From assembly GCA_965228875.1 (NCBI GenBank), contig OZ245843.1, positions 2,710,616 through 2,774,615 of the forward strand: a stretch of 64,000 nt of DNA. The letters run 5' to 3'. The notes below the pieces were generated by a model, which was not told the origin of the DNA, ran no database searches, and worked only from the letters and a program-made list of their open reading frames with translations. Each line of letters starts with the position of its first letter. The first letter of the stretch is position 1. The position numbers and the translations under genes were made by a program. This document shows positions 1 through 64,000 of this stretch, piece by piece. This DNA is from Thalassobaculaceae bacterium (GTDB lineage: Bacteria; Pseudomonadota; Alphaproteobacteria; Thalassobaculales; Thalassobaculaceae).

Positions 1-37
1 GACGACAAGGGCAACGACTTCTTCAAGAACATCTGAG
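1..37 (+). CDS. 3' end of an upstream gene (partial, ...DDKGNDFFKNI*)
   Basis: Frame-1 codons with high GC3 end in TGA at 35-37, 6 bp before the next ATG; product not identifiable. Confidence 0.45.
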
Positions 38-43
38 CCGCCG

Positions 44-418
44 ATGGCCGACCCCGCCTTCGCCGCCGTCCCGATCCTGCGGATCTTCGACGAGGCGAAG
101 GCGCTTGCCTTCTATCGCGACTGGCTCGGCTTCACCGTCGACTGGCAGCACCGGTTCGAGCCGGGGACGCCGCTCTACATGCAGGTCTCGCGCGGCGGGA
201 TGATCCTGCACCTGAGCGAGCACCATGGCGACTGCACGCCGGGCTCGACCGTGTTCGTCAACACATCGGATCTCGCCGGTTTCCACGCCGAGATCACGGC
301 CCGGGACTATCCGTTCAACCGACCCGGCCTCGACCCGGCCCCCTGGGGCGGGCGGGTGATGGAGGCGACGGATCCGTTCGGCAACCGGCTGCGGTTCTGG
401 GAAGACGCGGAAGCCTGA
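44..418 (+). CDS. Glyoxalase/bleomycin-resistance (VOC) superfamily protein
   Basis: 124 aa; VPILRIFDEAKALAFY..WLGF, HLSEHHGD and DPFGNRLRF motifs typical of VOC proteins. Confidence 0.85.
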   Translation: MADPAFAAVPILRIFDEAKALAFYRDWLGFTVDWQHRFEPGTPLYMQVSRGGMILHLSEHHGDCTPGSTVFVNTSDLAGFHAEITARDYPFNRPGLDPAPWGGRVMEATDPFGNRLRFWEDAEA

Positions 419-422
419 GTGG

Positions 423-1463
423 TCAGACCCGGGTCTTGCTGTCCAGCTTGAGGGCTTCGGCCAGATCGAGAATGCTCGACAGGTCCGCGAAGACCCGCTC
501 GACCGACTCCGGGGCGCACAGGGTCTTGCCGTCGCCGATCTCGAAGGGATCGGACCGCGTGTCGAACAGCAGCGTCAGGTGGCTGTCGACGCAGACGAAA
601 TGGGCGGCGTCGCAGCCGATGATCCCGGTCATCTCGACAAGCCGCTCCATGAACGCGGGGGTGAGCAGATAGCGGGCGCCCACCTGATCGGTGGCGTACA
701 CCGTGAACCTCGCCTCGAACTCCGCCGATTCCAGATCGACCGGTTGGAAATCCGGCCGCTCATCCGTCCCGATCCAGACCGGTCCCGTGGCTTTGCGGAA
801 GAATGTCCGGCGGCCGATGCCGACCAGATCGCCGCCGATCGTCTTCCGCGTCGGCGCGATGCGGACAACCAGCCCTTCGAACGGCGTGTTCTGATCGCGC
901 ACGTCGGGCCCGTACTGGCTGACTACCAGATCCCAGACATCGACGGCATAACCGTCACCGTCCCTATGCAGCCCTTCGGACCAGTGAGACTGTTCCGGTT
1001 CGTAGGGCAGCATGCCAGCATCGCGCAGATCCGCCCTCGCGGCGGCCGCCGCGGCGCCGGCCGCGTCCGGGAGATAGGTGAAACCGAGAAACCCGGCGAT
1101 ATCGGAAACGACCTGCTTCTCGATCGCCTTCGCCTTGGCCACCCGTTCGGCCGGTTGCCCGGATCCCGTCACCGCCCCGATGACGAACATGACGATGATA
1201 CCGAGGAAAAAGACCGGAAACACCATGAGGGGGTGGATCGTCGCGGAGCCCAGGACCACCAGGATGAACCCGCCGAAGAACGTCGCCGCGTGAATGTAGC
1301 GTTTTCGATAGTCCGGCCTGTCACGCCCCTCATAGGTGGCGTCCAGCGCCTGGATCTTCGGCCAGAGGGTCCCCCGCACGAAGGCCCGCGCGCCTTTCAG
1401 CCACGGCCGGTCCTCGGCGATGGAGGGAGGTCGGCCGGCCGGCATTTGACCACGCCCGGTCAC
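423..1463 (-). CDS. DUF3137-like membrane protein
   Basis: Two N-terminal TM helices; VDLESAEFEARFTVYATDQVGARYLLTPAFMERL motif; GTGA overlap with the lemA stop (alternative ATG at 1445). Confidence 0.75.
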   Translation of the reverse strand: MTGRGQMPAGRPPSIAEDRPWLKGARAFVRGTLWPKIQALDATYEGRDRPDYRKRYIHAATFFGGFILVVLGSATIHPLMVFPVFFLGIIVMFVIGAVTGSGQPAERVAKAKAIEKQVVSDIAGFLGFTYLPDAAGAAAAAARADLRDAGMLPYEPEQSHWSEGLHRDGDGYAVDVWDLVVSQYGPDVRDQNTPFEGLVVRIAPTRKTIGGDLVGIGRRTFFRKATGPVWIGTDERPDFQPVDLESAEFEARFTVYATDQVGARYLLTPAFMERLVEMTGIIGCDAAHFVCVDSHLTLLFDTRSDPFEIGDGKTLCAPESVERVFADLSSILDLAEALKLDSKTRV

Positions 1464-2044
1464 CCGAAATGCCTGGCGACGTCCACCGCGTCCCGGGTTG
1501 CGTCGTCGGTCTCGAAATACGGCAGCGGCAGCGATCCCATCTGCGGGGCGAGGATGTTCCCCGGGAAGGTCTGGATGACGTTACGGTGCTGCATGACCGA
1601 GGCATTGTAGTAGCGCCGGGCGGCGGCGATGTTGCCTTCGACCTCCTCCAGGGTTTCCTGCACCCGCGTCATGCTCTCGTCGGATTTGAGCTCCGGATAC
1701 GACTCGGCCAGGCTGAACAGCTGGCGGAACTCGGATTGCAGGGCGCGCTCCGTCTCCAGATGGGACGCGACCTCCGCGGCCCGGGTCTTGTCGTAGGGCG
1801 CCGATGCCCTGGCCCGCAGCTCCGTCACACGTTCGAGGAGCGCGGCCTCGTGACTCATGAACCTCCTGGCCGTGGCGACCACCTGGGGCACGAGATCGTG
1901 ACGCTTGCGCAGTTGCACATCGACCGAAGCGAGCGCCTGCTCCGCCTCATTTCGGGTCACGACGATGCGGCTGTGGGTCCGGTAGACGACGAAGACGCCG
2001 ATCAGGACGAACACGCCCAGCGCGACCAGGGTTGGCGTGTCCAT
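1460..2044 (-). CDS. lemA: LemA family protein
   Basis: N-terminal TM; VDVQLRKRHDLVP, AESYPELKS, IAAARRYYN and FPGN motifs; start moved to ATG 2044 with GGAGA RBS. Confidence 0.9.
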   Translation of the reverse strand: MDTPTLVALGVFVLIGVFVVYRTHSRIVVTRNEAEQALASVDVQLRKRHDLVPQVVATARRFMSHEAALLERVTELRARASAPYDKTRAAEVASHLETERALQSEFRQLFSLAESYPELKSDESMTRVQETLEEVEGNIAAARRYYNASVMQHRNVIQTFPGNILAPQMGSLPLPYFETDDATRDAVDVARHFG

Positions 2045-2114
2045 TCCATTTCTCCGACAGGGGTCCGGTGCGCCAGTATAGTCGGCCCGACGAACACCGA
2101 TCCAGAGACCCGGA

Positions 2115-2747
2115 ATGTGTGATATCCCGCTTTGCATCGACGGCCCGCAGGACGCCGACGTCACCCTCGTCCTTGCCCACGGCGCCGGCGCCCCGATGGA
2201 CAGCCCGTTCATGGCCGCGATGGCGGAACGCATCTCCGCCCGTGGGCATCGGGTGGCGCGCTTCGAGTTCGACTATATGGCGGAGCGACGCCGCACCGGC
2301 CGCAGGCGCCCGCCGGAACGCCAGCCGGCCTTGCTGAAGCAGTGGCGGCGGGTGATCGAGGCGCTCGGCGGGCCGTCCGCCGTGACGATCGGCGGCAAGT
2401 CGATGGGCGGGCGGATGGCATCGCTGATCGCGGCGGAACTGCCGGTGCGCGGCTGTCTCTGTCTCGGCTACCCGTTCCACCCGCCGGGCAAACCAGACCG
2501 CCTGCGCACCGATCACTTCGCCTCCCTGCTCTGCCCGACCCTGATCGTCCAGGGCAGCCGCGACCCGTTCGGCACCCGCGACGAGGTGTCCGCCCTGGCA
2601 CTCCCGGACGCGGTGGCGGTGACGTGGATCGAGGACGGGGATCACGACCTGAAGCCGCGCAAGTCCAGCGGACTGACGACCGACGCGGCCTGGAACGAGG
2701 CAGCGGAAGCGGCGGATCGGTTTCTTCGGTCGCCGTCTGTCGGCTGA
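2115..2747 (+). CDS. Alpha/beta hydrolase (KANL3/Tex30-like)
   Basis: LAHGAGAPMDS, GGKSMGGR nucleophile elbow, LGYPFHPPG, QGSRDPFG, DGDH. Confidence 0.85.
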   Translation: MCDIPLCIDGPQDADVTLVLAHGAGAPMDSPFMAAMAERISARGHRVARFEFDYMAERRRTGRRRPPERQPALLKQWRRVIEALGGPSAVTIGGKSMGGRMASLIAAELPVRGCLCLGYPFHPPGKPDRLRTDHFASLLCPTLIVQGSRDPFGTRDEVSALALPDAVAVTWIEDGDHDLKPRKSSGLTTDAAWNEAAEAADRFLRSPSVG

Positions 2748-2810
2748 CCTGAACCCGAGAGAGCCGAGGCGTCCCTGGTGGAAGGGCAATCCTGACGGGA
2801 GGGCAGTCGC

Positions 2811-3098
2811 TCAGCGCGGCAGAATCGCCTCAACGTCGCGCGGATCGAGACCGACGGCCTCGACCTCCTCGCGCGTGACCAGGATGGACGCGTTCGTGGA
2901 CGGCAGTTCGCCGATCAGGCCGGCAACCGGTCCCGCGGAACGGGCGTCGCGGGTGGTGATCCAGCCAAGCACGCCGCCGACGATCGGCGGGCCGGCCACG
3001 AAGGCCATCCAGAAAAACGCAATCAACGCGAACCGCGCCGCACCGGCGGCACGCTCTGCGATGGAGTCCTGTTGATCGGTCCAGGTGTCAACCGCCAT
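2811..3098 (-). CDS. Small hypothetical membrane protein
   Basis: 95 aa from ATG 3098 with GGGAG RBS; one hydrophobic segment FALIAFFWMAFVAGPPIVGGVLGWI. Confidence 0.5.
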   Translation of the reverse strand: MAVDTWTDQQDSIAERAAGAARFALIAFFWMAFVAGPPIVGGVLGWITTRDARSAGPVAGLIGELPSTNASILVTREEVEAVGLDPRDVEAILPR

Positions 3099-3160
3099 GG
3101 GCTCGCTCCCCACGATAGAGCCGGTGGTTACTACTGGACGCTAAGCATACGCGCCGGGCG

Positions 3161-3176
3161 TAAAAATTCAATTAAC
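3161..3176. promoter_or_regulatory. CtrA-like box TAAA-N7-TTAAC
   Basis: TAAA AATTCAA TTAAC in an AT-rich spacer upstream of the 3098 gene; one mismatch to TTAA-N7-TTAAC. Confidence 0.3.
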
Positions 3177-3233
3177 GAGAGGGACCGCTTATTTCACCGT
3201 ACGTAGCGGCCCGTTCAATCAAATTTATCGCGA

Positions 3234-4385
3234 TTATGGATGCAGATTTTCTCTATGTCTCTCAGTGTATTTAGAGAGTTTTTTGATCAAATATTCCGCG
3301 TCCTCTTCCGAGAACCCCTCCTCGTCTGCGTCGAAGGTCGTCAGCACCCGTTCCAGGACGGTCTCGGCAAATCGGGCGCGCGCATCCGGTGCGTCGACCA
3401 TCTCAGTGCTCCGGGCAACATCGACGGCGGCCCGCAGAATGATCCGGTCGTGCTCGCTCAGTCCGGCCTTCGTCGCCAGCGACCGCAATCCCTTGCCGCC
3501 ATCATCGTTGACCAGCAGATCGGCATTACGGAACGGAATGTCGGCCCGCACCGCCAGGCCCGCGGCGACGAAGGCCAGGTCCCCGGTACAGGCCGCGCGC
3601 AGCAGGATCGAGTCGGTCAGCCGGCCGTTGCGGGCCATCTCGCGCACCAGATCCTCGACTCTCTGGGAGGGGCCGTCGTCCGAGACCAGAGACAGCGTCG
3701 CGCGCTCGCGCCCCTCCAGCACAAGATCGGCCGCCATGTCCGGCGAGATCTCGTGACGGCTCACCAGCTCGTCCCTCAGCTTCTCCGACACAAGACTGAC
3801 AAGCCGCTCGGCGACGCCGACCGGCAGTGTGGAGCGCGCCACCATCGGCTCCTGCAGGCGCGGGCTATCCCCGAACCGGTCCAAGGCGCGGCCGAGCGCC
3901 GGTTCGTCGAGCGCCGCCCCCGGATTGGAGACCACGGCCACCACGACATCCTCGTTGCCGCGCTCGACCAGGGCGCCGGCAACCACCTGGGAGACCTCGT
4001 CCCGGTTGGCGATCGCCAGCTGCTTGTCGGAATCGCCCTCCTCCACGAGGGCGACCAGGTCGCCGTCGGTCAGAACGACGCTGTCGCTGATGATCGGCAG
4101 GGAAACGTCGGCCACGTCGCGCGCCAGCTTCATGGCGACGTCGTGCGGCAGGCCCACCGACTGGCGGACGGCGTCCGCCAGGTTGCGCCGGACCTGCTGC
4201 TCGACGTCGCCGGCCAGCTTGCGGACGATGTCGAGGGCGATGTCGCGCTCCCTGTCGCCCATATCCGGACTGTCGATCGAGCGGCCGATCGCATCGGCCA
4301 CCTCCGCCCGCGCGTCCGGCGCGGTCGATCTGGTCAGCTTGGCCATCAGTTCGGCCAGGGTCGGTGCGGCGCCGTCACCCGTCAT
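3234..4385 (-). CDS. DUF2336 domain protein
   Basis: 383 aa; DVEQQVRRNLA, LPHDVAMKLARD, S.VLTDGDL, AIANR, LVERG..V...V.N.GA pattern characteristic of the family. Confidence 0.85.
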   Translation of the reverse strand: MTGDGAAPTLAELMAKLTRSTAPDARAEVADAIGRSIDSPDMGDRERDIALDIVRKLAGDVEQQVRRNLADAVRQSVGLPHDVAMKLARDVADVSLPIISDSVVLTDGDLVALVEEGDSDKQLAIANRDEVSQVVAGALVERGNEDVVVAVVSNPGAALDEPALGRALDRFGDSPRLQEPMVARSTLPVGVAERLVSLVSEKLRDELVSRHEISPDMAADLVLEGRERATLSLVSDDGPSQRVEDLVREMARNGRLTDSILLRAACTGDLAFVAAGLAVRADIPFRNADLLVNDDGGKGLRSLATKAGLSEHDRIILRAAVDVARSTEMVDAPDARARFAETVLERVLTTFDADEEGFSEEDAEYLIKKLSKYTERHRENLHP

Positions 4386-4461
4386 CGGACGACCCTCCTC
4401 GAAGTGGTAGTCTCGAGGCGATCATAGCAGCGTTTCGCTCGCAACGCTGTGATTCCGCGCC

Positions 4462-4890
4462 TCAGTCCCGAACGATCATGACCGAGCAGTTGGCGTGGCG
4501 CACAACACGGGCGGCATTGGGGCCAAGCAGGAAATCCGACAGCTCAGGTCGGTGGGAGGCCATGATGATCAGCCCGCACCGCGTCTGCTCCGCCGCCTTG
4601 ACGATCTCGTTGTAGATCGTGCCATGGGCGACGATGTGCTGAACCTTGACCTCGGACGGGACCGCTTGCTCGCAGTAGGCGTGCAGACGCTCGCGCGCCG
4701 TTTCCATCGCCTGATGCTCGAAATCGGCCGGAAAGAAGCCGGCCACGATGCTGGAGTTGAACTCCGGAACGACGGTCACGACATGCAGCCGCGCCCCGAA
4801 GGCCTTGGCCTGCTCGACCGCGATCCCGACCGCCTTCTCCTGGGTTTCCGGGGACGCCAGGTCGACCGCCAGCAGAATATCCGAGAACAT
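4462..4890 (-). CDS. Universal stress protein (UspA family)
   Basis: ILLAVDL N-terminus and IIMASH...LLGPNAARVVRHANCSVMIVR C-terminus; last gene of the TRAP operon. Confidence 0.92.
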   Translation of the reverse strand: MFSDILLAVDLASPETQEKAVGIAVEQAKAFGARLHVVTVVPEFNSSIVAGFFPADFEHQAMETARERLHAYCEQAVPSEVKVQHIVAHGTIYNEIVKAAEQTRCGLIIMASHRPELSDFLLGPNAARVVRHANCSVMIVRD

Positions 4891-4901
4891 CGCTCCCTCC
4901 C

Positions 4902-7535
4902 TCAGAACGCCGGCACGTCGGTGCGGCGACGCTGCAGGACGATCACCAGCGCCAGCAGCAGCAGGGCCGGAAGGTAGAACACCTCCTTCGGCATCCGCTC
5001 CGCCTCGACCCGGATCTCGGCGATGTGCACCGGATCGTCGCCGTAGAAATCGAAGCCGCCGAGCTTCTGGCCCGGAACACTGCCCGCCGGCCCGGGCCGG
5101 AACGGCTCCTCCAGCTTGGCCATGCCGTCCTCGATCATCACCAGAAGATCGGCATCCTGCAGACGCTGCTCGCCGGCGCCCGCCGCACCGAGCGGCAGCA
5201 TCAGCGTCGTCTCCGCCGTCGTGTCGGGATCGTTGAAGTCCGGTCCCCGGATGACCAGGCGCAGTTCCCCGTCGTCAGGCACCTCGCCGGCGAGGGTGAC
5301 CACCTCGGTCGGATCGACCGTCCGGTAGGGCTCCTGCACCATGTCGAGCCAGAATCCTGGCCGGAACAGGGTGAAGGCGATCAGCAGCAGAGCCACCGCC
5401 TCCCACGCCTTGTTCTTGGCGAAGAAGTACCCCTGGGTCCCGGCGGCGAACAGCAGCATCGCTATCGTCGCTACGAAGAAGACGAAGACCGCCTCCAGCG
5501 GGGTGACGTCGATCAGCAGCAGGTCGGTGTTGAAGATGAACAGGAACGGCAGCGCCACCGTGCGCAGCGAGTAGTAGAAGGCGGTGAAGCCGGTCTTGAT
5601 CGGATCGGAGCCGGAGATCGCGGCCGCCGCGAACGAGGCGAGCCCGACCGGCGGCGTCACGTCGGCCATGATCCCGAAGTAGAACACGAACAGGTGGACC
5701 GCGATCAGCGGCACGATCAGTCCGTTCTGCGCCCCGACCTCGACCACCACCGCGGCCATCAGCGACGAGACCACGATGTAGTTGGCGGTCGTCGGCAGCC
5801 CCATGCCCAGGATCAGGCTGAAGATCGCAACCAGCACCAGCATGGCCATCAGGTTGCCGCCCGACAGGAACTCGATGAACGAGCCGACCACCTGATGGGC
5901 GCCGGTCAGCGAGATCGTGCCGACGATGATGCCGGCGGCGCCGGTCGCCACCGCGATGCCGATCATGTTGCGGGCGCCCGCGATCAGCCCCTCGATGATG
6001 TCGCTGAACCCGGCCGCGAATTCGGCGGCCAGGTCGCCGGCGCCGCGCAGCGCCGCCTTGATCGGACGCTGGGTGATGACGATGAACAGCATCGCCACCG
6101 TCGCCCAGTAGGCGGACAGGCCCGGCGACAGCCGCTCGATCATGAGGCACCAGACCAGCACGACGATCGGCAGCAGGTAGTACAGGCCGGACATGACCGT
6201 CGGCTTGACCTCGGGCAGAGTGCCCACCGGGGCGTCGGGATCGTCCAGTTCGAGATCGGGGAACCGCGAGGCGGCCCAGATCAGCGCGACGTAGACGACG
6301 ACGAAGCCGATGCACACGGCATAGAAGGTGGCGTCGCCGAACACGTCCTTGGTCCAGCCGAGCGCGTAGTAGACGACGGCTGCCGGGATCGCGACGGCGA
6401 GGAAACCGGTCAGCACGCCGAGCAGGCTCTGGACCACGGTCTTCGGCCCGCCGGGCTTCGGCAGCCCCTCCATCCCGGCCTTCAGGGCCTCCAGATGGAC
6501 GATGTAGAGCAGGGCGATGTAGGAGATCGCGGCCGGCAGGATGGCGTGCTTGACCACGTCCAGATAGCTGACGCCGACATACTCGACCATCAGGAAGGCG
6601 GCCGCGCCCATGACCGGTGGCATGATCTGTCCGTTCACCGAGGAGGCGACCTCGACGGCGCCGGCCTTGTCGCCGGAGAAGCCCACCCGCTTCATCAGCG
6701 GAATGGTGAAGGTGCCGGTGGTCACCGTGTTGGCGATCGAGGAGCCGGAAATCAGGCCGGTCATCGCCGAGGACACCACAGCCGCCTTGGCCGGGCCGCC
6801 GCGCAGGTGGCCGAGCAGAGCGAAGGCGACCTTGATGAAGTAGTTGCCGGCCCCCGCCTTATCCAGCAGCGAGCCGAACAGCACGAACAGGAAGACCATG
6901 GAGGCGGAGACGCCGAGCGCCACGCCGAACACGCCCTCGGTCTGCATCCAGAAGTGCCACATGGCCTTGCCGTAGGAGGCGCCCTTCCACTGGATCACCT
7001 CCGGGATGAACGGCTGGTCGCCGAAGAAAACGTAGGTCAGGAACACCGAGGCGACGATCACCAGCGGCAGGCCAAGCGCGCGGTAGGTGCAGATCAACAC
7101 CAGCGCGATGCCGATGGTCGAGACCACGAGGTCGCCGGTGGTCGGCAGGCCGGCGCGCAGGGCGATCTCGTTCTTGAAGACGATGAGGTAGAGGCAGGCC
7201 GCCGCACCGAGCAGCGCCAGCCCCCAGTCGTACCAGGGCACGCGATCACGCGGCGACGACTTGAAGAGCGGATAGGACATGCAGGCCAGCACGAAGGCGA
7301 AGGCCAGATGGATCGCCCGCGCCTCGTCGGAATTGAAGACGACGTTGATGCCTGTGAGGTCCTGCAGAATGAAGGGCAGGTTGGACGCGTAATAGAGCTG
7401 GAAGAGCGACCAGGCGAGCGCCAGGCCGGCAAGCAGCTTACCGACGACGCCGTGCGGGTTGCGGTTGCCGGTGTCGGTCGAGGCGACGAGGTCGTCGAGA
7501 TCGACCGCTTTCGATGAGGTTGACTGGTCGCTCAT
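4902..7535 (-). CDS. TRAP transporter 4TM/12TM fusion permease (TAXI type)
   Basis: 877 aa polytopic; GGPAKAAVVSS, SGSSIANTVTTGTFTIPLM, GQIMPPVMGAAAF, LGMGLPTTANY, ADVTPPVGLA. Confidence 0.95.
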   Translation of the reverse strand: MSDQSTSSKAVDLDDLVASTDTGNRNPHGVVGKLLAGLALAWSLFQLYYASNLPFILQDLTGINVVFNSDEARAIHLAFAFVLACMSYPLFKSSPRDRVPWYDWGLALLGAAACLYLIVFKNEIALRAGLPTTGDLVVSTIGIALVLICTYRALGLPLVIVASVFLTYVFFGDQPFIPEVIQWKGASYGKAMWHFWMQTEGVFGVALGVSASMVFLFVLFGSLLDKAGAGNYFIKVAFALLGHLRGGPAKAAVVSSAMTGLISGSSIANTVTTGTFTIPLMKRVGFSGDKAGAVEVASSVNGQIMPPVMGAAAFLMVEYVGVSYLDVVKHAILPAAISYIALLYIVHLEALKAGMEGLPKPGGPKTVVQSLLGVLTGFLAVAIPAAVVYYALGWTKDVFGDATFYAVCIGFVVVYVALIWAASRFPDLELDDPDAPVGTLPEVKPTVMSGLYYLLPIVVLVWCLMIERLSPGLSAYWATVAMLFIVITQRPIKAALRGAGDLAAEFAAGFSDIIEGLIAGARNMIGIAVATGAAGIIVGTISLTGAHQVVGSFIEFLSGGNLMAMLVLVAIFSLILGMGLPTTANYIVVSSLMAAVVVEVGAQNGLIVPLIAVHLFVFYFGIMADVTPPVGLASFAAAAISGSDPIKTGFTAFYYSLRTVALPFLFIFNTDLLLIDVTPLEAVFVFFVATIAMLLFAAGTQGYFFAKNKAWEAVALLLIAFTLFRPGFWLDMVQEPYRTVDPTEVVTLAGEVPDDGELRLVIRGPDFNDPDTTAETTLMLPLGAAGAGEQRLQDADLLVMIEDGMAKLEEPFRPGPAGSVPGQKLGGFDFYGDDPVHIAEIRVEAERMPKEVFYLPALLLLALVIVLQRRRTDVPAF

Positions 7536-7612
7536 GATCCCCCCGATCTGGCTGAGCGGACCCGCGATCGGGTCTGGACGCCTAACTGTCTAACGAATAG
7601 CGGAACAAAGGA

Positions 7613-7640
7613 CCGGGAGGGGACATCCGCCCCCTCCCGG
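7613..7640 (-). terminator. Intercistronic hairpin after the TAXI binding-protein gene
   Basis: CCGGGAGGGG / CCCCTCCCGG 10-bp stem just after the SBP stop, followed by a weak U tract (TCCTTTGTT) on the minus strand. Confidence 0.5.
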
Positions 7641-7648
7641 CACCGGGA

Positions 7649-8632
7649 TCACATCAGGCCCAGTTCCTTGTAGGCCTTCGCCGCGCCCGGATGCAGCGGG
7701 GCGGACAGCGAGTCCTTGATCATCTCTTCGGCCTTGAGGTTGCCGAAGGCCGGGTGCAGCTTGCGGAAGTCGTCCAGGTTGCCGAGCACCGCCTTGGCGA
7801 CGACATAGGCGACCTCGTCGGCGACCGCGGCCGAGGAGACGAAGGTGGCGCCGACACCGAAGGTGACGGTGTCGTTCGGGTTGTTCGGGTACATGCCGCC
7901 CGGGATCACCGCCTTGCGGTAGTAGGAGTTGTCGGCGACCAGCTTGTCGATCGCCGCGTTGTCGGCGTTCACCAGCACGGCATCACAGGTCGACACGGTC
8001 TCCGACGTCAGAGCTGACGGATGGCCGACCAGCCAGAAGTAGCTGTCGATCTTGTTGTCGCAGAGCGCCTGACCGGTCTCGGCCGACTTCAGCTCGGAGG
8101 CCAGCTTCAGATCCGACCGCTGCCAGCCGAGCGCAGCCTCCATCACGTCCCAGGTGCCGCGGGTGCCCGAACCGGCGTTGCCGATGTTCACGCGCTTGCC
8201 CTTGAGGTCGTCGATGTTGGTGATGCCCGCGTCGCGGCGCGCCAGGATGGTGACCGGCTCGGCATGCACCGAGAACATGGCCCGCAGATCCTTGAACGCC
8301 CCGGCGTCCTCGAACTTCGAGGTGCCGTTGTAGGCATGGTACTGCCAGTCGGACTGGGCGACGCCGAACTCGAGTTCGCCGGCGCGGATGGTGTTGATGT
8401 TGTAGATCGAGCCACCGGTCGACTCGACGGAGCAGCGGATGCCGTGCTCCTTGCGGTTGCGGTTCACCAGCCGGCAGATCGCTCCGCCGGTCGGGTAGTA
8501 CACGCCGGTCACACCGCCGGTGCCGATCGAGATGAACTGCTGATTCTGGGCCGAGGCCGGGGTCGTGTCACCGGCGACGAAGGCGCCGGCGCCGAGCGCC
8601 ACGGCGAAAGTTGTGGCGAGAAGCCGCTTCAT
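7649..8632 (-). CDS. TAXI family TRAP solute-binding protein
   Basis: Signal peptide; IGTGGVTGVYYPTGG, STGGS, KGKRVNIGNAGSG, PLHPGA; ATG 8632 with GGAGGA RBS. Confidence 0.95.
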   Translation of the reverse strand: MKRLLATTFAVALGAGAFVAGDTTPASAQNQQFISIGTGGVTGVYYPTGGAICRLVNRNRKEHGIRCSVESTGGSIYNINTIRAGELEFGVAQSDWQYHAYNGTSKFEDAGAFKDLRAMFSVHAEPVTILARRDAGITNIDDLKGKRVNIGNAGSGTRGTWDVMEAALGWQRSDLKLASELKSAETGQALCDNKIDSYFWLVGHPSALTSETVSTCDAVLVNADNAAIDKLVADNSYYRKAVIPGGMYPNNPNDTVTFGVGATFVSSAAVADEVAYVVAKAVLGNLDDFRKLHPAFGNLKAEEMIKDSLSAPLHPGAAKAYKELGLM

Positions 8633-8775
8633 ATGAAGTCCTCCTAAGACTCTCCCGTTGATGATTCTTTCGACCCGGCGATCTCCGCTGGGGCCTCCGT
8701 CCGGGCCCCGCCGGTTCGCGTTTCCCGCTCCCCACAGGACATCGCCGTGGTCCAAGGGTCGTAACCCTTGGCCGT

Positions 8776-8805
8776 ACTATGGCGGGGCCGTTCACGATAC
8801 GTCAA
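8776..8805 (-). promoter_or_regulatory. Possible sigma70 promoter of the TRAP operon
   Basis: TTGACG-N18-CATAGT on the minus strand about 140 bp upstream of the SBP start. Confidence 0.3.
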
Positions 8806-8960
8806 CAAAGCCGTGCACCGGCGGCATGAGCAGACTGCGGCCGGTTTCAAGGGGATGGATGGTTAGGGTCCGCTAACCTTGTGGGATGATCGCCCCGGTT
8901 GTCCCGTTGTGCGGCGCCCTGACGCATTGGCCTCGCGCGGCGGCGCGCCACTTCCCTGGC

Positions 8961-9380
8961 ATGACCCCGTCGCCCCGTCCGCCGCTGCCGTCCGTCCGCG
9001 TGTACTACAACGGCGCCTGCCCCGTGTGCCGCGCGGAGATCAACCACTACCGACGGCTCGCCGAACGCCACGGCATTTCGACCCTCGCCTGGACCGACAT
9101 CACCGCGCGGGCGAACACGCTGGCGCCGTGGGGTATCGACGACGACGCCGTCATCCGCCGCCTGCACGTGGTCGACGCCGACGACCGTCTGCTCTTCGGG
9201 GTCGACGGCTTCATCGAGGTCTGGGCCCGGCTGCCGAGATACGGCTGGCTGGCCAGGCTGGCGGCACGCCCCTGGATCCGGCCCGTGGCCGAACTGCTCT
9301 ACGAGCGGATGCTGGCGCCGGCCCTCTACCGATGGAACAAGGCGACGGGCCGGGTGCCGCCTGCACCAACGGCTGTGTAG
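8961..9380 (+). CDS. DCC1-like thiol-disulfide oxidoreductase (DUF393)
   Basis: VYYNGACPVC CxxC motif, RLHVVDAD...GVDGF; start uncertain (8886 or 8961). Confidence 0.85.
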   Translation: MTPSPRPPLPSVRVYYNGACPVCRAEINHYRRLAERHGISTLAWTDITARANTLAPWGIDDDAVIRRLHVVDADDRLLFGVDGFIEVWARLPRYGWLARLAARPWIRPVAELLYERMLAPALYRWNKATGRVPPAPTAV

Positions 9381-9389
9381 CCCCCGCCT

Positions 9390-10727
9390 CTACGCCGCCA
9401 GCGCCGCGTCCACCGCGTCGCCCAGCTTCTCCACCAGTTCGGCGATGTGGCTCTGGTCGATGATGAAGGGCGGGGCGACCAGCACGTGGTCGCCGCGCCG
9501 GCCGTCGATGGTGCCGCCCATCGGGTAGCACATCAGCCCGCGCGCCATGGCCTCCCGCTTGACGACCGCGTTCAGCTTGCGTGCCGGGTCGAATGGTTCC
9601 TTGGTCGACCGGTCCGCCACCAGTTCGATGCCGAGGAACAGGCCCCGGCCCCGGATGTCGCCGACATTGGCGTTGTTGCCGAACCGCGCCTCGAGCGCCC
9701 GGCGCAGCGCCTCCCCCTGGGTCTTCACGTTGGCCAGCAGGTTCTCGTCGCGGATCGTCTCCTGCACCGCGAGGCCGGCGGCGCAGGCGGCCGGGTGACC
9801 CATATAGGTGTGGCCGTGCTGGAAGAAGCCGCTGCCGTCGCGAATCGCCTCGAAGATCCGGGCCGCGACCAGCACCGCGCCGATCGGCTGGTACCCCGCG
9901 CCGAGGCCCTTGGCGATGGTCATCAGGTCCGGGGCGACCCCATCCTCCTCGCAGGCGAACAGGTGGCCGGTGCGTCCCATCCCGCACATCACCTCGTCGA
10001 AGATCAGCAGCACGCCGTGACGGTCGCAGATCTCTCGAACCTTCTTCAGATAGCCCGGCACGGCGGGGACGGCGCCGGCGGTGGCGCCGACCACCGGCTC
10101 GCAGATGAAGGCGGCGACAGTCTCGGGGCCGGCGGCCCGGATCGCCGCCTCCAACTCGTCGGCCACCCGCTGGCCGTATTCGACCTCGCTCTCGTCGTCG
10201 CGCCGGTCGCGATAGGCGTAACAGGGGGCGACGTGGTCGGCGTCGATCAGCATCGGGCGGAACTGCTCGCGCCGCCACTCGTTACCGCCGACCGCAAGCG
10301 CGCCCAGCGTGTTGCCGTGGTAGCTCTGGCGCCGGGCGATGATCTTGTGACGATCGGGCTGGCCGATCTCGATGAAGTATTGGCGCGCCATCTTCAGCGC
10401 CGCCTCGACCGCCTCGGAGCCGCCCGAGACGAAGTAGACCATGTCGAGATCGCCTGGCGCCTTCTCGGCGAGGTAGGCGGCCAGCTTTTCCATCGGCTCG
10501 TTGGTGAAGAAGCCGGTATGGCCGTAGGGAATGGCGTCGAGCTGCTGCTTGATCGCCTCGATCACCCGCGGGTGGCTGTGTCCGAGGCAGGACACCGCCG
10601 CCCCGCCGGAACCGTCGAGGTAGCGCTTGCCGTCGGCGTCGACGATATAGACCCCATCGCCCCTGACGGCGACCGGCGGGACGACGCGGGCGTTGCGGTG
10701 GAAGACGTGGCTCTTGCGCTCTGACAT
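9390..10727 (-). CDS. Class III PLP-dependent aminotransferase
   Basis: YLDGSGG, SGGSEAVE, SYHGNT, EPVVGA, LIFDEVMCGMGRTG, AKGLGAG, HGHTY; ATG 10727 with GAGGAG RBS. Confidence 0.93.
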   Translation of the reverse strand: MSERKSHVFHRNARVVPPVAVRGDGVYIVDADGKRYLDGSGGAAVSCLGHSHPRVIEAIKQQLDAIPYGHTGFFTNEPMEKLAAYLAEKAPGDLDMVYFVSGGSEAVEAALKMARQYFIEIGQPDRHKIIARRQSYHGNTLGALAVGGNEWRREQFRPMLIDADHVAPCYAYRDRRDDESEVEYGQRVADELEAAIRAAGPETVAAFICEPVVGATAGAVPAVPGYLKKVREICDRHGVLLIFDEVMCGMGRTGHLFACEEDGVAPDLMTIAKGLGAGYQPIGAVLVAARIFEAIRDGSGFFQHGHTYMGHPAACAAGLAVQETIRDENLLANVKTQGEALRRALEARFGNNANVGDIRGRGLFLGIELVADRSTKEPFDPARKLNAVVKREAMARGLMCYPMGGTIDGRRGDHVLVAPPFIIDQSHIAELVEKLGDAVDAALAA

Positions 10728-10870
10728 GGGTCGGCTCCTCGGCGGGGACCTCGTATCGAACGCCCGCCGACCGGTCGTCGTCAAGCGCGCGAACGCGCCG
10801 CGGTCGCCGACCGGATGCCGCGCTGCGCGACCGGTGCGCCGTCCCCCACGCCGTGCTTGGCGTCGGCGCC

Positions 10871-11518
10871 ATGGGCGTGGATACTTCGGCGATGATTCTC
10901 TTCTCGCAACGCCATTCGCCGTTCGCCCGAAAGGCCGAGGTCGCGCTGCTCGAGACCGGTCTGCGCAAGGTCGAGGTCCGGCACCTGGCCGCGCACATCT
11001 CGCCGGAGGACGAGCCGGCCTATGCCGAGAACCCGCTGAACGCCGCCCCGCTGCTGATCCTGGAGGACGGGCGCGGCGTGTTCGACAGCGACGAGATCTG
11101 CTTCTACGTGGACGAGTTCTCCGGCGGCGCCCTGATCCCCCGCCAGGAGCCGGCGCGCCAGGAGATCCTGACCCTCCAGACCCTCGCCTCCGGCATGTGC
11201 GAGCTCGGCAAGGACCTGCGCTGGGAGATCCAGCAGAACGACATGGGGATCAGCGTTCCCGGCCTGCGCGAGGACCTCCTGGCCCAGCTCGCCGCCGCCT
11301 ACGACATCCTCGAGAACGGCCCCGTCCTGGGCAGGATCGCGGCGGACGAGACCGCCGATCTCGGCACGATCGCGCTGGCGACGGCGCTGGACTGGCTGTC
11401 GTTCCGCTCGATCGACCTGCTGGTCCCCCCGCACCCGAACCTGGTCTGGTGGCTGGACGAGTTCCGCGAACGGCCGTCCATGACCACCACCGAGTACGAG
11501 GACCTGTCGGAGTTCTGA
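10871..11518 (+). CDS. Glutathione S-transferase family protein
   Basis: SPFARK, NPL..P.LILEDG..FDS..IC.Y N-terminal domain; PNL..W...F.ERPS C-terminus; start uncertain. Confidence 0.8.
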   Translation: MGVDTSAMILFSQRHSPFARKAEVALLETGLRKVEVRHLAAHISPEDEPAYAENPLNAAPLLILEDGRGVFDSDEICFYVDEFSGGALIPRQEPARQEILTLQTLASGMCELGKDLRWEIQQNDMGISVPGLREDLLAQLAAAYDILENGPVLGRIAADETADLGTIALATALDWLSFRSIDLLVPPHPNLVWWLDEFRERPSMTTTEYEDLSEF

Positions 11519-11565
11519 GGGCGCGCCGCCCGTCCCGCCACGCGGTGGGCGACGGCCAGCCGTTC

Positions 11566-13896
11566 TCAGCCGTTCAGGGCGCGCCAGACCGTCTCGGGAG
11601 TCGCCGGCATGTTGATGTGGCGGCCGCCGAGCGCGTCGGACACCGCGTTCATCACCGAGCCCAACGCGCCGGCGCAGCCCGCCTCGCCGCAGCCCTTCGC
11701 CCCGACCAGGTTGGTGGTGCAGGGCACCGGGTGGCTGTCGTAGCGGAACATCGGCGCGTTGTCGGCCCGCGGCATGGCGTAGTCCATGAACGAGCCGGTG
11801 ACGAGCTGACCGCTGTCGTCGTAGCGCACATGCTCCATCAGTGCCTGACCGATGCCCTGGACGATGCCGCCATGGGCCTGGCCCTCGACCAGCATCGGGT
11901 TCACCACCACGCCGAAATCGTTGACCATGGAATAGCGGACCACCTCAACAACGCCGGTATCCGGGTCGATCTCCACCTCCGCCACATGGCAGCCGTTGGG
12001 AAAGGCCGAGGGACCCGTCTCGTGCGCCAGGCTCACGTCCAGCTTCTGGGGCAGGTCGTCGGGCAGTTCCAGCCCGCCGCGGATCCGGTCCGCCAGATCC
12101 ATGATGCCGATGGTGCGGTCGGTGCCGGCGACGGTGAAGGCGCCGTCGGAGAACTCGATGTCGGCGACCGCCGTCTCCAGCACGTGGGCGGCGATCTGCC
12201 GGCCGTTCTCCACCATCACGTTGGCCGCCTCGACGATCGCCCCGCCGGAGGACATCATCGATTTCGAGCCGCCGGTGCCGCCGCCGACGATCAACTCGTC
12301 GCTGTCGCCCTGCAGCAGGCGGATGCGGTCGAACGGAATGCCGGTGCGCTGGTGCAGAAGCTGCGCGAAGGGGGTCCAGTGGCCCTGGCCGTAGTCCAAG
12401 GTGCCGGTGATGATCGTCACCGTGCCGTCCTCCTCGAAGCGCAGGCCGCCCATCTCCTTGCCCGGAGGGCCGGTGACCTCGAGGTAGTCGCTCATGCCGA
12501 TGCCGCGCAGTTTGCCGCGCGCCTTCGACTCCTCCCGGCGGGCCGCGAAGCCGTCCCAGTCGGCGAACGCCACCGCCTTCTCGAACACCGCAGGAAAGTC
12601 GCCGCTGTCGTAGGTCATGCCCGACGGTGCGCGATAGGGGATCTGCTCCGGGCGGATCTGGTTGCGCCGGCGGATCTCCAGGCGGTCGATGCCCATCTCC
12701 CGGGCCGCGGTCTCAAGCAGCCGCTCGACGTAGTAGTTCGCCTCGGGCCGGCCGGCGCCGCGATACGGCCCGATGGTCGAGGTGTTGGTGAACACGCACT
12801 TGGTGTTGATGTCGACGACCGGCGTCCGATAGACGCTGATGAGGTTCTTGACCGCGTTGAGGGTCGCCGGCTGCGGGCCGACCGGGCTGAGGTAGGAACC
12901 GACATCCGCATGGGCATGGGTGCGCAGGGCGAGGATATGGCCGTCCGCGTCGAAGGCCATTTCCGCCGTCACCACGTGGCCGCGCCCCTGATGGTCGGAG
13001 ACGAAGGCGCCGCTGCGCTCGTCCAGCCATTTCACCGGCCGGGCGAGCTGTCTGGCGGCGTGCAGCAGCGGGAAATATTCGGGATACGGCCCGGCCTTCA
13101 TGCCGAACGAGCCGCCGACATTCTTGGTGATGACACGGACCTTGTCGGTCGGCACCTTGAGGACGGCGTTGGCGAGCACGTTGCGCAGGCCGAAAGCGCC
13201 CTGGCTGCCGGCGATGAACGTGTACCTGTCCTCCGCCGGGTCGTAGTCGGCGATCGCCGACCGCGGCTCCATCGAGGCGACGACGACCCGGTTGTTCACC
13301 AGGGTCAGCCTGGTGGTGTGCGCGGCCTCGGCGAAGGCCTTGTCCGCCGCCTCCGCGTCGCCGTAATGGTAGTCGAGGCAGACGTTGTTCGGCACGCCGT
13401 CGTAGAGCTGGGGCGCGCCGTCCTGCGCCGCCGCCACCGGATCCGTGACCGCCGGCAGCTCGTCGATGTCGACCACGACCAGCTCCGCCGCGTCCCGGGC
13501 CTGGGTCGGCGTCTCGGCGACCACCATCGCCACCGGATCGCCGACGAAGCGCACCCGATCAACCGCCAGCCCCGGGCGCGGCGGCTTGTGCATGTCCGAG
13601 CCGTCGCGGTTCTTGAACGGCACGATGCAGGGAATGCCGCCGAACCCGTCCAGGTCCTTCGCCGTGTAGATCGCCAGGACACCGGGCATCGCCAGGGCGT
13701 CGTCGAGGTCGATGCCGCGGATGATCCCGTGTGGAATCTGGCTGCGGACGACGCAGGCGTGGGCCTGACCCTCCAGGTTGATGTCGTCCGTGTACTCGCC
13801 CCGCCCGGTCAGCAGGGTTGGATCCTCGCCGCGGGGAACCGGCTGGCCAACGCCGAACTTCATGGTCGCCAGATCGCTCTCGTGCAGGACGTTCAT
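11566..13896 (-). CDS. Xanthine dehydrogenase/CoxL-like molybdopterin-binding large subunit
   Basis: 776 aa; R.ED..LLTGRGEYTDD, VGGSFGMK, PYRGAGRPEA, GQAHGGIVQGIGQAL, GAKGCGEAG. Confidence 0.93.
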   Translation of the reverse strand: MNVLHESDLATMKFGVGQPVPRGEDPTLLTGRGEYTDDINLEGQAHACVVRSQIPHGIIRGIDLDDALAMPGVLAIYTAKDLDGFGGIPCIVPFKNRDGSDMHKPPRPGLAVDRVRFVGDPVAMVVAETPTQARDAAELVVVDIDELPAVTDPVAAAQDGAPQLYDGVPNNVCLDYHYGDAEAADKAFAEAAHTTRLTLVNNRVVVASMEPRSAIADYDPAEDRYTFIAGSQGAFGLRNVLANAVLKVPTDKVRVITKNVGGSFGMKAGPYPEYFPLLHAARQLARPVKWLDERSGAFVSDHQGRGHVVTAEMAFDADGHILALRTHAHADVGSYLSPVGPQPATLNAVKNLISVYRTPVVDINTKCVFTNTSTIGPYRGAGRPEANYYVERLLETAAREMGIDRLEIRRRNQIRPEQIPYRAPSGMTYDSGDFPAVFEKAVAFADWDGFAARREESKARGKLRGIGMSDYLEVTGPPGKEMGGLRFEEDGTVTIITGTLDYGQGHWTPFAQLLHQRTGIPFDRIRLLQGDSDELIVGGGTGGSKSMMSSGGAIVEAANVMVENGRQIAAHVLETAVADIEFSDGAFTVAGTDRTIGIMDLADRIRGGLELPDDLPQKLDVSLAHETGPSAFPNGCHVAEVEIDPDTGVVEVVRYSMVNDFGVVVNPMLVEGQAHGGIVQGIGQALMEHVRYDDSGQLVTGSFMDYAMPRADNAPMFRYDSHPVPCTTNLVGAKGCGEAGCAGALGSVMNAVSDALGGRHINMPATPETVWRALNG

Positions 13897-14005
13897 GTCC
13901 GCTTCCCTCTTCTGTTCGGTACGGTGGGGCCGGTCGTCGAGGCCGGTATGCTAGCCCAGGACGGCGTCGGGGAAACCCCGCCGTGCGGGAAACACACCGA
14001 TGCGC

Positions 14006-14620
14006 CTAGCCCTGCTGCAGGGTCCACACCACGATCTGGCGGAACACCGCGCCGAGGGCCCCGTCGAAGGTGTCGACGATGTCGGCCATGCGATTGGTCG
14101 ACGCCTGGCGGCGGATGCTGAAGTCGTTGGCGGCGATGATGATCCGCTGCGGCATCTGCACCAGCTTGACGTTGATCCGCACATGGACGGTGGGAACCTG
14201 GGCGCCGTCGAAATACTCGGCCTGGAACTCGCGGATCTCCACCTTCAGCGTGTAGTCGGAGCGGAAGCTCACCCCGTCACGGCCGACGCCGACGATGCGT
14301 CCGGAGTTCTCGAAAGACTCGATCAGCAGCCGCTGCACCATGTTCGGAGCGTCGTCCACCCACACCGCGCCGGCGTAGTAATCGAGCGTCAGCGGCTGGC
14401 GCGCGACGGCGATCCGGGCCGAGGACAGGCCGGCCGGCGCGGTCGGCCGCTCGATCGCGAGCTGCCAGGACGCCTGCGGCAGATCGACCGGAAACGTGCT
14501 CTTCGGCGTCAGGGTGTAGAGCTGCGGCGGCGGCTTGCCGATCGGCAGCTTGCCGCAACCCGCGAGCGCTCCCGTCAGTCCGGCGAACAGGAAGTGTCGG
14601 CGTGGCACCATGGTCATCAT
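14006..14620 (-). CDS. ABC-type transport auxiliary lipoprotein (PqiC-like)
   Basis: Lipobox LAGC; P.A..GL...RIAV, YYAGA.W, FENSG; last gene of the MCE operon. Confidence 0.85.
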   Translation of the reverse strand: MMTMVPRRHFLFAGLTGALAGCGKLPIGKPPPQLYTLTPKSTFPVDLPQASWQLAIERPTAPAGLSSARIAVARQPLTLDYYAGAVWVDDAPNMVQRLLIESFENSGRIVGVGRDGVSFRSDYTLKVEIREFQAEYFDGAQVPTVHVRINVKLVQMPQRIIIAANDFSIRRQASTNRMADIVDTFDGALGAVFRQIVVWTLQQG

Positions 14621-15624
14621 TCCGCCTCCACCCGGCCGTCGCGGCTGCCGAACAGGAACTGTGAGGGGTCGCGGTCGATCTGACGCATGACCCGGTCGAC
14701 ATTGGTGACCAGGACCCGCGCCTCGACCAGGAACTGGGTGAGCTCGTACAGCCCGGTATTCGAGAAGTCGCGCATGCCCGGCCGCGCCTCCGCCACCATG
14801 GCCTCGAGCTGACCGGCGGTCGCGGCGATCCGGTCGCTGGCGCCGCCGAGCGCGCGGGACAGCGCGGCCACCTCACCGTCGAGCCCGGCCGCCGCGCCGC
14901 GCACGGTCGCCATCGTCGCCGCCGTCTCCTCGACCAGCGTGGCGATCTCTCGGTCCAGGGTGGCGACCAGTGGCCGGATCTCGGCCGCCGTCCGCCGCAG
15001 GTCCTCGACACCGACCGACGCGCCGACGATGGCGGCGTCGATTTCGTCCGACCGGTTGACGATGGTGGTGCTGACGGCGGCGAGGTTGGTCAGCAGCGTT
15101 GTGAAGGCCTGCTGGTTGTCCTCGTTCAGGAAGGCCTGGGCGCGGGCGATGAGGACGACGAGCTGGTCGGCGATCTGCGGCGCGGTCTCGAACACCTGAC
15201 TGAGCGCCGAGGAGCGCGACGGGATCAGCGGCAGGGGATCGTCGCGGCTGGCGACGACCTCTTCGGCGGCGGCGCTGCCGCCCTCGATCTGGATGTAGCC
15301 GATCCCGGTCAGCCCCTGGGCCTCCAGCACCGCGTACATGTCTCTCTTGATCGGAACGCCGGCATCGACCTCGACGACCACGCGGATCAGCTCGACATTG
15401 TCCGGATCGATCATAATGTCGGACACGGTCCCGACGGGCACGCCGCGGTAGCGCACCGGGCTGCCGGTGCTGAGACCGTCCACCGCACCCTCGAACTCGA
15501 TGCGGAACGGTCGGGTCTCCTGATCCAGGCGAACGCCGCCGAACCAGATCGCCAGGAAGAGCCCGCCGGCGAGCAGCAGAATGGCGAATGCGCCAACGGT
15601 GACATAGGCGGCCCGCGTTTCCAT
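14617..15624 (-). CDS. MlaD/MCE family protein
   Basis: METRA.YV.VG.F start, VDGLSTGSPVRYRGVPVGTV MCE motif, long helical tail. Confidence 0.92.
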   Translation of the reverse strand: METRAAYVTVGAFAILLLAGGLFLAIWFGGVRLDQETRPFRIEFEGAVDGLSTGSPVRYRGVPVGTVSDIMIDPDNVELIRVVVEVDAGVPIKRDMYAVLEAQGLTGIGYIQIEGGSAAAEEVVASRDDPLPLIPSRSSALSQVFETAPQIADQLVVLIARAQAFLNEDNQQAFTTLLTNLAAVSTTIVNRSDEIDAAIVGASVGVEDLRRTAAEIRPLVATLDREIATLVEETAATMATVRGAAAGLDGEVAALSRALGGASDRIAATAGQLEAMVAEARPGMRDFSNTGLYELTQFLVEARVLVTNVDRVMRQIDRDPSQFLFGSRDGRVEAE

Positions 15625-15627
15625 GGG

Positions 15628-16425
15628 CTACCGCTCCGCCCCGGTCAGGGCCGGCGTCTCGAACGCCGCCCGCGCCCGCGGGCCGTGGAAATAGGTCTGG
15701 ATCCAGGGATGCGGATGTCGGCCGAGCTCCGCCAGGGTTCCGACCACGATCCGCTTGTCGACCAGAACGGCGATGCGGTCGCAGATCCGCGCGAGGCTGT
15801 CGAGATCGTGGGTCACCATGACGACAGTGAGCCCGAGAGCGCGGCGAAGGTCCAGAATCAACTCGTCGAAATCCGACGCCCCGATCGGGTCGAGCCCGGC
15901 CGTCGGCTCGTCGAGGAACACCACCTCGGGGTCGAGTGCCAGGGCGCGGGCGAGGCCGGCGCGCTTCTTCATGCCGCCGGAAAGCTGCGAGGGGAACTTG
16001 CCGCAGGCGTCCGGCGGCAGGCCGACCAGCGCGACCTTCAGGCGCGACAGCTCGTCCATCAGCGCCGCCGGCAGGTCGCCGCGCTCGCGCATCGGTACCT
16101 GGATGTTCTGTCCGACGGTGAGCGCGCTGAACAGCGCCCCGTCCTGGAACAGCATGCCGAACCGCCCGGCCAGCGCCGCCGTCGAGGAGCCGTCCCAGCG
16201 CACCGGCTCGCCGAGCAGCGAGACCGCGCCCTCGGCCGGACGCTGCAGGCCGATGATGGTGCGCAGCAGTACCGTCTTGCCGGTGCCGGAGCCGCCGACC
16301 ACGCCGATGATCTCGCCCCGCTTCACCGTCAGGTCGAGGCCGTCGTGCACGGTCTGGGCGCCGAAACGGGTGACAACGCCGCGCACTTCGATCGCCGGCG
16401 CCGACCGGTCCGGATCCGGACTCAC
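15628..16425 (-). CDS. ABC transporter ATP-binding protein (MlaF-like)
   Basis: Walker A GGSGTGKT, LSGGMKKR, FLDEPTAGLD, VTHD; GTG 16425 overlaps the upstream stop (GTGA). Confidence 0.93.
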   Translation of the reverse strand: MSPDPDRSAPAIEVRGVVTRFGAQTVHDGLDLTVKRGEIIGVVGGSGTGKTVLLRTIIGLQRPAEGAVSLLGEPVRWDGSSTAALAGRFGMLFQDGALFSALTVGQNIQVPMRERGDLPAALMDELSRLKVALVGLPPDACGKFPSQLSGGMKKRAGLARALALDPEVVFLDEPTAGLDPIGASDFDELILDLRRALGLTVVMVTHDLDSLARICDRIAVLVDKRIVVGTLAELGRHPHPWIQTYFHGPRARAAFETPALTGAER

Positions 16426-17567
16426 AGCCCGAGCTCCGCGAAGGCGACCGCGAAGGCGGCGTCGAGGACGATGACGAGGAAGATCGATTCCACCACCGCC
16501 CGCGTCGTGAACCGGCCGACGCTTTCGGCGCTTCCTGTCACCCGCAAACCGTCGTAGCAGCCGACCAGGGCGATCACGAGGGCGAAGACAGGGGCTTTCA
16601 GCAGGCCGGTTCCGAAATCCCAGAAATCCACCGCTCCCTGCAGCTGGGTGAGGAACTGGGGGAAGGTCAGATCGAGCAGGAACAGCGCCACCACCGCGCC
16701 GCCGAGCAGACCGGCCGCGTCGGCCCAGACCGTGAGCAGCGGCATGACCAGGATCAGCGCGATCATCCGCGGCAGCACCAGCACCTCGATCGCCGACAGC
16801 CCCATGGTCTCCAGCGCATCGACCTCCTGATTCACCTTCATGGTGCCGATCTGCGCGGCGAAGGCGCTGCCGGAGCGTCCGGCGACAATGATCGCGGCGA
16901 GGAGGATGCCGATCTCGCGCAGCACCGAAACGCCGACCAGGTTGACCGTCAGGATCGTCGCCCCGAACTGCTTGAGCTGCAGGGCGCCCATGTAGGCGAG
17001 CACGACGCCGACCAGGAAACACAGCAGGCCCACGATCGGAAGCGCGTTGAGACCCGTCGCCTCCATCTGCGCGACCGTCGCGGTCAGACGCAGGCGCCAC
17101 GGCCGCACCGCCACTCCCGCCAGGCTCACCAGGGTGAAGCCGAAGAAGCCGGCGAGGTCGCGCGCCACCCGCCCGCCATGAAGGACCGCGGCGCCGGCGC
17201 GTTCCAGCGCGGCCAGAAACGCATTGACCTCGTCAGGACGCAGCGGCGCGCCGGGGTCGGGCACGACCGCCTTCTCCAGGATTGGCCGGTAGGCGTCCGG
17301 CAGGTCGCGCAACTCCGCGGAAACGCCCCGGGCCTCGACCCGCTCCAGGGTCCGCCGGATGACCCACGCGCCGGCGCTGTCCAGACCGTCCAGCGCGGCG
17401 GCGTCGACCACCACCCGATCCGCCGGGCGTTCGGCCACCGCGCGCAACTCGCGGTCCAGGCGCTGCACCGTGTCCAGCGTCCAGCGCCCGGCCAGACGCA
17501 GGACCAGCGCGCCGCCATCGGCGTCGATCCTGAAAGGCTGTTCAGTCGTCGGACCCGCTTCGCTCAC
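16422..17567 (-). CDS. MlaE family permease with N-terminal STAS domain
   Basis: LDSAGAW STAS motif; LREIG.LL.AIIVAGRSGSAFAAQIGTMK..E.DAL; start uncertain (GTG 17567). Confidence 0.92.
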   Translation of the reverse strand: MSEAGPTTEQPFRIDADGGALVLRLAGRWTLDTVQRLDRELRAVAERPADRVVVDAAALDGLDSAGAWVIRRTLERVEARGVSAELRDLPDAYRPILEKAVVPDPGAPLRPDEVNAFLAALERAGAAVLHGGRVARDLAGFFGFTLVSLAGVAVRPWRLRLTATVAQMEATGLNALPIVGLLCFLVGVVLAYMGALQLKQFGATILTVNLVGVSVLREIGILLAAIIVAGRSGSAFAAQIGTMKVNQEVDALETMGLSAIEVLVLPRMIALILVMPLLTVWADAAGLLGGAVVALFLLDLTFPQFLTQLQGAVDFWDFGTGLLKAPVFALVIALVGCYDGLRVTGSAESVGRFTTRAVVESIFLVIVLDAAFAVAFAELGL

Positions 17568-17761
17568 ACGGCCTCGCCCACGCTTCCTCCCGCGGGAGGT
17601 CGCCCCGACGGAAATCATCCGCCCAGTCTAGTCGGATCCATCGCCCGCGAACAGGCGACCGCCCGATCCGGTACATTGCCGGTTGCCGGGACCGACCGGG
17701 GGTATACCCTGCCTCAGGACCACTCCGCCGAAACGAGTCCGGCGCCACAGAGGGAACCGTC

Positions 17762-18535
17762 ATGACCGCCACACGTCGCTCCGCCCTTCGCCAGATCGCC
17801 TCGGGCGCGCTCGGTTGCGCCTGCTGCGCGACGCTCGCCCGCCCCGCCGCCGCTGCCGGCGACGCGCCATGGTCCTACGAGGGGGCGAACGGACCCGGCG
17901 CCTGGGGCGGCCTCGCGGACCGCTTCCAGGTCTGCTCCACCGGCGCCGCCCAGTCGCCGATCGATCTGGTCGCCCCGATAGCCGCGGAGATTCCGGCACC
18001 GGTTCTGGACTGGAAGGACGCCACCGGGAGCGTCGTGAACAACGGCCACACCATCCAGGTCAACCTCGCGGACGCCGGCGGGCTCTCCCTGAACGGCACC
18101 CGGTTCGAGCTCCTGCAGTTCCATTTCCACCACCCCAGCGAGCACCTGATCGACGGCAGGTCGGAGGCGATGGAGGTGCATTTCGTCCACGCCTCGGCGC
18201 TCGGCGACCTGGCGGTGGTCGGCGCGATGATCCGCCTCGGCGCCGAGAACCCGGCCCTCACGCCGATCTGGGACGCGATGCCGGACCACGCCGGCCAGGA
18301 GATCGACGGTGTCGCCGTGTCGCCCGCCGCCTTCCTGCCCTCCGATCCGGCGCAGTTCCGCTATGCCGGATCGCTGACCACGCCGCCCTGTACGGAGATC
18401 GTGAACTGGATCGCCTACAAGGCGCCGATCGAGGCCTCAGAGGCGCAGGTCGCCGCCTTCGCCAAGCTGTTCCCGATGAACGCCCGCCCGGTCCAACCGC
18501 TCCATCGCCGCTTCCTGCTGCTCGGAAACGGCTGA
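17762..18535 (+). CDS. Alpha-class carbonic anhydrase with Tat-like signal peptide
   Basis: [54 protein letters not shown] twin-arginine. Confidence 0.93.
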
Positions 18536-18642
18536 ACCGGACGGATCCGAAGGGACCCGGCACCGCCCCTCTCCCCTTCTCACGGGGCGCGGATTCCTCT
18601 AAGTCAGAGCCGGTACGGCCCACAGACCGGAGGACGAGCCCC

Positions 18643-19158
18643 GTGGACCTCAAGGCGCATATTCGCGAGGTACCGGATTTCCCGAAGCCGGGGATCCTGT
18701 TCTACGACATCTCCACCCTGCTCGCCCATCCGCAGGCCTGGCAGGCGACGGTCAGCCGGCTCGCCGACGTCATCAGACCGTTCAAGCCCGACCTGCTCGC
18801 CGGGATCGAGAGCCGCGGCTTCCTCACCGCCGCCCCCCTTGCGCTGGAGCTCGGCCTCGGATTCCTGATGATCCGCAAGAAAGGCAAGCTGCCGGGACCG
18901 ACCGTGCCCTACACCTACGACCTGGAATATGGCACCGACACGGTGGAGATCCAGGAGGGTGCCGTACAGCCGGGCCAGCGCGTGGTGATCCTCGACGACC
19001 TGCTGGCCACCGGCGGCACTCTGGAAGCCTCGGTCCAGCTTCTGCGCAAGGTCGGCGCCGATGTCGCGGGCGGCGCCTGCATCATGGAACTGACCTTCCT
19101 GAAGGGTCGCGACAAGCTCGACATCCCGTTCGAGAGCCTGCTGCAATACGACGACTGA
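18643..19158 (+). CDS. apt: Adenine phosphoribosyltransferase
   Basis: [53 protein letters not shown] with GGAGG RBS. Confidence 0.96.
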
Positions 19159-19234
19159 GCATCGCTCGGTCGTCGTCCCGGACCCGATCCGGAACCATGC
19201 ACCGAAGTCACAGCTCTCACCCACATATCTCTCT

Positions 19235-19327
19235 CCCCGGCCCTGTGCCGGGGCCCACGTTGGGAGAGAGCGGAGTTCCGACCGCGTCGCGCCGACCTCA
19301 GGGTAGGCCCCGGAACAAGTCCGGGGA
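19235..19327. repeat. REP-like inverted pair of palindromic units
   Basis: CCCCGGCCCTGTGCCGGGGCCCA (19235-19257) and TAGGCCCCGGAACAAGTCCGGGGA (19304-19327); each is a hairpin and they are near reverse complements of each other. Confidence 0.65.
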
Positions 19328-19531
19328 GTGGGAGAGAGGAAAGAGGGAAAGAACTCCCCCGAGAATCTTGACCTTGCGTGATCTTGCGCGGGTGTCGTGC
19401 GCGCCCTATCCATGAAGTGACGCGGCGGTTCTGCTAGAGATCCGCCGCAACGGACACCCAAGGACACCCGCCTTCAGTCAACCGCCCGCGCTTCCCTGTG
19501 ACGGCGCGGCGCATGGATGAGGAGAGAGCCC

Positions 19532-20698
19532 ATGACCGCTTGCATCGTCGGATGGTCCCATCTGCCCTTCGGAAAGCGCCCGGAGGACGACGCCGAGAGC
19601 ATGATCGTCCAGGTCGCCACCGCCGCCCTGGAAGACGCCGGGCTGACCCCGGACGAGATCGACGCGGTCTATCTCGGCCATTTCAACGGCGGCTTCGAGA
19701 AGCAGGACTTCACCGCCAGCCTCGTGTTCCAGGCCGACGACCGGTTCCGCTTCAAGCCGGCGACCCGGGTCGAGAACGCCTGCGCCACCGGTTCGGCGGC
19801 CGTACATCAGGGCATCAACCTGATCGAGGCGAAGAAGGCCAGGCGCGTGCTGGTGGTCGGCGTCGAGAAGATGACCGCGCTGGGCGGCAAGGAGATCGGC
19901 GACACCCTGCTCAAGGCCAGCTACCTCAAGGAGGAGGCCGGCATCGATGGCGGCTTCGCCGGCGTATTCGCGCAGATCGCCCAGGCCTATTTCCAGCGCC
20001 ACGGCGATAACATGGACGCGCTCGCCCGCATCGCCGCCAAGAACCACAGGAACGGCGTGGCCAACCCCTACGCCCAGATGCGCAAGGATCTCGGCTACGA
20101 GTTCTGCCGGACCGAGAGCGAGAAGAACCCGTATGTCGCCGGCCCGCTGAAGCGCACCGACTGCTCGCTGGTCTCCGACGGGGCTGCCGCCATCGTGCTG
20201 ACCGATGTCGACACCGCGCTGACCATGGACAAGGCGGTGATCTTCCGCGCCGCCCAGCAGGCCAGCGACTTCCTGCCGATGTCAAAGCGCGACATCCTGA
20301 AGTTCGAGGGTTGTTCGGTCGCCTGGAAGCAGGCGCTGGCCCAGGCTGGCGTGAGCCTCGACGACCTCTCCCTGGTCGAGACCCATGACTGCTTCACCAT
20401 CGCCGAACTGATCGAGTACGAGGCCATGGGCCTCACGCCGGAAGGCCAGGGCAAGCGCGCCATCCTGGAGGGCTGGACCGAAAAGGACGGCAGGCTGCCG
20501 GTCAACCCGTCGGGCGGCCTCAAGTCCAAGGGCCACCCGATCGGCGCCACCGGCGTGTCGATGCATATCATGGCGTCGATGCAGGTGCGCGGCGAGGCCG
20601 GGGACATGCAGGTCAAGGACGCCAATCTGGCCGGCATCTTCAACATGGGCGGCGCCGCGGTCGCCAACTTCGTCTCGATCCTCGAGCCTTTGCGCTGA
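19532..20698 (+). CDS. Thiolase (acetyl-CoA acetyltransferase, SCP-x type)
   Basis: VENACATGS, DCSLVSDGAAA, ETHDCF, NPSGGLKSKGHPIGATG. Confidence 0.92.
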   Translation: MTACIVGWSHLPFGKRPEDDAESMIVQVATAALEDAGLTPDEIDAVYLGHFNGGFEKQDFTASLVFQADDRFRFKPATRVENACATGSAAVHQGINLIEAKKARRVLVVGVEKMTALGGKEIGDTLLKASYLKEEAGIDGGFAGVFAQIAQAYFQRHGDNMDALARIAAKNHRNGVANPYAQMRKDLGYEFCRTESEKNPYVAGPLKRTDCSLVSDGAAAIVLTDVDTALTMDKAVIFRAAQQASDFLPMSKRDILKFEGCSVAWKQALAQAGVSLDDLSLVETHDCFTIAELIEYEAMGLTPEGQGKRAILEGWTEKDGRLPVNPSGGLKSKGHPIGATGVSMHIMASMQVRGEAGDMQVKDANLAGIFNMGGAAVANFVSILEPLR

Positions 20699-21240
20699 TG
20701 ACGGCGTTCGGTCGGGTCGAGGGGTACCGCATCCGCCAGGCCCGGCCGGACGAACTGCCCCTGCTGCCCGCCATAGAAACGGCGGCCGCGGAGCTGTTCC
20801 GCCAGTCGGCCTATCCCTGGATCGCCGACGAGCCGAACGGCATGGACATGGCCCTATTCGAGCGCTGTCAGGACACCTGGTGCCTGTGGGTGGCGACGGA
20901 CGGGGCCAGCCTGCCGGTCGGCTTCGCCGCCTTCGCCCCGGAGGAGGGCCAGATCTGGCTCGGCGAGCTGTCGGTGCATCCGGACCACCACGGCCACCGG
21001 ATCGGCGCGGCGATGATCGACAAGTCCGCTGGCTTCTACGGTGGGCGCGGTCTGCACCGGATGACGCTCACCACCTTCCGCGACGTGCCGTGGAACGGGC
21101 CGTACTACGGGCGGCTCGGCTTTTCGGAGGTCGACGACCTCAGCGCCGAGCCGTTCCTGGCGGCGCAGATCGAGAAGGAAGAGGCCTGGGGCCTGCCCAA
21201 GGGCTCCCGCGTGGCGATGCAGCGACCACTCACGGCGTGA
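20698..21240 (+). CDS. GNAT family N-acetyltransferase
   Basis: ELSVHPDHHGHRIG motif A, LTTFRDVPWNGPYY.RLGF; TGATG coupling to the thiolase. Confidence 0.9.
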   Translation: MTAFGRVEGYRIRQARPDELPLLPAIETAAAELFRQSAYPWIADEPNGMDMALFERCQDTWCLWVATDGASLPVGFAAFAPEEGQIWLGELSVHPDHHGHRIGAAMIDKSAGFYGGRGLHRMTLTTFRDVPWNGPYYGRLGFSEVDDLSAEPFLAAQIEKEEAWGLPKGSRVAMQRPLTA

Positions 21241-21297
21241 CGGGTCGCCCACGGCCCGCCCCGCGTCGCGATGCCGCTGGTGCCGGGTAAGAAAGGA

Positions 21298-22983
21298 TCA
21301 GGGTGAGAGGAGGAGGTCGGCGGCGGCCTCGTCGCCAGTCTCCGTCGCCAGCGGGTCGCGTGGCGTGAGTTTGTGGCGGATCACCAGTTCCGCGAGCGCC
21401 GTCCGCTTCTCTTCCCCGAGCAGCGCCCCCTCCGTCGCCAGCAGGCAGGCCGAGGTAGCGTGGTAAAGGCCGGAGGCGACGGTGCGGGCGCGCGCGTCGT
21501 CCCCGACTTCCGCCGCCCTGCCGACCGCCGCCACTGCCCGGACCAGCAATCCGTCGAGTCGGGACCGCAGCCCGTCTTCCACGCCCGCCTCTTCCATGCG
21601 CCGCGACAGGGCGGTGCCAAGCGCCGTATGCGCCGCCTCCTTGCGCGCCGCCCGCAGCACGTCGAGGGCGACGATGTTGCTTGTCCCCTCCCAGATCGAG
21701 CCGAGATGGCTGTCGCGCACCAGGCGCGGCTCGACCCACTCCTCGATGTAACCGACGCCGCCGCGCGCCTCCATGGCGTCGCCCGTGACCTTGCGGGCGT
21801 CGCGGCAGACCCGGAACTTGACCAGCGGGGTGAGGATGCGGCGCAGCGCCCGGCCCTCGTCCTCGCCGGCGTCCGCCCGCGCCAGCGCGTCGGCGGTGAA
21901 CATCGTCACCGACAGGGCCTGCTCCGCCCGTACCATCAGTTTCAACAGTTGTCGCCGCTGCAGCGGCAGGTCGATCAGCCGGCGCCCGAAGGCCTCGCGT
22001 CCCCGCGCGACGGTCAACGCCTCGCGCAGGGCCCGGCGCATGATCCCGGCCGAGCGCACGGCGTTGGACAGCCGGGACTGATTGATCATCTCCGCCATCT
22101 GCACGAAGCCCTGGCCCGGCTCGCCGATCATCCAGGCCGCCGCCCCCTCAAGCACAATCTCGCCGGAGGCCATGGAGCGGGTGCCGAGCTTGTCCTTCAG
22201 CCGGACGATCCGGTAGCGGTTGCGCTCTCCGTCCAGCAGCACCTTCGGCAGCAGGAACAGCGACACGCCCCTGATCCCCGCCGGCGCGCCGTCCGGTCGC
22301 GCCAGCACCAGGGCGAGCCCGGCATCGGTGTTGGAGCAGAACCACTTGTCACCGGAGAGCCGCCACATGTCGCCATCCCGGCGCGCCGTCGTCACCGTGG
22401 CGGCGACGTCCGAGCCGGCGGCCTTCTCGGTCATGAACATCGCACCCTGGATCTGATCCTCCAACCGCGCGGCGGTCAGCCCCGGCAGATAGCGGGCGAC
22501 CAGCTCCGGATCGGCGAAACGACGGATGGTCCGGGTCAGCGCATCGGTCATGCTAATCGGACAGAGCAGGCCGAACTCCGCCTCGGCGAACAGGTACTGA
22601 AGCGCGTACTTGGCGGCATGCGGTACCGGCCTGTCGAGACCCAGCGCCGGACGGTGCGACAGGGCGGCGAAGGCGAACTCCTCGAACCCGATGCGCTCCA
22701 TCTCGACATAGGCCGGGTGCTTGTCGATCGACTGGACATCCCGGCCCTGACGGTCGCGATGACGCAGCATCGGCGGATTGCGGTCGGCCTCATGGGCCAG
22801 ATCGTCAAGCCTGCTGTGGACCAGCGCGCCCAGGCGCCGGAACGCCGGGGTCAACGCCTCCAGGTCGGCGGACGCCAGGTACAGCCCCAGCAGAGCCCGC
22901 AGCGCGGTATCCTCCTCAAAGGCGTTAAGCCCGCGCGTCTCCGGCTGCGCGCGATCGGACGGCCCGGCAGCGGTCAGATCCAT
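21298..22983 (-). CDS. Acyl-CoA dehydrogenase (AidB-like)
   Basis: CPISMT, MFMTEKAAGSDV, GDKWFCS, RLKDKLGTRSMASGE, GGVGYIEE, SIWEGTSNI; ATG 22983 with GGAGGAG RBS. Confidence 0.9.
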   Translation of the reverse strand: MDLTAAGPSDRAQPETRGLNAFEEDTALRALLGLYLASADLEALTPAFRRLGALVHSRLDDLAHEADRNPPMLRHRDRQGRDVQSIDKHPAYVEMERIGFEEFAFAALSHRPALGLDRPVPHAAKYALQYLFAEAEFGLLCPISMTDALTRTIRRFADPELVARYLPGLTAARLEDQIQGAMFMTEKAAGSDVAATVTTARRDGDMWRLSGDKWFCSNTDAGLALVLARPDGAPAGIRGVSLFLLPKVLLDGERNRYRIVRLKDKLGTRSMASGEIVLEGAAAWMIGEPGQGFVQMAEMINQSRLSNAVRSAGIMRRALREALTVARGREAFGRRLIDLPLQRRQLLKLMVRAEQALSVTMFTADALARADAGEDEGRALRRILTPLVKFRVCRDARKVTGDAMEARGGVGYIEEWVEPRLVRDSHLGSIWEGTSNIVALDVLRAARKEAAHTALGTALSRRMEEAGVEDGLRSRLDGLLVRAVAAVGRAAEVGDDARARTVASGLYHATSACLLATEGALLGEEKRTALAELVIRHKLTPRDPLATETGDEAAADLLLSP

Positions 22984-23114
22984 GGTCTCCTCCGAAATGC
23001 TCCCCTTCGCCGATGCCGGCAAGTCTGGCAGTCGACCTGCACTGCCGCAACGCGACGTGCGATGACCGGCCGGTCGACCCTTGGGTCGAGACGGTTGCCG
23101 GAGCATGCACACCC

Positions 23115-23143
23115 ATTGAGAGTTTCTGCGAATCGCTCTCAAT
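23115..23143. promoter_or_regulatory. Fur-like palindromic operator
   Basis: ATTGAGAG-N13-CTCTCAAT perfect arms enclosing the 7-1-7 dyad TGCGAAT-C-GCTCTCA (23127-23141), about 90 bp upstream of the TBDR operon. Confidence 0.5.
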
Positions 23144-23174
23144 AATGTTTGAAGCGAAATCGATCTTCCGGCGT

Positions 23175-23189
23175 TTTACTAAATGTTAA
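23175..23189. promoter_or_regulatory. CtrA-like box TTTA-N7-TTAA
   Basis: TTTA CTAAATG TTAA about 45 bp upstream of ATG 23234. Confidence 0.35.
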
Positions 23190-23233
23190 ATCCCTTCTTC
23201 CTAGTTTCCGCCGCGATTTAGGAGGACAGCGCG

Positions 23234-23758
23234 ATGCGGAAACTGCTCATTAAACTCGCGGCCCTGATGACGGTGTTTCCGACCGTTGCGGGTGCCGATG
23301 TCTCGGAACGCGACATTCAGGTCGCGGCGCGGACCTTCGGGTTCGTCAGTGGAATACCTTCGGGCGACGTCGTGGTGGCGATCGTCCACGACCCGGCCGT
23401 CGGCCCGTCGAAAGCGGAAGCCGATCAGCTCGCAGGGATCATCGGCGGCGGGCTCAAGGTGGCCAAGCACACCCTGAAATCCAAGCTCGTCCCGGTCTCC
23501 GCCCTGGATCTGTCCGGCACGAACGTCGCCTTCGTGACGTCCGGGCTCGGCGGACAGCAGGCGGCGACCTTCTCGGCAGCCTCGGCAGCCAAGGTGATGA
23601 CGGTGACCACCGACTTCGCCTGCGTCGATGCCAAGCAGTGCGTGATGGGTGTGGCCGCCGAGCCGTCCGTCAAAATTCAGATCAGCCGTTCAGCGGCCGA
23701 CGCCACCGGTCTCGAGTTCTCTCAGGCCCTCAAACTGATGGTCTCAGAGAGCGACTGA
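23234..23758 (+). CDS. YfiR/HmsC-like (DUF4154-like) periplasmic protein
   Basis: Signal peptide; C-terminus MTVT.D..C...C.MGV....VKIQISRSAA...GLEFS.AL resembles the YfiR tail; AGGAGG RBS. Confidence 0.65.
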   Translation: MRKLLIKLAALMTVFPTVAGADVSERDIQVAARTFGFVSGIPSGDVVVAIVHDPAVGPSKAEADQLAGIIGGGLKVAKHTLKSKLVPVSALDLSGTNVAFVTSGLGGQQAATFSAASAAKVMTVTTDFACVDAKQCVMGVAAEPSVKIQISRSAADATGLEFSQALKLMVSESD

Positions 23759-23795
23759 ACGTCGCCGACCGACCTGTCTCAAGAAGGACCCCGCC

Positions 23796-25685
23796 ATGTT
23801 CAGGACCACCAAGACCCTCGTCCTCGCCGCGCTGCTCTCGGGTACGGCGCTTGCCGGCGCGCAGGCCAAGGACATCGATTACAACGCCTTCGGCGCCCTG
23901 TTCGGAGAGCCGGTCACAACCGGCGCCACCGGCGTGCCGCAGCGCGCCTCGGACGTTCCGCTCAACATGACCATCCTGTCGGCCGACGACATCCGCCGCT
24001 CGGCCGCCCGCACGATCCCCGACCTGCTCCGTCAGGTGCCCGGCGTGAACGTGCGCCAGAACTCCCATGGCCACTACGATGTCGGGATTCGCGGCTATAA
24101 TCAGGCTTATAACGAGCGCCTGCTGGTCCTGCTGGACGGCCGTCCGGTCTACCAGGATTTCTACGGCTTCGTGGCCTGGAACGCGATTCCGGTCTCCCTG
24201 AACGAGATCAAGCAGATCGAGGTCATCAAGGGTCCGAACACCGCGCTCTACGGCTTCAACGCCACCTCGGGCGTGATCAACATCATCACCTACAACCCGC
24301 GCTTCGACGACTACTCGAACGTGACGGTCTCCGGTGGTACCGACGAATACTTCGAGGGCAACGGCACGGCCACGCTGCGGAATGAGAAGGGTGGCGTGCG
24401 GGTCGCGGTCTCCGGTTACGGCGCGGAGAACTTCGACACGTCGACCCCGACCGGCATCGCCGTGCCGGAGAGCACCAACAACTACAACCGGTTCTACAAG
24501 GTCAAGGGCGGCTACGAGATCTACGACGGCGTCGACATCAACGTCGAGCTCTCCGACGTCGCGGCCGGAACCCCGGAACTCCTGGCGACCAACCAGTTCA
24601 GCGACAACGACTACCGCACGAAGTCGGCGAAGTTCAATCTCGGCGCCGAGACCGATCTCGGTACGTGGGACCTGCTCTACTACAACACCCACACCGAAGC
24701 AGAGATCGACATCGGCACCTTCCAGTCCGACTTCAAGGACGAGGTTCAGGTCGCGCAGCTCAGCAACATCTTCAAGCTGGGCAACGATCACACCTTCCGC
24801 CTGCAGGCCGAGTACCGCGACGCCAGCGGCAACGGCCCGGTGTTCACCAACACGATCAACCACGAGGTCATCACCGGCAGCGGCCTGTGGAGCTGGGCGA
24901 TCAACGATCAGTTCACCCTGTCCAACGCCGTGCGCTACGACATGCTGTCGATGGACCAGGACGGCGGCGACCCGAGCTTCGACCGCGATCTGGACGCGCT
25001 GAGCATCAACTCCGGCCTCGTCTACAAGCCGACCGATGTCGACACCATCCGCCTGACCTTCGCGCGGGCCGTCGACCTGCCGAGCTTCGCCGAATTCAGC
25101 TCCGCCCCGTCGAGCGACATCTCCACGGTCCACAACTACGGCATCGACTACAACCACGTGTTCACCGACCTGAACACCACGTTCGGCGCCAGTGTCTACT
25201 ATCAAGACATCAAGGACATGCAGGACTTCTCCACCTTCCCGACGACGACCACCAACCAGGTGGACTCGGAGGCGATCGGCGGCGAACTCTCGCTGGACGG
25301 CACCATCGCCGGCGGCTGGCGCTGGGGCGTGGGCTATGGCTACGTGACCACCGAGGACTCGAGCAACGCCGCGCGGGGAACCCTGGTGGCAGCGACCTAC
25401 GAGGACGCCCAGTCCGAGCATATCGTCACCGGCAACCTCGGCTACGCCCAGGATGACTGGTCGGTCGACGTCTACACCAACTACATGAGCGGTTTCGACG
25501 CGACCAACTTTGCCGGAACCGACATCGACGGTGTCCTGCTCGGCAGTCTGAAGGTCAATTACCGGCCGATGGAGAACCTGAACCTGTCCCTGACCGGCTT
25601 CGCCACGCTGAACGGCGACAAGGCACAGAACCTGGGCCAGGAGGTCGAGGACTCCATCTTCGCCAGCGTGTCCTTCACGTTCTGA
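23796..25685 (+). CDS. TonB-dependent outer-membrane receptor
   Basis: Signal peptide, plug ([42 protein letters not shown]), beta-barrel strand pattern, C-terminal Phe. Confidence 0.92.
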
Positions 25686-25698
25686 GCCATCTCCAGTT

Positions 25699-25730
25699 CC
25701 GCACGGCCGGCTCCGATCCCGGCCGTGCGG
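25699..25730 (+). other. Intercistronic GC-rich hairpin between the TBDR and MCP genes
   Basis: CCGCACGGCCGG / CCGGCCGTGCGG 12-bp perfect stem, no U tract. Confidence 0.55.
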
Positions 25731-25761
25731 CTTCCGTGACCACGAACCCGAGGACCGCGCT

Positions 25762-27462
25762 GTGACCAACTGGCTCGCCAATATCCCGTTCTCCCTGAAG
25801 ACGCTCGCGTCGCCGGTCATCGCGCTCGGTGCAATCGCCTTCGTGTGCTTCAGCGGCGTGACCAACCTGCGCGAACAGGTCGACCAGACACAGACGCTCC
25901 TCGAACAGGAAATCGAACCCGCCTTCGTGCTGTCGAGCGTGGTCCGCGATCTCCTGAGCGTGAACGACCAGCTCTTTGCGATGGCCTCCCTGGTTGCCGC
26001 CGAGACCTATGACGGCGACGTCGCGACCACCGCGGGCGAACTGCAGGGAACGGTCGCGGCCCTCACCGCGCAGCTTCAGAACTATGCCGACACCCAGGCC
26101 GACGAGTCGCAGCAGGCCCGGCTGAACGACGCGCTCACCGCACTGCAAACCTACAACGAGACCATCGAACTCTTCGCGGTGATGCTGGAGCTCGACTTCA
26201 AGGCGGCGGCCGGAACGATCCAGGCATTCCGGGCCAACTACACACAGGTCCGCGACGCCGTGAGCAGCCTGGCCGAGGAGGCGATGGCCCAGGCCCGGGA
26301 CCGCGCCGAGCGGTCGGCCCGCGCCGCCGAGTCGGCCGAGCAGACGTTCCTGATCAACGCCGTGCTCGCGGCCGCCCTGCTCCTCATCCTCGCGGCGCTG
26401 GTCGCCTACGAGACCGTCACCTCCATCCGGCGGATCGCCGCACGGACCCTGGAACTGGCGAACAACAACCTGGATATCGACATCGACGGCCTGAAGCGCC
26501 GCGACGAACTCGGCCGGATCGTCGAGTCGCTCATCTCCTTCCGCACCAATATCGAGCGCGTCGGCACCCTGCAGGAAGAGCAGAAGGCGGCCGAGAAGCG
26601 GTCCGAGGCGGAGAAGACCGCGCTGATGTCGCGCCTGGCGGACGAGTTCGAGCGCGACGTGAAGGCGGTCGTGAACACCGTTTCCACCACGGCGGTGAGC
26701 CTGTCGGAAACCATGTCCTCGGTCTCGCAGTCGGTCTCCCGGTCGTCGGAGGTCGCCAGCGACGCGTCGTCGTCGGCCGCCCAGACGACGCAGAACGTGC
26801 AGTCCGTCGCCACCGCCGGCGAGCAGCTTTCGGCGTCGATCAACGAGATCGCCCAGCAGGTCGCGCAGTCCCAGCGCCTGGTCGACGACTCGGTCGAGCG
26901 GACCGTCAACGCCGACCAGCACGCCGTGTCCCTCACCGTCGCCACCGGCAAGGTCCGGGAGGTGATCGAGCTCATCCTGAACATCTCGAGCCAGATCAAC
27001 CTGCTGGCGCTCAACGCCACGATCGAGGCGGCGCGCGCCGGCGAGGCGGGCAAGGGCTTCACGGTCGTGGCCAGCGAGGTGAAGAACCTCGCCAACCAGA
27101 CCCAGCAGTCGGTCGAGGCCGTCACAACCGTTGTCGAGGAGATGGACACCGTCTCCCAGCACATCGTCTCCTCGCTGCGGGCGATCCGCGAGTCGGTGGA
27201 CAACATCTCGGAATCCTCGCAGGTGGTCGCCTCGGCGATCGAGGAACAGCGCACGACGACCAACGAGATCGCACTCAATATGAACACGGCGGCGACCGGT
27301 TCGCAGGCGATTTCCGACGGTCTCGACGAGGTGAGCCGCTCGTCCCAGGACGCCCAGGGCGGCGTCGACCGCATGATGGGCGAGTTCACCGGCCTGCAGG
27401 ACTGCTCGCGAACCCTCGACACCGCGGTTTCCGGCTTCATCAGCAGGATCCGCGCGGCCTAA
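25762..27462 (+). CDS. Methyl-accepting chemotaxis protein
   Basis: TM1, about 160-aa helical periplasmic domain, TM2, HAMP (RRDELG), [30 protein letters not shown]. Confidence 0.95.
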
Positions 27463-27582
27463 ATCCCGCCTGCTGAATCGCGCCTGCCCGTCGCGGGATC
27501 GCGCCGCGACGTTGCGTCGTCCGCCCCGTCTTGCCAGTCTTCACTCGGACCCGGCACAGACACCAGAGGGGCGGACTTCGCC

Positions 27583-28599
27583 ATGACCGAGACATTCAAG
27601 GCCTATCTGCTGCGCGAGGGCGACGACCGCAAGGTCACCGGCGCCTTCGAGGACGTCCCCGTCAGCGACCTTCCCGCCCCGTCGCCTGATGGCGCCGACG
27701 TCACCGTCCGCGTGGCCTACACCACCGTCAACTACAAGGACGGCATGGTGATGAACGGGATCGGCCGGCTGGTGCGCGCCTATCCGCACGTGCCGGGCGT
27801 CGACTTCTCGGGCGTCGTCGAGGCTTCCGACAATCCCGGCTTCGCTCCCGGCGACAGGGTGGTGCTGACCGGCTGGCGCGTCGGCGAGACGCACTGGGGC
27901 GGCTACGGCGAGTTGGCGCGCGTCAAGGGCGACTGGCTGGTCAGGCTGCCGGACGGGCTCTCGCTGTCGCGGGCCATGGCGCTCGGCACCGCCGGGTTCA
28001 CCGCCGGCCTCGCCGTCGACACGTTGGAAAACGCCGGCATGGATCCGTCGAAGGGCGACGTGCTGGTCACCGGAGCGGCAGGCGGCGTCGGCAGCGTCGC
28101 CGTCGCCCTGCTCGCCGCCAGGGGCTACAGCGTCGCCGCCGCCACCGGCCGGACGGAGACCCACGACTACCTGAAGGGCCTTGGCGCGGCGACACTGATC
28201 GATCGTGCGGATCTGGCCGAACAGCCGGGCCGGCCGCTGAACAAGGAGCGGTTCCAGGCGGCGATCGACAATGTCGGCGGATCCACGCTGGCCAACCTCC
28301 TGACCCAGCTCGCCTACGGCGGCTCGGTGGCGGCGGTCGGGCTCGCCGGCGGCAACGAGGTGACGACCACGGTCCTGCCGTTCCTGCTGCGCGGCGTGAA
28401 CCTGCTCGGCATCGACAGCGTGATGTGCCCTGCCGAACGTCGCGCCAAGGTCTGGGCGATGATCGCCGCCACCCTGGCGATGGAGAAGCTCGACGCCATC
28501 AGCCACAGCCACGGCTTCGACGAGTTGCCGGCACTCGGCAAGGCGATCCTCAAGGGCGAGGTCCGCGGCCGCGCGGTGGTGACGGTCGGCGGGGAGTGA
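27583..28599 (+). CDS. acuI: YhdH/AcuI-like MDR oxidoreductase (acryloyl-CoA reductase family)
   Basis: VNYKDG, VPGVDFSG, GETHWGG, GTAGFTA, VTGAAGGVGS, PFLLRGVNLLGIDSV. Confidence 0.85.
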   Translation: MTETFKAYLLREGDDRKVTGAFEDVPVSDLPAPSPDGADVTVRVAYTTVNYKDGMVMNGIGRLVRAYPHVPGVDFSGVVEASDNPGFAPGDRVVLTGWRVGETHWGGYGELARVKGDWLVRLPDGLSLSRAMALGTAGFTAGLAVDTLENAGMDPSKGDVLVTGAAGGVGSVAVALLAARGYSVAAATGRTETHDYLKGLGAATLIDRADLAEQPGRPLNKERFQAAIDNVGGSTLANLLTQLAYGGSVAAVGLAGGNEVTTTVLPFLLRGVNLLGIDSVMCPAERRAKVWAMIAATLAMEKLDAISHSHGFDELPALGKAILKGEVRGRAVVTVGGE

Positions 28600-28672
28600 G
28601 CGGGCGACGTTCAGTACGGACGGCGACGAATTCGCTAGACTGAGGCAAGTTCAAACGCTCCAGGAGACCGCC

Positions 28673-28936
28673 ATGCGCCGCCTCGCCACCGCTCTCGCCC
28701 TCGGTGCCACCCTGATGCTGGCGGCCTGTTTCCAGGACACCAAGGGGGAGATCGTGAAGAAGGCCGAGGGCGCCTCCACGGTCGAGGACCTCAGAACGGC
28801 GCTGGGCGAGCCGGACGAGTTGAACAAGGCCGGGCCGATCGAGGAGTGGATCTACGACGCCAGCGACGGCACCGTCCGCTTCCCGATCATCGCCGGCAAG
28901 GTCGGCCCGATGGTGACCGGCCCTAAGCGGGAGTGA
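28673..28936 (+). CDS. Small lipoprotein
   Basis: Lipobox LAAC; LGEPD...EEWIY pattern recalls SmpA/BamE-like small domains; AGGAGA RBS. Confidence 0.75.
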   Translation: MRRLATALALGATLMLAACFQDTKGEIVKKAEGASTVEDLRTALGEPDELNKAGPIEEWIYDASDGTVRFPIIAGKVGPMVTGPKRE

Positions 28937-28953
28937 CGTCCGCCGTCCTCGCT

Positions 28954-30294
28954 TCACGCGCCGCGCAGGGTCGACCAGAAGCGGACCGGCTCGCCGACCG
29001 CGTCGCCGATCAGTTCGTCGTCGCGCATCACCACGTTGCCGCGCACCAGAGTGGCGATCGGCCAGCCGGTGACGGTCTTGCCGTCGAACGGCGTCCAGCC
29101 GCACTTGCTGGCGATCCACTTGTTGGTGATCTCGCGTCGGGCCTTGAGGTCGACAAGGGTCAGGTCGGCGTCCCAGCCCTTGGCGATCCGGCCCTTGCCG
29201 GCGATGCCGTAGATCCGCTGCGGACCGGCCGAGGTCAGGTCGACCAGCCGGACCAGGGTCAGCTTGCCGTTGTTCATGTGGTCTAGCAGCAGCGGCAGCA
29301 GGGTCTGGACCCCCGGCATGCCGGACGGGCTTGAGGGATACGGGCGCTGCTTCTCCTCCAGGGTATGGGGCGCATGGTCGGAGCCGATCACGTCCACCGT
29401 GCCGTCGGCGATCGCGCGCCAGAGCGCATCCTGGTGGTGCTGCTCGCGCACCGGCGGGTTCATCTGCGCCAGCGAGCCGAGACGCTCGTAGCAGTCCGGC
29501 GCCGCCATGGTGAGATGATTCAGCGTGGTCTCGACCGTGGCCACGTCCTTGTTCTCGGCCAGAAACGCCATCTCCTCCGCCGAAGTGATGTGCAGCACGT
29601 GGACCGGGCGACCGGCGGCGCGGCCCAGCCGCACGATCCGCTGGGTCGCCTTGAGCGCGCATTCCGGCGAGCGCCAGACCGGATGGGCGCGCGGATGCGC
29701 CGCCTCCTTGGCGATGTGCTGGCGTTCGCGCAGCATGTCCTCGTCCTCGGCATGGACCGCGACCCGGCGGCGCCCGGCGGCCAGCACCTTGGCCAGCAGC
29801 GCGTCCTTCTCGACCAGGAGCGAGCCGGTGGAGGAGCCCATGAACACCTTCACCCCGGCACAGCCCGGCAGACGCTCCAGTCCCTCCAGCAGATGCAGGT
29901 TCTCCTCCGCCGCGCCGACGAAATAGGCATGGTCGCACCAGGCCCGCCCCCGGGACCGCTCAAGCTTGTCGTTGAGTTCCACCTCTGTGAGGGTCAGCGG
30001 GCTCGTGTTCGGCATCTCGAAGATCGCCGTCACGCCGCCCTTGGCCGCCGCGCGGGTGCCATGGTGGATGTCTTCCTTGTGCTCCAGGCCGGGCTCGCGG
30101 AAGTGAACCTGGGTATCGATGACGCCGGGCAGCACCGTCAGGCCGGCGGCATCGACCACCTCCCCCGCCTCCGCGGTCGCCAGATCGCCGATCTCGACGA
30201 TTCTGCCGCCGGCGACGCCGACGTCCACCCGTTCCACCCCCGACGGGGTGAACACCTCGCCGCCGCGCACCACCAGATCGAACCGCGCCGTCAT
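28954..30294 (-). CDS. pyrC: Dihydroorotase (amidohydrolase, DTQVHFREPG subfamily)
   Basis: PGVIDTQVHFREPG, EMPNT, KVFMGSSTG, HAEDE, MNPPVR, SDHAPH. Confidence 0.85.
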   Translation of the reverse strand: MTARFDLVVRGGEVFTPSGVERVDVGVAGGRIVEIGDLATAEAGEVVDAAGLTVLPGVIDTQVHFREPGLEHKEDIHHGTRAAAKGGVTAIFEMPNTSPLTLTEVELNDKLERSRGRAWCDHAYFVGAAEENLHLLEGLERLPGCAGVKVFMGSSTGSLLVEKDALLAKVLAAGRRRVAVHAEDEDMLRERQHIAKEAAHPRAHPVWRSPECALKATQRIVRLGRAAGRPVHVLHITSAEEMAFLAENKDVATVETTLNHLTMAAPDCYERLGSLAQMNPPVREQHHQDALWRAIADGTVDVIGSDHAPHTLEEKQRPYPSSPSGMPGVQTLLPLLLDHMNNGKLTLVRLVDLTSAGPQRIYGIAGKGRIAKGWDADLTLVDLKARREITNKWIASKCGWTPFDGKTVTGWPIATLVRGNVVMRDDELIGDAVGEPVRFWSTLRGA

Positions 30295-30422
30295 CGCTTC
30301 CTCCGCTCAAGACCGGCGGCCAGCATAGCGACGACGCGGCGGGCGACAACATCCGCTATCGCCCGTTCCGGCCGATCCGATAGGATGCCCGGCCCGCACC
30401 GCACCGCCGGAGACAGGCTGCG

Positions 30423-31565
30423 ATGACAGACAGCTCGACGCCGACCGAGGCTCCGGCACCAACAGATGCGGACCCGCGAATCGCCTTCGACAACAGCGAA
30501 GGCATGGGCCCGCTGATCCTGCGGCATTGCCTGAACACCGCCCTGATGGTGCTGACCCTCGGCGTCTACCGGTTCTGGGCGATCACCGTGATGCGGCGGC
30601 TGATGTGGTGGCGCACCAGCCTGGACGGCCAGCGCTTCGAGTACACCGGCAACGGCCTGGAGATCTTCATCGGGTTTCTGAAGGTGTTCCTGTGCGTGCT
30701 GCTGCCGATCGGCCTCGCCATCGCCGCCATCCGACTGACCCTGGAAACGCAGGCGACCGCCGCCAGTCTGGAGGCGCTCCAGGTGGTTGACGGCGTCTAT
30801 GCGGTTCTGGTGTTCCTGCTGATCGAGCTGGGCCGGTTCCTGAGCTGGCGGTATCGGGTGGCGCGAACCCGGTGGCGCGGCATCCGCTCGCGGATCGACA
30901 TGCGGGTTCCGCGTTACTTCGCCGTGGCGCTGGGCTCGGCGACGATGCTCGTGTTCTCCGTCTGGCTGCTGAAGCCCGTGGTCGACGTGCTGCGGGCACG
31001 GACCCTGATCAACAACCTCGACGTCGGCGGCGTGCGGGCCACCCTCGACCTGTCGCTCACCCGGCTGGTACCGGCCTGGCTGCTGTTCGTCGTGGTGATC
31101 GCCCTCGCCTACACCGGCCTCGTCGCGTGGATCGTGCTGTCCTCGGGCATCATCCAGACCCTCGCGGTTTCCGCCACCGAGGACGGGAGCGAGGCGGCGG
31201 GATCGATTGCGACCCTGGCCGCCTTCGCCTCGGTCTTCCTCGTCCCGCTGCTGGTGGTATGGGGCTACAGCGCCTACCGGGCCGCGTTCTGGCGCCATGT
31301 CTGCGCCAACGCGCGGGTCGGCCCCCTGTCCTTCCGTTTCACCGGAACGGCGACGGGCCTGTTCTGGCTGTCGCTCACCAACGTCGCGATCTACGTGTGC
31401 TCCCTCACCCTACTGGCGCCGGTCACCTGGCGGCGCCGACTGGACTACGCCGCCCGGCACCTGACGATCATCGGCCGGATCGATCCGCAGGCGCTGCACC
31501 AGATCCCCCAGGACGAGAGTGCCGTCGGCGGGGAGGGCCTGGCCGGTGACTTCGATCTCGCCTGA
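30423..31565 (+). CDS. YjgN/DUF898 family inner-membrane protein
   Basis: LTLGVYRFW, F.YTG.G.E.F.GF, TRWRGIR, F.FTG motifs; multiple TM segments. Confidence 0.85.
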   Translation: MTDSSTPTEAPAPTDADPRIAFDNSEGMGPLILRHCLNTALMVLTLGVYRFWAITVMRRLMWWRTSLDGQRFEYTGNGLEIFIGFLKVFLCVLLPIGLAIAAIRLTLETQATAASLEALQVVDGVYAVLVFLLIELGRFLSWRYRVARTRWRGIRSRIDMRVPRYFAVALGSATMLVFSVWLLKPVVDVLRARTLINNLDVGGVRATLDLSLTRLVPAWLLFVVVIALAYTGLVAWIVLSSGIIQTLAVSATEDGSEAAGSIATLAAFASVFLVPLLVVWGYSAYRAAFWRHVCANARVGPLSFRFTGTATGLFWLSLTNVAIYVCSLTLLAPVTWRRRLDYAARHLTIIGRIDPQALHQIPQDESAVGGEGLAGDFDLA

Positions 31566-32688
31566 ACCGGCGGCCGGACGGAAGGGCGCCGAGGGCAACG
31601 CCCGACTGCTCGATGGCGTGACAGGTGTCGAGCACCGGGTGGCTGCGGTGGTCGAGGCCGGGGGGCTGCGCCTCATCCCCGCCGCCCCCCTGGCCGCAGC
31701 CCCGCAGTGTCCGCTTCTCTGGCCGTGGGAAGAGACCTACGTCCCGGCGTCGACCGGCGGGAAACGCGTCTTCGCGACCGCCCGGGCGGCCGATGCCCGG
31801 TTGACGGTCCTGGACCCGCGGCTCGCCCGCAGGATCCGCCGGAGCGTCCTCGGCGACCCGCGAACCGGGGGCCGGCAGCCGGGACCGTTTCGCCGACGCC
31901 CGGCCGCCGCTCTGGTCATCGCGGCGACCGGCCTCGCCGCCCTCGTTGTCCTGCTCGCCCTGGCCCCGGTCAGCGCCGGCATTGCCCGCCTGCTGCCGGC
32001 GGATGCCGGGGCGGCGATCTCCGACACGGTGATCGCGGAGCTCGGCCGGGCGCACGGCCGGTGCCTCGCCAAGGAGGGGTCCGACGCGATTGATGAACTT
32101 GCCGGACGGTTGGCCGACGCCGCCGGGATCGCGTCTCCCGCGGTCGCGGTGGTCGACTGGGACCTGGTCAACGCCTTCGCGTTGCCGGGACAGCGGATCA
32201 TCCTGACCGGCCCGCTGCTCCGCCAGGCGGAGGATCCGTCGGAGATCGCCGCCGTGCTAGCCCACGAGATCGCCCATGTCGCCCACCGCGATCCCACAAC
32301 CGGCTGGATCCGCGGCGAGGGCGTCGACCTGCTCATGACCGCCGTGTTCGGCGCCAGCACCACCGGCGGGTTGGTGGAGTCCCTGGCCGGCGGCCTGATC
32401 ACCGCGCGCTACACCCGCGATCAGGAAGAAGCGGCGGATGCCGCCGCCGTGACCTACCTGCGGGCCGCGGGCATCCGCTCCTCCGGCGGTGCGGCATTCT
32501 TCGAGCGCCTTTCCCATGCAGAGCCCGACGGCGCCCTGGGCGACGTGCTCGATCTCGTCGCCACCCACCCGGGCGCCGGCAGCCGGGCCGACCTCTACCG
32601 TTGGGCATCGACCGGCAGCGGACCGGGACTGAACGACACCCAGTTCGCCGCCGTGGGCGAGATCTGCTCGGTGACCCGGCTGCGCTGA
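31546..32688 (+). CDS. M48 family zinc metallopeptidase
   Basis: VNAFALPG, AVLAHEIAH (HExxH), YTRDQEEAAD, THP; GTG 31546 with GGGAGG RBS; usual YjgN partner. Confidence 0.88.
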   Translation: MTSISPEPAAGRKGAEGNARLLDGVTGVEHRVAAVVEAGGLRLIPAAPLAAAPQCPLLWPWEETYVPASTGGKRVFATARAADARLTVLDPRLARRIRRSVLGDPRTGGRQPGPFRRRPAAALVIAATGLAALVVLLALAPVSAGIARLLPADAGAAISDTVIAELGRAHGRCLAKEGSDAIDELAGRLADAAGIASPAVAVVDWDLVNAFALPGQRIILTGPLLRQAEDPSEIAAVLAHEIAHVAHRDPTTGWIRGEGVDLLMTAVFGASTTGGLVESLAGGLITARYTRDQEEAADAAAVTYLRAAGIRSSGGAAFFERLSHAEPDGALGDVLDLVATHPGAGSRADLYRWASTGSGPGLNDTQFAAVGEICSVTRLR

Positions 32689-32689
32689 C

Positions 32690-33259
32690 TCAGATTTTCT
32701 CGCCGGCGATCTCGTCGCGGAGCGCGCGGATCCGAAAACGCTCCTGCAGGAAGGGATGAACCTCCAGCGCCGCCTCGAAGGCTTCCAGTGCCTCGACCTT
32801 GCGGTCGAGCCGGAGATTGATGAGGCCAAGGCCCGAAAGCGCTCCGAAGTGCCGGGGTTCCAGTTCCAGGGTCCGGCGGATATCCGCGATCGAGGCCGGG
32901 TAATCGCCGAGAAGGAAGTGAACCGTGGCGCGCTTGTTCCAGGCCTCGGCGAAGTCCGGCGCCAGTCCGACGGCCGTGTCGAACGCATCGAGCGCCGCGT
33001 CGAGCGCGGACTCCCGCATGGCGCGCAGGCCGTGGGCCATGGTTTCGGCCACCGCCGGTTGATCCGGGCGCTCGTGCCAGATCGCCCAGATCCGCTGCTC
33101 GGTGGCGTGGGCGATGGAGAAGACCTCGGCCTGACGCAGCTTGTCGAACAGCCGGTCCAGCCTGGGATCCGTCTGGTCGGCGTTCACCGGCGCGGCCAGG
33201 AACAGAACGACGAGAAGGATGGGGAGGAGTCTAACAAAAGCCAATAAAATACAATTCAT
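32690..33259 (-). CDS. Exported tetratricopeptide-repeat protein
   Basis: Signal peptide; ADQTDPRLD.LF, FAEAWNKRAT, LELEPRHFGALSGLG; start uncertain. Confidence 0.85.
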   Translation of the reverse strand: MNCILLAFVRLLPILLVVLFLAAPVNADQTDPRLDRLFDKLRQAEVFSIAHATEQRIWAIWHERPDQPAVAETMAHGLRAMRESALDAALDAFDTAVGLAPDFAEAWNKRATVHFLLGDYPASIADIRRTLELEPRHFGALSGLGLINLRLDRKVEALEAFEAALEVHPFLQERFRIRALRDEIAGEKI

Positions 33260-33282
33260 TATTGTTCTCCTCTGTTTGTTAC

Positions 33283-33318
33283 GTAATTGTTTATTAACCG
33301 GTCGGGCTTACGGTTAAT
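33283..33318. promoter_or_regulatory. CtrA-like box overlapping an inverted repeat upstream of the large MCP
   Basis: GTAA-N7-TTAAC (33283-33298) and ATTAACCG-N10-CGGTTAAT (33293-33318). Confidence 0.45.
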
Positions 33319-33349
33319 GACGGAAGTGTGCGACATCAGGAGTGGAATT

Positions 33350-36010
33350 ATGTCCGTGACGAATGCTGGACAGCCGGAGAGCGACCAGTCCTCACCGGAA
33401 TTTGAAGCCGACGGCCAGCCTTCGAAGACCTCCGGAGGGTTCGGAATCGCCGGACGGCTCGGGACGGCCTTCGCGGCCACGACGCTGCTCACGGTCGTGA
33501 CGGCTGGCGTCGCCTGGTTCGCCTTCTCCAACGTGGAAGGCACCCTGGTCACCGTGACCGACGAGGCGATGCCGGCGGTGACCAGCAGCCTGCAGCTGGC
33601 CGCGACCAGTTCGAGCGTGGCCGCCGCGGCGCCGAGCCTCGTGTCGGCCGGATCCGATACCGAGCGTCAGGCGATCCGGGACGAGTTGGCGACCAAGCAG
33701 GAAGAACTGGCGCTGCACATCGAGGAACTGCAACGCACCGGCACCGATACCCAGGCGCTGTCCGAGCTCGCCTCGACCCTGGCATCGGCGATGACCGATC
33801 TCGACTCCGCCGTGGTCCGCCGGGTCACCGCCCAGACCAAGCTGACCGAGGCGGTCGAGCTAGTCACCGACGTGAACTCGCTGTTCCAGAGCGAAGTCCG
33901 GCCAATGATCGTCGAGGCGGGCGAGCGGATGGTCACGACCGGCGAAGAGGCGATCGCCACGACAAGTTCGACCATCGGCGAACTGCTCGGCACGCACCTG
34001 TCGGCCCTCAAGGACGTCCTGGTGATGGCCAGTAACGGCCAGAAGATGCTCGGAACGCTGACCCGCGTGGCCAACATGTCCGACCTGGACAAGATCGCCG
34101 CCGAGGAAGCCGCCTACAAGGACCTCGCCACTCTGATCGAGTATTCCGTGACCAGCGCCCCGGACACGGAGACGGGGAACAAGTTCCGCGATGCCGCGAT
34201 GCAGATCGCCGCGCGGGGAACCGGCGAGAACTCAGCCTTCGAGATCCGCCGCCGGGAGATCAACTGGGTCATGCTGACGCCGGAGGAGTACGAGGCGACG
34301 CAGCGCCAGCGCGAAGACCTGGACGCCGCTCTGCCGGAGATCTCCAAGGCCTTCGAGGAGTCGGTAAACCCACTGGTCGCCGACGCCCAACGGGACATGG
34401 CCATGGCCGGCCGCGACCTGGCGATCGGTACCCGCAAGACCATCGGCGGACTGATCGAGTACGACGTGAAGGAATTCCAGATCATGCTGGAGGCGGCGGC
34501 GACCGCCAACCTGGTGATCGGCAGCCTGAACGCGGCCGCCGGCGCTGAGTCCGTCCGCCAGCTCGACACCATCAAGATCGAGTATTTCACGGCGCTCGCG
34601 GCTCTCGACGATCTGAAGATCGCGGCCACCGGGTTCGAGCGCCTCTCGGGTCTGGTGCCGAGCATCGACACCATCCTGATGCTGGGTGACACCGACGACG
34701 GTGTGTTCGAGCGCCGGGCTGCGGTGCTGCTCGCGGAGGCCGACGCCGACTCCTCCCTGGTCCGCACCCGCGACGTGTCCAACTCGTTCGGCAGCGCAGT
34801 CGCCGAGCTGGTGACGGCCGCCACTTCCTCGGCCCAGGCGACGGCGGCAGCGGCGAAGGATACCATCGACGACAGCCGCATGCTGGTCGCCGCCCTGGCG
34901 GTCGCCAGCGTCGTGGTCGCGCTCGTGATCGGCTTCATCGTGGTGTGGCGCGGCGTGGTCCAGCGGCTGACGGCCCTGGCCGGCGTCATGCGACGCCTCG
35001 CCGACGGCGAGCTGGATGTCGAGGTCGACACCTCGGGCCATGACGAGATCTCGACCATGGCCGAGACCGTCCAGGTCTTCCGCGACAGCGCCAAGGAGGT
35101 CGAGCGTCTGCGCGCCGATCAGCTCGACTCCGAGCGGCGCGCGTCCGAGGAACGCCAGCGTCAGCGGGTCGAGTTGGCCGACGCCTTCGAGAGCCGCGTC
35201 AAGGGCATCGTCGACCGGCTCGGTACCGCCTCGCGCGGCATGGCCGAGACCGCCCGCAAGATGGCCGATGGCGCGGGCGACGTGCGCGAGCGCTCGACCG
35301 CCGGTGTCGGCGCCGCGCAGCAGACCTCGTCCAACGTCCAGACCGTGGCGGCGGCGGCGGAAGAGCTGTCGGCGTCGATCGTCGAGATCTCCAACAAGGT
35401 CAGCGAGAGTTCGCACCGGGCCCGCGAGGCGGCCGACCAGGCGGAGGCGACCAACCGAACGGTGGAGACCCTGGAACAGGCGACCAACCGCATCGGCACG
35501 GTCGTCACCCTGATCCAGGACATCGCCGAGCAGACCAACCTGCTGGCGCTGAACGCCACCATCGAGGCAGCCCGCGCCGGCGAGGCCGGCAAGGGCTTCG
35601 CGGTGGTCGCCTCGGAGGTGAAGTCGCTGGCCAGCCAGACCGGCAAGGCCACCGAGGAGATCACCCACCAGATCAAGGCGGTGCAGGACGGCGTGGCCGA
35701 CGCGGTGACGGCGATCCGGGAGGTTTCCGAGGCGATCCGCGAGATCGACGGCCATGTGACGGCGATCGCCGGCGCGGTCGAGGAGCAGGGCGCCTCCACC
35801 CAGGAGATCGCCCGCTCCAGCCAGGAGGCCGCGACCGGGACCGACGACGTCACCCGCACGATCGAGATGGTCTCCAGCGTGGCCAACGACACCGGCCAGC
35901 AGGCCGAACAGGTCCTGACGTCGGCGACCACGCTGGCCGACGACTCCTCGCTGCTCGACCGCGAGGTGACCGGCTTCCTCGACCGGGTCCGTAGCGGCGG
36001 TCAGAGCTGA
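33350..36010 (+). CDS. Large methyl-accepting chemotaxis protein with extended helical sensor
   Basis: TM1, about 480-aa periplasmic region, TM2, HAMP (GHDEIS), [39 protein letters not shown]. Confidence 0.95.
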
Positions 36011-36036
36011 GCCGCAGCCTCATACTCCAGACGAAG

Positions 36037-36062
36037 AAGGGCGGGAGAAATCCCGCCCTTTT
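36037..36062. terminator. Rho-independent terminator, probably bidirectional
   Basis: AAGGGCGGGA-GAAA-TCCCGCCCTT followed by TT, between the convergent MCP and cystathionine lyase genes. Confidence 0.75.
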
Positions 36063-36109
36063 CGGATGGCGGCCGACTTAACCGGCCGTGGGTCGACGCC
36101 CAGGGTCGC

Positions 36110-37288
36110 TCAGGCCAATGCCCGCTCAAGCTCGGCGATCAGGTCGTCGCCGTCCTCGATGCCGACCGAGAGACGCACAAGGCCGTCGGAGATGCCGAGC
36201 GCCTCACGGATCGCCTTGGGCACGCTGGCATGGGTCATGATCGCCGGGTGCTCGATCAGACTCTCCACCCCGCCGAGGGACTCCGCGAGCGCGAACAGGT
36301 CGCAGCGCTCCAGGAATCGGCGGGCATCGTCGAGCCCGCCCTTCAGCACCGCCGTCACCATGCCGCCGAACCGGGTCATCTGGCGCTGGGCCAGGTCGTG
36401 CTGCGGGTGGCTGGCGAGGCCGGGGTAGTAGACCCGCTCGACCTTGGGGTGCGCCTCCAGGAAGGCGGCGACCCGCTCGGCGTTGTCGCAGTGCCGCTCC
36501 ATCCGCACCGGCAGGGTCTTCAGCGCCCGCAACACCAGGAAGCTGTCGAACGGCCCGGCGACGGCGCCGACCGCGTTCTGCAGGAAGGCGAGCTTGTCGC
36601 GGATCATCTCGCGCCCCTCGGCGACCACGGCGACGCCGCCGACCACGTCGGAGTGGCCGTTCAGGTACTTGGTCGTGGAGTGCATGACGATGTCGATCCC
36701 ATGATCCAGCGGCCGCTGGATGTACGGCGAGCAGAAGGTGTTGTCGCAGACCGTGATCAGGTTGTGGCGCCTGGCGATTTCCGCGATCGCGGCGAGATCG
36801 ACCAGCTTCAGCAGCGGATTGGTCGGGGTCTCGACCCAGATCATCCGCGTTCTGTCGGTGATCGCCGCCTCGAGACCCGACAGGTCTGACAGGTCCAGGA
36901 AACTGAACGCGAGGCCCGAGGATCTCCGGCGCACGTTCTCGAAAAGCCGGTAACTGCCGCCATAGAGGTCGTCCATGGCGATCACATGGTCGCCACTGTC
37001 CAACAGTTCCAGGAGCGTGCCGATGGTGGCGAGGCCGGAGGCGAAGGCGAAGCCGGCGTCCCCGTTCTCGAGATCGGCGATGCAGGCCTCCAGCGCGAAA
37101 CGGGTCGGGTTCTGACTGCGCGAGTACTCGAACCCCTTGTGGACGCCGGGACTCTCCTGGACGTAGGTCGACGTGGCGTAGATCGGCGTCATGATCGCGC
37201 CGGTGGTCGGATCCGGACTCTGGCCGGCATGGATGGCGCGGGTGGCGAATCCGGGCCGGTTGCGTCCGTCTGGCTTCGGGTCGGTCAT
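36110..37288 (-). CDS. Cystathionine gamma-lyase/synthase (Cys/Met metabolism PLP enzyme)
   Basis: EYSRSQNPTR, DDLYGGSYR, ETPTNP, DNTF, HSTTKYLNGHSD, AESLGGVESL. Confidence 0.93.
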   Translation of the reverse strand: MTDPKPDGRNRPGFATRAIHAGQSPDPTTGAIMTPIYATSTYVQESPGVHKGFEYSRSQNPTRFALEACIADLENGDAGFAFASGLATIGTLLELLDSGDHVIAMDDLYGGSYRLFENVRRRSSGLAFSFLDLSDLSGLEAAITDRTRMIWVETPTNPLLKLVDLAAIAEIARRHNLITVCDNTFCSPYIQRPLDHGIDIVMHSTTKYLNGHSDVVGGVAVVAEGREMIRDKLAFLQNAVGAVAGPFDSFLVLRALKTLPVRMERHCDNAERVAAFLEAHPKVERVYYPGLASHPQHDLAQRQMTRFGGMVTAVLKGGLDDARRFLERCDLFALAESLGGVESLIEHPAIMTHASVPKAIREALGISDGLVRLSVGIEDGDDLIAELERALA

Positions 37289-37304
37289 GCGGTTCTCTCC
37301 GGAA

Positions 37305-38675
37305 TCAGCCGACGGATCGGCGAATGTGGTTGATCAGGTCGACCCGGGTGATCATGCCGAGGAACCGGTCCCCGTCCATCACCATGGCGACCTTGTTGCC
37401 GCGGAACAGCGGCAGAAGATCGTCGACCGGCCGCTCCGCGCCGATCACGTCGAGCTGTCCGGTCATGTGTTTGGAGACCGGCTCGGCGAACACCTCCGGC
37501 TTGTCGTAGACCGCCAGCAGGATGTCCTCCTCGTCGAGGATGCCAACGGCCTCGCCGCCGTCGATCACCGGCACCTGGCTGACCTCGTTGGCCCGCATCC
37601 GGTTATAGGCGGTGTTGACCGTATCCTGCGGTCCGACCGCGATCACCCTGCCCTCGTCCGCCCTGTACATGACCAGATCGCGAAGATCGCCGGCCCTCTC
37701 ACAGTCGACAAGTCCCTGCTCGACAAGCCACGCCGAGTCGAAGGCCTTGGACAGGTACTTGTTGCCGGTGTCGCACACGAAGGTCACGACCCGAAGCGGC
37801 CGGGTCTGCCGACGGCACCATTTCAGCGCCCCGGCGAGCAAGGTGCCGGTCGAACTGCCGCCGAGAATTCCCTCCGAGCGCAAGAGGGCGTTGGCGGCGG
37901 CGAACGCCTCGGCATCGCTCACCGTGACTCCCTCGTCGATCACCGACAGGTCGAGGTTGGCCGGGATGAAGTCCTCGCCGATACCCTCGACCAGCCAGGA
38001 TCCGCCGGAGTACTTCACTTCGCCGTTCTCCACCGCGCCGGCCACGACGGAGCCCTCCGGGTCGGCGACCACCACCCGCAGGTCCGGATTCTTCGACTTC
38101 AGAAACCGGCCCGTTCCGGAGATCGTTCCCCCCGAACCGACGCCCGCCACGAGGGCATCGACCCTGCCGTCCAACTGCGCCCAGATCTCGGGGCCGGTTC
38201 CGGTCTCGTGGGCCAGAGGGTTGGCCGGATTGTCGAACTGGCTGGTCCAGAACGCACCGGGGGTCTCGCGCACGATCCTCTCGGCCATGTCCTGGTAGTA
38301 TTCCGGATGGCCTTTCGGCACATCCGAGCGGGTCAGCCGGACCTCCGCGCCCAGCGCCCGAAGGTGGCGGATCTTGTCGGCGCTCATCTTGTCGGGGATG
38401 ACCAGGATCAGGCGGTATCCCTTCTGCGCCGCCGCCAGGGCGAGACCGAGACCGGTGTTGCCCGCGGTCGCCTCGACGATGGTGCCTCCCGGCCTCAGCC
38501 GACCGTCGCGCTCCGCGGCCTCCACCATCGACAGGCCGATACGGTCCTTGATCGACCCGCCGGGATTCTGGTTCTCCAGCTTCACGAAGAGCCGGCACGG
38601 GCCGGCGTCCAGATGGGTCAGTTCCAGCATCGGGGTGTTGCCGATCATCGACAGTACCGAGCTCGCCGGCGCCAT
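37305..38675 (-). CDS. cbs: Cystathionine beta-synthase with C-terminal CBS domains
   Basis: IGNTP, NPGGSIKDR, EATAGNTG, GVGSGGT, EGIGEDF, DTGNKYLSK, plus a CBS pair. Confidence 0.9.
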   Translation of the reverse strand: MAPASSVLSMIGNTPMLELTHLDAGPCRLFVKLENQNPGGSIKDRIGLSMVEAAERDGRLRPGGTIVEATAGNTGLGLALAAAQKGYRLILVIPDKMSADKIRHLRALGAEVRLTRSDVPKGHPEYYQDMAERIVRETPGAFWTSQFDNPANPLAHETGTGPEIWAQLDGRVDALVAGVGSGGTISGTGRFLKSKNPDLRVVVADPEGSVVAGAVENGEVKYSGGSWLVEGIGEDFIPANLDLSVIDEGVTVSDAEAFAAANALLRSEGILGGSSTGTLLAGALKWCRRQTRPLRVVTFVCDTGNKYLSKAFDSAWLVEQGLVDCERAGDLRDLVMYRADEGRVIAVGPQDTVNTAYNRMRANEVSQVPVIDGGEAVGILDEEDILLAVYDKPEVFAEPVSKHMTGQLDVIGAERPVDDLLPLFRGNKVAMVMDGDRFLGMITRVDLINHIRRSVG

Positions 38676-38786
38676 GGCCGCCTCCCGCTCCGAGTTGCGT
38701 CTGGCGCGGCATATGGGAACGGGCACCGGCCGCCGGAAGCGCCGAAGCCGCGCGGCTCCGGTTCCCGGCGGTCAAGAGCGGCGGGA

Positions 38787-39923
38787 CTACTCGAGGATCC
38801 GGTAGACCACCGACAGCAGATCGTGCAGGGGTTCGTACTTGAGCCGACCGCCGAAATACCGGTCGGCGATGACCCGCCTGACCTCCGAGGCGTGATCCAG
38901 CCGGGAAAGTTCGTCGCCGAGTTCGTTGAAGATGTCCGAGGCGTTGCCGAGGAAGTTGATGAACGGCCCCGGGCTGCGTTTGTCGACGAACAGGGCGGTA
39001 TAGGCGTCGTTGTACTCGAGCAGCCGGCCGCGCGCACGCTGCCACCGGTCGCGGACCTTGTGACGGACGGCGTCGCGGATCTCGGCCACGATCTTGGCGT
39101 TGCCGGACGGCACCATGTCGGACGGTGTCGCCGACTGGGTGAGCCAGGTGGCCAGTTCACGCACCCGCGCTTCAAGCCGGGTCATCCGGTAGTCGTAGTA
39201 GATCACACCCTTCCAGGCGTGCAGCGCCTTCGGCGCGTCCTCGCTGGTCAGTTCCATGGCGCTCAGGATGGGCTTCAGGCCCTCCATGTCCTTGGCCTCC
39301 CAGATCTTCTGCACCAGGGATCGCAGGCGGGCCTGGGTCTTGGTCGCGTCTGAGCCGCCGAAGGCGAAGTCCACGATCGGCTTGAAGCGGCGCATGACGT
39401 GCTCGCGGATCTGGCTCCACTCCTCCTCCTCGATCTCGAAATAGGCGAGATGCGGGGCCAGGCCCTCCGCTTCGAGGCGGTCGCGCATCAAGAACGGATC
39501 GAGCGACGGCAGGCTGTCCAGGATCTGGATCACGTCGCGATCACGGATGTAGTCGTCCATGTTCTTGCCGCGCTCGAAACCGAGCTGGAAGGCCATGGCA
39601 TCGTCAAACTGCGGATCGCCGGCGAAGATCGACTTGCCGCCCTCGAAGGCGTTGGCCTCGTTGAACGCGAAATACAGCTTGGTCCCGATGCGGTTGTGCC
39701 GCTCCTTCTGGTAGTTGGGGTCGATCAGCGCCTGCTTGATGAAAATGATGCGGTGCAGCTCCGGATGCCGGAACAGATGCTCGTCCCGCGGCGCGCCGTC
39801 GCGCAGGATCGCCCGGTGCAGGCGGTCGACGTTGAACACCCGGGTCGAACCCGAATTGAGCTCGCTCGCCAAATAGGCGGCGGCGAGCTTGTCACTGTCG
39901 ACGAGTTTGGAAGTGTCCAGCAT
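38787..39923 (-). CDS. Hypothetical cytoplasmic protein (378 aa)
   Basis: Strong GC3 codon bias and balanced composition; LDSLPSLDPFLMRDRL and WKGVIYY blocks; no recognised function. Confidence 0.8.
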   Translation of the reverse strand: MLDTSKLVDSDKLAAAYLASELNSGSTRVFNVDRLHRAILRDGAPRDEHLFRHPELHRIIFIKQALIDPNYQKERHNRIGTKLYFAFNEANAFEGGKSIFAGDPQFDDAMAFQLGFERGKNMDDYIRDRDVIQILDSLPSLDPFLMRDRLEAEGLAPHLAYFEIEEEEWSQIREHVMRRFKPIVDFAFGGSDATKTQARLRSLVQKIWEAKDMEGLKPILSAMELTSEDAPKALHAWKGVIYYDYRMTRLEARVRELATWLTQSATPSDMVPSGNAKIVAEIRDAVRHKVRDRWQRARGRLLEYNDAYTALFVDKRSPGPFINFLGNASDIFNELGDELSRLDHASEVRRVIADRYFGGRLKYEPLHDLLSVVYRILE

Positions 39924-40107
39924 TGAACGATTATTGCCGATCTGTGGGACCAGGACTATAGCGCCGCACAGCGTCCGGTCACCCCCCCAACCGCAGGATT
40001 GCGGCACCGCCCCCGGCGGCACGCTCATAGCGGCTTGCCCGCCCGGTGCCCGACGGCGTTAGATGGGCGCACAGTCCTACACCTCCACGACGACTCCGGA
40101 CCGATCC

Positions 40108-41376
40108 ATGCCGCATGCCGCCGCCCTGAAGCGCGACCTGTGCACCGCCATCGACGGGCGGCGCGACGAGATCATCGACCTGCTGCGCGCCTTCCTGCGG
40201 ATCCGCAGCGTCAATCCGCCCGGCGACATGCGCGAGGCAGCCGAATTCGTGCGCGGTATTCTCGACCGGCACGGCGTCCCCCACCGCACCCTGGCCGACC
40301 GCGAAGACATGCCGAACATCGTCGGACGCTGGGACGCCGCCGGCCCCGGCCGCCACCTTGTCCTCAACGGCCACATGGACGTCTTTCCGGCGACCGACGA
40401 CGCGTTGTGGGCGGCGGAGATCGTCGGCGACCGCATTGTCGCGCGCGGCGCCGCCGACATGAAGACGGGCACGCTCGCCTCGATCCTGACCTACTGCCTG
40501 CTGCATCCCCACCGCGACCGACTGCACGGCGCGCTGACCCTGACCGTGGTGTCGGACGAGCAGTCGGGCGGCCGGCACGGCACCCGCTTCCTGTTCGACA
40601 GTCACCCCGAGGTGGTCCGCGGCGACTGCTGTCTGAACGGCGAGCCGACTGGACTCAACAACATCCGCTTCATGGAGAAGGGCACGCTGCGCTTCGCCCT
40701 GTTGGCGACGTCGATCGGCGGCCATGGCGGCTACCCGCACCGCGCGCCGAACCCGATCCAGCAGATCGTCTCGGCGATCCACGCCATCTATGAGCGCTAT
40801 CACCGCGTCCTGGCGCCGGTCCCGCCCGAGTTCGACGCCATCCTCACGGCACCCGACACCGTCGCCGTCGCCGATGCCAGCCTGGGCAAGGGGGCGGCCG
40901 ACAACGCCCGGCGGATCACCGTCAACGCGGGAATCATCGAAGGCGGTCGCAAGGCGACGCAGATCCCGACCGAGTGCGTGGCGCATCTGGACATGCGCCT
41001 TCCCTTCGGCGGCGATCGCGACGCGATCCGTCGGGACCTCGCCGCCCTCGCTACCGAGTTCGGCTGCGCGCTGGAGGTCAACGAGGATCACAGCTACCCG
41101 GCCAGCGCCACCGATCCGAACGGCGAGATGGCAACGATCCTGCGCCACAACATCCGCGACCTGCTGGGTCACGACGCGCCGCCGGTGTGCAGCCTGGGCG
41201 GCACCGACGCCCGCTACTGGCGCTGGCAGGGGATCCCGGCGGTGATCTGCGGTCCGTCCAACCTGTCCATGGGCAGCGACCACGAGAACGTCACCCTGGA
41301 CGAGGCGATCGCCGTGCTGAAGCTGCACGCGATGTGCGCGGCGGAATACCTGAGCCGGCCGGAAGGGGAGCGCTGA
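40108..41376 (+). CDS. M20 family peptidase/deacylase (ArgE/DapE-like)
   Basis: LNGHMDV, RGAADMK, VSDEQ, GEP, GGTDAR, HENV; start 40063 or 40108. Confidence 0.88.
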   Translation: MPHAAALKRDLCTAIDGRRDEIIDLLRAFLRIRSVNPPGDMREAAEFVRGILDRHGVPHRTLADREDMPNIVGRWDAAGPGRHLVLNGHMDVFPATDDALWAAEIVGDRIVARGAADMKTGTLASILTYCLLHPHRDRLHGALTLTVVSDEQSGGRHGTRFLFDSHPEVVRGDCCLNGEPTGLNNIRFMEKGTLRFALLATSIGGHGGYPHRAPNPIQQIVSAIHAIYERYHRVLAPVPPEFDAILTAPDTVAVADASLGKGAADNARRITVNAGIIEGGRKATQIPTECVAHLDMRLPFGGDRDAIRRDLAALATEFGCALEVNEDHSYPASATDPNGEMATILRHNIRDLLGHDAPPVCSLGGTDARYWRWQGIPAVICGPSNLSMGSDHENVTLDEAIAVLKLHAMCAAEYLSRPEGER

Positions 41377-41394
41377 CGCTCCCCCGCCGCCGTC

Positions 41395-42957
41395 CTACAT
41401 GACCGCTTCGATCAGGTGGGGACCCGGCCCGGCGATGGCTCGGGCCAGCGCCTGATTGAACCCATGCGCGTCGTCGACCCGAACCCCGTCGACCCCCATG
41501 CCCTTGGCCAGCGCCACCCAGTCCAGGGTCGGCCGGTCGAGGGTCAGCATGTCGATCGCCTTGCGGCCGGGATTGAGCGCGCCGACATTCGTCAGCTCGT
41601 GGCGCAGGATGGCGTAGGAGCGGTTGGCGAAGATGATGTTCACCACGTCGCAGCCCTCCCGCGCCTGGGTCCACAGCGCCTGCAGGGTGTACATGCCCGA
41701 CCCGTCGCCCTCGGTGCAGATCACCTTGCGGTCCGGACAGGCGATGGCGGCACCGGTGGCATAGGGCATGCCGATGCCGATGGACCCGCCGGTCAGCGCC
41801 AGCCAGTCGTGCGGCGCGGCACCCTGGGTGTAGGGCATGAACCCGCGCCCGGAGGTCACGCTCTCGTCCGCGACGATGGCGTTCTCGGGCATGTAGTGAC
41901 CAAGCGCGCAGGCCACCGACTCCGGCGTGATCGCGCCGCTGGAGATCAGGTCCGGCTTCTTCGCCGCCTGAATCGCCGGCTCGGATCCCCAGGCGTCGAG
42001 TTCGTCGCACAGCGCCGTCAGCACCGCCCGGTGGTCGTCGGCGATATCCGCCAGCGGCACCACGTTGCAGCCGTCGGGGATCAGCACGCTCGGCTTGTCC
42101 GGATAGGCGAAGAACGCCACCGGCACCTTGGCCCCGAGCAGCACCAGGTTCTTCACGCTCTTCAACTGGTCGAGGGCGATGTCGACCGGGTACTGGATCC
42201 GCTCGATGTCGACACGTCCGGCCCCGCGCTGCCAGCGGCCGTTCGACGTCATGCAGGACAGCCGGCAGCCCGTCTTGGCCTGAATCCGGCCGGCGATCTC
42301 CAGCAGATCGGCGCGGAGCGCGTCGCCGGTCATGTGGATCAGCGTCTCCTGGCCGGAGGTCAGGGCGGCGGCCGCCGCCTTCACCGCGTCCGGATCCGGG
42401 CCCGGCCGGACGGCGGGCGCGACGGGGTCGGCCGGACCGGCGGAGTCCTCCCATGCCGTGTTCGCCGGCAGGATCAGGGTGGCGATCTGACCCGGAGGGC
42501 CCATCGACGCGGCCACCGCCGCCGCGCCGTCGGCGGCAACGTCGGTCGCCGAGCGCGAGGTCTTCACCCAGCCGGAGACCGGGCGGGCGATTCCCTCGAT
42601 ATCGGCGGTCAGCGGCGCGTCATACTCGATGTGATAGGTCGCGTGCTCGCCGACGATGTTGACGATCGGGGTGAAGGCCTTCTTGGCGTTATGCAGGTTG
42701 GCGAGGCCGTTGCCGAGGCCCGGGCCCAGATGCAGCAGGGTTGAGGCGGGCTTGTCCGCCATGCGTCCATAGCCGTCGGCCATGCCGGTCACGACACCCT
42801 CGAACAGGCCGAGGACGCAGCGCATGCCGTCCACGCGGTCGAGGGCGGCGACGAAGTGCATCTCCGAGGTGCCGGGGTTGGTGAAGCAGACTTCGACGCC
42901 GGACGCGACCAGCGTGCGGACCAGCGACTCCGCGCCGTTCATCTTGGGGCCGTTCAT
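41395..42957 (-). CDS. Acetolactate synthase large subunit-like TPP enzyme
   Basis: MNGAESLV, NPGTSEMH, LHLGPG, EGDGSGMY...N TPP-binding motif. Confidence 0.9.
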   Translation of the reverse strand: MNGPKMNGAESLVRTLVASGVEVCFTNPGTSEMHFVAALDRVDGMRCVLGLFEGVVTGMADGYGRMADKPASTLLHLGPGLGNGLANLHNAKKAFTPIVNIVGEHATYHIEYDAPLTADIEGIARPVSGWVKTSRSATDVAADGAAAVAASMGPPGQIATLILPANTAWEDSAGPADPVAPAVRPGPDPDAVKAAAAALTSGQETLIHMTGDALRADLLEIAGRIQAKTGCRLSCMTSNGRWQRGAGRVDIERIQYPVDIALDQLKSVKNLVLLGAKVPVAFFAYPDKPSVLIPDGCNVVPLADIADDHRAVLTALCDELDAWGSEPAIQAAKKPDLISSGAITPESVACALGHYMPENAIVADESVTSGRGFMPYTQGAAPHDWLALTGGSIGIGMPYATGAAIACPDRKVICTEGDGSGMYTLQALWTQAREGCDVVNIIFANRSYAILRHELTNVGALNPGRKAIDMLTLDRPTLDWVALAKGMGVDGVRVDDAHGFNQALARAIAGPGPHLIEAVM

Positions 42958-43088
42958 GGGGTTCCGTCCTCGACGGGTGAAGAAAGGACGGCGATCATGG
43001 CTGCGACGCCCGCCGGGGGCAAGAGCTTCCGGAAGGGTGCGAAAGACGCGCTTCCGGCAGAGCCCTCGCCCGGCCAACGGCACCAAAC

Positions 43089-44153
43089 CTAACGGGCCGC
43101 GTTTCCGCCCCGCACGAGGTCGTGGATGAACCGCAGCTTCTCGATCACGTCGTTGGCCAGCACGAAAGGATACAGGTCCGGCTGGCCCATGCTGGCGTTC
43201 AGGCTGTTCACCGCCGCCGTCAGCGGCACCCAGGCCTCCACCAGGGCGTCGAAATCGGCGGTCCGATAGGGGTCGAACTCGATCTCCATCGACAGGATCG
43301 GATCGGTGCCGGCGCGCGACCGGATGGTCATGCCGAAGTACTGCGCGGTCTCCAGGGTGTCGACGATGTGCAGGTAGTGGGCCCAGCTCTCGGCGAAGTC
43401 CTCCCACGGGTGGGCCGTCGCATAGGCGCTGATGAACCGATTCGGCCACTCGGCCGGCGGCCCGTTCTCGTAGTGCCGCTTCAGCGCCTCGCCATAGTCG
43501 GCGCGCTCGTCGCCGAACAGCGCGCGAGCGCCTTCCAGCCAAGGACTGTCGGCCACCAGATCCGCCCAGTAGTAGTGACCGATCTCGTGGCGGAAGTGGC
43601 CAAGCAGGGTACGGTACTTCTCGGTCATGTCGGTGCGCATCTGCTCGCGCGCAACCGGGTCGGCCTCGGCCAGGTCGATGGTCACCACACCGTTGGCGTG
43701 GCCGGTCATCACCGGCTCGTCGGAGTCCTCCGCCGACAGGAAATCGAAGGCGAGCCCCTTGTCGGGATCGTCCTCCTTGCTCTCCACCGGAAGGCCGAGC
43801 CGCAGAAGGCTGTAGATCAGCCGGCGCTTCGCGGTCTCCAGGTGCCGCCAGGGTTCGAGACGGTCCGGATCGCTCAGGTTCGGCACCGTGCGATTCAGCC
43901 GGCATGCCCGACAATACGTCTCGTCGCTGGCGGCCGGCACCATCCAGTTGCAGGCGCCGTGCTCCGCGTTCGCGCAGGACCGGTAGAGATGGTCGATGTC
44001 GCCGAGCGCCTGCCAGCCGCCATCATCCGCGGGCTTGAGGGCGCTGAGCTGCGCCTGCCCCGAGAGATAGCCGAGCGTGTGTCCGCACCGCACGCAGGCG
44101 GTGTTCTCGAAGTAGAGCAGTTGACCGCAGCTCTGGCACTCGAAGAGCTTCAT
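43089..44153 (-). CDS. Zinc-ribbon plus putative zinc metallopeptidase
   Basis: CxxC...CxxC and C..CNW..CRAC ribbons; HFRHEIGHYYW (HExxH); YATAHPWEDFAE. Confidence 0.88.
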   Translation of the reverse strand: MKLFECQSCGQLLYFENTACVRCGHTLGYLSGQAQLSALKPADDGGWQALGDIDHLYRSCANAEHGACNWMVPAASDETYCRACRLNRTVPNLSDPDRLEPWRHLETAKRRLIYSLLRLGLPVESKEDDPDKGLAFDFLSAEDSDEPVMTGHANGVVTIDLAEADPVAREQMRTDMTEKYRTLLGHFRHEIGHYYWADLVADSPWLEGARALFGDERADYGEALKRHYENGPPAEWPNRFISAYATAHPWEDFAESWAHYLHIVDTLETAQYFGMTIRSRAGTDPILSMEIEFDPYRTADFDALVEAWVPLTAAVNSLNASMGQPDLYPFVLANDVIEKLRFIHDLVRGGNAAR

Positions 44154-44161
44154 GACCGCTC

Positions 44162-44623
44162 CTACCGGCGCGACGACGGCCCGGCGCGCCGGGGCCGGTC
44201 GAGAGACGCGAAGAAGTCACGCGACACGCCGTTCGAGACGTCGTCCGACGCCCCCTCGGTCGGAGCGAACAGGGCCGTCTCCGGCTGGCCGGCGCGCGGT
44301 GCGGGCTCGGTGCGGACCTGTTCCGCCTCGCCGGCGCCCACGCCCCGGCGTTTCGCTTCGCGCCCGAACTCGTGAACCTCGATGAGGCAGCGCAGGAACT
44401 CGGCGCGCAGTTCGGCATCCTCAATCCGCTCCTCGGACAGGCGCGCCATCTCGCAGATGTGCGCCATCGGGATGCTGAACTGGAACATGGTCTCGCGCAC
44501 CTGATCGCGGAGATCCGCCAGGTGCGCGGCGAGAGTGGCGTCGTCGTAGCGACGCAGGTATTCGCTCTGTGCCTTGACGCCTTCGGCACTGCGACGATTG
44601 GTCTTGTCCGACCCGGAGTTCAT
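44162..44623 (-). CDS. Hypothetical protein
   Basis: 153 aa, GAGGAAAGG RBS, helical N-terminal half; ends 8 bp before the peptidase start. Confidence 0.6.
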   Translation of the reverse strand: MNSGSDKTNRRSAEGVKAQSEYLRRYDDATLAAHLADLRDQVRETMFQFSIPMAHICEMARLSEERIEDAELRAEFLRCLIEVHEFGREAKRRGVGAGEAEQVRTEPAPRAGQPETALFAPTEGASDDVSNGVSRDFFASLDRPRRAGPSSRR

Positions 44624-44839
44624 TCCGAGACCGCCTTTCCTCTTTCGTTAGGCAACTTTTCGTCCGGCCGCCCGAGCCCCGCGAACGTGCGGGGCTGAAT
44701 TAGCGGCCATTTGAGAAATATGCACCGGATCGGTCGGGACAACCACCGCCATCCGTATCCGTTCGATCCGACGACGCCGGATGGCGTCCCATCTCCGGTC
44801 CTGTAGTGTGGCGCCTAACGGAAGAGCGGAAGTCGCCCC

Positions 44840-45922
44840 ATGTCGTCACACGAAGTCCCCAGCGCGCCCCGTCGGATCGCCATCGGCGACCTGCCACCCG
44901 GGCCGACCAACAGTCTGACCGACGTCCCCGGCACCGCCGTCGGCCATGTCACCCTGTCGCAGGGCGAGGTGCAGACCGGGGTCACCGCCATACGCTTCCA
45001 TCCCGGCCATCCGTTCCGCGAGAAGCTGCCGGCGGCCGCCCATGTCCTCAACGGATTCGGCAAGAGCATCGGCCTGGTCCAGGTCGAGGAACTGGGCACC
45101 CTGGAGACGCCGGTGGTGCTGACCAACACGCTCTCGGTCGGCACGGCGGCCACCGCCCTGGTCCGCCACATGCTCGAGACCACTCCGGAGATCGGCGCCA
45201 CCACCGGCACCGTCAATCCGGTGGTCATGGAGTGCAACGACGGCTCCTGGCTGAACGACATCCGCGGCCTGCATGTCGGCGAACACGACGTCCGCGCCGC
45301 CCTCGACGCCGCCGCGGCGCAGTTCGCCCAGGGAAATGTCGTCTCCCAAGGGAATGTGGGCGCCGGCACCGGGATGAGCTGCTACGGCCTCGCCGGCGGG
45401 ATCGGCAGCGCCTCTCGGGTGGTGCGGATCTCGAAGTCCGACTACACCCTTGGCGTCCTGACGCTCTGCAACATGGGCCGGCTGGCCGACCTGCGGATCG
45501 ACGGCCGGCCGGTGGGAGCGGCCATCGCCGAGCGAATCCGGGAGGAGAAAGATCAGGCAGAGAAAGGCTCGATCATCGTGCTGATCGCTACCGACGCGCC
45601 GCTCGACGCCCGGCAGCTGCGGCGGGTCGCCACCCGCGCGGGCGCGGGGATCGCGCGCACGGGCTCCCATCTCGGCTCCGGCAGCGGCGACATCGCGCTC
45701 GCCGTCTCAACCGCCGAGGCGATCCCGCATACACCGCCGAAGGGGAAGGTCCTGACCCGCCAGGTGCTGCACGAGGACGCGATCGACCCGCTGTTCCGCG
45801 CCGCCATCGAGGCGACGGAGGAGGCGATCCTCAACGCCCTGCTCGCCGCCGAACCGCGCACCGGCCGGGACGGCCGGACCCGACGGTCGCTCGGCGAGTT
45901 CGCGGACTTGGTCCGGGCTTAG
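44840..45922 (+). CDS. P1/S58 family aminopeptidase (DmpA-like)
   Basis: NSLTDVPG..VGH, NGFGKS.G, ECND..LND, GNVGAGTGM, GSGSGD autoprocessing site. Confidence 0.9.
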   Translation: MSSHEVPSAPRRIAIGDLPPGPTNSLTDVPGTAVGHVTLSQGEVQTGVTAIRFHPGHPFREKLPAAAHVLNGFGKSIGLVQVEELGTLETPVVLTNTLSVGTAATALVRHMLETTPEIGATTGTVNPVVMECNDGSWLNDIRGLHVGEHDVRAALDAAAAQFAQGNVVSQGNVGAGTGMSCYGLAGGIGSASRVVRISKSDYTLGVLTLCNMGRLADLRIDGRPVGAAIAERIREEKDQAEKGSIIVLIATDAPLDARQLRRVATRAGAGIARTGSHLGSGSGDIALAVSTAEAIPHTPPKGKVLTRQVLHEDAIDPLFRAAIEATEEAILNALLAAEPRTGRDGRTRRSLGEFADLVRA

Positions 45923-46033
45923 AGCAACTCGCGATCAGATGGAAACATCTGTTCGGGTGAAGGTGTTCAATCTTCGTGGCTTACAGGGCGACTCACGCTT
46001 CAGATCGAATCGATCTGAAGCGATCGCCCTCTA
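45920..46033. repeat. 114-bp palindromic intergenic element (MITE/RIME-like)
   Basis: Starts TAGAG and ends CTCTA; hairpins CAGATG-GAAA-CATCTG and CGCTTCAGATCG-AAT-CGATCTGAAGCG. Confidence 0.6.
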
Positions 46034-47245
46034 GGCGGGGCCGGCGACGATGCCGTCGTCGTGCAGCCGGCCGATGGCGCCGCTGTCGAGGCCCAGCATC
46101 TCCGCCAGCACCTGATCGGTGTGCTGGCCGAGCGCCGGCGCCGGCGCGACCGGCATCCGCGCCACCCCCCGGAAATCGATCGGCGAGCCCGGCGACAGCA
46201 CCTCGCCGATCTCCGGGTGGGCGACGGTCTGAAACATCGGGTTCTTCTCCGACGCCCGCCAGTCGTCGGCCAGCATCTGCCCCACGGTCTGATACGGCCC
46301 CCAGGTGACCCCGGCTTCGGCCAGGATCGTTCCGACCTCGTCCAGGGTGAGGCCGGCGCACCATTTCTCGATCAGGGCGAACAGAACCTTGCGCCACTCG
46401 AAGCGCTGTCCCTCGTCGGTGAAGTCGGTGCCGAGGGCGCTCTCCAGGCCAGCCACCGTCGCCTCGATGCCGGCGACCCGGCACAACGCCTTCCACTGCT
46501 TCACCGTGATGGCGGAGATCATCACCCGCCGCCCGTCCGACGTGGCGAAGTCCCGGCCGAAGGCGCCGAAGAGGTCGTTGCCGATCGGTCCGCGGTCGGT
46601 GTCGTTCAACTGCACCTCCGCGATCTGGCCGAGATTGCCGACCATGGCCATGGCGACGTCGCTGAGCGAGACCTCGGCCCGGCCGCCGACGCCGGTGCGC
46701 TTGCGACGGTCGACCGAGGCGAGGATGGCCAGGGCCGCATGCAGGCCGCAGCCGACATCCCAGGCCGGCAGGACGTGGTTGATCGGCGTGGCGTCCGGCC
46801 CGGTCAGGTGCGGGTACCCGACGGCGCAGTTGATCGTGTAGTCGACCGCCGGCGAGCTGTCGGGGCTGCCCTTGACCGCCACCGAGATCGCATCGGCCCG
46901 GCGCTCTTCCAGCACCTTCTGCGACAACCACGGGATCTCGGCGAAGTTGGTCAGCAGGATGCCGGTATCGTCGCCGGGACGGGTCGCCAGGGTCTGGACC
47001 AGTTCTCGGCCGCGCGGATCGCGCAGGTTCACCGCGACCGACTTCTTGCCCTTGTTCATGCCCGACCAGTACAGGCTGCGGCCAGTTTCGTTCGACAGCG
47101 GCCAGCGGTTGTAGTCGAGCCCGCCGCCGATCATGTCGACCCGGATCACCTCGGCGCCGAGCTGTGCGAGCGTCATGCCGGCGAGGGGCGCGGCGACGAA
47201 GGCGGAAGCCTCGACGATGCTGAGGCGGTCGAGCAGGTCGTACAC
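46031..47245 (-). CDS. mct: Family III CoA-transferase, mesaconyl-CoA C1-C4 transferase (Mct)-like
   Basis: VEASAFVAAPLAGMTLAQLGA, IGGGLDY.RWP, W.G.NKGK.S, VDYTIN, NHVLPAWD recall Mct; GTG start with GGGAGA RBS. Confidence 0.78.
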   Translation of the reverse strand: MYDLLDRLSIVEASAFVAAPLAGMTLAQLGAEVIRVDMIGGGLDYNRWPLSNETGRSLYWSGMNKGKKSVAVNLRDPRGRELVQTLATRPGDDTGILLTNFAEIPWLSQKVLEERRADAISVAVKGSPDSSPAVDYTINCAVGYPHLTGPDATPINHVLPAWDVGCGLHAALAILASVDRRKRTGVGGRAEVSLSDVAMAMVGNLGQIAEVQLNDTDRGPIGNDLFGAFGRDFATSDGRRVMISAITVKQWKALCRVAGIEATVAGLESALGTDFTDEGQRFEWRKVLFALIEKWCAGLTLDEVGTILAEAGVTWGPYQTVGQMLADDWRASEKNPMFQTVAHPEIGEVLSPGSPIDFRGVARMPVAPAPALGQHTDQVLAEMLGLDSGAIGRLHDDGIVAGPA

Positions 47246-47318
47246 GTGGATTCTCCCGATGGGATGGGGACGGACGGCGCGGAGGACAGACCTTAAGGAA
47301 CCCGGACGTCCGGTGTCA

Positions 47319-48983
47319 TCACCCCGCCGGCACCCGGTAGATCGTGATGTCGATCTCCCGGCCGCGCGAGTAGTTCAGCCCCCGCACCCTGCCTCTCGGC
47401 TCGACCGTCAGGCCGCGGACCACGACAGCGGCGAGAAACGCCTCCTGCTGGCGGGCCTCGACGACCGCTACCGAGCACTCGGGTTCCGCCACCAAGACAT
47501 CGGCGGCACCCGCCGCGTCGCTCAGCCGCGTGCCGGTGCCATGGACGAACACCATGCTCGGCTCCGAGAATCCGGCGGTGACGAGAACCCGGTCGGCGCA
47601 GCGCGTCGCCTCTGCGACGGCCGGGATCAGCGACCGGGCGATCCACAACCGGTCGAGGGACGGGGCCACGACCGCGAAGGTCAGCCCGTAGAAGACGCAG
47701 ACGCCGACGGCGAGATGGACCAGCCGGGCGAGGGACATGGCCTGAACGAAGCGCACCATCAGCACGGCCGCCGCGAGGCCGGCGCCGCTGGCGACGAGGG
47801 ACGCCGCCGACACGGCGCCGGTCAGATGGATCACCGCACCGACGGGCACCGCCGCCAGCACCAGACTGACCGCGACGGCCAGACCTGAGACGGCCCGGTG
47901 GGCGACCCGCGCGCGGCCGGCGGCAACCAGCTCCGTCGCGGCCGTCAGGAACAGCCCGGCGAGGACGGCGATCGCCGGATAGACGGGATAGGTGTAGTGC
48001 GGCAGCTTGGTCGCCACCGCCTCGAACACGAGGAAGGTCGGCACGATCCAGCAGATCAGGAACCGGATATCGGCCTCGCGGCGGCGGGTCCAGGCGAGGG
48101 CTGCCGCACCGGCGGCCAGCGCCGCGCCCGGCCAGAAGACCGCGAGGAAGACGAGGCTGTGATAGCCCGGCGGCGCGCCGTGGGCATCGTCGCCCTTGGC
48201 CACCTTGCCGAGCAGGGCGTGACCGACGGCCTCTTCCAGGAAAGCGGGGCCGACCTTCAGGGTGATGGCCACCAGCCACGGCGCCACCACGGCGACGGTG
48301 AGCACCAGTCCGGGCAGCCAGTGCAGCCGGCGCAGCAGCTCCCGGTCGCGGTTCCACAGACACCAGGCGAGGATCGTCGCTCCCGCCACCAGGGTGACGA
48401 TCGGCCCCTTTATGAGCACGCCGATCCCGTGGAACAGCCAGAACGCCGCCGGCGAGCGCCATCCGCCGGCAAGGAAGCCGGGGCGTTCCGCGCTTGTGGT
48501 GACGCGATGCAGGGCGATCTGCATCGCCAGGATCGCGGCGACCAGCAGGGCGTCGGTCTTGGCCGTCCGCGCCTCAACCCCAGTGATCAGCGCCAGTGCC
48601 ATGACGATACCCGCCGCCACCCCGGCATAGGCCCCGCCAAGGCCGGCGGCGAACCAGGCGGTCATCGCGACGATGGCGAGAGCGCCTATCAGAGACGGCA
48701 GGCGGTAGGCCCAGATCCCCGCCTCGGACCCGCCGCCGACAAGCGCCGCGCTTGCCGCCTGCAGCCAGTAGGTCCCGATCGGCTTGACGTGGCGGGGCAC
48801 GTCCTGGAAACGGATGTCGACGAAGTCGCCCGTCTCGAGCATCTGGCGCGAGGCTTGGGCATAGCGTGCCTCGTCGCGGTCCATGGCCGGGATCTGGAAC
48901 TGACCCGGCACCAGAGCGGCGAGCGCGACCGCCAGGACAAGAAGCCACTGACGCACCGAGAGCGAGCGGTCGGAGGCCGTCAT
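47319..48983 (-). CDS. ArnT-like GT-C fold glycosyltransferase (polyprenyl-phosphate sugar donor)
   Basis: DRDEARYAQASRQMLE.GD, KP...YWLQ, YRLPS, KGP, TKLPHY; multiple TM segments. Confidence 0.9.
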   Translation of the reverse strand: MTASDRSLSVRQWLLVLAVALAALVPGQFQIPAMDRDEARYAQASRQMLETGDFVDIRFQDVPRHVKPIGTYWLQAASAALVGGGSEAGIWAYRLPSLIGALAIVAMTAWFAAGLGGAYAGVAAGIVMALALITGVEARTAKTDALLVAAILAMQIALHRVTTSAERPGFLAGGWRSPAAFWLFHGIGVLIKGPIVTLVAGATILAWCLWNRDRELLRRLHWLPGLVLTVAVVAPWLVAITLKVGPAFLEEAVGHALLGKVAKGDDAHGAPPGYHSLVFLAVFWPGAALAAGAAALAWTRRREADIRFLICWIVPTFLVFEAVATKLPHYTYPVYPAIAVLAGLFLTAATELVAAGRARVAHRAVSGLAVAVSLVLAAVPVGAVIHLTGAVSAASLVASGAGLAAAVLMVRFVQAMSLARLVHLAVGVCVFYGLTFAVVAPSLDRLWIARSLIPAVAEATRCADRVLVTAGFSEPSMVFVHGTGTRLSDAAGAADVLVAEPECSVAVVEARQQEAFLAAVVVRGLTVEPRGRVRGLNYSRGREIDITIYRVPAG

Positions 48984-49741
48984 GGCGCGCGGTCCGCCTC
49001 GGGGATGGGATTGACTCCCAGGGTCGAGCGGCGCAGCAGCCAGACAACGCCGAACAGGTCGACGATGCCGACCAGGGCCCGGCCGATATTGGTGTACTTG
49101 GACTGCCCGGCGGCGCGCGGCCGGTCGTCGACCGACACATGGATGGTCTCGAAGCCGTAGCGCCGGGTCAGCGCCGGCAGGAAACGGTGCAGGCTGTCGA
49201 AGAACGGCAGGGCCAGGAACAGCGGCCTTGGAATCACCTTCAGGCCGCAGGCGGTGTCCGGACAGTCGTCGCGCAACGCCCAGCGTCGCACCCCGTTGCC
49301 GATCCGCGACGCGATCAGCCGGCCGACCCCGGCGGTGCGCCGTCGGCGGATACCGGCAACGAGCCCGACCCTGCCGACCTTGCCCGCATCGATCTTCGCC
49401 GCCATGGCCACCAGGTCCGCCGGATCGTTCTCGCCGTCGCCGTCGATCGTCCCCATCCACAGCGCCGACGCCGCCCGCGCGCCAGTGCGCAGGGCCGCGC
49501 TCTTGCCCGAACGGGCGGCATGGCGGATCAGGGTTACCCGGCTGTCTTCGACTGCGAGGTCGGCGACGATGGCATCGGTCCCATCGCGGCTGCCGTCATC
49601 GACCACCACGACCTCGACCCGATAGGCGGCGCCAACGGTGTCCAGGATCTCCCGCAGCAACGGGGCGATCGCGCCAGCCTCGTCGCAGACGGGAACGATG
49701 ACGCTGAAGGCGGGAAGGTCGGAGGGCTCTGAATCGGACAT
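48980..49741 (-). CDS. GT2 polyprenyl-phosphate glycosyltransferase
   Basis: SVIVPV.DE, VDDGSRD, DGDGENDP, DTACGLK, HRFLP, R..G.SKY; ATGA overlap with the ArnT-like gene. Confidence 0.9.
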   Translation of the reverse strand: MSDSEPSDLPAFSVIVPVCDEAGAIAPLLREILDTVGAAYRVEVVVVDDGSRDGTDAIVADLAVEDSRVTLIRHAARSGKSAALRTGARAASALWMGTIDGDGENDPADLVAMAAKIDAGKVGRVGLVAGIRRRRTAGVGRLIASRIGNGVRRWALRDDCPDTACGLKVIPRPLFLALPFFDSLHRFLPALTRRYGFETIHVSVDDRPRAAGQSKYTNIGRALVGIVDLFGVVWLLRRSTLGVNPIPEADRAP

Positions 49742-49817
49742 CGGCCGGTCGTGCGGTCTGTTTCGGCGCTCCTCCTACCAGATACGGGCGGCCAAGGCGA
49801 CGGTGAAGGCCGGCGCC

Positions 49818-50849
49818 TCAGCCCGCCTCGCCCCGCAGCCGGCGGAACAGCGCCTGATAGTTGGCGACGCAGGCCTCGCGGGTGAAGTCGGCTCCGTGAC
49901 GCGCGGTACCGCCGGCGACCAGACGCCCGGCCAGCCCGGACTCCTCGATCACCCGGAGCAGTGCCTCGCGCAGCGGGGCCACCTCGCCCTTCGGCACGAT
50001 CAGGCCGTCCTCGCCGTCGCGCACGAACTCGCCTGGCCCGTCAGCATCGGTCGCCACCAGCGGCTTGCCGTAGGCCCAGGCCTCCAGCGTCACCGTACCG
50101 AACGGCTCGTGCCGCGAGGGAAAGGCGACGATGTCGCAGCTTCGGAAGAATGCGCCGGTGTCCCGGCGCCAGCCGAGAAAACGGACCCGGTCTGCGATAC
50201 CGAGCTCGGCGGCGAGCGCCTTCAGCGCCTCCTCCTCCGGCCCGCTGCCGGCGACCCAGAGATGGACCTGGGGCAGGTCGACGACGGCGCGCATCAGCAC
50301 GTCGAACCCCTTCACCCGATGCAGGCGCGACGGGGTGAACACGACGGTCGCCCCGTCCGGCACGCCGAGTGCCGCGCGGTCGGCGGCGGGACTGTCGTCG
50401 CACTCGGCGAAGTTGGCGATCATGCTGCAGCGCTCTTCGGGCCAGCCATGCGCGATCACGTGGCGTCGGATCCCCTCGCTGATGCAGATCAGGTGATCGC
50501 ACTTGCGGAAGTACTTGAGGTCGTAGAAACCGCCGAGACGGGCGGCCTTGAGGTGCGGCCCCTGCGGCATCCACCAGCTGGCCCGGCTCATATACGAGAG
50601 CACGACGTCCGGCCGGAACTCGGAGACGACGCGGCGCAGGGCAGGCGCGGTGCGCAGGTCGAACCACGACCCGAACGGTGCTTCCGACACCGGCACGCCG
50701 CCCGCCTCCAGGTCGGCGCGGCGCGGCGGGTTCGCCCGGATGACTGCGCGCGACTCCTCGCCGGCGACGGCAAGCGCCTTGGCCAGGGTGACGAAGAACG
50801 TCTCGGCCCCGCCATTGGCGGCGCCGGCGAGGGTGGAGAGAATGCGCAA
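49818..50849 (-). CDS. GT4 family glycosyltransferase
   Basis: GGAETFF, RLH..KG.D, FLGWR, PSRHEPFG...LEAW; probable TTG start at 50849. Confidence 0.88.
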   Translation of the reverse strand: MRILSTLAGAANGGAETFFVTLAKALAVAGEESRAVIRANPPRRADLEAGGVPVSEAPFGSWFDLRTAPALRRVVSEFRPDVVLSYMSRASWWMPQGPHLKAARLGGFYDLKYFRKCDHLICISEGIRRHVIAHGWPEERCSMIANFAECDDSPAADRAALGVPDGATVVFTPSRLHRVKGFDVLMRAVVDLPQVHLWVAGSGPEEEALKALAAELGIADRVRFLGWRRDTGAFFRSCDIVAFPSRHEPFGTVTLEAWAYGKPLVATDADGPGEFVRDGEDGLIVPKGEVAPLREALLRVIEESGLAGRLVAGGTARHGADFTREACVANYQALFRRLRGEAG

Positions 50850-50945
50850 GGGGCTGGGTCCGCGTGGGTGACGTCGACCCGCACTATGCCGCCGGGCGCA
50901 GCGACGGCACAAGGTCGATGGCCCGCACCGGTCGCTCGTGGCTCC

Positions 50946-52010
50946 TCAGCTGCGCAGCCGGGCGATCGTCGCGTCGGTCTCGCGCACCAGTCGGGCCATC
51001 AGGTCCCCCGCGCTTTGCCGACGGGCCATCGCCACCCCCTGCCCGGCCCAGAGCGACAGATAGTCGGCCTTGCCCGCGGCGGCCGCCGCGGCCCGCATCG
51101 GCCGGGTCAGCGCGTTCTGGATCGGAAAGGGCAGCGGATCGTGATCGGCCATCTCGGTCAGGAAGCGGTTGCGCACGCCGCGCGCCATGCGCCCGGAGAA
51201 CGCACGGGTCAGCGCGGTGTCGGTCTCGTCGGCCGCCAGCAGCGCCTCCTGGTAGGCGGGCGGCACGCCCGCCTCCTCGCAGGTGAGGAACGCGGTCCCC
51301 ATCTGTACCGCGCTGGCGCCAAGCGCCAGGGCCGCGGCGATGCCGCGACCGTCCATGATGCCGCCGGAGGCCACGACCGGCACTTCCACGGCGTCGACCA
51401 CCTGCGGCACCAGCGCCATGGTGCCGACCAGTGACCTCTCGGCCGGTTCGGCGAAGGTGCCGCGATGGCCGCCGGCCTCGCTGCCTTGGGCGACCACGGC
51501 ATCGACCCCGGCCCGCTCCAGCGCCACCGCCTCGGCCACCGTGGTCGCCGTGCCCATGACCACCATGCCGCGCTGTCTGGCTGCGTCCAGCGCCTCGGGC
51601 GGCACTATGCCGAACGTGAAGCTGAACACCTTGGCCCCGCTTTCCAGCGCGACCGGGAACCGCGCCTCGAACGGATCCCTGAGGTCGGACGGCAGCGACG
51701 GGGCGTCGAGGCCCAGGTCCCGGTGATATGCCGCCATCCGTTCGACCTCGGCCTCCGCGTCGTCCGGAACATCGGGCACCGGCAGCGGCGCGAACAGGTT
51801 GATCCCAAACGCCCGGTTGGTGCGACACCGCACGGCGGCCGCCGCTTCCGCCATCTTTTCCACCGCCAGGTAGGTGGTGCCCATCGTTCCCAGCCCGCCG
51901 GCCTCCGCCACCGCGGCGGCGAGCGCCGGCGAGTCGGCGCCGGCCATCGGTGCCTGTATGATCGGGTGATCCATCCCCAGGCGCTCCATCAGCGCATTCC
52001 GTACGGCCAC
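50946..52010 (-). CDS. Nitronate monooxygenase family flavoprotein
   Basis: PIIQAPMAG, QGSEAGGHRGTF, SGGIMDG, QMGTAFL, SGR.ARG, LWAGQ. Confidence 0.92.
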   Translation of the reverse strand: MAVRNALMERLGMDHPIIQAPMAGADSPALAAAVAEAGGLGTMGTTYLAVEKMAEAAAAVRCRTNRAFGINLFAPLPVPDVPDDAEAEVERMAAYHRDLGLDAPSLPSDLRDPFEARFPVALESGAKVFSFTFGIVPPEALDAARQRGMVVMGTATTVAEAVALERAGVDAVVAQGSEAGGHRGTFAEPAERSLVGTMALVPQVVDAVEVPVVASGGIMDGRGIAAALALGASAVQMGTAFLTCEEAGVPPAYQEALLAADETDTALTRAFSGRMARGVRNRFLTEMADHDPLPFPIQNALTRPMRAAAAAAGKADYLSLWAGQGVAMARRQSAGDLMARLVRETDATIARLRS

Positions 52011-52074
52011 GGCACCCTCCCTCTCGGTTTCCCGGCGACGTTAGTCATCCCGAGCTGTCACAAAAAGCGGTTTG

Positions 52075-52103
52075 ATTTGATAGCCGCGATCAAATGAGGT
52101 GAT
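52075..52103. promoter_or_regulatory. LysR-type operator upstream of the NMO gene
   Basis: ATCA-N7-TGAT (T-N11-A core) at 52089-52103, overlapping ATTTGAT-N7-ATCAAAT. Confidence 0.5.
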
Positions 52104-52105
52104 AC

Positions 52106-52990
52106 CTACTCCGCCACCGCCGCCAGCACCGGTGCCGTGACCGCATCGATGAGGGCCTCGGCGGCACTGCTGCGATGCACGTCTCTGCGGCGGATGAACA
52201 GGGTGTCGACCATGCCCTCCTCCGGCGCCAGCGCGTGCAGGTCTATCCGCCCCTCCTCCGCCGCCGCGGCGACGATCCCGCGCGGCATCAGGGTAGCGCC
52301 GAGGCCGGCGGCGACACAGCCGACGATCGCCTCGATGGTGCCGAACTCCAGATGGCGCAGGCCGACGACGCCCCGGCGTCTCAGGATCTCCTCCAGGCGC
52401 TGGCGGTAGGAACAGCCGGCCCGCAGCACGACGATCCGGACCTCCGGGCGCCGCGCCAGCTCGGCGATCGAGCCAAGCCCCGGGGGAGTGGCCAGGACAA
52501 GCTCCTCCCGGAACGCCGGCCTGTCCTCCAGTTCGGAGTGAGCCACCGGTCCGCAGACGAAAGCGCCTTCCAACTCGCCATTCAGAACCCGCTCGATCAA
52601 CTCAGCCGTGGTGCCGGTCCGCAGCACCAGGTCGACCCGCGGATGGCCGGCCACAAAGGACGCCAGCGGGCGGGACAGGCGCAGCGCCGCCGTGGTGTCC
52701 AGCGCGCCGACGACAAGCGGGCCCGACGGGACTCCCTCGTCGCGCGCCGCCCGCCGCGCATCCGCCAGCAGCATGGCCGCCCGGCGGGCGTAGGGCAGCA
52801 GCCGCTCGCCGGCGGGCGTGATGGTCACGCCCCGGCTGTGCCGGTCGAACAGCCGCACCGACAGGTCGTCCTCGAGCGAACGGATCCGGGCGGTGACGTT
52901 CGACTGCACCGTCGCCAGTTCCTCTGCCGCCCGCTTCATGCCGCCACGGCGTGCCACCGCCTCGAAAACCTTCAGGTCGTGGACGTCCAT
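52106..52990 (-). CDS. LysR family transcriptional regulator
   Basis: F.AVAR.G....AA.EL..VQSNVT.RI..LE HTH and substrate-binding domain; ATG 52990 with GGAGAGG RBS. Confidence 0.95.
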   Translation of the reverse strand: MDVHDLKVFEAVARRGGMKRAAEELATVQSNVTARIRSLEDDLSVRLFDRHSRGVTITPAGERLLPYARRAAMLLADARRAARDEGVPSGPLVVGALDTTAALRLSRPLASFVAGHPRVDLVLRTGTTAELIERVLNGELEGAFVCGPVAHSELEDRPAFREELVLATPPGLGSIAELARRPEVRIVVLRAGCSYRQRLEEILRRRGVVGLRHLEFGTIEAIVGCVAAGLGATLMPRGIVAAAAEEGRIDLHALAPEEGMVDTLFIRRRDVHRSSAAEALIDAVTAPVLAAVAE

Positions 52991-53033
52991 CACCCTCTCC
53001 AAGCACCACGAACGATCGATCAAACCGACAGAG

Positions 53034-53048
53034 ATCTTACACAACGAT
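53034..53048. promoter_or_regulatory. LysR-type box upstream of the LysR gene
   Basis: ATC-TTACACAAC-GAT (ATC-N9-GAT), the same geometry as the box before the NMO gene. Confidence 0.4.
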
Positions 53049-53115
53049 ATCGAAAGCGGGCAGGCGTCACACGAATCGGATAGTCTCCCGCGATCCAAAC
53101 GGCGGGAGGCCGGCT

Positions 53116-53304
53116 ATGCGGCTGGACGATACGGTGACGGTGGAGTGCACGGACACCGACCAGAAGATGGACGGTCAGATCGTGCGGATGCAGGGCGACC
53201 GGGTCGACGTCATGGTCTCGGGCCTGATCCTGACGCTACGGCGGACCAAGCCGGGCCTGTATGTCGGCAGCCGCAGCGGGATGGAGTTCGTCGTCCGGGC
53301 CTGA
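53116..53304 (+). CDS. Small hypothetical beta-rich protein (62 aa)
   Basis: GGGAGG RBS, ATG 53116, high GC3; MRLDDTVTVECTDTD...YVGSRSGMEFVV. Confidence 0.7.
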   Translation: MRLDDTVTVECTDTDQKMDGQIVRMQGDRVDVMVSGLILTLRRTKPGLYVGSRSGMEFVVRA

Positions 53305-53345
53305 CGGTCGGCGGCCGAGGGCTCGGTGACGGCGCCGGAGCCGCG

Positions 53346-54293
53346 CTACGCCGCGTCGCGCTCCAGCACGTTTCCACGGCGCACCTCGACCGAGACGTCC
53401 ATGCGGATGAAGGCGTCGGGGGCGCCGAAATAGCTCCCCTGCAACGGGATGGCCTGGCTCGGGTCGCGGGCGACGCCGACGCGGATCAGGTTTTCACCGC
53501 CGATGATGCCGTTGGTCGGATCGTACTCGACCCAGCCGGCACCTGGCAGATAGACCTGGACCCAGGCGTGGGTGGCCCCCGCCCCCTGAACGGTGCCGAG
53601 CCCCTGCGTCGCGACGGAACCGTTCGCGGCCTCGATCGGGGTGACCCCAGTGCCGGCCGGATCGAGCGCCGGATCGAACACGTAGCCGGTGACGAACCGC
53701 GCCGCCAGGCCGAGCGACCGCACCGCCTCCATCATCAGCAGCGCGAAATCACGGCAGGTCCCGCGACGGCGTTCCAGGGTTTCCGCCGGCGTCTGAACGC
53801 CTTCGTCGTCGCGCGGCAGGTACGAGAAGTCGGCGCGCACGCTCTCGGTCATGCGCCGCAGCAGATCCAGGGTCTCGGTCCGTTCGCCGGTGAAGAACGA
53901 TCGGGCCCAGGCCTCGATCGCGCCGTCGTCCGGGTGATGCCGCTCCGCCGAGCGGCCGAGGTCCTGCAGATCCTCGATCGCGTAGGCGAAGGGCAGGTGG
54001 CGGGCATGGTCGGCGATCTCGAAGACCGGGGCGTTGACCGCGTAATGCTCGACCACGATCACGCTCTCGAAATACAGCCGCTCGGCGGGCTCCTCGAAGC
54101 GCGCGACCGCCACCGAGTTCGAGAACACGTCATGCATCCACCAGACCTTTGCCGCCGGCTGGATCAGCAGGCGGCTGTCGACCAGGCGCATGTCATGACT
54201 GTCGCGCGGCCGGAACAGCAGCCTGTGCTCGCCGAAGCGGACGGGTTCGCTGTAGCTGTAGGCGGTGCGGTGGACGATGCTCAGGACCTGCAT
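53346..54293 (-). CDS. Transglutaminase family protein
   Basis: H.T.Y.Y N-terminal domain; GTCRDFA (Cys), ATHAW (His), YDPTN (Asp) triad. Confidence 0.93.
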   Translation of the reverse strand: MQVLSIVHRTAYSYSEPVRFGEHRLLFRPRDSHDMRLVDSRLLIQPAAKVWWMHDVFSNSVAVARFEEPAERLYFESVIVVEHYAVNAPVFEIADHARHLPFAYAIEDLQDLGRSAERHHPDDGAIEAWARSFFTGERTETLDLLRRMTESVRADFSYLPRDDEGVQTPAETLERRRGTCRDFALLMMEAVRSLGLAARFVTGYVFDPALDPAGTGVTPIEAANGSVATQGLGTVQGAGATHAWVQVYLPGAGWVEYDPTNGIIGGENLIRVGVARDPSQAIPLQGSYFGAPDAFIRMDVSVEVRRGNVLERDAA

Positions 54294-54358
54294 TGCAGCC
54301 CCCTCGGGACATGGCGGTGCGCCATGATAGCCGCGAAGCGTGAACGAAGCGTTGCCGA

Positions 54359-55312
54359 CTACTCGGCGGCCTCGGCAAGGCCGAAGAACCGCGTGCTGAG
54401 CGCCCCGCCGAGGCCGAGCAGCCCCGCCTGGATCGCATCCGCGAACCGGTGCAGCCATTCCGGATCGATACGGTCGGTGGGCGTCTGGCCGGAAATCTCG
54501 ATCACCCGTTCAAGCTCGTCGCGCACCGCATCGCCAAGGTCGAGCCCGTGCTCGCTCTCCAGACAGGCCAGATCGTACTTGATCCGGTACAGGCTGAAGC
54601 TGATCGAGCGCGGAAACTCGGAATCGGACATCAGGAAGCGGGCGACGTCGCTGGTGCTCATGCTGCCCGGCCGGGTCCGCCGGTAGGCCTGGTAGCCGGC
54701 GGCGGACCGCAGCAGGGCATTCCACTGGCTGATGTCGATCGGCGAGCCGGGCCCCTCCTCGACGCTCTGAAGCTGACGGTATTTCACGTCGAGCAGGCGC
54801 GAGGTCTGGTCGGCCCGCTCGATATGCCGGCCGAGCTGGTAGAAGCGGTAGGCCTGATCGCGGTACAGGGTGCCCTCGGCGATGCCGGTGTGGGTCTGAC
54901 AGCTGGTCTTGATGAACTCCGCCACCTTGGAAAGCCGGCGCAGGCCGATGTCCCGCCGCTTCAGTTCCTGCACCTCACCGTAGAACGTGTTCAGGTGCGC
55001 CCACAGCTCGGTGCTGATGAGGTGGCGGACCGTGCGCGCATTCTCCCGTGCGTAGCCGATCGAATTGAGGACCGAGGTCGGGCTCTTCGGATCGATCAGA
55101 TAGAAGAACAGGACCGCCGGCGCCGTCGCCTCCTTGTTGCGGGCGAAGAACTCCTCACCGTCGGCGTTGATCCGGATCACCGCCTCCCAGTCGCCGGTGG
55201 CCCGGGGATCGCGGGCGAAGGATCCGTGGATATCCAGCAACCGGGCCAGGTTCTCGGCACGTTCGACGTAGCGACCGAGCCAGTACATGTTCTCTGCGTA
55301 GCGCGACAGCAT
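54359..55312 (-). CDS. Alpha-E domain protein (DUF403)
   Basis: MLSR.A...YWLGRYVERAEN.AR and a second LGRHIERADQT.R ER motif, ARENAR, FPRS. Confidence 0.93.
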   Translation of the reverse strand: MLSRYAENMYWLGRYVERAENLARLLDIHGSFARDPRATGDWEAVIRINADGEEFFARNKEATAPAVLFFYLIDPKSPTSVLNSIGYARENARTVRHLISTELWAHLNTFYGEVQELKRRDIGLRRLSKVAEFIKTSCQTHTGIAEGTLYRDQAYRFYQLGRHIERADQTSRLLDVKYRQLQSVEEGPGSPIDISQWNALLRSAAGYQAYRRTRPGSMSTSDVARFLMSDSEFPRSISFSLYRIKYDLACLESEHGLDLGDAVRDELERVIEISGQTPTDRIDPEWLHRFADAIQAGLLGLGGALSTRFFGLAEAAE

Positions 55313-55316
55313 GGCG

Positions 55317-56759
55317 TTACTCCAGAACCCAGGTGTCTTTCGACCCGCCGCCCTGGGACGAGTTCACAACCAGCGAGCCCTTCTTCAGCGCCACCCGTGT
55401 CAGGCCGCCCGGCAGCACCCAGGTCGACTTGCCGGTGACGCAGAACGGCCGCAGGTCGACATGGCGCGGCTCGACCTTGCCGCCGATCAGGGTCGGCGAC
55501 ACCGACAGCTCGACCATCGGCTGGGAGATGTAGTTCGCGGGGTCCTTCTCGATCGCCTTGCGGGTCGCCTCCAGCTCGCGGGCCGAGGCGCGCGGGCCGA
55601 TGACCACACCGTAGCCGCCGGCCTCGCCGACCGGCTTGGTGACCAGCTTGTCGAGGTTGTCGAGCGTGTACTGCAGCCCGTCCTTCTCCCGGCACAGGTT
55701 GGTCGGCACGTTCGGTAGGATCGCGTCCTGGTCCAGGTAATAGCGGATCAGCCGAGGCATGTAGGCGTAGACGCCCTTGTCGTCGGCGACGCCGGTGCCG
55801 ACCGCGTTGGCGATGGTCACGTTGCCCTTGGCATAGGCTCGCATCAGCCCCGGCACGCCGAGCATGCTGTCGGGCCGGAACACCTCGGGGTCGAGGAAGT
55901 CGTCGTTGATGCGCCGGTAGATCACATGCACCGGCATCAGGCCGCCGGTGGTGCGCATCTTAACCCGGTCGTCCTCGACGACCAGGTCCTGCCCGGTGAC
56001 CAGGGGAATCCCCATCTCCCGGGCGAGGAAGACATGCTCGAAATAGGCGGAGTTGAACGGTCCCGGAGACAACAGGACGACCTGGGGATCGGCCACGCCC
56101 TTCGGCGCGGCCTCGCACAGCGCCGTCTGCAGGCGCATTCCGTAGTCCAGCACCGGCATCACGTTCATGCCTTCGAACAGATGCGGCATGGTGCGCCGCA
56201 TGAGCTGACGGTTCTCGACGACGTAGGACACGCCGGACGGGCTGCGGGCATTGTCCTCCAGGACAACGAAGCCTCCGTCGCCGCCACGCACCACATCGAC
56301 GCCGCAGACGTTGACGTAGCTGTTCTCGGGCACCTTGAGGCCGACCATCTCCGGGCGGTAGTTCGGATTCTTCAGCACCAGATCGGCCGGCAGAACCCCG
56401 TCCTTGATGACTTTCTGCTCGCCGTAGATATCCGCCAGCAGCAGGTTCAGCGCCTGCACACGCTGTATCGAACCGCTCTCGATCGCGCGCCAGTCGGCGG
56501 GGGTCAGCACCCGAGGGATCAGGTCGAAGGGCAGCACCCGGTCGACCGAGGACCCTTCGTGATAGAGGGTGAAGGTGATTCCGAGGTTGTAGAGTTCGCG
56601 ATCGACCGCCTTCGACAGGCGGGTCAGCTCCTTGGGGGCCGTCGCGTTCAGGCGTTTGAGCAGCCCCGACAGGACCTTCTGTCGGTCCGCATCGCCCTGA
56701 TACTCGCAGAAGAACCCTTCCGGATCGTAGTCTTCCAGCAGTCGGTGCCGTGTGCGGAT
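55317..56759 (-). CDS. Circularly permuted type 2 ATP-grasp protein
   Basis: GITF, PFDLIPR, VLEDNARSPSGVSY, SAYFEH, YRRINDDFLDP, GTGVADDK, RHVDLRPF, VVNSSQGGGSKDTW; start tentatively placed at ATC 56759 after GGGAGG. Confidence 0.9.
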   Translation of the reverse strand: MRTRHRLLEDYDPEGFFCEYQGDADRQKVLSGLLKRLNATAPKELTRLSKAVDRELYNLGITFTLYHEGSSVDRVLPFDLIPRVLTPADWRAIESGSIQRVQALNLLLADIYGEQKVIKDGVLPADLVLKNPNYRPEMVGLKVPENSYVNVCGVDVVRGGDGGFVVLEDNARSPSGVSYVVENRQLMRRTMPHLFEGMNVMPVLDYGMRLQTALCEAAPKGVADPQVVLLSPGPFNSAYFEHVFLAREMGIPLVTGQDLVVEDDRVKMRTTGGLMPVHVIYRRINDDFLDPEVFRPDSMLGVPGLMRAYAKGNVTIANAVGTGVADDKGVYAYMPRLIRYYLDQDAILPNVPTNLCREKDGLQYTLDNLDKLVTKPVGEAGGYGVVIGPRASARELEATRKAIEKDPANYISQPMVELSVSPTLIGGKVEPRHVDLRPFCVTGKSTWVLPGGLTRVALKKGSLVVNSSQGGGSKDTWVLE

Positions 56760-56842
56760 CGCCGCCTCCCGTGCATCAACAATATCGCTGCAATAGCATT
56801 AACAATTGCCTTAGTGCAGCGCAACGTCCTGCGCGAGCCGGG

Positions 56843-58195
56843 TCAGCCGGAGGTGCCCACGCGCATCGACACCGTCCGATCGTCGGTCTCGCCGTCGCCG
56901 CGCTCGAGCACCACCCGGCCCCGCCAATCGCCCGCCGGAAGCCCCCGAGGAAACCGCTTCTGCGAATTGCGCACGCCGAGCGCTCGGAAGACGTAAGACT
57001 GGTGACGCTCGAACGTCTCGGTCTGGTCGAGGATCACGGCGCCGTCCGGCGCCTCGATCACCACCCGGCCGGTGTCGCCGGGCGAGACGCCGATGGCCCG
57101 ATACCAGACGACGACCGCGTCGGCCTCGGGCGTGAGCGACGCCCGCGCCGCGGTGCCCGCCTCCGCCGCCTCCTGCCCCGGAATGCCATCGGAGAACGCC
57201 AGATCGAGCAGGGTCGGCGCCCGTATCGCCGTCAGCCGCTGCAGGACCGACGGTTCCCAGAGGGGCCGGTTTCCGACCGAGCAGGACTCGCCGCCGTCCA
57301 CCCCCTGGAACGGGTCGACGATGCGCCCTTCATGCGAGACCGAGACGTGAACGTGCGGAAACTCGGTGACGCCGGACAGGCCGACGGCGCCCAGGATCTC
57401 GCCGGCTTCGACCTGCTGGCCGCCCTGCACCAGAACGCTGCCCCTGCGCAGGTGGCAGTACTGCGTCACCCAGCCGTCGCCGTGCTCGATGCGGACCCCG
57501 TTGCCGCATTCCTTGCCGGCCGCCTTCGCCGCCTCGATCCCGGACCGACCGGCATCGGCCTCGCCGTCGCGCACGCCGACGACCTTGCCGGCGGCGGCCG
57601 CCAGCACCGGAACCGAGTTGGCGAGCAGGCTCTCGTTCGCGAGACCGAAGTCGGTTCCCTTGTGTCCGTCGTAGGACATCTGACCGCACATGTAGTCGGC
57701 GCGGCCGCCGCTCGGATCGAGATCGACGTAGTTCACCACCCAGCAGTCCACGCCAGGATCGCAGGCGATCGGCAGCGACAGGGTGATCGGCGGCTCGCCG
57801 CCCGGCAGGGACGCCGCGGCGGCCGAGGTCGCCACGATCCGCGCGGCGGGAGCCGGGGACGGCACCGGGTCCGAAGGCGGTTCGGAAGCCGCACGCGCGA
57901 CGTCCGGAGCCGGAGATGCCGGTACGCTTGCGCCGGGCGTCTCGCCATCGCCGCGGTCCGCGGCAGTTGCGACATCGCCGCGGTCCGCGGCCGTCTCGTC
58001 ATCGCCGCGCTCAGCGGCGGCTGCGTCATCGGCGCGAGCCGCGGCCGCCCGATCCCGGGAGCGCGGATCCTGGTCGTCGAGCGGAATCTCCACGCGCCAC
58101 TGGTGTCCCTCCGGCGAGAGCACCAGCCAGAAGCCGTAGCCGAAGGAGGCCAGAGCCGCGAGGAACATGAAGACGATGACGACGCGGATCAGCAA
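56843..58195 (-). CDS. Membrane-anchored M23 family metallopeptidase
   Basis: N-terminal TM, low-complexity linker, YDGHKGTD (HxxxD), YCHLR, FPHVH (HxH); TTG start with GGGAG RBS. Confidence 0.88.
   Translation of the reverse strand: MLIRVVIVFMFLAALASFGYGFWLVLSPEGHQWRVEIPLDDQDPRSRDRAAAARADDAAAAERGDDETAADRGDVATAADRGDGETPGASVPASPAPDVARAASEPPSDPVPSPAPAARIVATSAAAASLPGGEPPITLSLPIACDPGVDCWVVNYVDLDPSGGRADYMCGQMSYDGHKGTDFGLANESLLANSVPVLAAAAGKVVGVRDGEADAGRSGIEAAKAAGKECGNGVRIEHGDGWVTQYCHLRRGSVLVQGGQQVEAGEILGAVGLSGVTEFPHVHVSVSHEGRIVDPFQGVDGGESCSVGNRPLWEPSVLQRLTAIRAPTLLDLAFSDGIPGQEAAEAGTAARASLTPEADAVVVWYRAIGVSPGDTGRVVIEAPDGAVILDQTETFERHQSYVFRALGVRNSQKRFPRGLPAGDWRGRVVLERGDGETDDRTVSMRVGTSG
57946..58053. 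repeat. 4 x 27-bp imperfect tandem repeat inside the M23 gene
   Basis: Units begin CATCG(C/G)CGCG; they encode AARADDAAA/AERGDDETA/ADRGDVATA/ADRGDGETP. Confidence 0.8.
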
Positions 58196-58225
58196 CGGCC
58201 GGACTCCCGTTCGGGGCGCGCCGGA

Positions 58226-59107
58226 TCAGCCGCGGGAGCGGACCAGACGCTGGAGATACTCACCGTATCCGGATTTCGCCAGCGGTGCCGCCAGTTTCAA
58301 GACCTGCTCGGCATCGATGTAGTCCATGTAATAGGCGATCTCCTCGACGCAGGCGATCTTCAGGCCCTGACGCTCCTCGACCGTGCGCACGAACTCCGAG
58401 GCCTGCAGCAGGCTGGCGTGGGTCCCGGTGTCGAGCCAGGCGTAGCCCCGTCCCATGCGCTCGACCCGCAGCCGTCCCTGTTCGAGATACACCCGGTTCA
58501 CGTCGGTGATCTCAAGCTCGCCGCGCGGCGACGGCGCGATCTCGGCGGCGATGTCGACAACGCTATTGTCGTAGAAATACAGGCCCGTCACCGCCCAGTT
58601 CGACGCCGGCTCGGCCGGTTTCTCGACGATCGAGAGCGCACGCCCGTCATCGTCGAAATCGACCACGCCGTAGCGTTCCGGATCGCTGACGTAGTAGCCG
58701 AAGACGGTCGCCCCGCCCTCCTCCGACGCCTGGGTCAGCGCCCGCTGCAGGATCTCGGTCAGGCCGTGGCCGTAGAAGATGTTGTCGCCGAGCACGAGCG
58801 CCGCCGGATCCTTGCCGACGAAGTCGCGGCCGATGATGAACGCCTCGGCCAGGCCGTTGGGTTCGGGCTGCACCGCGTAGGTGATGTCGATCCCCCACTT
58901 GCTTCCGTCGCCCATCAGGTGCTGGAACGCCGCCTGGTCCTGCGGGGTGGTGATCACCAGGATGTCGCGGATGCCGGCGAGCATCAGCGTGGTCAGCGGG
59001 TAGTAGATCATCGGCTTGTCGTAGACCGGCAGCAGCTGCTTGCTCGCCACCATGGTCAACGGATACAGCCGGGTGCCGGAGCCGCCCGCCAGAATGATGC
59101 CCTTCAT
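58226..59107 (-). CDS. rfbA: Glucose-1-phosphate thymidylyltransferase
   Basis: [45 protein letters not shown]. Confidence 0.97.
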
Positions 59108-60009
59108 CGCTCCGTCTCCTCTGCCGCCATGCGGGCGGCGAAAACCTCGTCCAGGGCCGCCTGCCACGCGCGGTGCGGCAGTGACGGCAGGGCGGCGACC
59201 AGCGCCGACGTGTCGAGCACCGAATAGGCCGGCCGGCTGGCCGGTGTCGGGTACTCCTCGGTGGTGATGCTGTGCACGACCGGACGCCGGCCCCACACCG
59301 TCTCCGCCCGCTCGAAGATTGCCTCGGCGAAACCGTGCCAGGTGGTCTCGCCGTCGGCGGTATAGTGGTAGGTGCCCGGCGCGACCGGCGCACCGTCCAT
59401 CCGCGCCCGCGCCAGGGCGAGGACGGCGGCGGCGATGTCGCCCGCGGCGGTCGGCGTGCCGTGCTGATCGGCAACCACGCGCAGTTCGTCTCGATCCCCG
59501 CCGACCCGAAGCATGGTGTTCATGAAGTTGCCGCCGCGCGCGGCGTAGACCCAGGCGGTCCGCAGGATGAGATGATCCTCCAGTGCGTGGCGCACCGCCC
59601 GTTCGCCGGCCTCCTTCGACGCGCCGTACACGCCGAGCGGGGCGACCGGATCCTGCGGCCGGTAGGGCCGCGCGCCGCTGCCGTCGAACACGTAGTCCGT
59701 GGAGAGATGGATCAGCCCGACACCGCGCTCGGCGCAGGCGGCGGCCAGGGCCGCCGGTCCGTCGCGGTTGATGGCGAAGGCGAGATCCCGCTCCTGCTCG
59801 GCCTTGTCGACGGCCGTGTAGGCGGCGGGATTCACGACCAGATCGGGGCGGACGGCATCGAGCGCACCGTCGATCCGCCCGGGCTGGGCGAGGTCGAGGC
59901 GGTCGCGGCCGACGCCCACGATCTCCATTCCAGCCGCCGCCGGATCCTTGGCGAGGCGGACCAGCGCGCCGCCGACCTGACCGGTCACACCGGTGACGAG
60001 GATCCGCAT
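59104..60009 (-). CDS. rfbD: dTDP-4-dehydrorhamnose reductase
   Basis: [43 protein letters not shown]. Confidence 0.95.
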
Positions 60010-60011
60010 GT

Positions 60012-61094
60012 TCAGCCCGTCTTTCCGGCGGTACCGGTACCGACCCGGGACAGGCCGGTGCGTGCCGCCAGCGGCCCCCACCAGTCCTCGTTCTCCAGAT
60101 ACCAGCGCACGGTCTTCTCGATACCGCTCTCGAAGGTCTCGCGCGGGGTCCATCCGAGCTCGCGTTCGATCTTCGCCGCATCAATGGCGTAGCGGAAATC
60201 GTGGCCCGGCCGGTCGGTGACGAAGGTGATCAGCTCGCGCCGCGATTTGCCGCCCTCCAGCGCCGGAGCGTGGCGGTCGAGCAGGTCGCAGATGGTCTCG
60301 ACCACCGCCAGGTTGGACATCTCGTTGTGACCGCCGATGTTGTAGCTCTCGCCGGCCGCGCCCCGCGACAGCACGGTCCACAGCGCCCGCGCGTGATCCT
60401 CGACATAGAGCCAGTCGCGGACGTTCTGGCCGTCGCCGTAGACCGGCAGCGGCTCACCGCGCAGGCCCTTGATGATCATCAGCGGGATCAGCTTCTCGGG
60501 GAAATGGTAGGGGCCGTAGTTGTTCGAGCAGTTCGACAGCACCACCGGCAGGCCGAACGTCTCGCCCCAGGCGCGGACCAGGTGGTCCGAAGACGCCTTC
60601 GAGGCGGAATAGGGCGAGCGCGGGTCGTAGGCCGTGTCCTCGGTGAACATGCCGTCATCGCCGAGCGAACCGAACACCTCGTCGGTCGAGATGTGGTGGA
60701 AACGGAACCCCTCGGCCCGCGCCCCGTCCAGTCCGGCGAAATGCTGGCGCGCCGCCTGCAGCAGCCGGAAGGTGCCGAGAATGTTGGTCTGAATGAAGTC
60801 CTCCGGACCGTCGATCGACCGGTCGACATGGGACTCCGCCGCCAGGTGCATCACCGCATCAGGATCGTGGGTCTCGAACACCCGCTTCAACCCGTCGGCA
60901 TCGGTGATGTCGATCCGCTCGAAGACGTAGCGGTTGCTGTCCTCAACATCGCGCAGGGCCGTGCCGCTCGCCGCGTAGGTCAGCTTGTCGACATTGACCA
61001 CCCGCACATCGGTCTCGGCGATCAGCAGGCGCACGACCGCGGAGCCGATGAAGCCGGCTCCGCCGGTGACCAGGACCGTCTTCGGTGACGACAT
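60012..61094 (-). CDS. rfbB: dTDP-glucose 4,6-dehydratase
   Basis: [46 protein letters not shown]. Confidence 0.97.
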
Positions 61095-61114
61095 GACTGT
61101 TCCCCGTGCCGCGA

Positions 61115-61672
61115 TCAGATCGAGAAGTAGGCCGGCAGGTCCGCCAGCCCGGGATGCTTGGTGTCCTTGTCGGACAGGGTCGGCTCGACACCGTTCAGCG
61201 GCCAGTCGATGCCGATCGCCGGGTCGTTCCAGGCCAGACCCTTGTCGTGGTCCGGCGCGTACGGACCGGTCACCTTGTAGATGACCTCGGTATCCGGCTC
61301 CAGGGTTACGAAGCCGTGGGCGAAACCGACGGGAACCAGGATCTGGTTCCACGCCTCGGCCGAGATCTCCGCCCCGACCCACTTGCCGTAGGTCGGCGAT
61401 CCGCTCCGGATGTCGACCGCCACGTCGTAGATCCGTCCCCGGACCACGCGGACCAGCTTGTCCTGGGCGAAAGGCGGGGTCTGGAAGTGCAGCCCGCGCA
61501 GCACGCCGACCGGTTGCGACATGGAGTGGTTGTCCTGGATGAAGTCGAGCGTGATGCCGTGCTCGGCCAGGGCCGCCTTGTTGTAGGTCTCGGAGAAGAA
61601 CCCGCGCGCATCCCCGAAGCGTTTCGGGGTCAGAATCTTGACATCCGGGATTCCCAGCGATTCGATCTGCAC
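61115..61672 (-). CDS. rfbC: dTDP-4-dehydrorhamnose 3,5-epimerase
   Basis: [42 protein letters not shown] 61672 with GGAGG RBS. Confidence 0.96.
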
Positions 61673-61918
61673 GTCTGCCCCTCCGCGTGGCCGTCGCCCG
61701 CCCGGTCGCCGGTACGGCGGCGGGCGGGTCCGAAATCGCGCCGGGTGATAGCACGCAGATCGCGGCATCCACAACCGCGCAGGTAAGCGCGTTTCACCGT
61801 GGTGCGGCAATATGCTAGTGTTCGTCGTTGGAGTCTTTTGACACGACAAAGCGATACTGGCATCCGATGCTGCGAGTTTGCGTGCGGCGGATGTTTTCGA
61901 AGTGACGATCGGGACCCG

Positions 61919-62950
61919 ATGAGCCTGACGATTGATCCTCTACCAGACCCCTCCGACCGGCGGGTGGTCCCGATCCGGCCGAGGGCGGTCGATACGGGTC
62001 CGTACGGCACGGCCTCCCGGCAGCCGGCGAGGGAACACTCGTGCACGGTGGTCATCGTCTCGTACCGGACCGGGCCCGTGCTCCTCGACAGCGTCGGTGC
62101 GGCCCTCTCCCAGGAGGGGGTGAAGCAGGTCGTCCTGGTCGACAATGGCAACACCGCCGAAACGCGCACGGCGATCGACGAGCGAGCGGCCGAGGACGAC
62201 CGGCTCGTCGTGGTGCGCGGCCAGGGGAATGTGGGCTTCGCGAAGGGATGCAATCTCGGCGTCCGCTATGCCAGATCGGCCTATGCCCTGCTGCTGAATC
62301 CGGACTGCATTCTCCGGCCCGGCGTCGTCAATCGGGTGTTCGAGGTGTTCGACGACGCACCGGAAGCCGCCATGGTGACGGTGCGGATCGAGAACCTGGA
62401 CGGATCGGAGCAGCGCGGCGGCCGGCGCAACCTGATGACGCCGTGGACCTGTTTGGTCGAGCTGTTCCGCCTCGACAAGTTGATGCCGGACCATCCGCAC
62501 TTCCAGCGCCTGAACCTGAACGAGACCGAGCCGCTGGAGACGGTCACCGCGGTTCAGTGCATCTCCGGCGCCTTCATGATGATGCCGACCGAGGTCTACA
62601 ACACGCTTGGCGGCATGGATGAGGACTACTTCCTGCACGTCGAGGACGTCGACCTTTGCATGCGCGTCGGCAAGTCCGGCCAGCAGATCCTGTTCGTTCC
62701 GGACACCGCCGTCACCCACGTCAAGGGCACCAGCCGCGTCTCGCCCTTCACCGTGGAGTGGCACAAGTCGGTCAGCGCGACGAAGTATTTCCGTAAGCAT
62801 TTCCGCCCGCAGTATCCGGACCTGATCCTGCGCATCATCAGCCTGGCGATCTTCGCCCGGCTCGCCTACAGGGCGATCCCGATTACCGTCGCCTGGATCG
62901 CCGAGCGGCTGCGCAGCGGCCCTGGCCACACCCGGAGGATGCCGGACTGA
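61919..62950 (+). CDS. GT2 glycosyltransferase (WbbL-like, probable rhamnosyltransferase)
   Basis: VVIVSY, VDNG, NVGFAKGCN, LLNPD, ISGA, YFLHVEDVD; divergent from rfbCBDA. Confidence 0.85.
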   Translation: MSLTIDPLPDPSDRRVVPIRPRAVDTGPYGTASRQPAREHSCTVVIVSYRTGPVLLDSVGAALSQEGVKQVVLVDNGNTAETRTAIDERAAEDDRLVVVRGQGNVGFAKGCNLGVRYARSAYALLLNPDCILRPGVVNRVFEVFDDAPEAAMVTVRIENLDGSEQRGGRRNLMTPWTCLVELFRLDKLMPDHPHFQRLNLNETEPLETVTAVQCISGAFMMMPTEVYNTLGGMDEDYFLHVEDVDLCMRVGKSGQQILFVPDTAVTHVKGTSRVSPFTVEWHKSVSATKYFRKHFRPQYPDLILRIISLAIFARLAYRAIPITVAWIAERLRSGPGHTRRMPD

Positions 62951-62999
62951 CCGGTCGCCGGAGCACGGTCGCTTCGGATCGAACCGGTCGCGACCCGAT

Positions 63000-63998
63000 C
63001 TAATCCCGCCAGCCGTCCCGCAACCCACCGAGGATCGCCGACAGTTTCGCCCGCTTGTCGGTTTCGTAGGCCGCCGCCTTCCAGATGTCGTACAGCGCCG
63101 CGACCACATCCCAGGCGACCCAGGCGGGCACATCCCCCAGGTATCGCCGCCAGACCCTGACCCGGTTGCGGTGAATCATGCGCCGGCGCCAGGCAGCATG
63201 GGTGTTCAGGGCGACCCGCCGGCCCAGCACCTCGGTCTCGTGGAACTCGCCGAGGCGGTGATCGAGCACCGCATCGCCGATGCCGACGATCTCGAACCCC
63301 GCACGGCGCAGACGCAGACAGAATTCGATGTCGACGTAGTCGATGAAGAACGGTCCGGCCATCGGCCCCACCACGTCCAGCACCTCGCGACGGATCAGGC
63401 TGCCCGACGCGATGGCGAAGACGCCGTCGCGCACCACCGCGCCCGGCACCATCGACCCGCGCCGCAGGTCCCAGCCGTTCCGGCTGGCCAGCAGATACGG
63501 CTTCAGCGTGCCCTCGGCATCACTCAGTCTCGGCGACAGCAGGCCCACCCTGTCCCGATCGTCCAGTCCCGCCCAGCCGTCCAGCAGCCGGTCGACCATA
63601 TCCGGCGCCGGCACACTATCGTCGTCCAGCAGCAGGACCCAGTCGACCGCCGCGACGCGGGCGATCTCCAGCCCCCGGTTCTGCGCGGCGGCGAGTCCGA
63701 CATTCCCGTCGTTCTCGACCAGCGTCAGGGCCGGGTCGGCCGCCGCTCTGTCGCGGAGCCGGCGCCGTACCGGCTCGGAGCTCCCGTTGTCGATCAGGAT
63801 CACCCGCTCACACTGGCCGAGCGCCGAGTCCAGCACCGCATCGAGCGACGGATCGGGCTCGTGGCTGACGACCACGGCGGCGACACGGCGGTCCGTCGGC
63901 CCGGTCTCTCCGAGCCGCCAGACGAGGTCCGCGATCGGCCGGGCATCGATCCCACGACGCAGGTAGCGCAGCGGCGACCAGGTCATCGCCTTGAGCAC
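63000..63998 (-). CDS. GT2 rhamnosyltransferase-like protein (RfbF-type); 5' end probably outside the window
   Basis: IDNGS, NVGLAAAQN.G, LLDDDS, IASGSLI, FFIDYVD.E.CLR, HRLG; frame open to the window edge. Confidence 0.85.
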   Translation of the reverse strand: MLKAMTWSPLRYLRRGIDARPIADLVWRLGETGPTDRRVAAVVVSHEPDPSLDAVLDSALGQCERVILIDNGSSEPVRRRLRDRAAADPALTLVENDGNVGLAAAQNRGLEIARVAAVDWVLLLDDDSVPAPDMVDRLLDGWAGLDDRDRVGLLSPRLSDAEGTLKPYLLASRNGWDLRRGSMVPGAVVRDGVFAIASGSLIRREVLDVVGPMAGPFFIDYVDIEFCLRLRRAGFEIVGIGDAVLDHRLGEFHETEVLGRRVALNTHAAWRRRMIHRNRVRVWRRYLGDVPAWVAWDVVAALYDIWKAAAYETDKRAKLSAILGGLRDGWRD

Positions 63999-64000
63999 CG

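Follow-up and report, generated by a model that had tools for sequence, protein, structure and literature searches.

A Putative Envelope-Spanning Chemosensory Cassette of a Thalassobaculaceae Bacterium Combining a YfiR-Like Protein, a TonB-Dependent Receptor and a Chemoreceptor

Introduction

Inner-membrane chemoreceptors are blind to whatever has not crossed the outer membrane, and the way in which motile Gram-negative bacteria are steered toward TonB-dependent substrates (siderophores, cobalamins, oligosaccharides and hydrophobic compounds) is poorly understood. We describe a cassette of a Thalassobaculaceae bacterium that encodes, in this order, a periplasmic YfiR-like protein, a TonB-dependent receptor (TBDR) and a membrane chemoreceptor (MCP), and we read these three genes as one self-contained envelope-spanning chemosensory module based on a partner switch of the YfiR-like protein onto the MCP (rough probability 0.55). 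The trio probably lets the cell steer toward something first caught at its surface. An initial annotation of the window (the whole stretch of DNA analyzed, 64,000 nucleotides) had proposed such a system from the letters of the sequence, and its claims are considered below along with the evidence bearing on them.

Layout and Origin of the Cassette

The three genes are co-oriented and separated by gaps of 37 and 76 nt, as first annotated and as borne out by the coordinates of the open reading frames (Table 1); an AGGAGGA motif lies 8 nt upstream of the ATG of the first gene, and the MCP gene begins with GTG. The cassette is flanked by an AidB-like acyl-CoA dehydrogenase gene on the minus strand and a Zn alcohol dehydrogenase gene on the plus strand. 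Our survey of the flanks agrees with the initial annotation that no ABC importer, TonB/ExbBD or ECF sigma/anti-sigma gene accompanies the trio; the host machinery is encoded elsewhere in the genome, where five matches to the CheW domain and a single TonB C-terminal domain were found. Both flanking genes adjoin each other, about 63 bp apart, in all five same-genus genomes without the insert (5/5), the GC content is 0.63–0.65 in the cassette vs. 0.68–0.72 in the flanks, and the YfiR-like gene was found in none of the 10 other species of the genus searched (0 carriers). The trio is thus a lower-GC insert of about 4.5 kb, whose three genes were acquired together and moved as one cassette.

Table 1. 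Coordinates of the features of the cassette within the window.
Feature	Positions	Strand	Description	Basis
Whole cassette	23107..27580	+	~4.47-kb insert between acyl-CoA dehydrogenase gene (-) and Zn-ADH gene (+)	
Inverted repeat	23116..23142	.	TTGAGAG-N13-CTCTCAA, leader upstream of first gene	Read from sequence
YfiR-like periplasmic protein	23234..23758	+	174 aa, divergent DUF4154 branch	Pfam, AF2, Foldseek
TBDR	23796..25685	+	629 aa, TonB-box-like N-terminus, without N-terminal signaling domain	Pfam, orthologue alignment
Hairpin in TBDR-MCP spacer	25699..25730	+	G+C-rich, without U tail	Perfect 12-bp stem, 8-nt loop
MCP	25762..27462	+	566 aa, GTG start: TM1, four-helix-bundle periplasmic sensor (~37-192), TM2, HAMP, MCP signaling domain	Pfam, AF2

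Neither the inverted repeat of the leader nor the upstream region of the first gene in general is conserved at two related loci (L001 and L002), no sigma-70-like promoter was found by a consensus scan of positions 22900–27800, and the Irr and RirA box patterns were not found upstream of the first gene. A Fur-like box, from which an iron complex had been put forward as the possible ligand, turned out to be at chance level: the best site between 23100 and 23240 matches 11/19 positions of the 19-nt Fur consensus, and 91 positions in the 64-kb window are equal or better. The U-less hairpin reported ahead of the MCP gene is indeed present, with a perfect G+C stem, and its spacer folds at -32.6 kcal/mol. 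A consensus scan gave no terminator-like site at this hairpin. In two sequencing runs, presumed to be RNA, short contigs of a near-identical strain were present, none of which spans positions 25610–26121. The same spacer contains hairpins with other stem sequences in L001, L017, and L002, and none in L007, L008, and L010.

The YfiR-Like Protein

The first protein begins with a signal-peptide-like segment. It matches the Pfam family DUF4154 (PF13689) with an E-value of 3.7e-4 and 21 bits, below the cut-off of 24.9, and 21/24 members of its subfamily match the same family at E<=0.01 (best 2.1e-6). The AF2 model has a pLDDT of 89.8, and when compared by Foldseek with the PDB, the 12 best matches listed (ranks 1–14 as printed) are all YfiR chains, with E-values of 5e-6 to 2.5e-5 and TM scores by target of 0.63–0.76. 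A subfamily profile run against PDB sequences did not retrieve YfiR, its top match being a pectin degradation protein without relation to it (E 0.42), so the relationship is visible by fold comparison only; at this level the YfiR likeness that had been proposed, examined as a refutation test, is upheld.

The exported protein had also been described as carrying a C-x5-C pair, which corresponds to its only two cysteines, C130 and C136; C136 is invariant among 24 subfamily sequences, of which at least 90% also have C130. As described for Pseudomonas aeruginosa YfiR, the structural C-terminal disulfide is formed by Cys145-Cys152, with x6 instead of x5 spacing, and the redox-sensitive pair is Cys71-Cys110 (PMC4655355). 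A counterpart of this second pair is missing in the window protein, and details of the YfiR mechanism may therefore not transfer.

The TonB-Dependent Receptor

The middle gene encodes a TBDR, as annotated, with Plug (residues 51–160, E 5.5e-24) and TonB-dependent barrel (residues 234–600, E 3.4e-19) domains, and with only about 25 mature residues ahead of the plug. The motif IDY..(F/L)..LFGEPVTT(S/G)ATG is conserved among the aligned orthologues; its second part, LFGEPVTT(S/G)ATG, follows the signal peptide, and we take it to be a probable TonB box from its likeness to the consensus. Deducing a substrate from solved receptors (CirA, BtuB, FecA, PirA, and others) was rejected, as these match the protein in the plug only (residues ~37–190). 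With this plug-only likeness and a Fur box at chance level, the suggestion of an iron-complex ligand is not supported.

One alternative is that the trio, like YfiBNR and HmsCDE, senses envelope stress or redox state, the TBDR being a mere anchor, so that the state of the envelope or of periplasmic redox, and not an external ligand, is reported to chemotaxis. Both systems are described as responding to envelope stress and to the periplasmic redox state (PMC4655355, PMC8846402), and a putative disulfide-type pair, C130/C136, is present; nonetheless, we hold this reading to be very improbable, as the redox-switch pair of YfiR has no counterpart, and a complete TBDR, having a plug, a barrel, and a conserved TonB-box-like motif, is more in keeping with gating by a ligand than with passive anchoring.

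The Chemoreceptor and Its Sensor Family

The third gene fits its first description as a membrane MCP with a helical periplasmic domain: Pfam recognizes HAMP (E 3.3e-8) and MCPsignal (E 6.7e-27), and the AF2 model of the sensor (pLDDT 82.6) has four helices (10–79, 87–111, 115–144, and 146–214). No Pfam sensor family matches the sensor region. Its structural neighbors are Vc1313, NarQ, Tar, Tsr, MCP2201, and QseE, none with E<=0.001; these are four-helix sensors of chemoreceptors and kinases. The sensor carries a conserved motif and is homologous to the sensors of MCPs at related loci. Its profile finds a single match in its own genome, and in five genomes bearing the trio the trio MCP is the sole strong match; no match was obtained in five assemblies (~2-Mb, of unknown completeness) that contain the YfiR-like/TBDR pair without an MCP. 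When the class sample described below was searched with the sensor, just 5 of the 20 loci obtained had an adjoining TBDR, and three genomes (G215, G115, and G114) have good sensor matches and no detectable YfiR-like or DUF4154 gene, so this type of sensor can work without a YfiR-like partner. Regarding the outputs of the family, the sensor region retrieved 3 proteins in a word-index search, and the top 150 representatives of a profile search comprised 100 MCPs, 19 kinases, and 6 GGDEF proteins.

Predicted Docking of the YfiR-Like Protein on the Sensor

Complex prediction, which had been recommended as a check, supports a contact of the YfiR-like protein with the sensor motif of the MCP. The predicted complex scores 0.65 (runs 0.72, 0.65, and 0.64), with 0.00 for the best of three controls, the score being the model's own confidence; the mark used is reached by 116/157 solved complexes and 2/215 mismatched pairs, rates that are only rough here because the prediction was run on alignments of our own and with a 2:1 stoichiometry. 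Both partners reach a pLDDT of 90 or more, and at least 94% of the contacts are common to the runs. In the model, MCP residues 129–159 meet residues 26–37, 77–78, 142–146, and 163–169 of the YfiR-like protein. This interface is more conserved than the remainder of both partners (permutation p ~0.003–0.004) and includes 6/17 invariant residues of the YfiR-like protein and 3/7 of the sensor, a conservation that is partly tied to the score, as the alignments were given to the model. The residues named at the predicted interface are R33, F37, L166, and M169 of the small protein and M141, F156, and N159 of the MCP. The face of YfiR formed by alpha1 and the C-terminal helices is described as conserved, as binding YfiB and as the proposed site for YfiN (PMC4655355).

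Conservation of the Linkage

The YfiR-like subfamily was followed through 33 loci, made up of the locus in the window, 11 loci from species genomes, 8 metagenomic loci (the informative ones of 10), and 13 loci from 400 further genomes sampled evenly over the class. A TBDR orthologue lies directly beside the YfiR-like gene in 28/33, adjacency in the class sample being judged from stop-to-stop frames, and the spacing lies between an overlap of 14 nt and a gap of 73 nt (15 loci, gaps from ORF coordinates). These TBDRs are full-length orthologues with 28–56% identity, whereas the likeness of the genome's other YfiR-linked TBDRs to the window TBDR is confined to the plug. An MCP is adjacent in 16/33 loci: in 13 it is co-directional after the TBDR, in 2 (L018 and L019) divergent, and in G117 present on both sides. 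The conservation of the triplet, likewise examined as a refutation test, is therefore confirmed in two gene arrangements and at distant GC contents (0.37 to 0.67). The cassette occurs in cultivable genera, for example at locus L007 of Azospirillum griseum.

These data also bear on whether the MCP has any functional link with its neighbors, or whether the other two proteins act as a pair in uptake or in the envelope and the MCP has merely hitch-hiked in their cassette. An adjacent MCP is absent in 17/33 loci, some with kinases or REC-HDOD genes and some with nothing; the three genomes mentioned above have the sensor family but no detectable YfiR-like gene, and in Nisaea-type loci a strong hairpin sets the MCP apart from the first two genes. 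We nevertheless consider hitch-hiking improbable, given the recurrence of the adjacent MCP in both orientations and over this range of GC, the sensor family shared by 12 of the 16 adjacent MCPs and single-copy in the genome, a complex prediction that passes with all controls at 0.00, and the joint acquisition of the trio.

Comparison With Known Systems

Among receptors that pass on their ligand state, FecA-FecR-FecI likewise communicates with an inner-membrane protein from a TBDR; however, the window TBDR has no N-terminal signaling domain, its plug beginning at residue 51, genes for anti-sigma or ECF sigma factors are absent from the flanks, and the relay here would be a soluble periplasmic protein. 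Maltose-binding protein, which is soluble in the periplasm, docks on the membrane-distal region of the four-helix-bundle sensor of the chemoreceptor Tar, and the contact predicted here also falls on the membrane-distal part of the bundle. The present system differs in the single-lobe YfiR fold of the soluble protein, in place of two lobes, and in having a dedicated outer-membrane receptor gene and not an ABC importer. The shared docking region would suit a second reading, in which the TBDR admits the ligand and the YfiR-like protein binds it and docks loaded on the MCP, the signal being the imported ligand and not the state of the receptor. We regard this as rather unlikely: the YfiR-like protein consists of one lobe of 150 residues, whereas true binding proteins have a cleft between two lobes, and the complex is predicted at high confidence without any ligand.

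A relay relevant to both readings is PahS/PahP/PahK/PahR of Cycloclasticus sp. P1, where consecutive genes encode a TBDR, a periplasmic protein and an inner-membrane sensor (PMC10570129, 2023). According to this source, PahP sits on the TBDR as long as ligand is absent; it is itself able to bind the ligand, and when ligand is present it leaves the TBDR and binds the kinase more tightly, which is on the side of a carried ligand. The authors describe PahP as a substrate-binding protein of 318 aa with two lobes, and the downstream targets of the relay include chemotaxis genes. The output there is a histidine kinase acting via transcription, in contrast to the chemoreceptor here. The article text and one supplement name the family of PahP just as "substrate-binding protein" and never mention YfiR or DUF4154 (PMC10570129); the likeness to the trio drawn here is at the level of this description.

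As in YfiBNR (TpbB/DgcN; P. aeruginosa and Escherichia coli) and HmsCDE (Yersinia), a YfiR-fold protein would bridge an outer-membrane partner and an inner-membrane sensor, with the same face (alpha1 and C-terminal helices) predicted as the contact; a C-terminal cysteine pair is present here too, at x5 instead of x6 spacing. The outer-membrane partner in YfiBNR is the OmpA-like lipoprotein YfiB instead of a TBDR, and the inner-membrane partner a CHASE8-type diguanylate cyclase instead of an MCP with a four-helix-bundle sensor; no GGDEF, CHASE8, or OmpA domain occurs in the cassette or its flanks, so the neighbors are not those of YfiBNR.

A further comparison is offered by the NCBIfam models of a trio formed by NF053590 (TOL_0244 family TBDR), NF053591 (TOL_0243 family YfiR-like periplasmic protein), and NF053592 (YfiR-like protein-associated sensor histidine kinase), in which TBDR and YfiR-like genes also stand side by side with a membrane sensor gene. 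The window proteins remain far below these cut-offs (NF053591, 20 bits vs. 125; NF053590, 134, in the plug only, vs. 645), and the MCP has no NF053592 match. Two other loci of the genome are of this type, with the order TBDR, DUF4154 protein, CHASE8-HAMP kinase, and both come near the cut-offs (112 and 74 vs. 125; 616 and 572 vs. 645; 177 and 143 vs. 194). The order here is YfiR-like protein, TBDR, sensor, and the output is an MCP with a helical sensor instead of a CHASE8 kinase. Our literature search for the NCBIfam trio turned up no experimental study. The initial annotation knew of no characterized system with this layout, a statement that is not supported in view of the NCBIfam kinase trio models and the PahS/PahP/PahK relay (PMC10570129). 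What sets the present cassette apart is its divergent YfiR-like branch, its four-helix-bundle chemoreceptor partner, and its gene order; the TBDR/YfiR wiring is catalogued with kinase outputs and has not been studied with a chemotaxis output.

Proposed Mechanism

In the partner-switch reading that we favor, the TBDR would bind its ligand at the cell surface, and would probably also import it with TonB energy. The periplasmic YfiR-fold protein would bind the membrane-distal alpha3/alpha4 face of the sensor through its conserved face (N- and C-terminal helices), as modeled. By analogy with YfiB-YfiR-YfiN, the ligand state of the TBDR may set the share of YfiR-like protein held at the outer membrane vs. 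on the chemoreceptor, and the switch would alter the control of CheA by the chemoreceptor, thereby steering swimming. The complex model speaks to the contact with the sensor; a contact with the TBDR is suggested by gene adjacency, and the direction of the switch, a ligand to set it off, and the behavioral output are likewise inferred. The two kinase loci of the genome and PahS/PahP/PahK, as far as the latter is described, offer analogous precedents for the logic of the relay (PMC10570129).

A broader proposal, which we put forward tentatively, is that of receptor-gated chemotaxis. The MCP would be blind to the attractant and would read the occupancy or TonB-box state of the TBDR via a YfiR-fold shuttle on its alpha3/alpha4 motif; the same sensor module might be reused on kinases and c-di-GMP enzymes, and the unit might move as a 4.5-kb plug-in cassette.

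Biological Significance

A cassette of receptor, shuttle and chemoreceptor would directly answer the question of how cells are steered to TonB-dependent substrates, and it would be small, self-contained and horizontally mobile, with an interface of named residues on both partners. It would also widen YfiR from a c-di-GMP and envelope-stress device to a general periplasmic adaptor through which proteins of the outer membrane are linked to sensors of several folds and with several outputs. If the proposal is true, cells could swim toward scarce or bulky substrates that are unable to diffuse through porins.

Organization and Mobility of the Cassette

The YfiR-like gene, the TonB-dependent receptor (TBDR) gene and the chemoreceptor (MCP) gene make up a genuine module of three genes that is both conserved and mobile. 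The layout described in the initial annotation is reproduced by the ORF coordinates (three ORFs in one orientation, with gaps of 37 and 76 nt), and the flanking genes, once checked, agree with its statement that no ABC importer, TonB/ExbBD or sigma/anti-sigma gene accompanies the cassette. The small YfiR-like gene is present in 3 of 63 genomes of the order, namely the window genome and 2/10 of a second genus, Nisaea, and 10 further species from the window's genus all lack it. In 5/5 congeners, the flanking genes lie next to each other with ~63 bp between them, and the trio is therefore an insert of ~4.47 kb (23107-27580); the GC content of the insert is 0.63-0.65 vs. 0.68-0.72 in its surroundings, and this sequence context indicates a mobile cassette.

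Features of the cassette and its surroundings (window positions)
Feature	Position	Strand	Description
YfiR-like gene	23234-23758	+	ORF, 174 aa
TBDR gene	23796-25685	+	ORF, 629 aa
MCP gene	25762-27462	+	ORF, 566 aa, GTG start
AidB-like acyl-CoA dehydrogenase gene		-	flanking gene
Zn alcohol dehydrogenase gene		+	flanking gene
Spacer hairpin	25699-25730		perfect 12-bp G+C stem, no U tail
Inverted repeat	23116-23142		TTGAGAG-N13-CTCTCAA, 7-bp arms, 13-nt spacer, left edge of insert
DUF898 membrane protein gene, then M48 peptidase gene	30423-32688		overlapping ORFs
Second chemoreceptor gene	33287-36010		907 aa, 6 kb downstream of cassette

The hairpin reported before the MCP gene was recovered as described. 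G+C hairpins occupy the TBDR-MCP spacer in 4/4 Nisaea-type loci (window, L001, L017, L002), and none was found in the Azospirillum or Henriciella loci compared; since the stems sharing this spacer are unrelated in sequence, a candidate structural role fits, be it transcript stability, processing or partial termination. The proposed Fur-like box was rejected, as the best match (11/19) is equalled or surpassed at 91 positions of the window. The inverted repeat lies beside the point where the acyl-CoA dehydrogenase gene begins, and has no conserved counterpart at the Nisaea loci. Further downstream, the second chemoreceptor combines a periplasmic domain resembling the TorS sensor with HAMP and MCPsignal.

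Conservation Across Loci

A total of 33 loci of the YfiR-like subfamily (A1) were compared: the window, 11 from species genomes, 8 from metagenomes (the informative ones of 10, with L025 and L026 dropped as too short) and 13 from a class sample of 400 other genomes, evenly drawn; their neighbours were identified by Pfam, local HMMs and phmmer. The triplet is conserved, as the reading in the annotation requires, with a TBDR orthologue adjacent in 28/33 loci and an MCP adjacent in 16/33. The TBDR is not adjacent at L021, L022 (cut contig), L023, G282 and G161; in the last of these, the YfiR-like gene lies at a contig end, and a different contig begins with a TBDR and then the sensor. The MCP is co-directional after the TBDR at 13 loci (window, L001, L002, L007, L008, L010, L017, G376, G209, G446, G173, G453, G336), divergent from the YfiR-like gene at L018 and L019, and present on both sides at G117. 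The L007 locus comes from Azospirillum griseum, a cultivable carrier of the trio. At other loci, kinases are neighbours (L020, L021, G253, G269 and G326), and REC-HDOD response regulators are found at L004, L011 and L021; the remaining loci have no signalling neighbour. The REC-HDOD genes (L004:5002-6234; L011:8458-9705; two within L021:1219-5819) come next at loci with the YfiR-like gene placed after the TBDR or opposite a PAS kinase, and their position suggests a possible further output class for the YfiR-like/TBDR pair. At the metagenome locus L018, a second TBDR gene (8701-10803) directly follows the YfiR-linked one. At L030 the trio TBDR (4745-7180) is split into adjacent frames (4745-5521 and 5522-7180), perhaps through a frameshift or a fault in the assembly.

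The YfiR-Like Protein and the Receptor

The small protein begins with a signal-peptide-like stretch and contains two cysteines (C130-x5-C136). It scores 21 bits with Pfam DUF4154 (cut-off 24.9) and 20 bits vs. 125 with the NCBIfam model “TOL_0243 family YfiR-like periplasmic protein.” In the A1 alignment of 24 sequences (the window protein and 23 relatives), DUF4154 is matched at E ≤ 0.01 by 21/24, and one relative, from Nisaea, carries the NCBI name “YfiR/HmsC family protein”; the A1 profile did not recover YfiR among PDB sequences. The YfiR fold proposed in the initial annotation is borne out by the AF2 model (pLDDT 89.8), for which the 12 best listed Foldseek rows are YfiR chains (E from 5e-6 to 2.5e-5 and TM by target 0.63-0.76, over printed ranks 1-14), followed by single-lobe and two-lobe substrate-binding proteins. 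By its modelled fold, the protein is a divergent YfiR. Its subfamily keeps a C-terminal cysteine pair and lacks the second, redox-sensitive pair of YfiR (PMC4655355).

The TBDR contains Plug (E 5.5e-24) and TonB-dependent barrel (E 3.4e-19) domains, with no N-terminal signalling domain. The TBDRs at A1 loci are its full-length orthologues (28-56% identity), and the other YfiR-linked TBDRs of the window genome have the plug alone in common with it. Aligned orthologues share the motif IDY..(F/L)..LFGEPVTT(S/G)ATG.PQR right after the signal peptide, which we take to be a putative TonB box with a conserved extension. Likeness to solved receptors is confined to the plug and gives no pointer to a substrate. 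Elsewhere in the window genome, there are a single TonB C-terminal domain and five matches to the CheW domain.

The Chemoreceptor Sensor and Its Predicted Partner

The MCP carries HAMP and MCPsignal domains, and its periplasmic sensor, which no Pfam family covers, is shared by 12 of the 16 adjacent MCPs, with the motif Y..(T/A)(I/V)(E/D)F...M(L/M)(E/S)(L/I)DF..(A/S)......F..N(Y/M). The AF2 model of the sensor is a four-helix bundle (pLDDT 82.6); among solved structures it comes closest to four-helix sensors from chemoreceptors and kinases, none at E ≤ 0.001. The sensor profile (A2) has one match in the window genome; across five trio genomes the trio MCP is its only strong match, and it found no sensor in five assemblies, of unknown completeness, with the YfiR-like/TBDR pair but no MCP. 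The family is wider than the trio: E ≤ 1e-3 is reached by 722 representatives and E ≤ 1e-30 by 100 of them. The top 150 comprise 100 MCPs, 19 kinases and 6 GGDEF proteins, the remaining 25 being fragments or of other kinds. Starting from the sensor in the class sample, a TBDR is adjacent in 5/20 loci (4 of the 7 best), and no YfiR-like or DUF4154 gene was detectable in three genomes with good sensor matches. In G173, G453 and G336, which belong to one low-GC genus, the trio MCP has a different, helical-looking sensor of ~300 aa. MCPs with this sensor (L051:10768-12639, L052:10603-12501, L053:10641-12512) show no detectable similarity to the window sensor family and no Pfam match in that region.

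The contact of the small protein with the MCP that is implied by the relay first proposed finds support in complex prediction. Two sensor copies (37-192) modelled with the mature YfiR-like protein (22-174) gave a score of 0.65 (0.72, 0.65 and 0.64 in the single runs), vs. 0.00 for the best of three controls. The score mark is reached by 116/157 solved complexes and 2/215 mismatched pairs, counts that are only rough here given our own alignments and the 2:1 stoichiometry. A solved structure that pairs YfiR with a four-helix sensor is not known, and a pass from model memory therefore seems unlikely. Partner pLDDT was at least 90, and at least 94% of contacts were common to the runs. The predicted interface comprises sensor residues 129-159 (the end of α3 and the start of α4, exactly the conserved motif) and YfiR-like residues 26-37, 77-78, 142-146 and 163-169. 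In both partners, conservation at the interface exceeds that of the remaining positions (permutation p ~0.003-0.004), and 6/17 invariant residues in the small protein and 3/7 in the sensor fall within it; this conservation is not fully independent of the prediction, as the model saw the alignments. The YfiR-like face corresponds to the conserved YfiR surface that binds YfiB and is proposed to bind YfiN (PMC4655355).

Relation to Known Systems

The trio shares its logic with YfiBNR/HmsCDE, two components being exchanged. One of these exchanges, that of the outer-membrane partner, has been catalogued before: NCBIfam models cover a TBDR (TOL_0244), a YfiR-like protein (TOL_0243) and a kinase labelled “YfiR-like protein-associated,” and the window genome itself has two loci of this kind, in the order TBDR, DUF4154, CHASE8-HAMP kinase. 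These loci (L015:6850-11112 and L016:6639-10773, both outside the window) come close to the cut-offs of the NCBIfam TOL_0244/TOL_0243/HK_near_YfiR_like trio without reaching them. The literature searched, largely open-access, yielded no link of YfiR or DUF4154 with a TBDR. One functional precedent comes from Cycloclasticus, where the genes for a TBDR (PahS, Q91_0827), a periplasmic protein (PahP, Q91_0826) and a kinase (PahK) lie in a row; PahP, described as a 318-aa two-lobed binding protein, reportedly leaves PahS and binds PahK with ligand present (PMC10570129). With these models and this functional precedent, the initial view that no system of such layout was known is not supported.

We read the trio as an envelope-spanning chemosensory relay, whose ligand, switch direction and behavioural output are what we infer. 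It represents a new form of a catalogued but little-studied kind of system. Three traits set it apart: a divergent YfiR branch, the order of its genes, and a chemoreceptor partner whose four-helix-bundle sensor has a defined, predicted interface.
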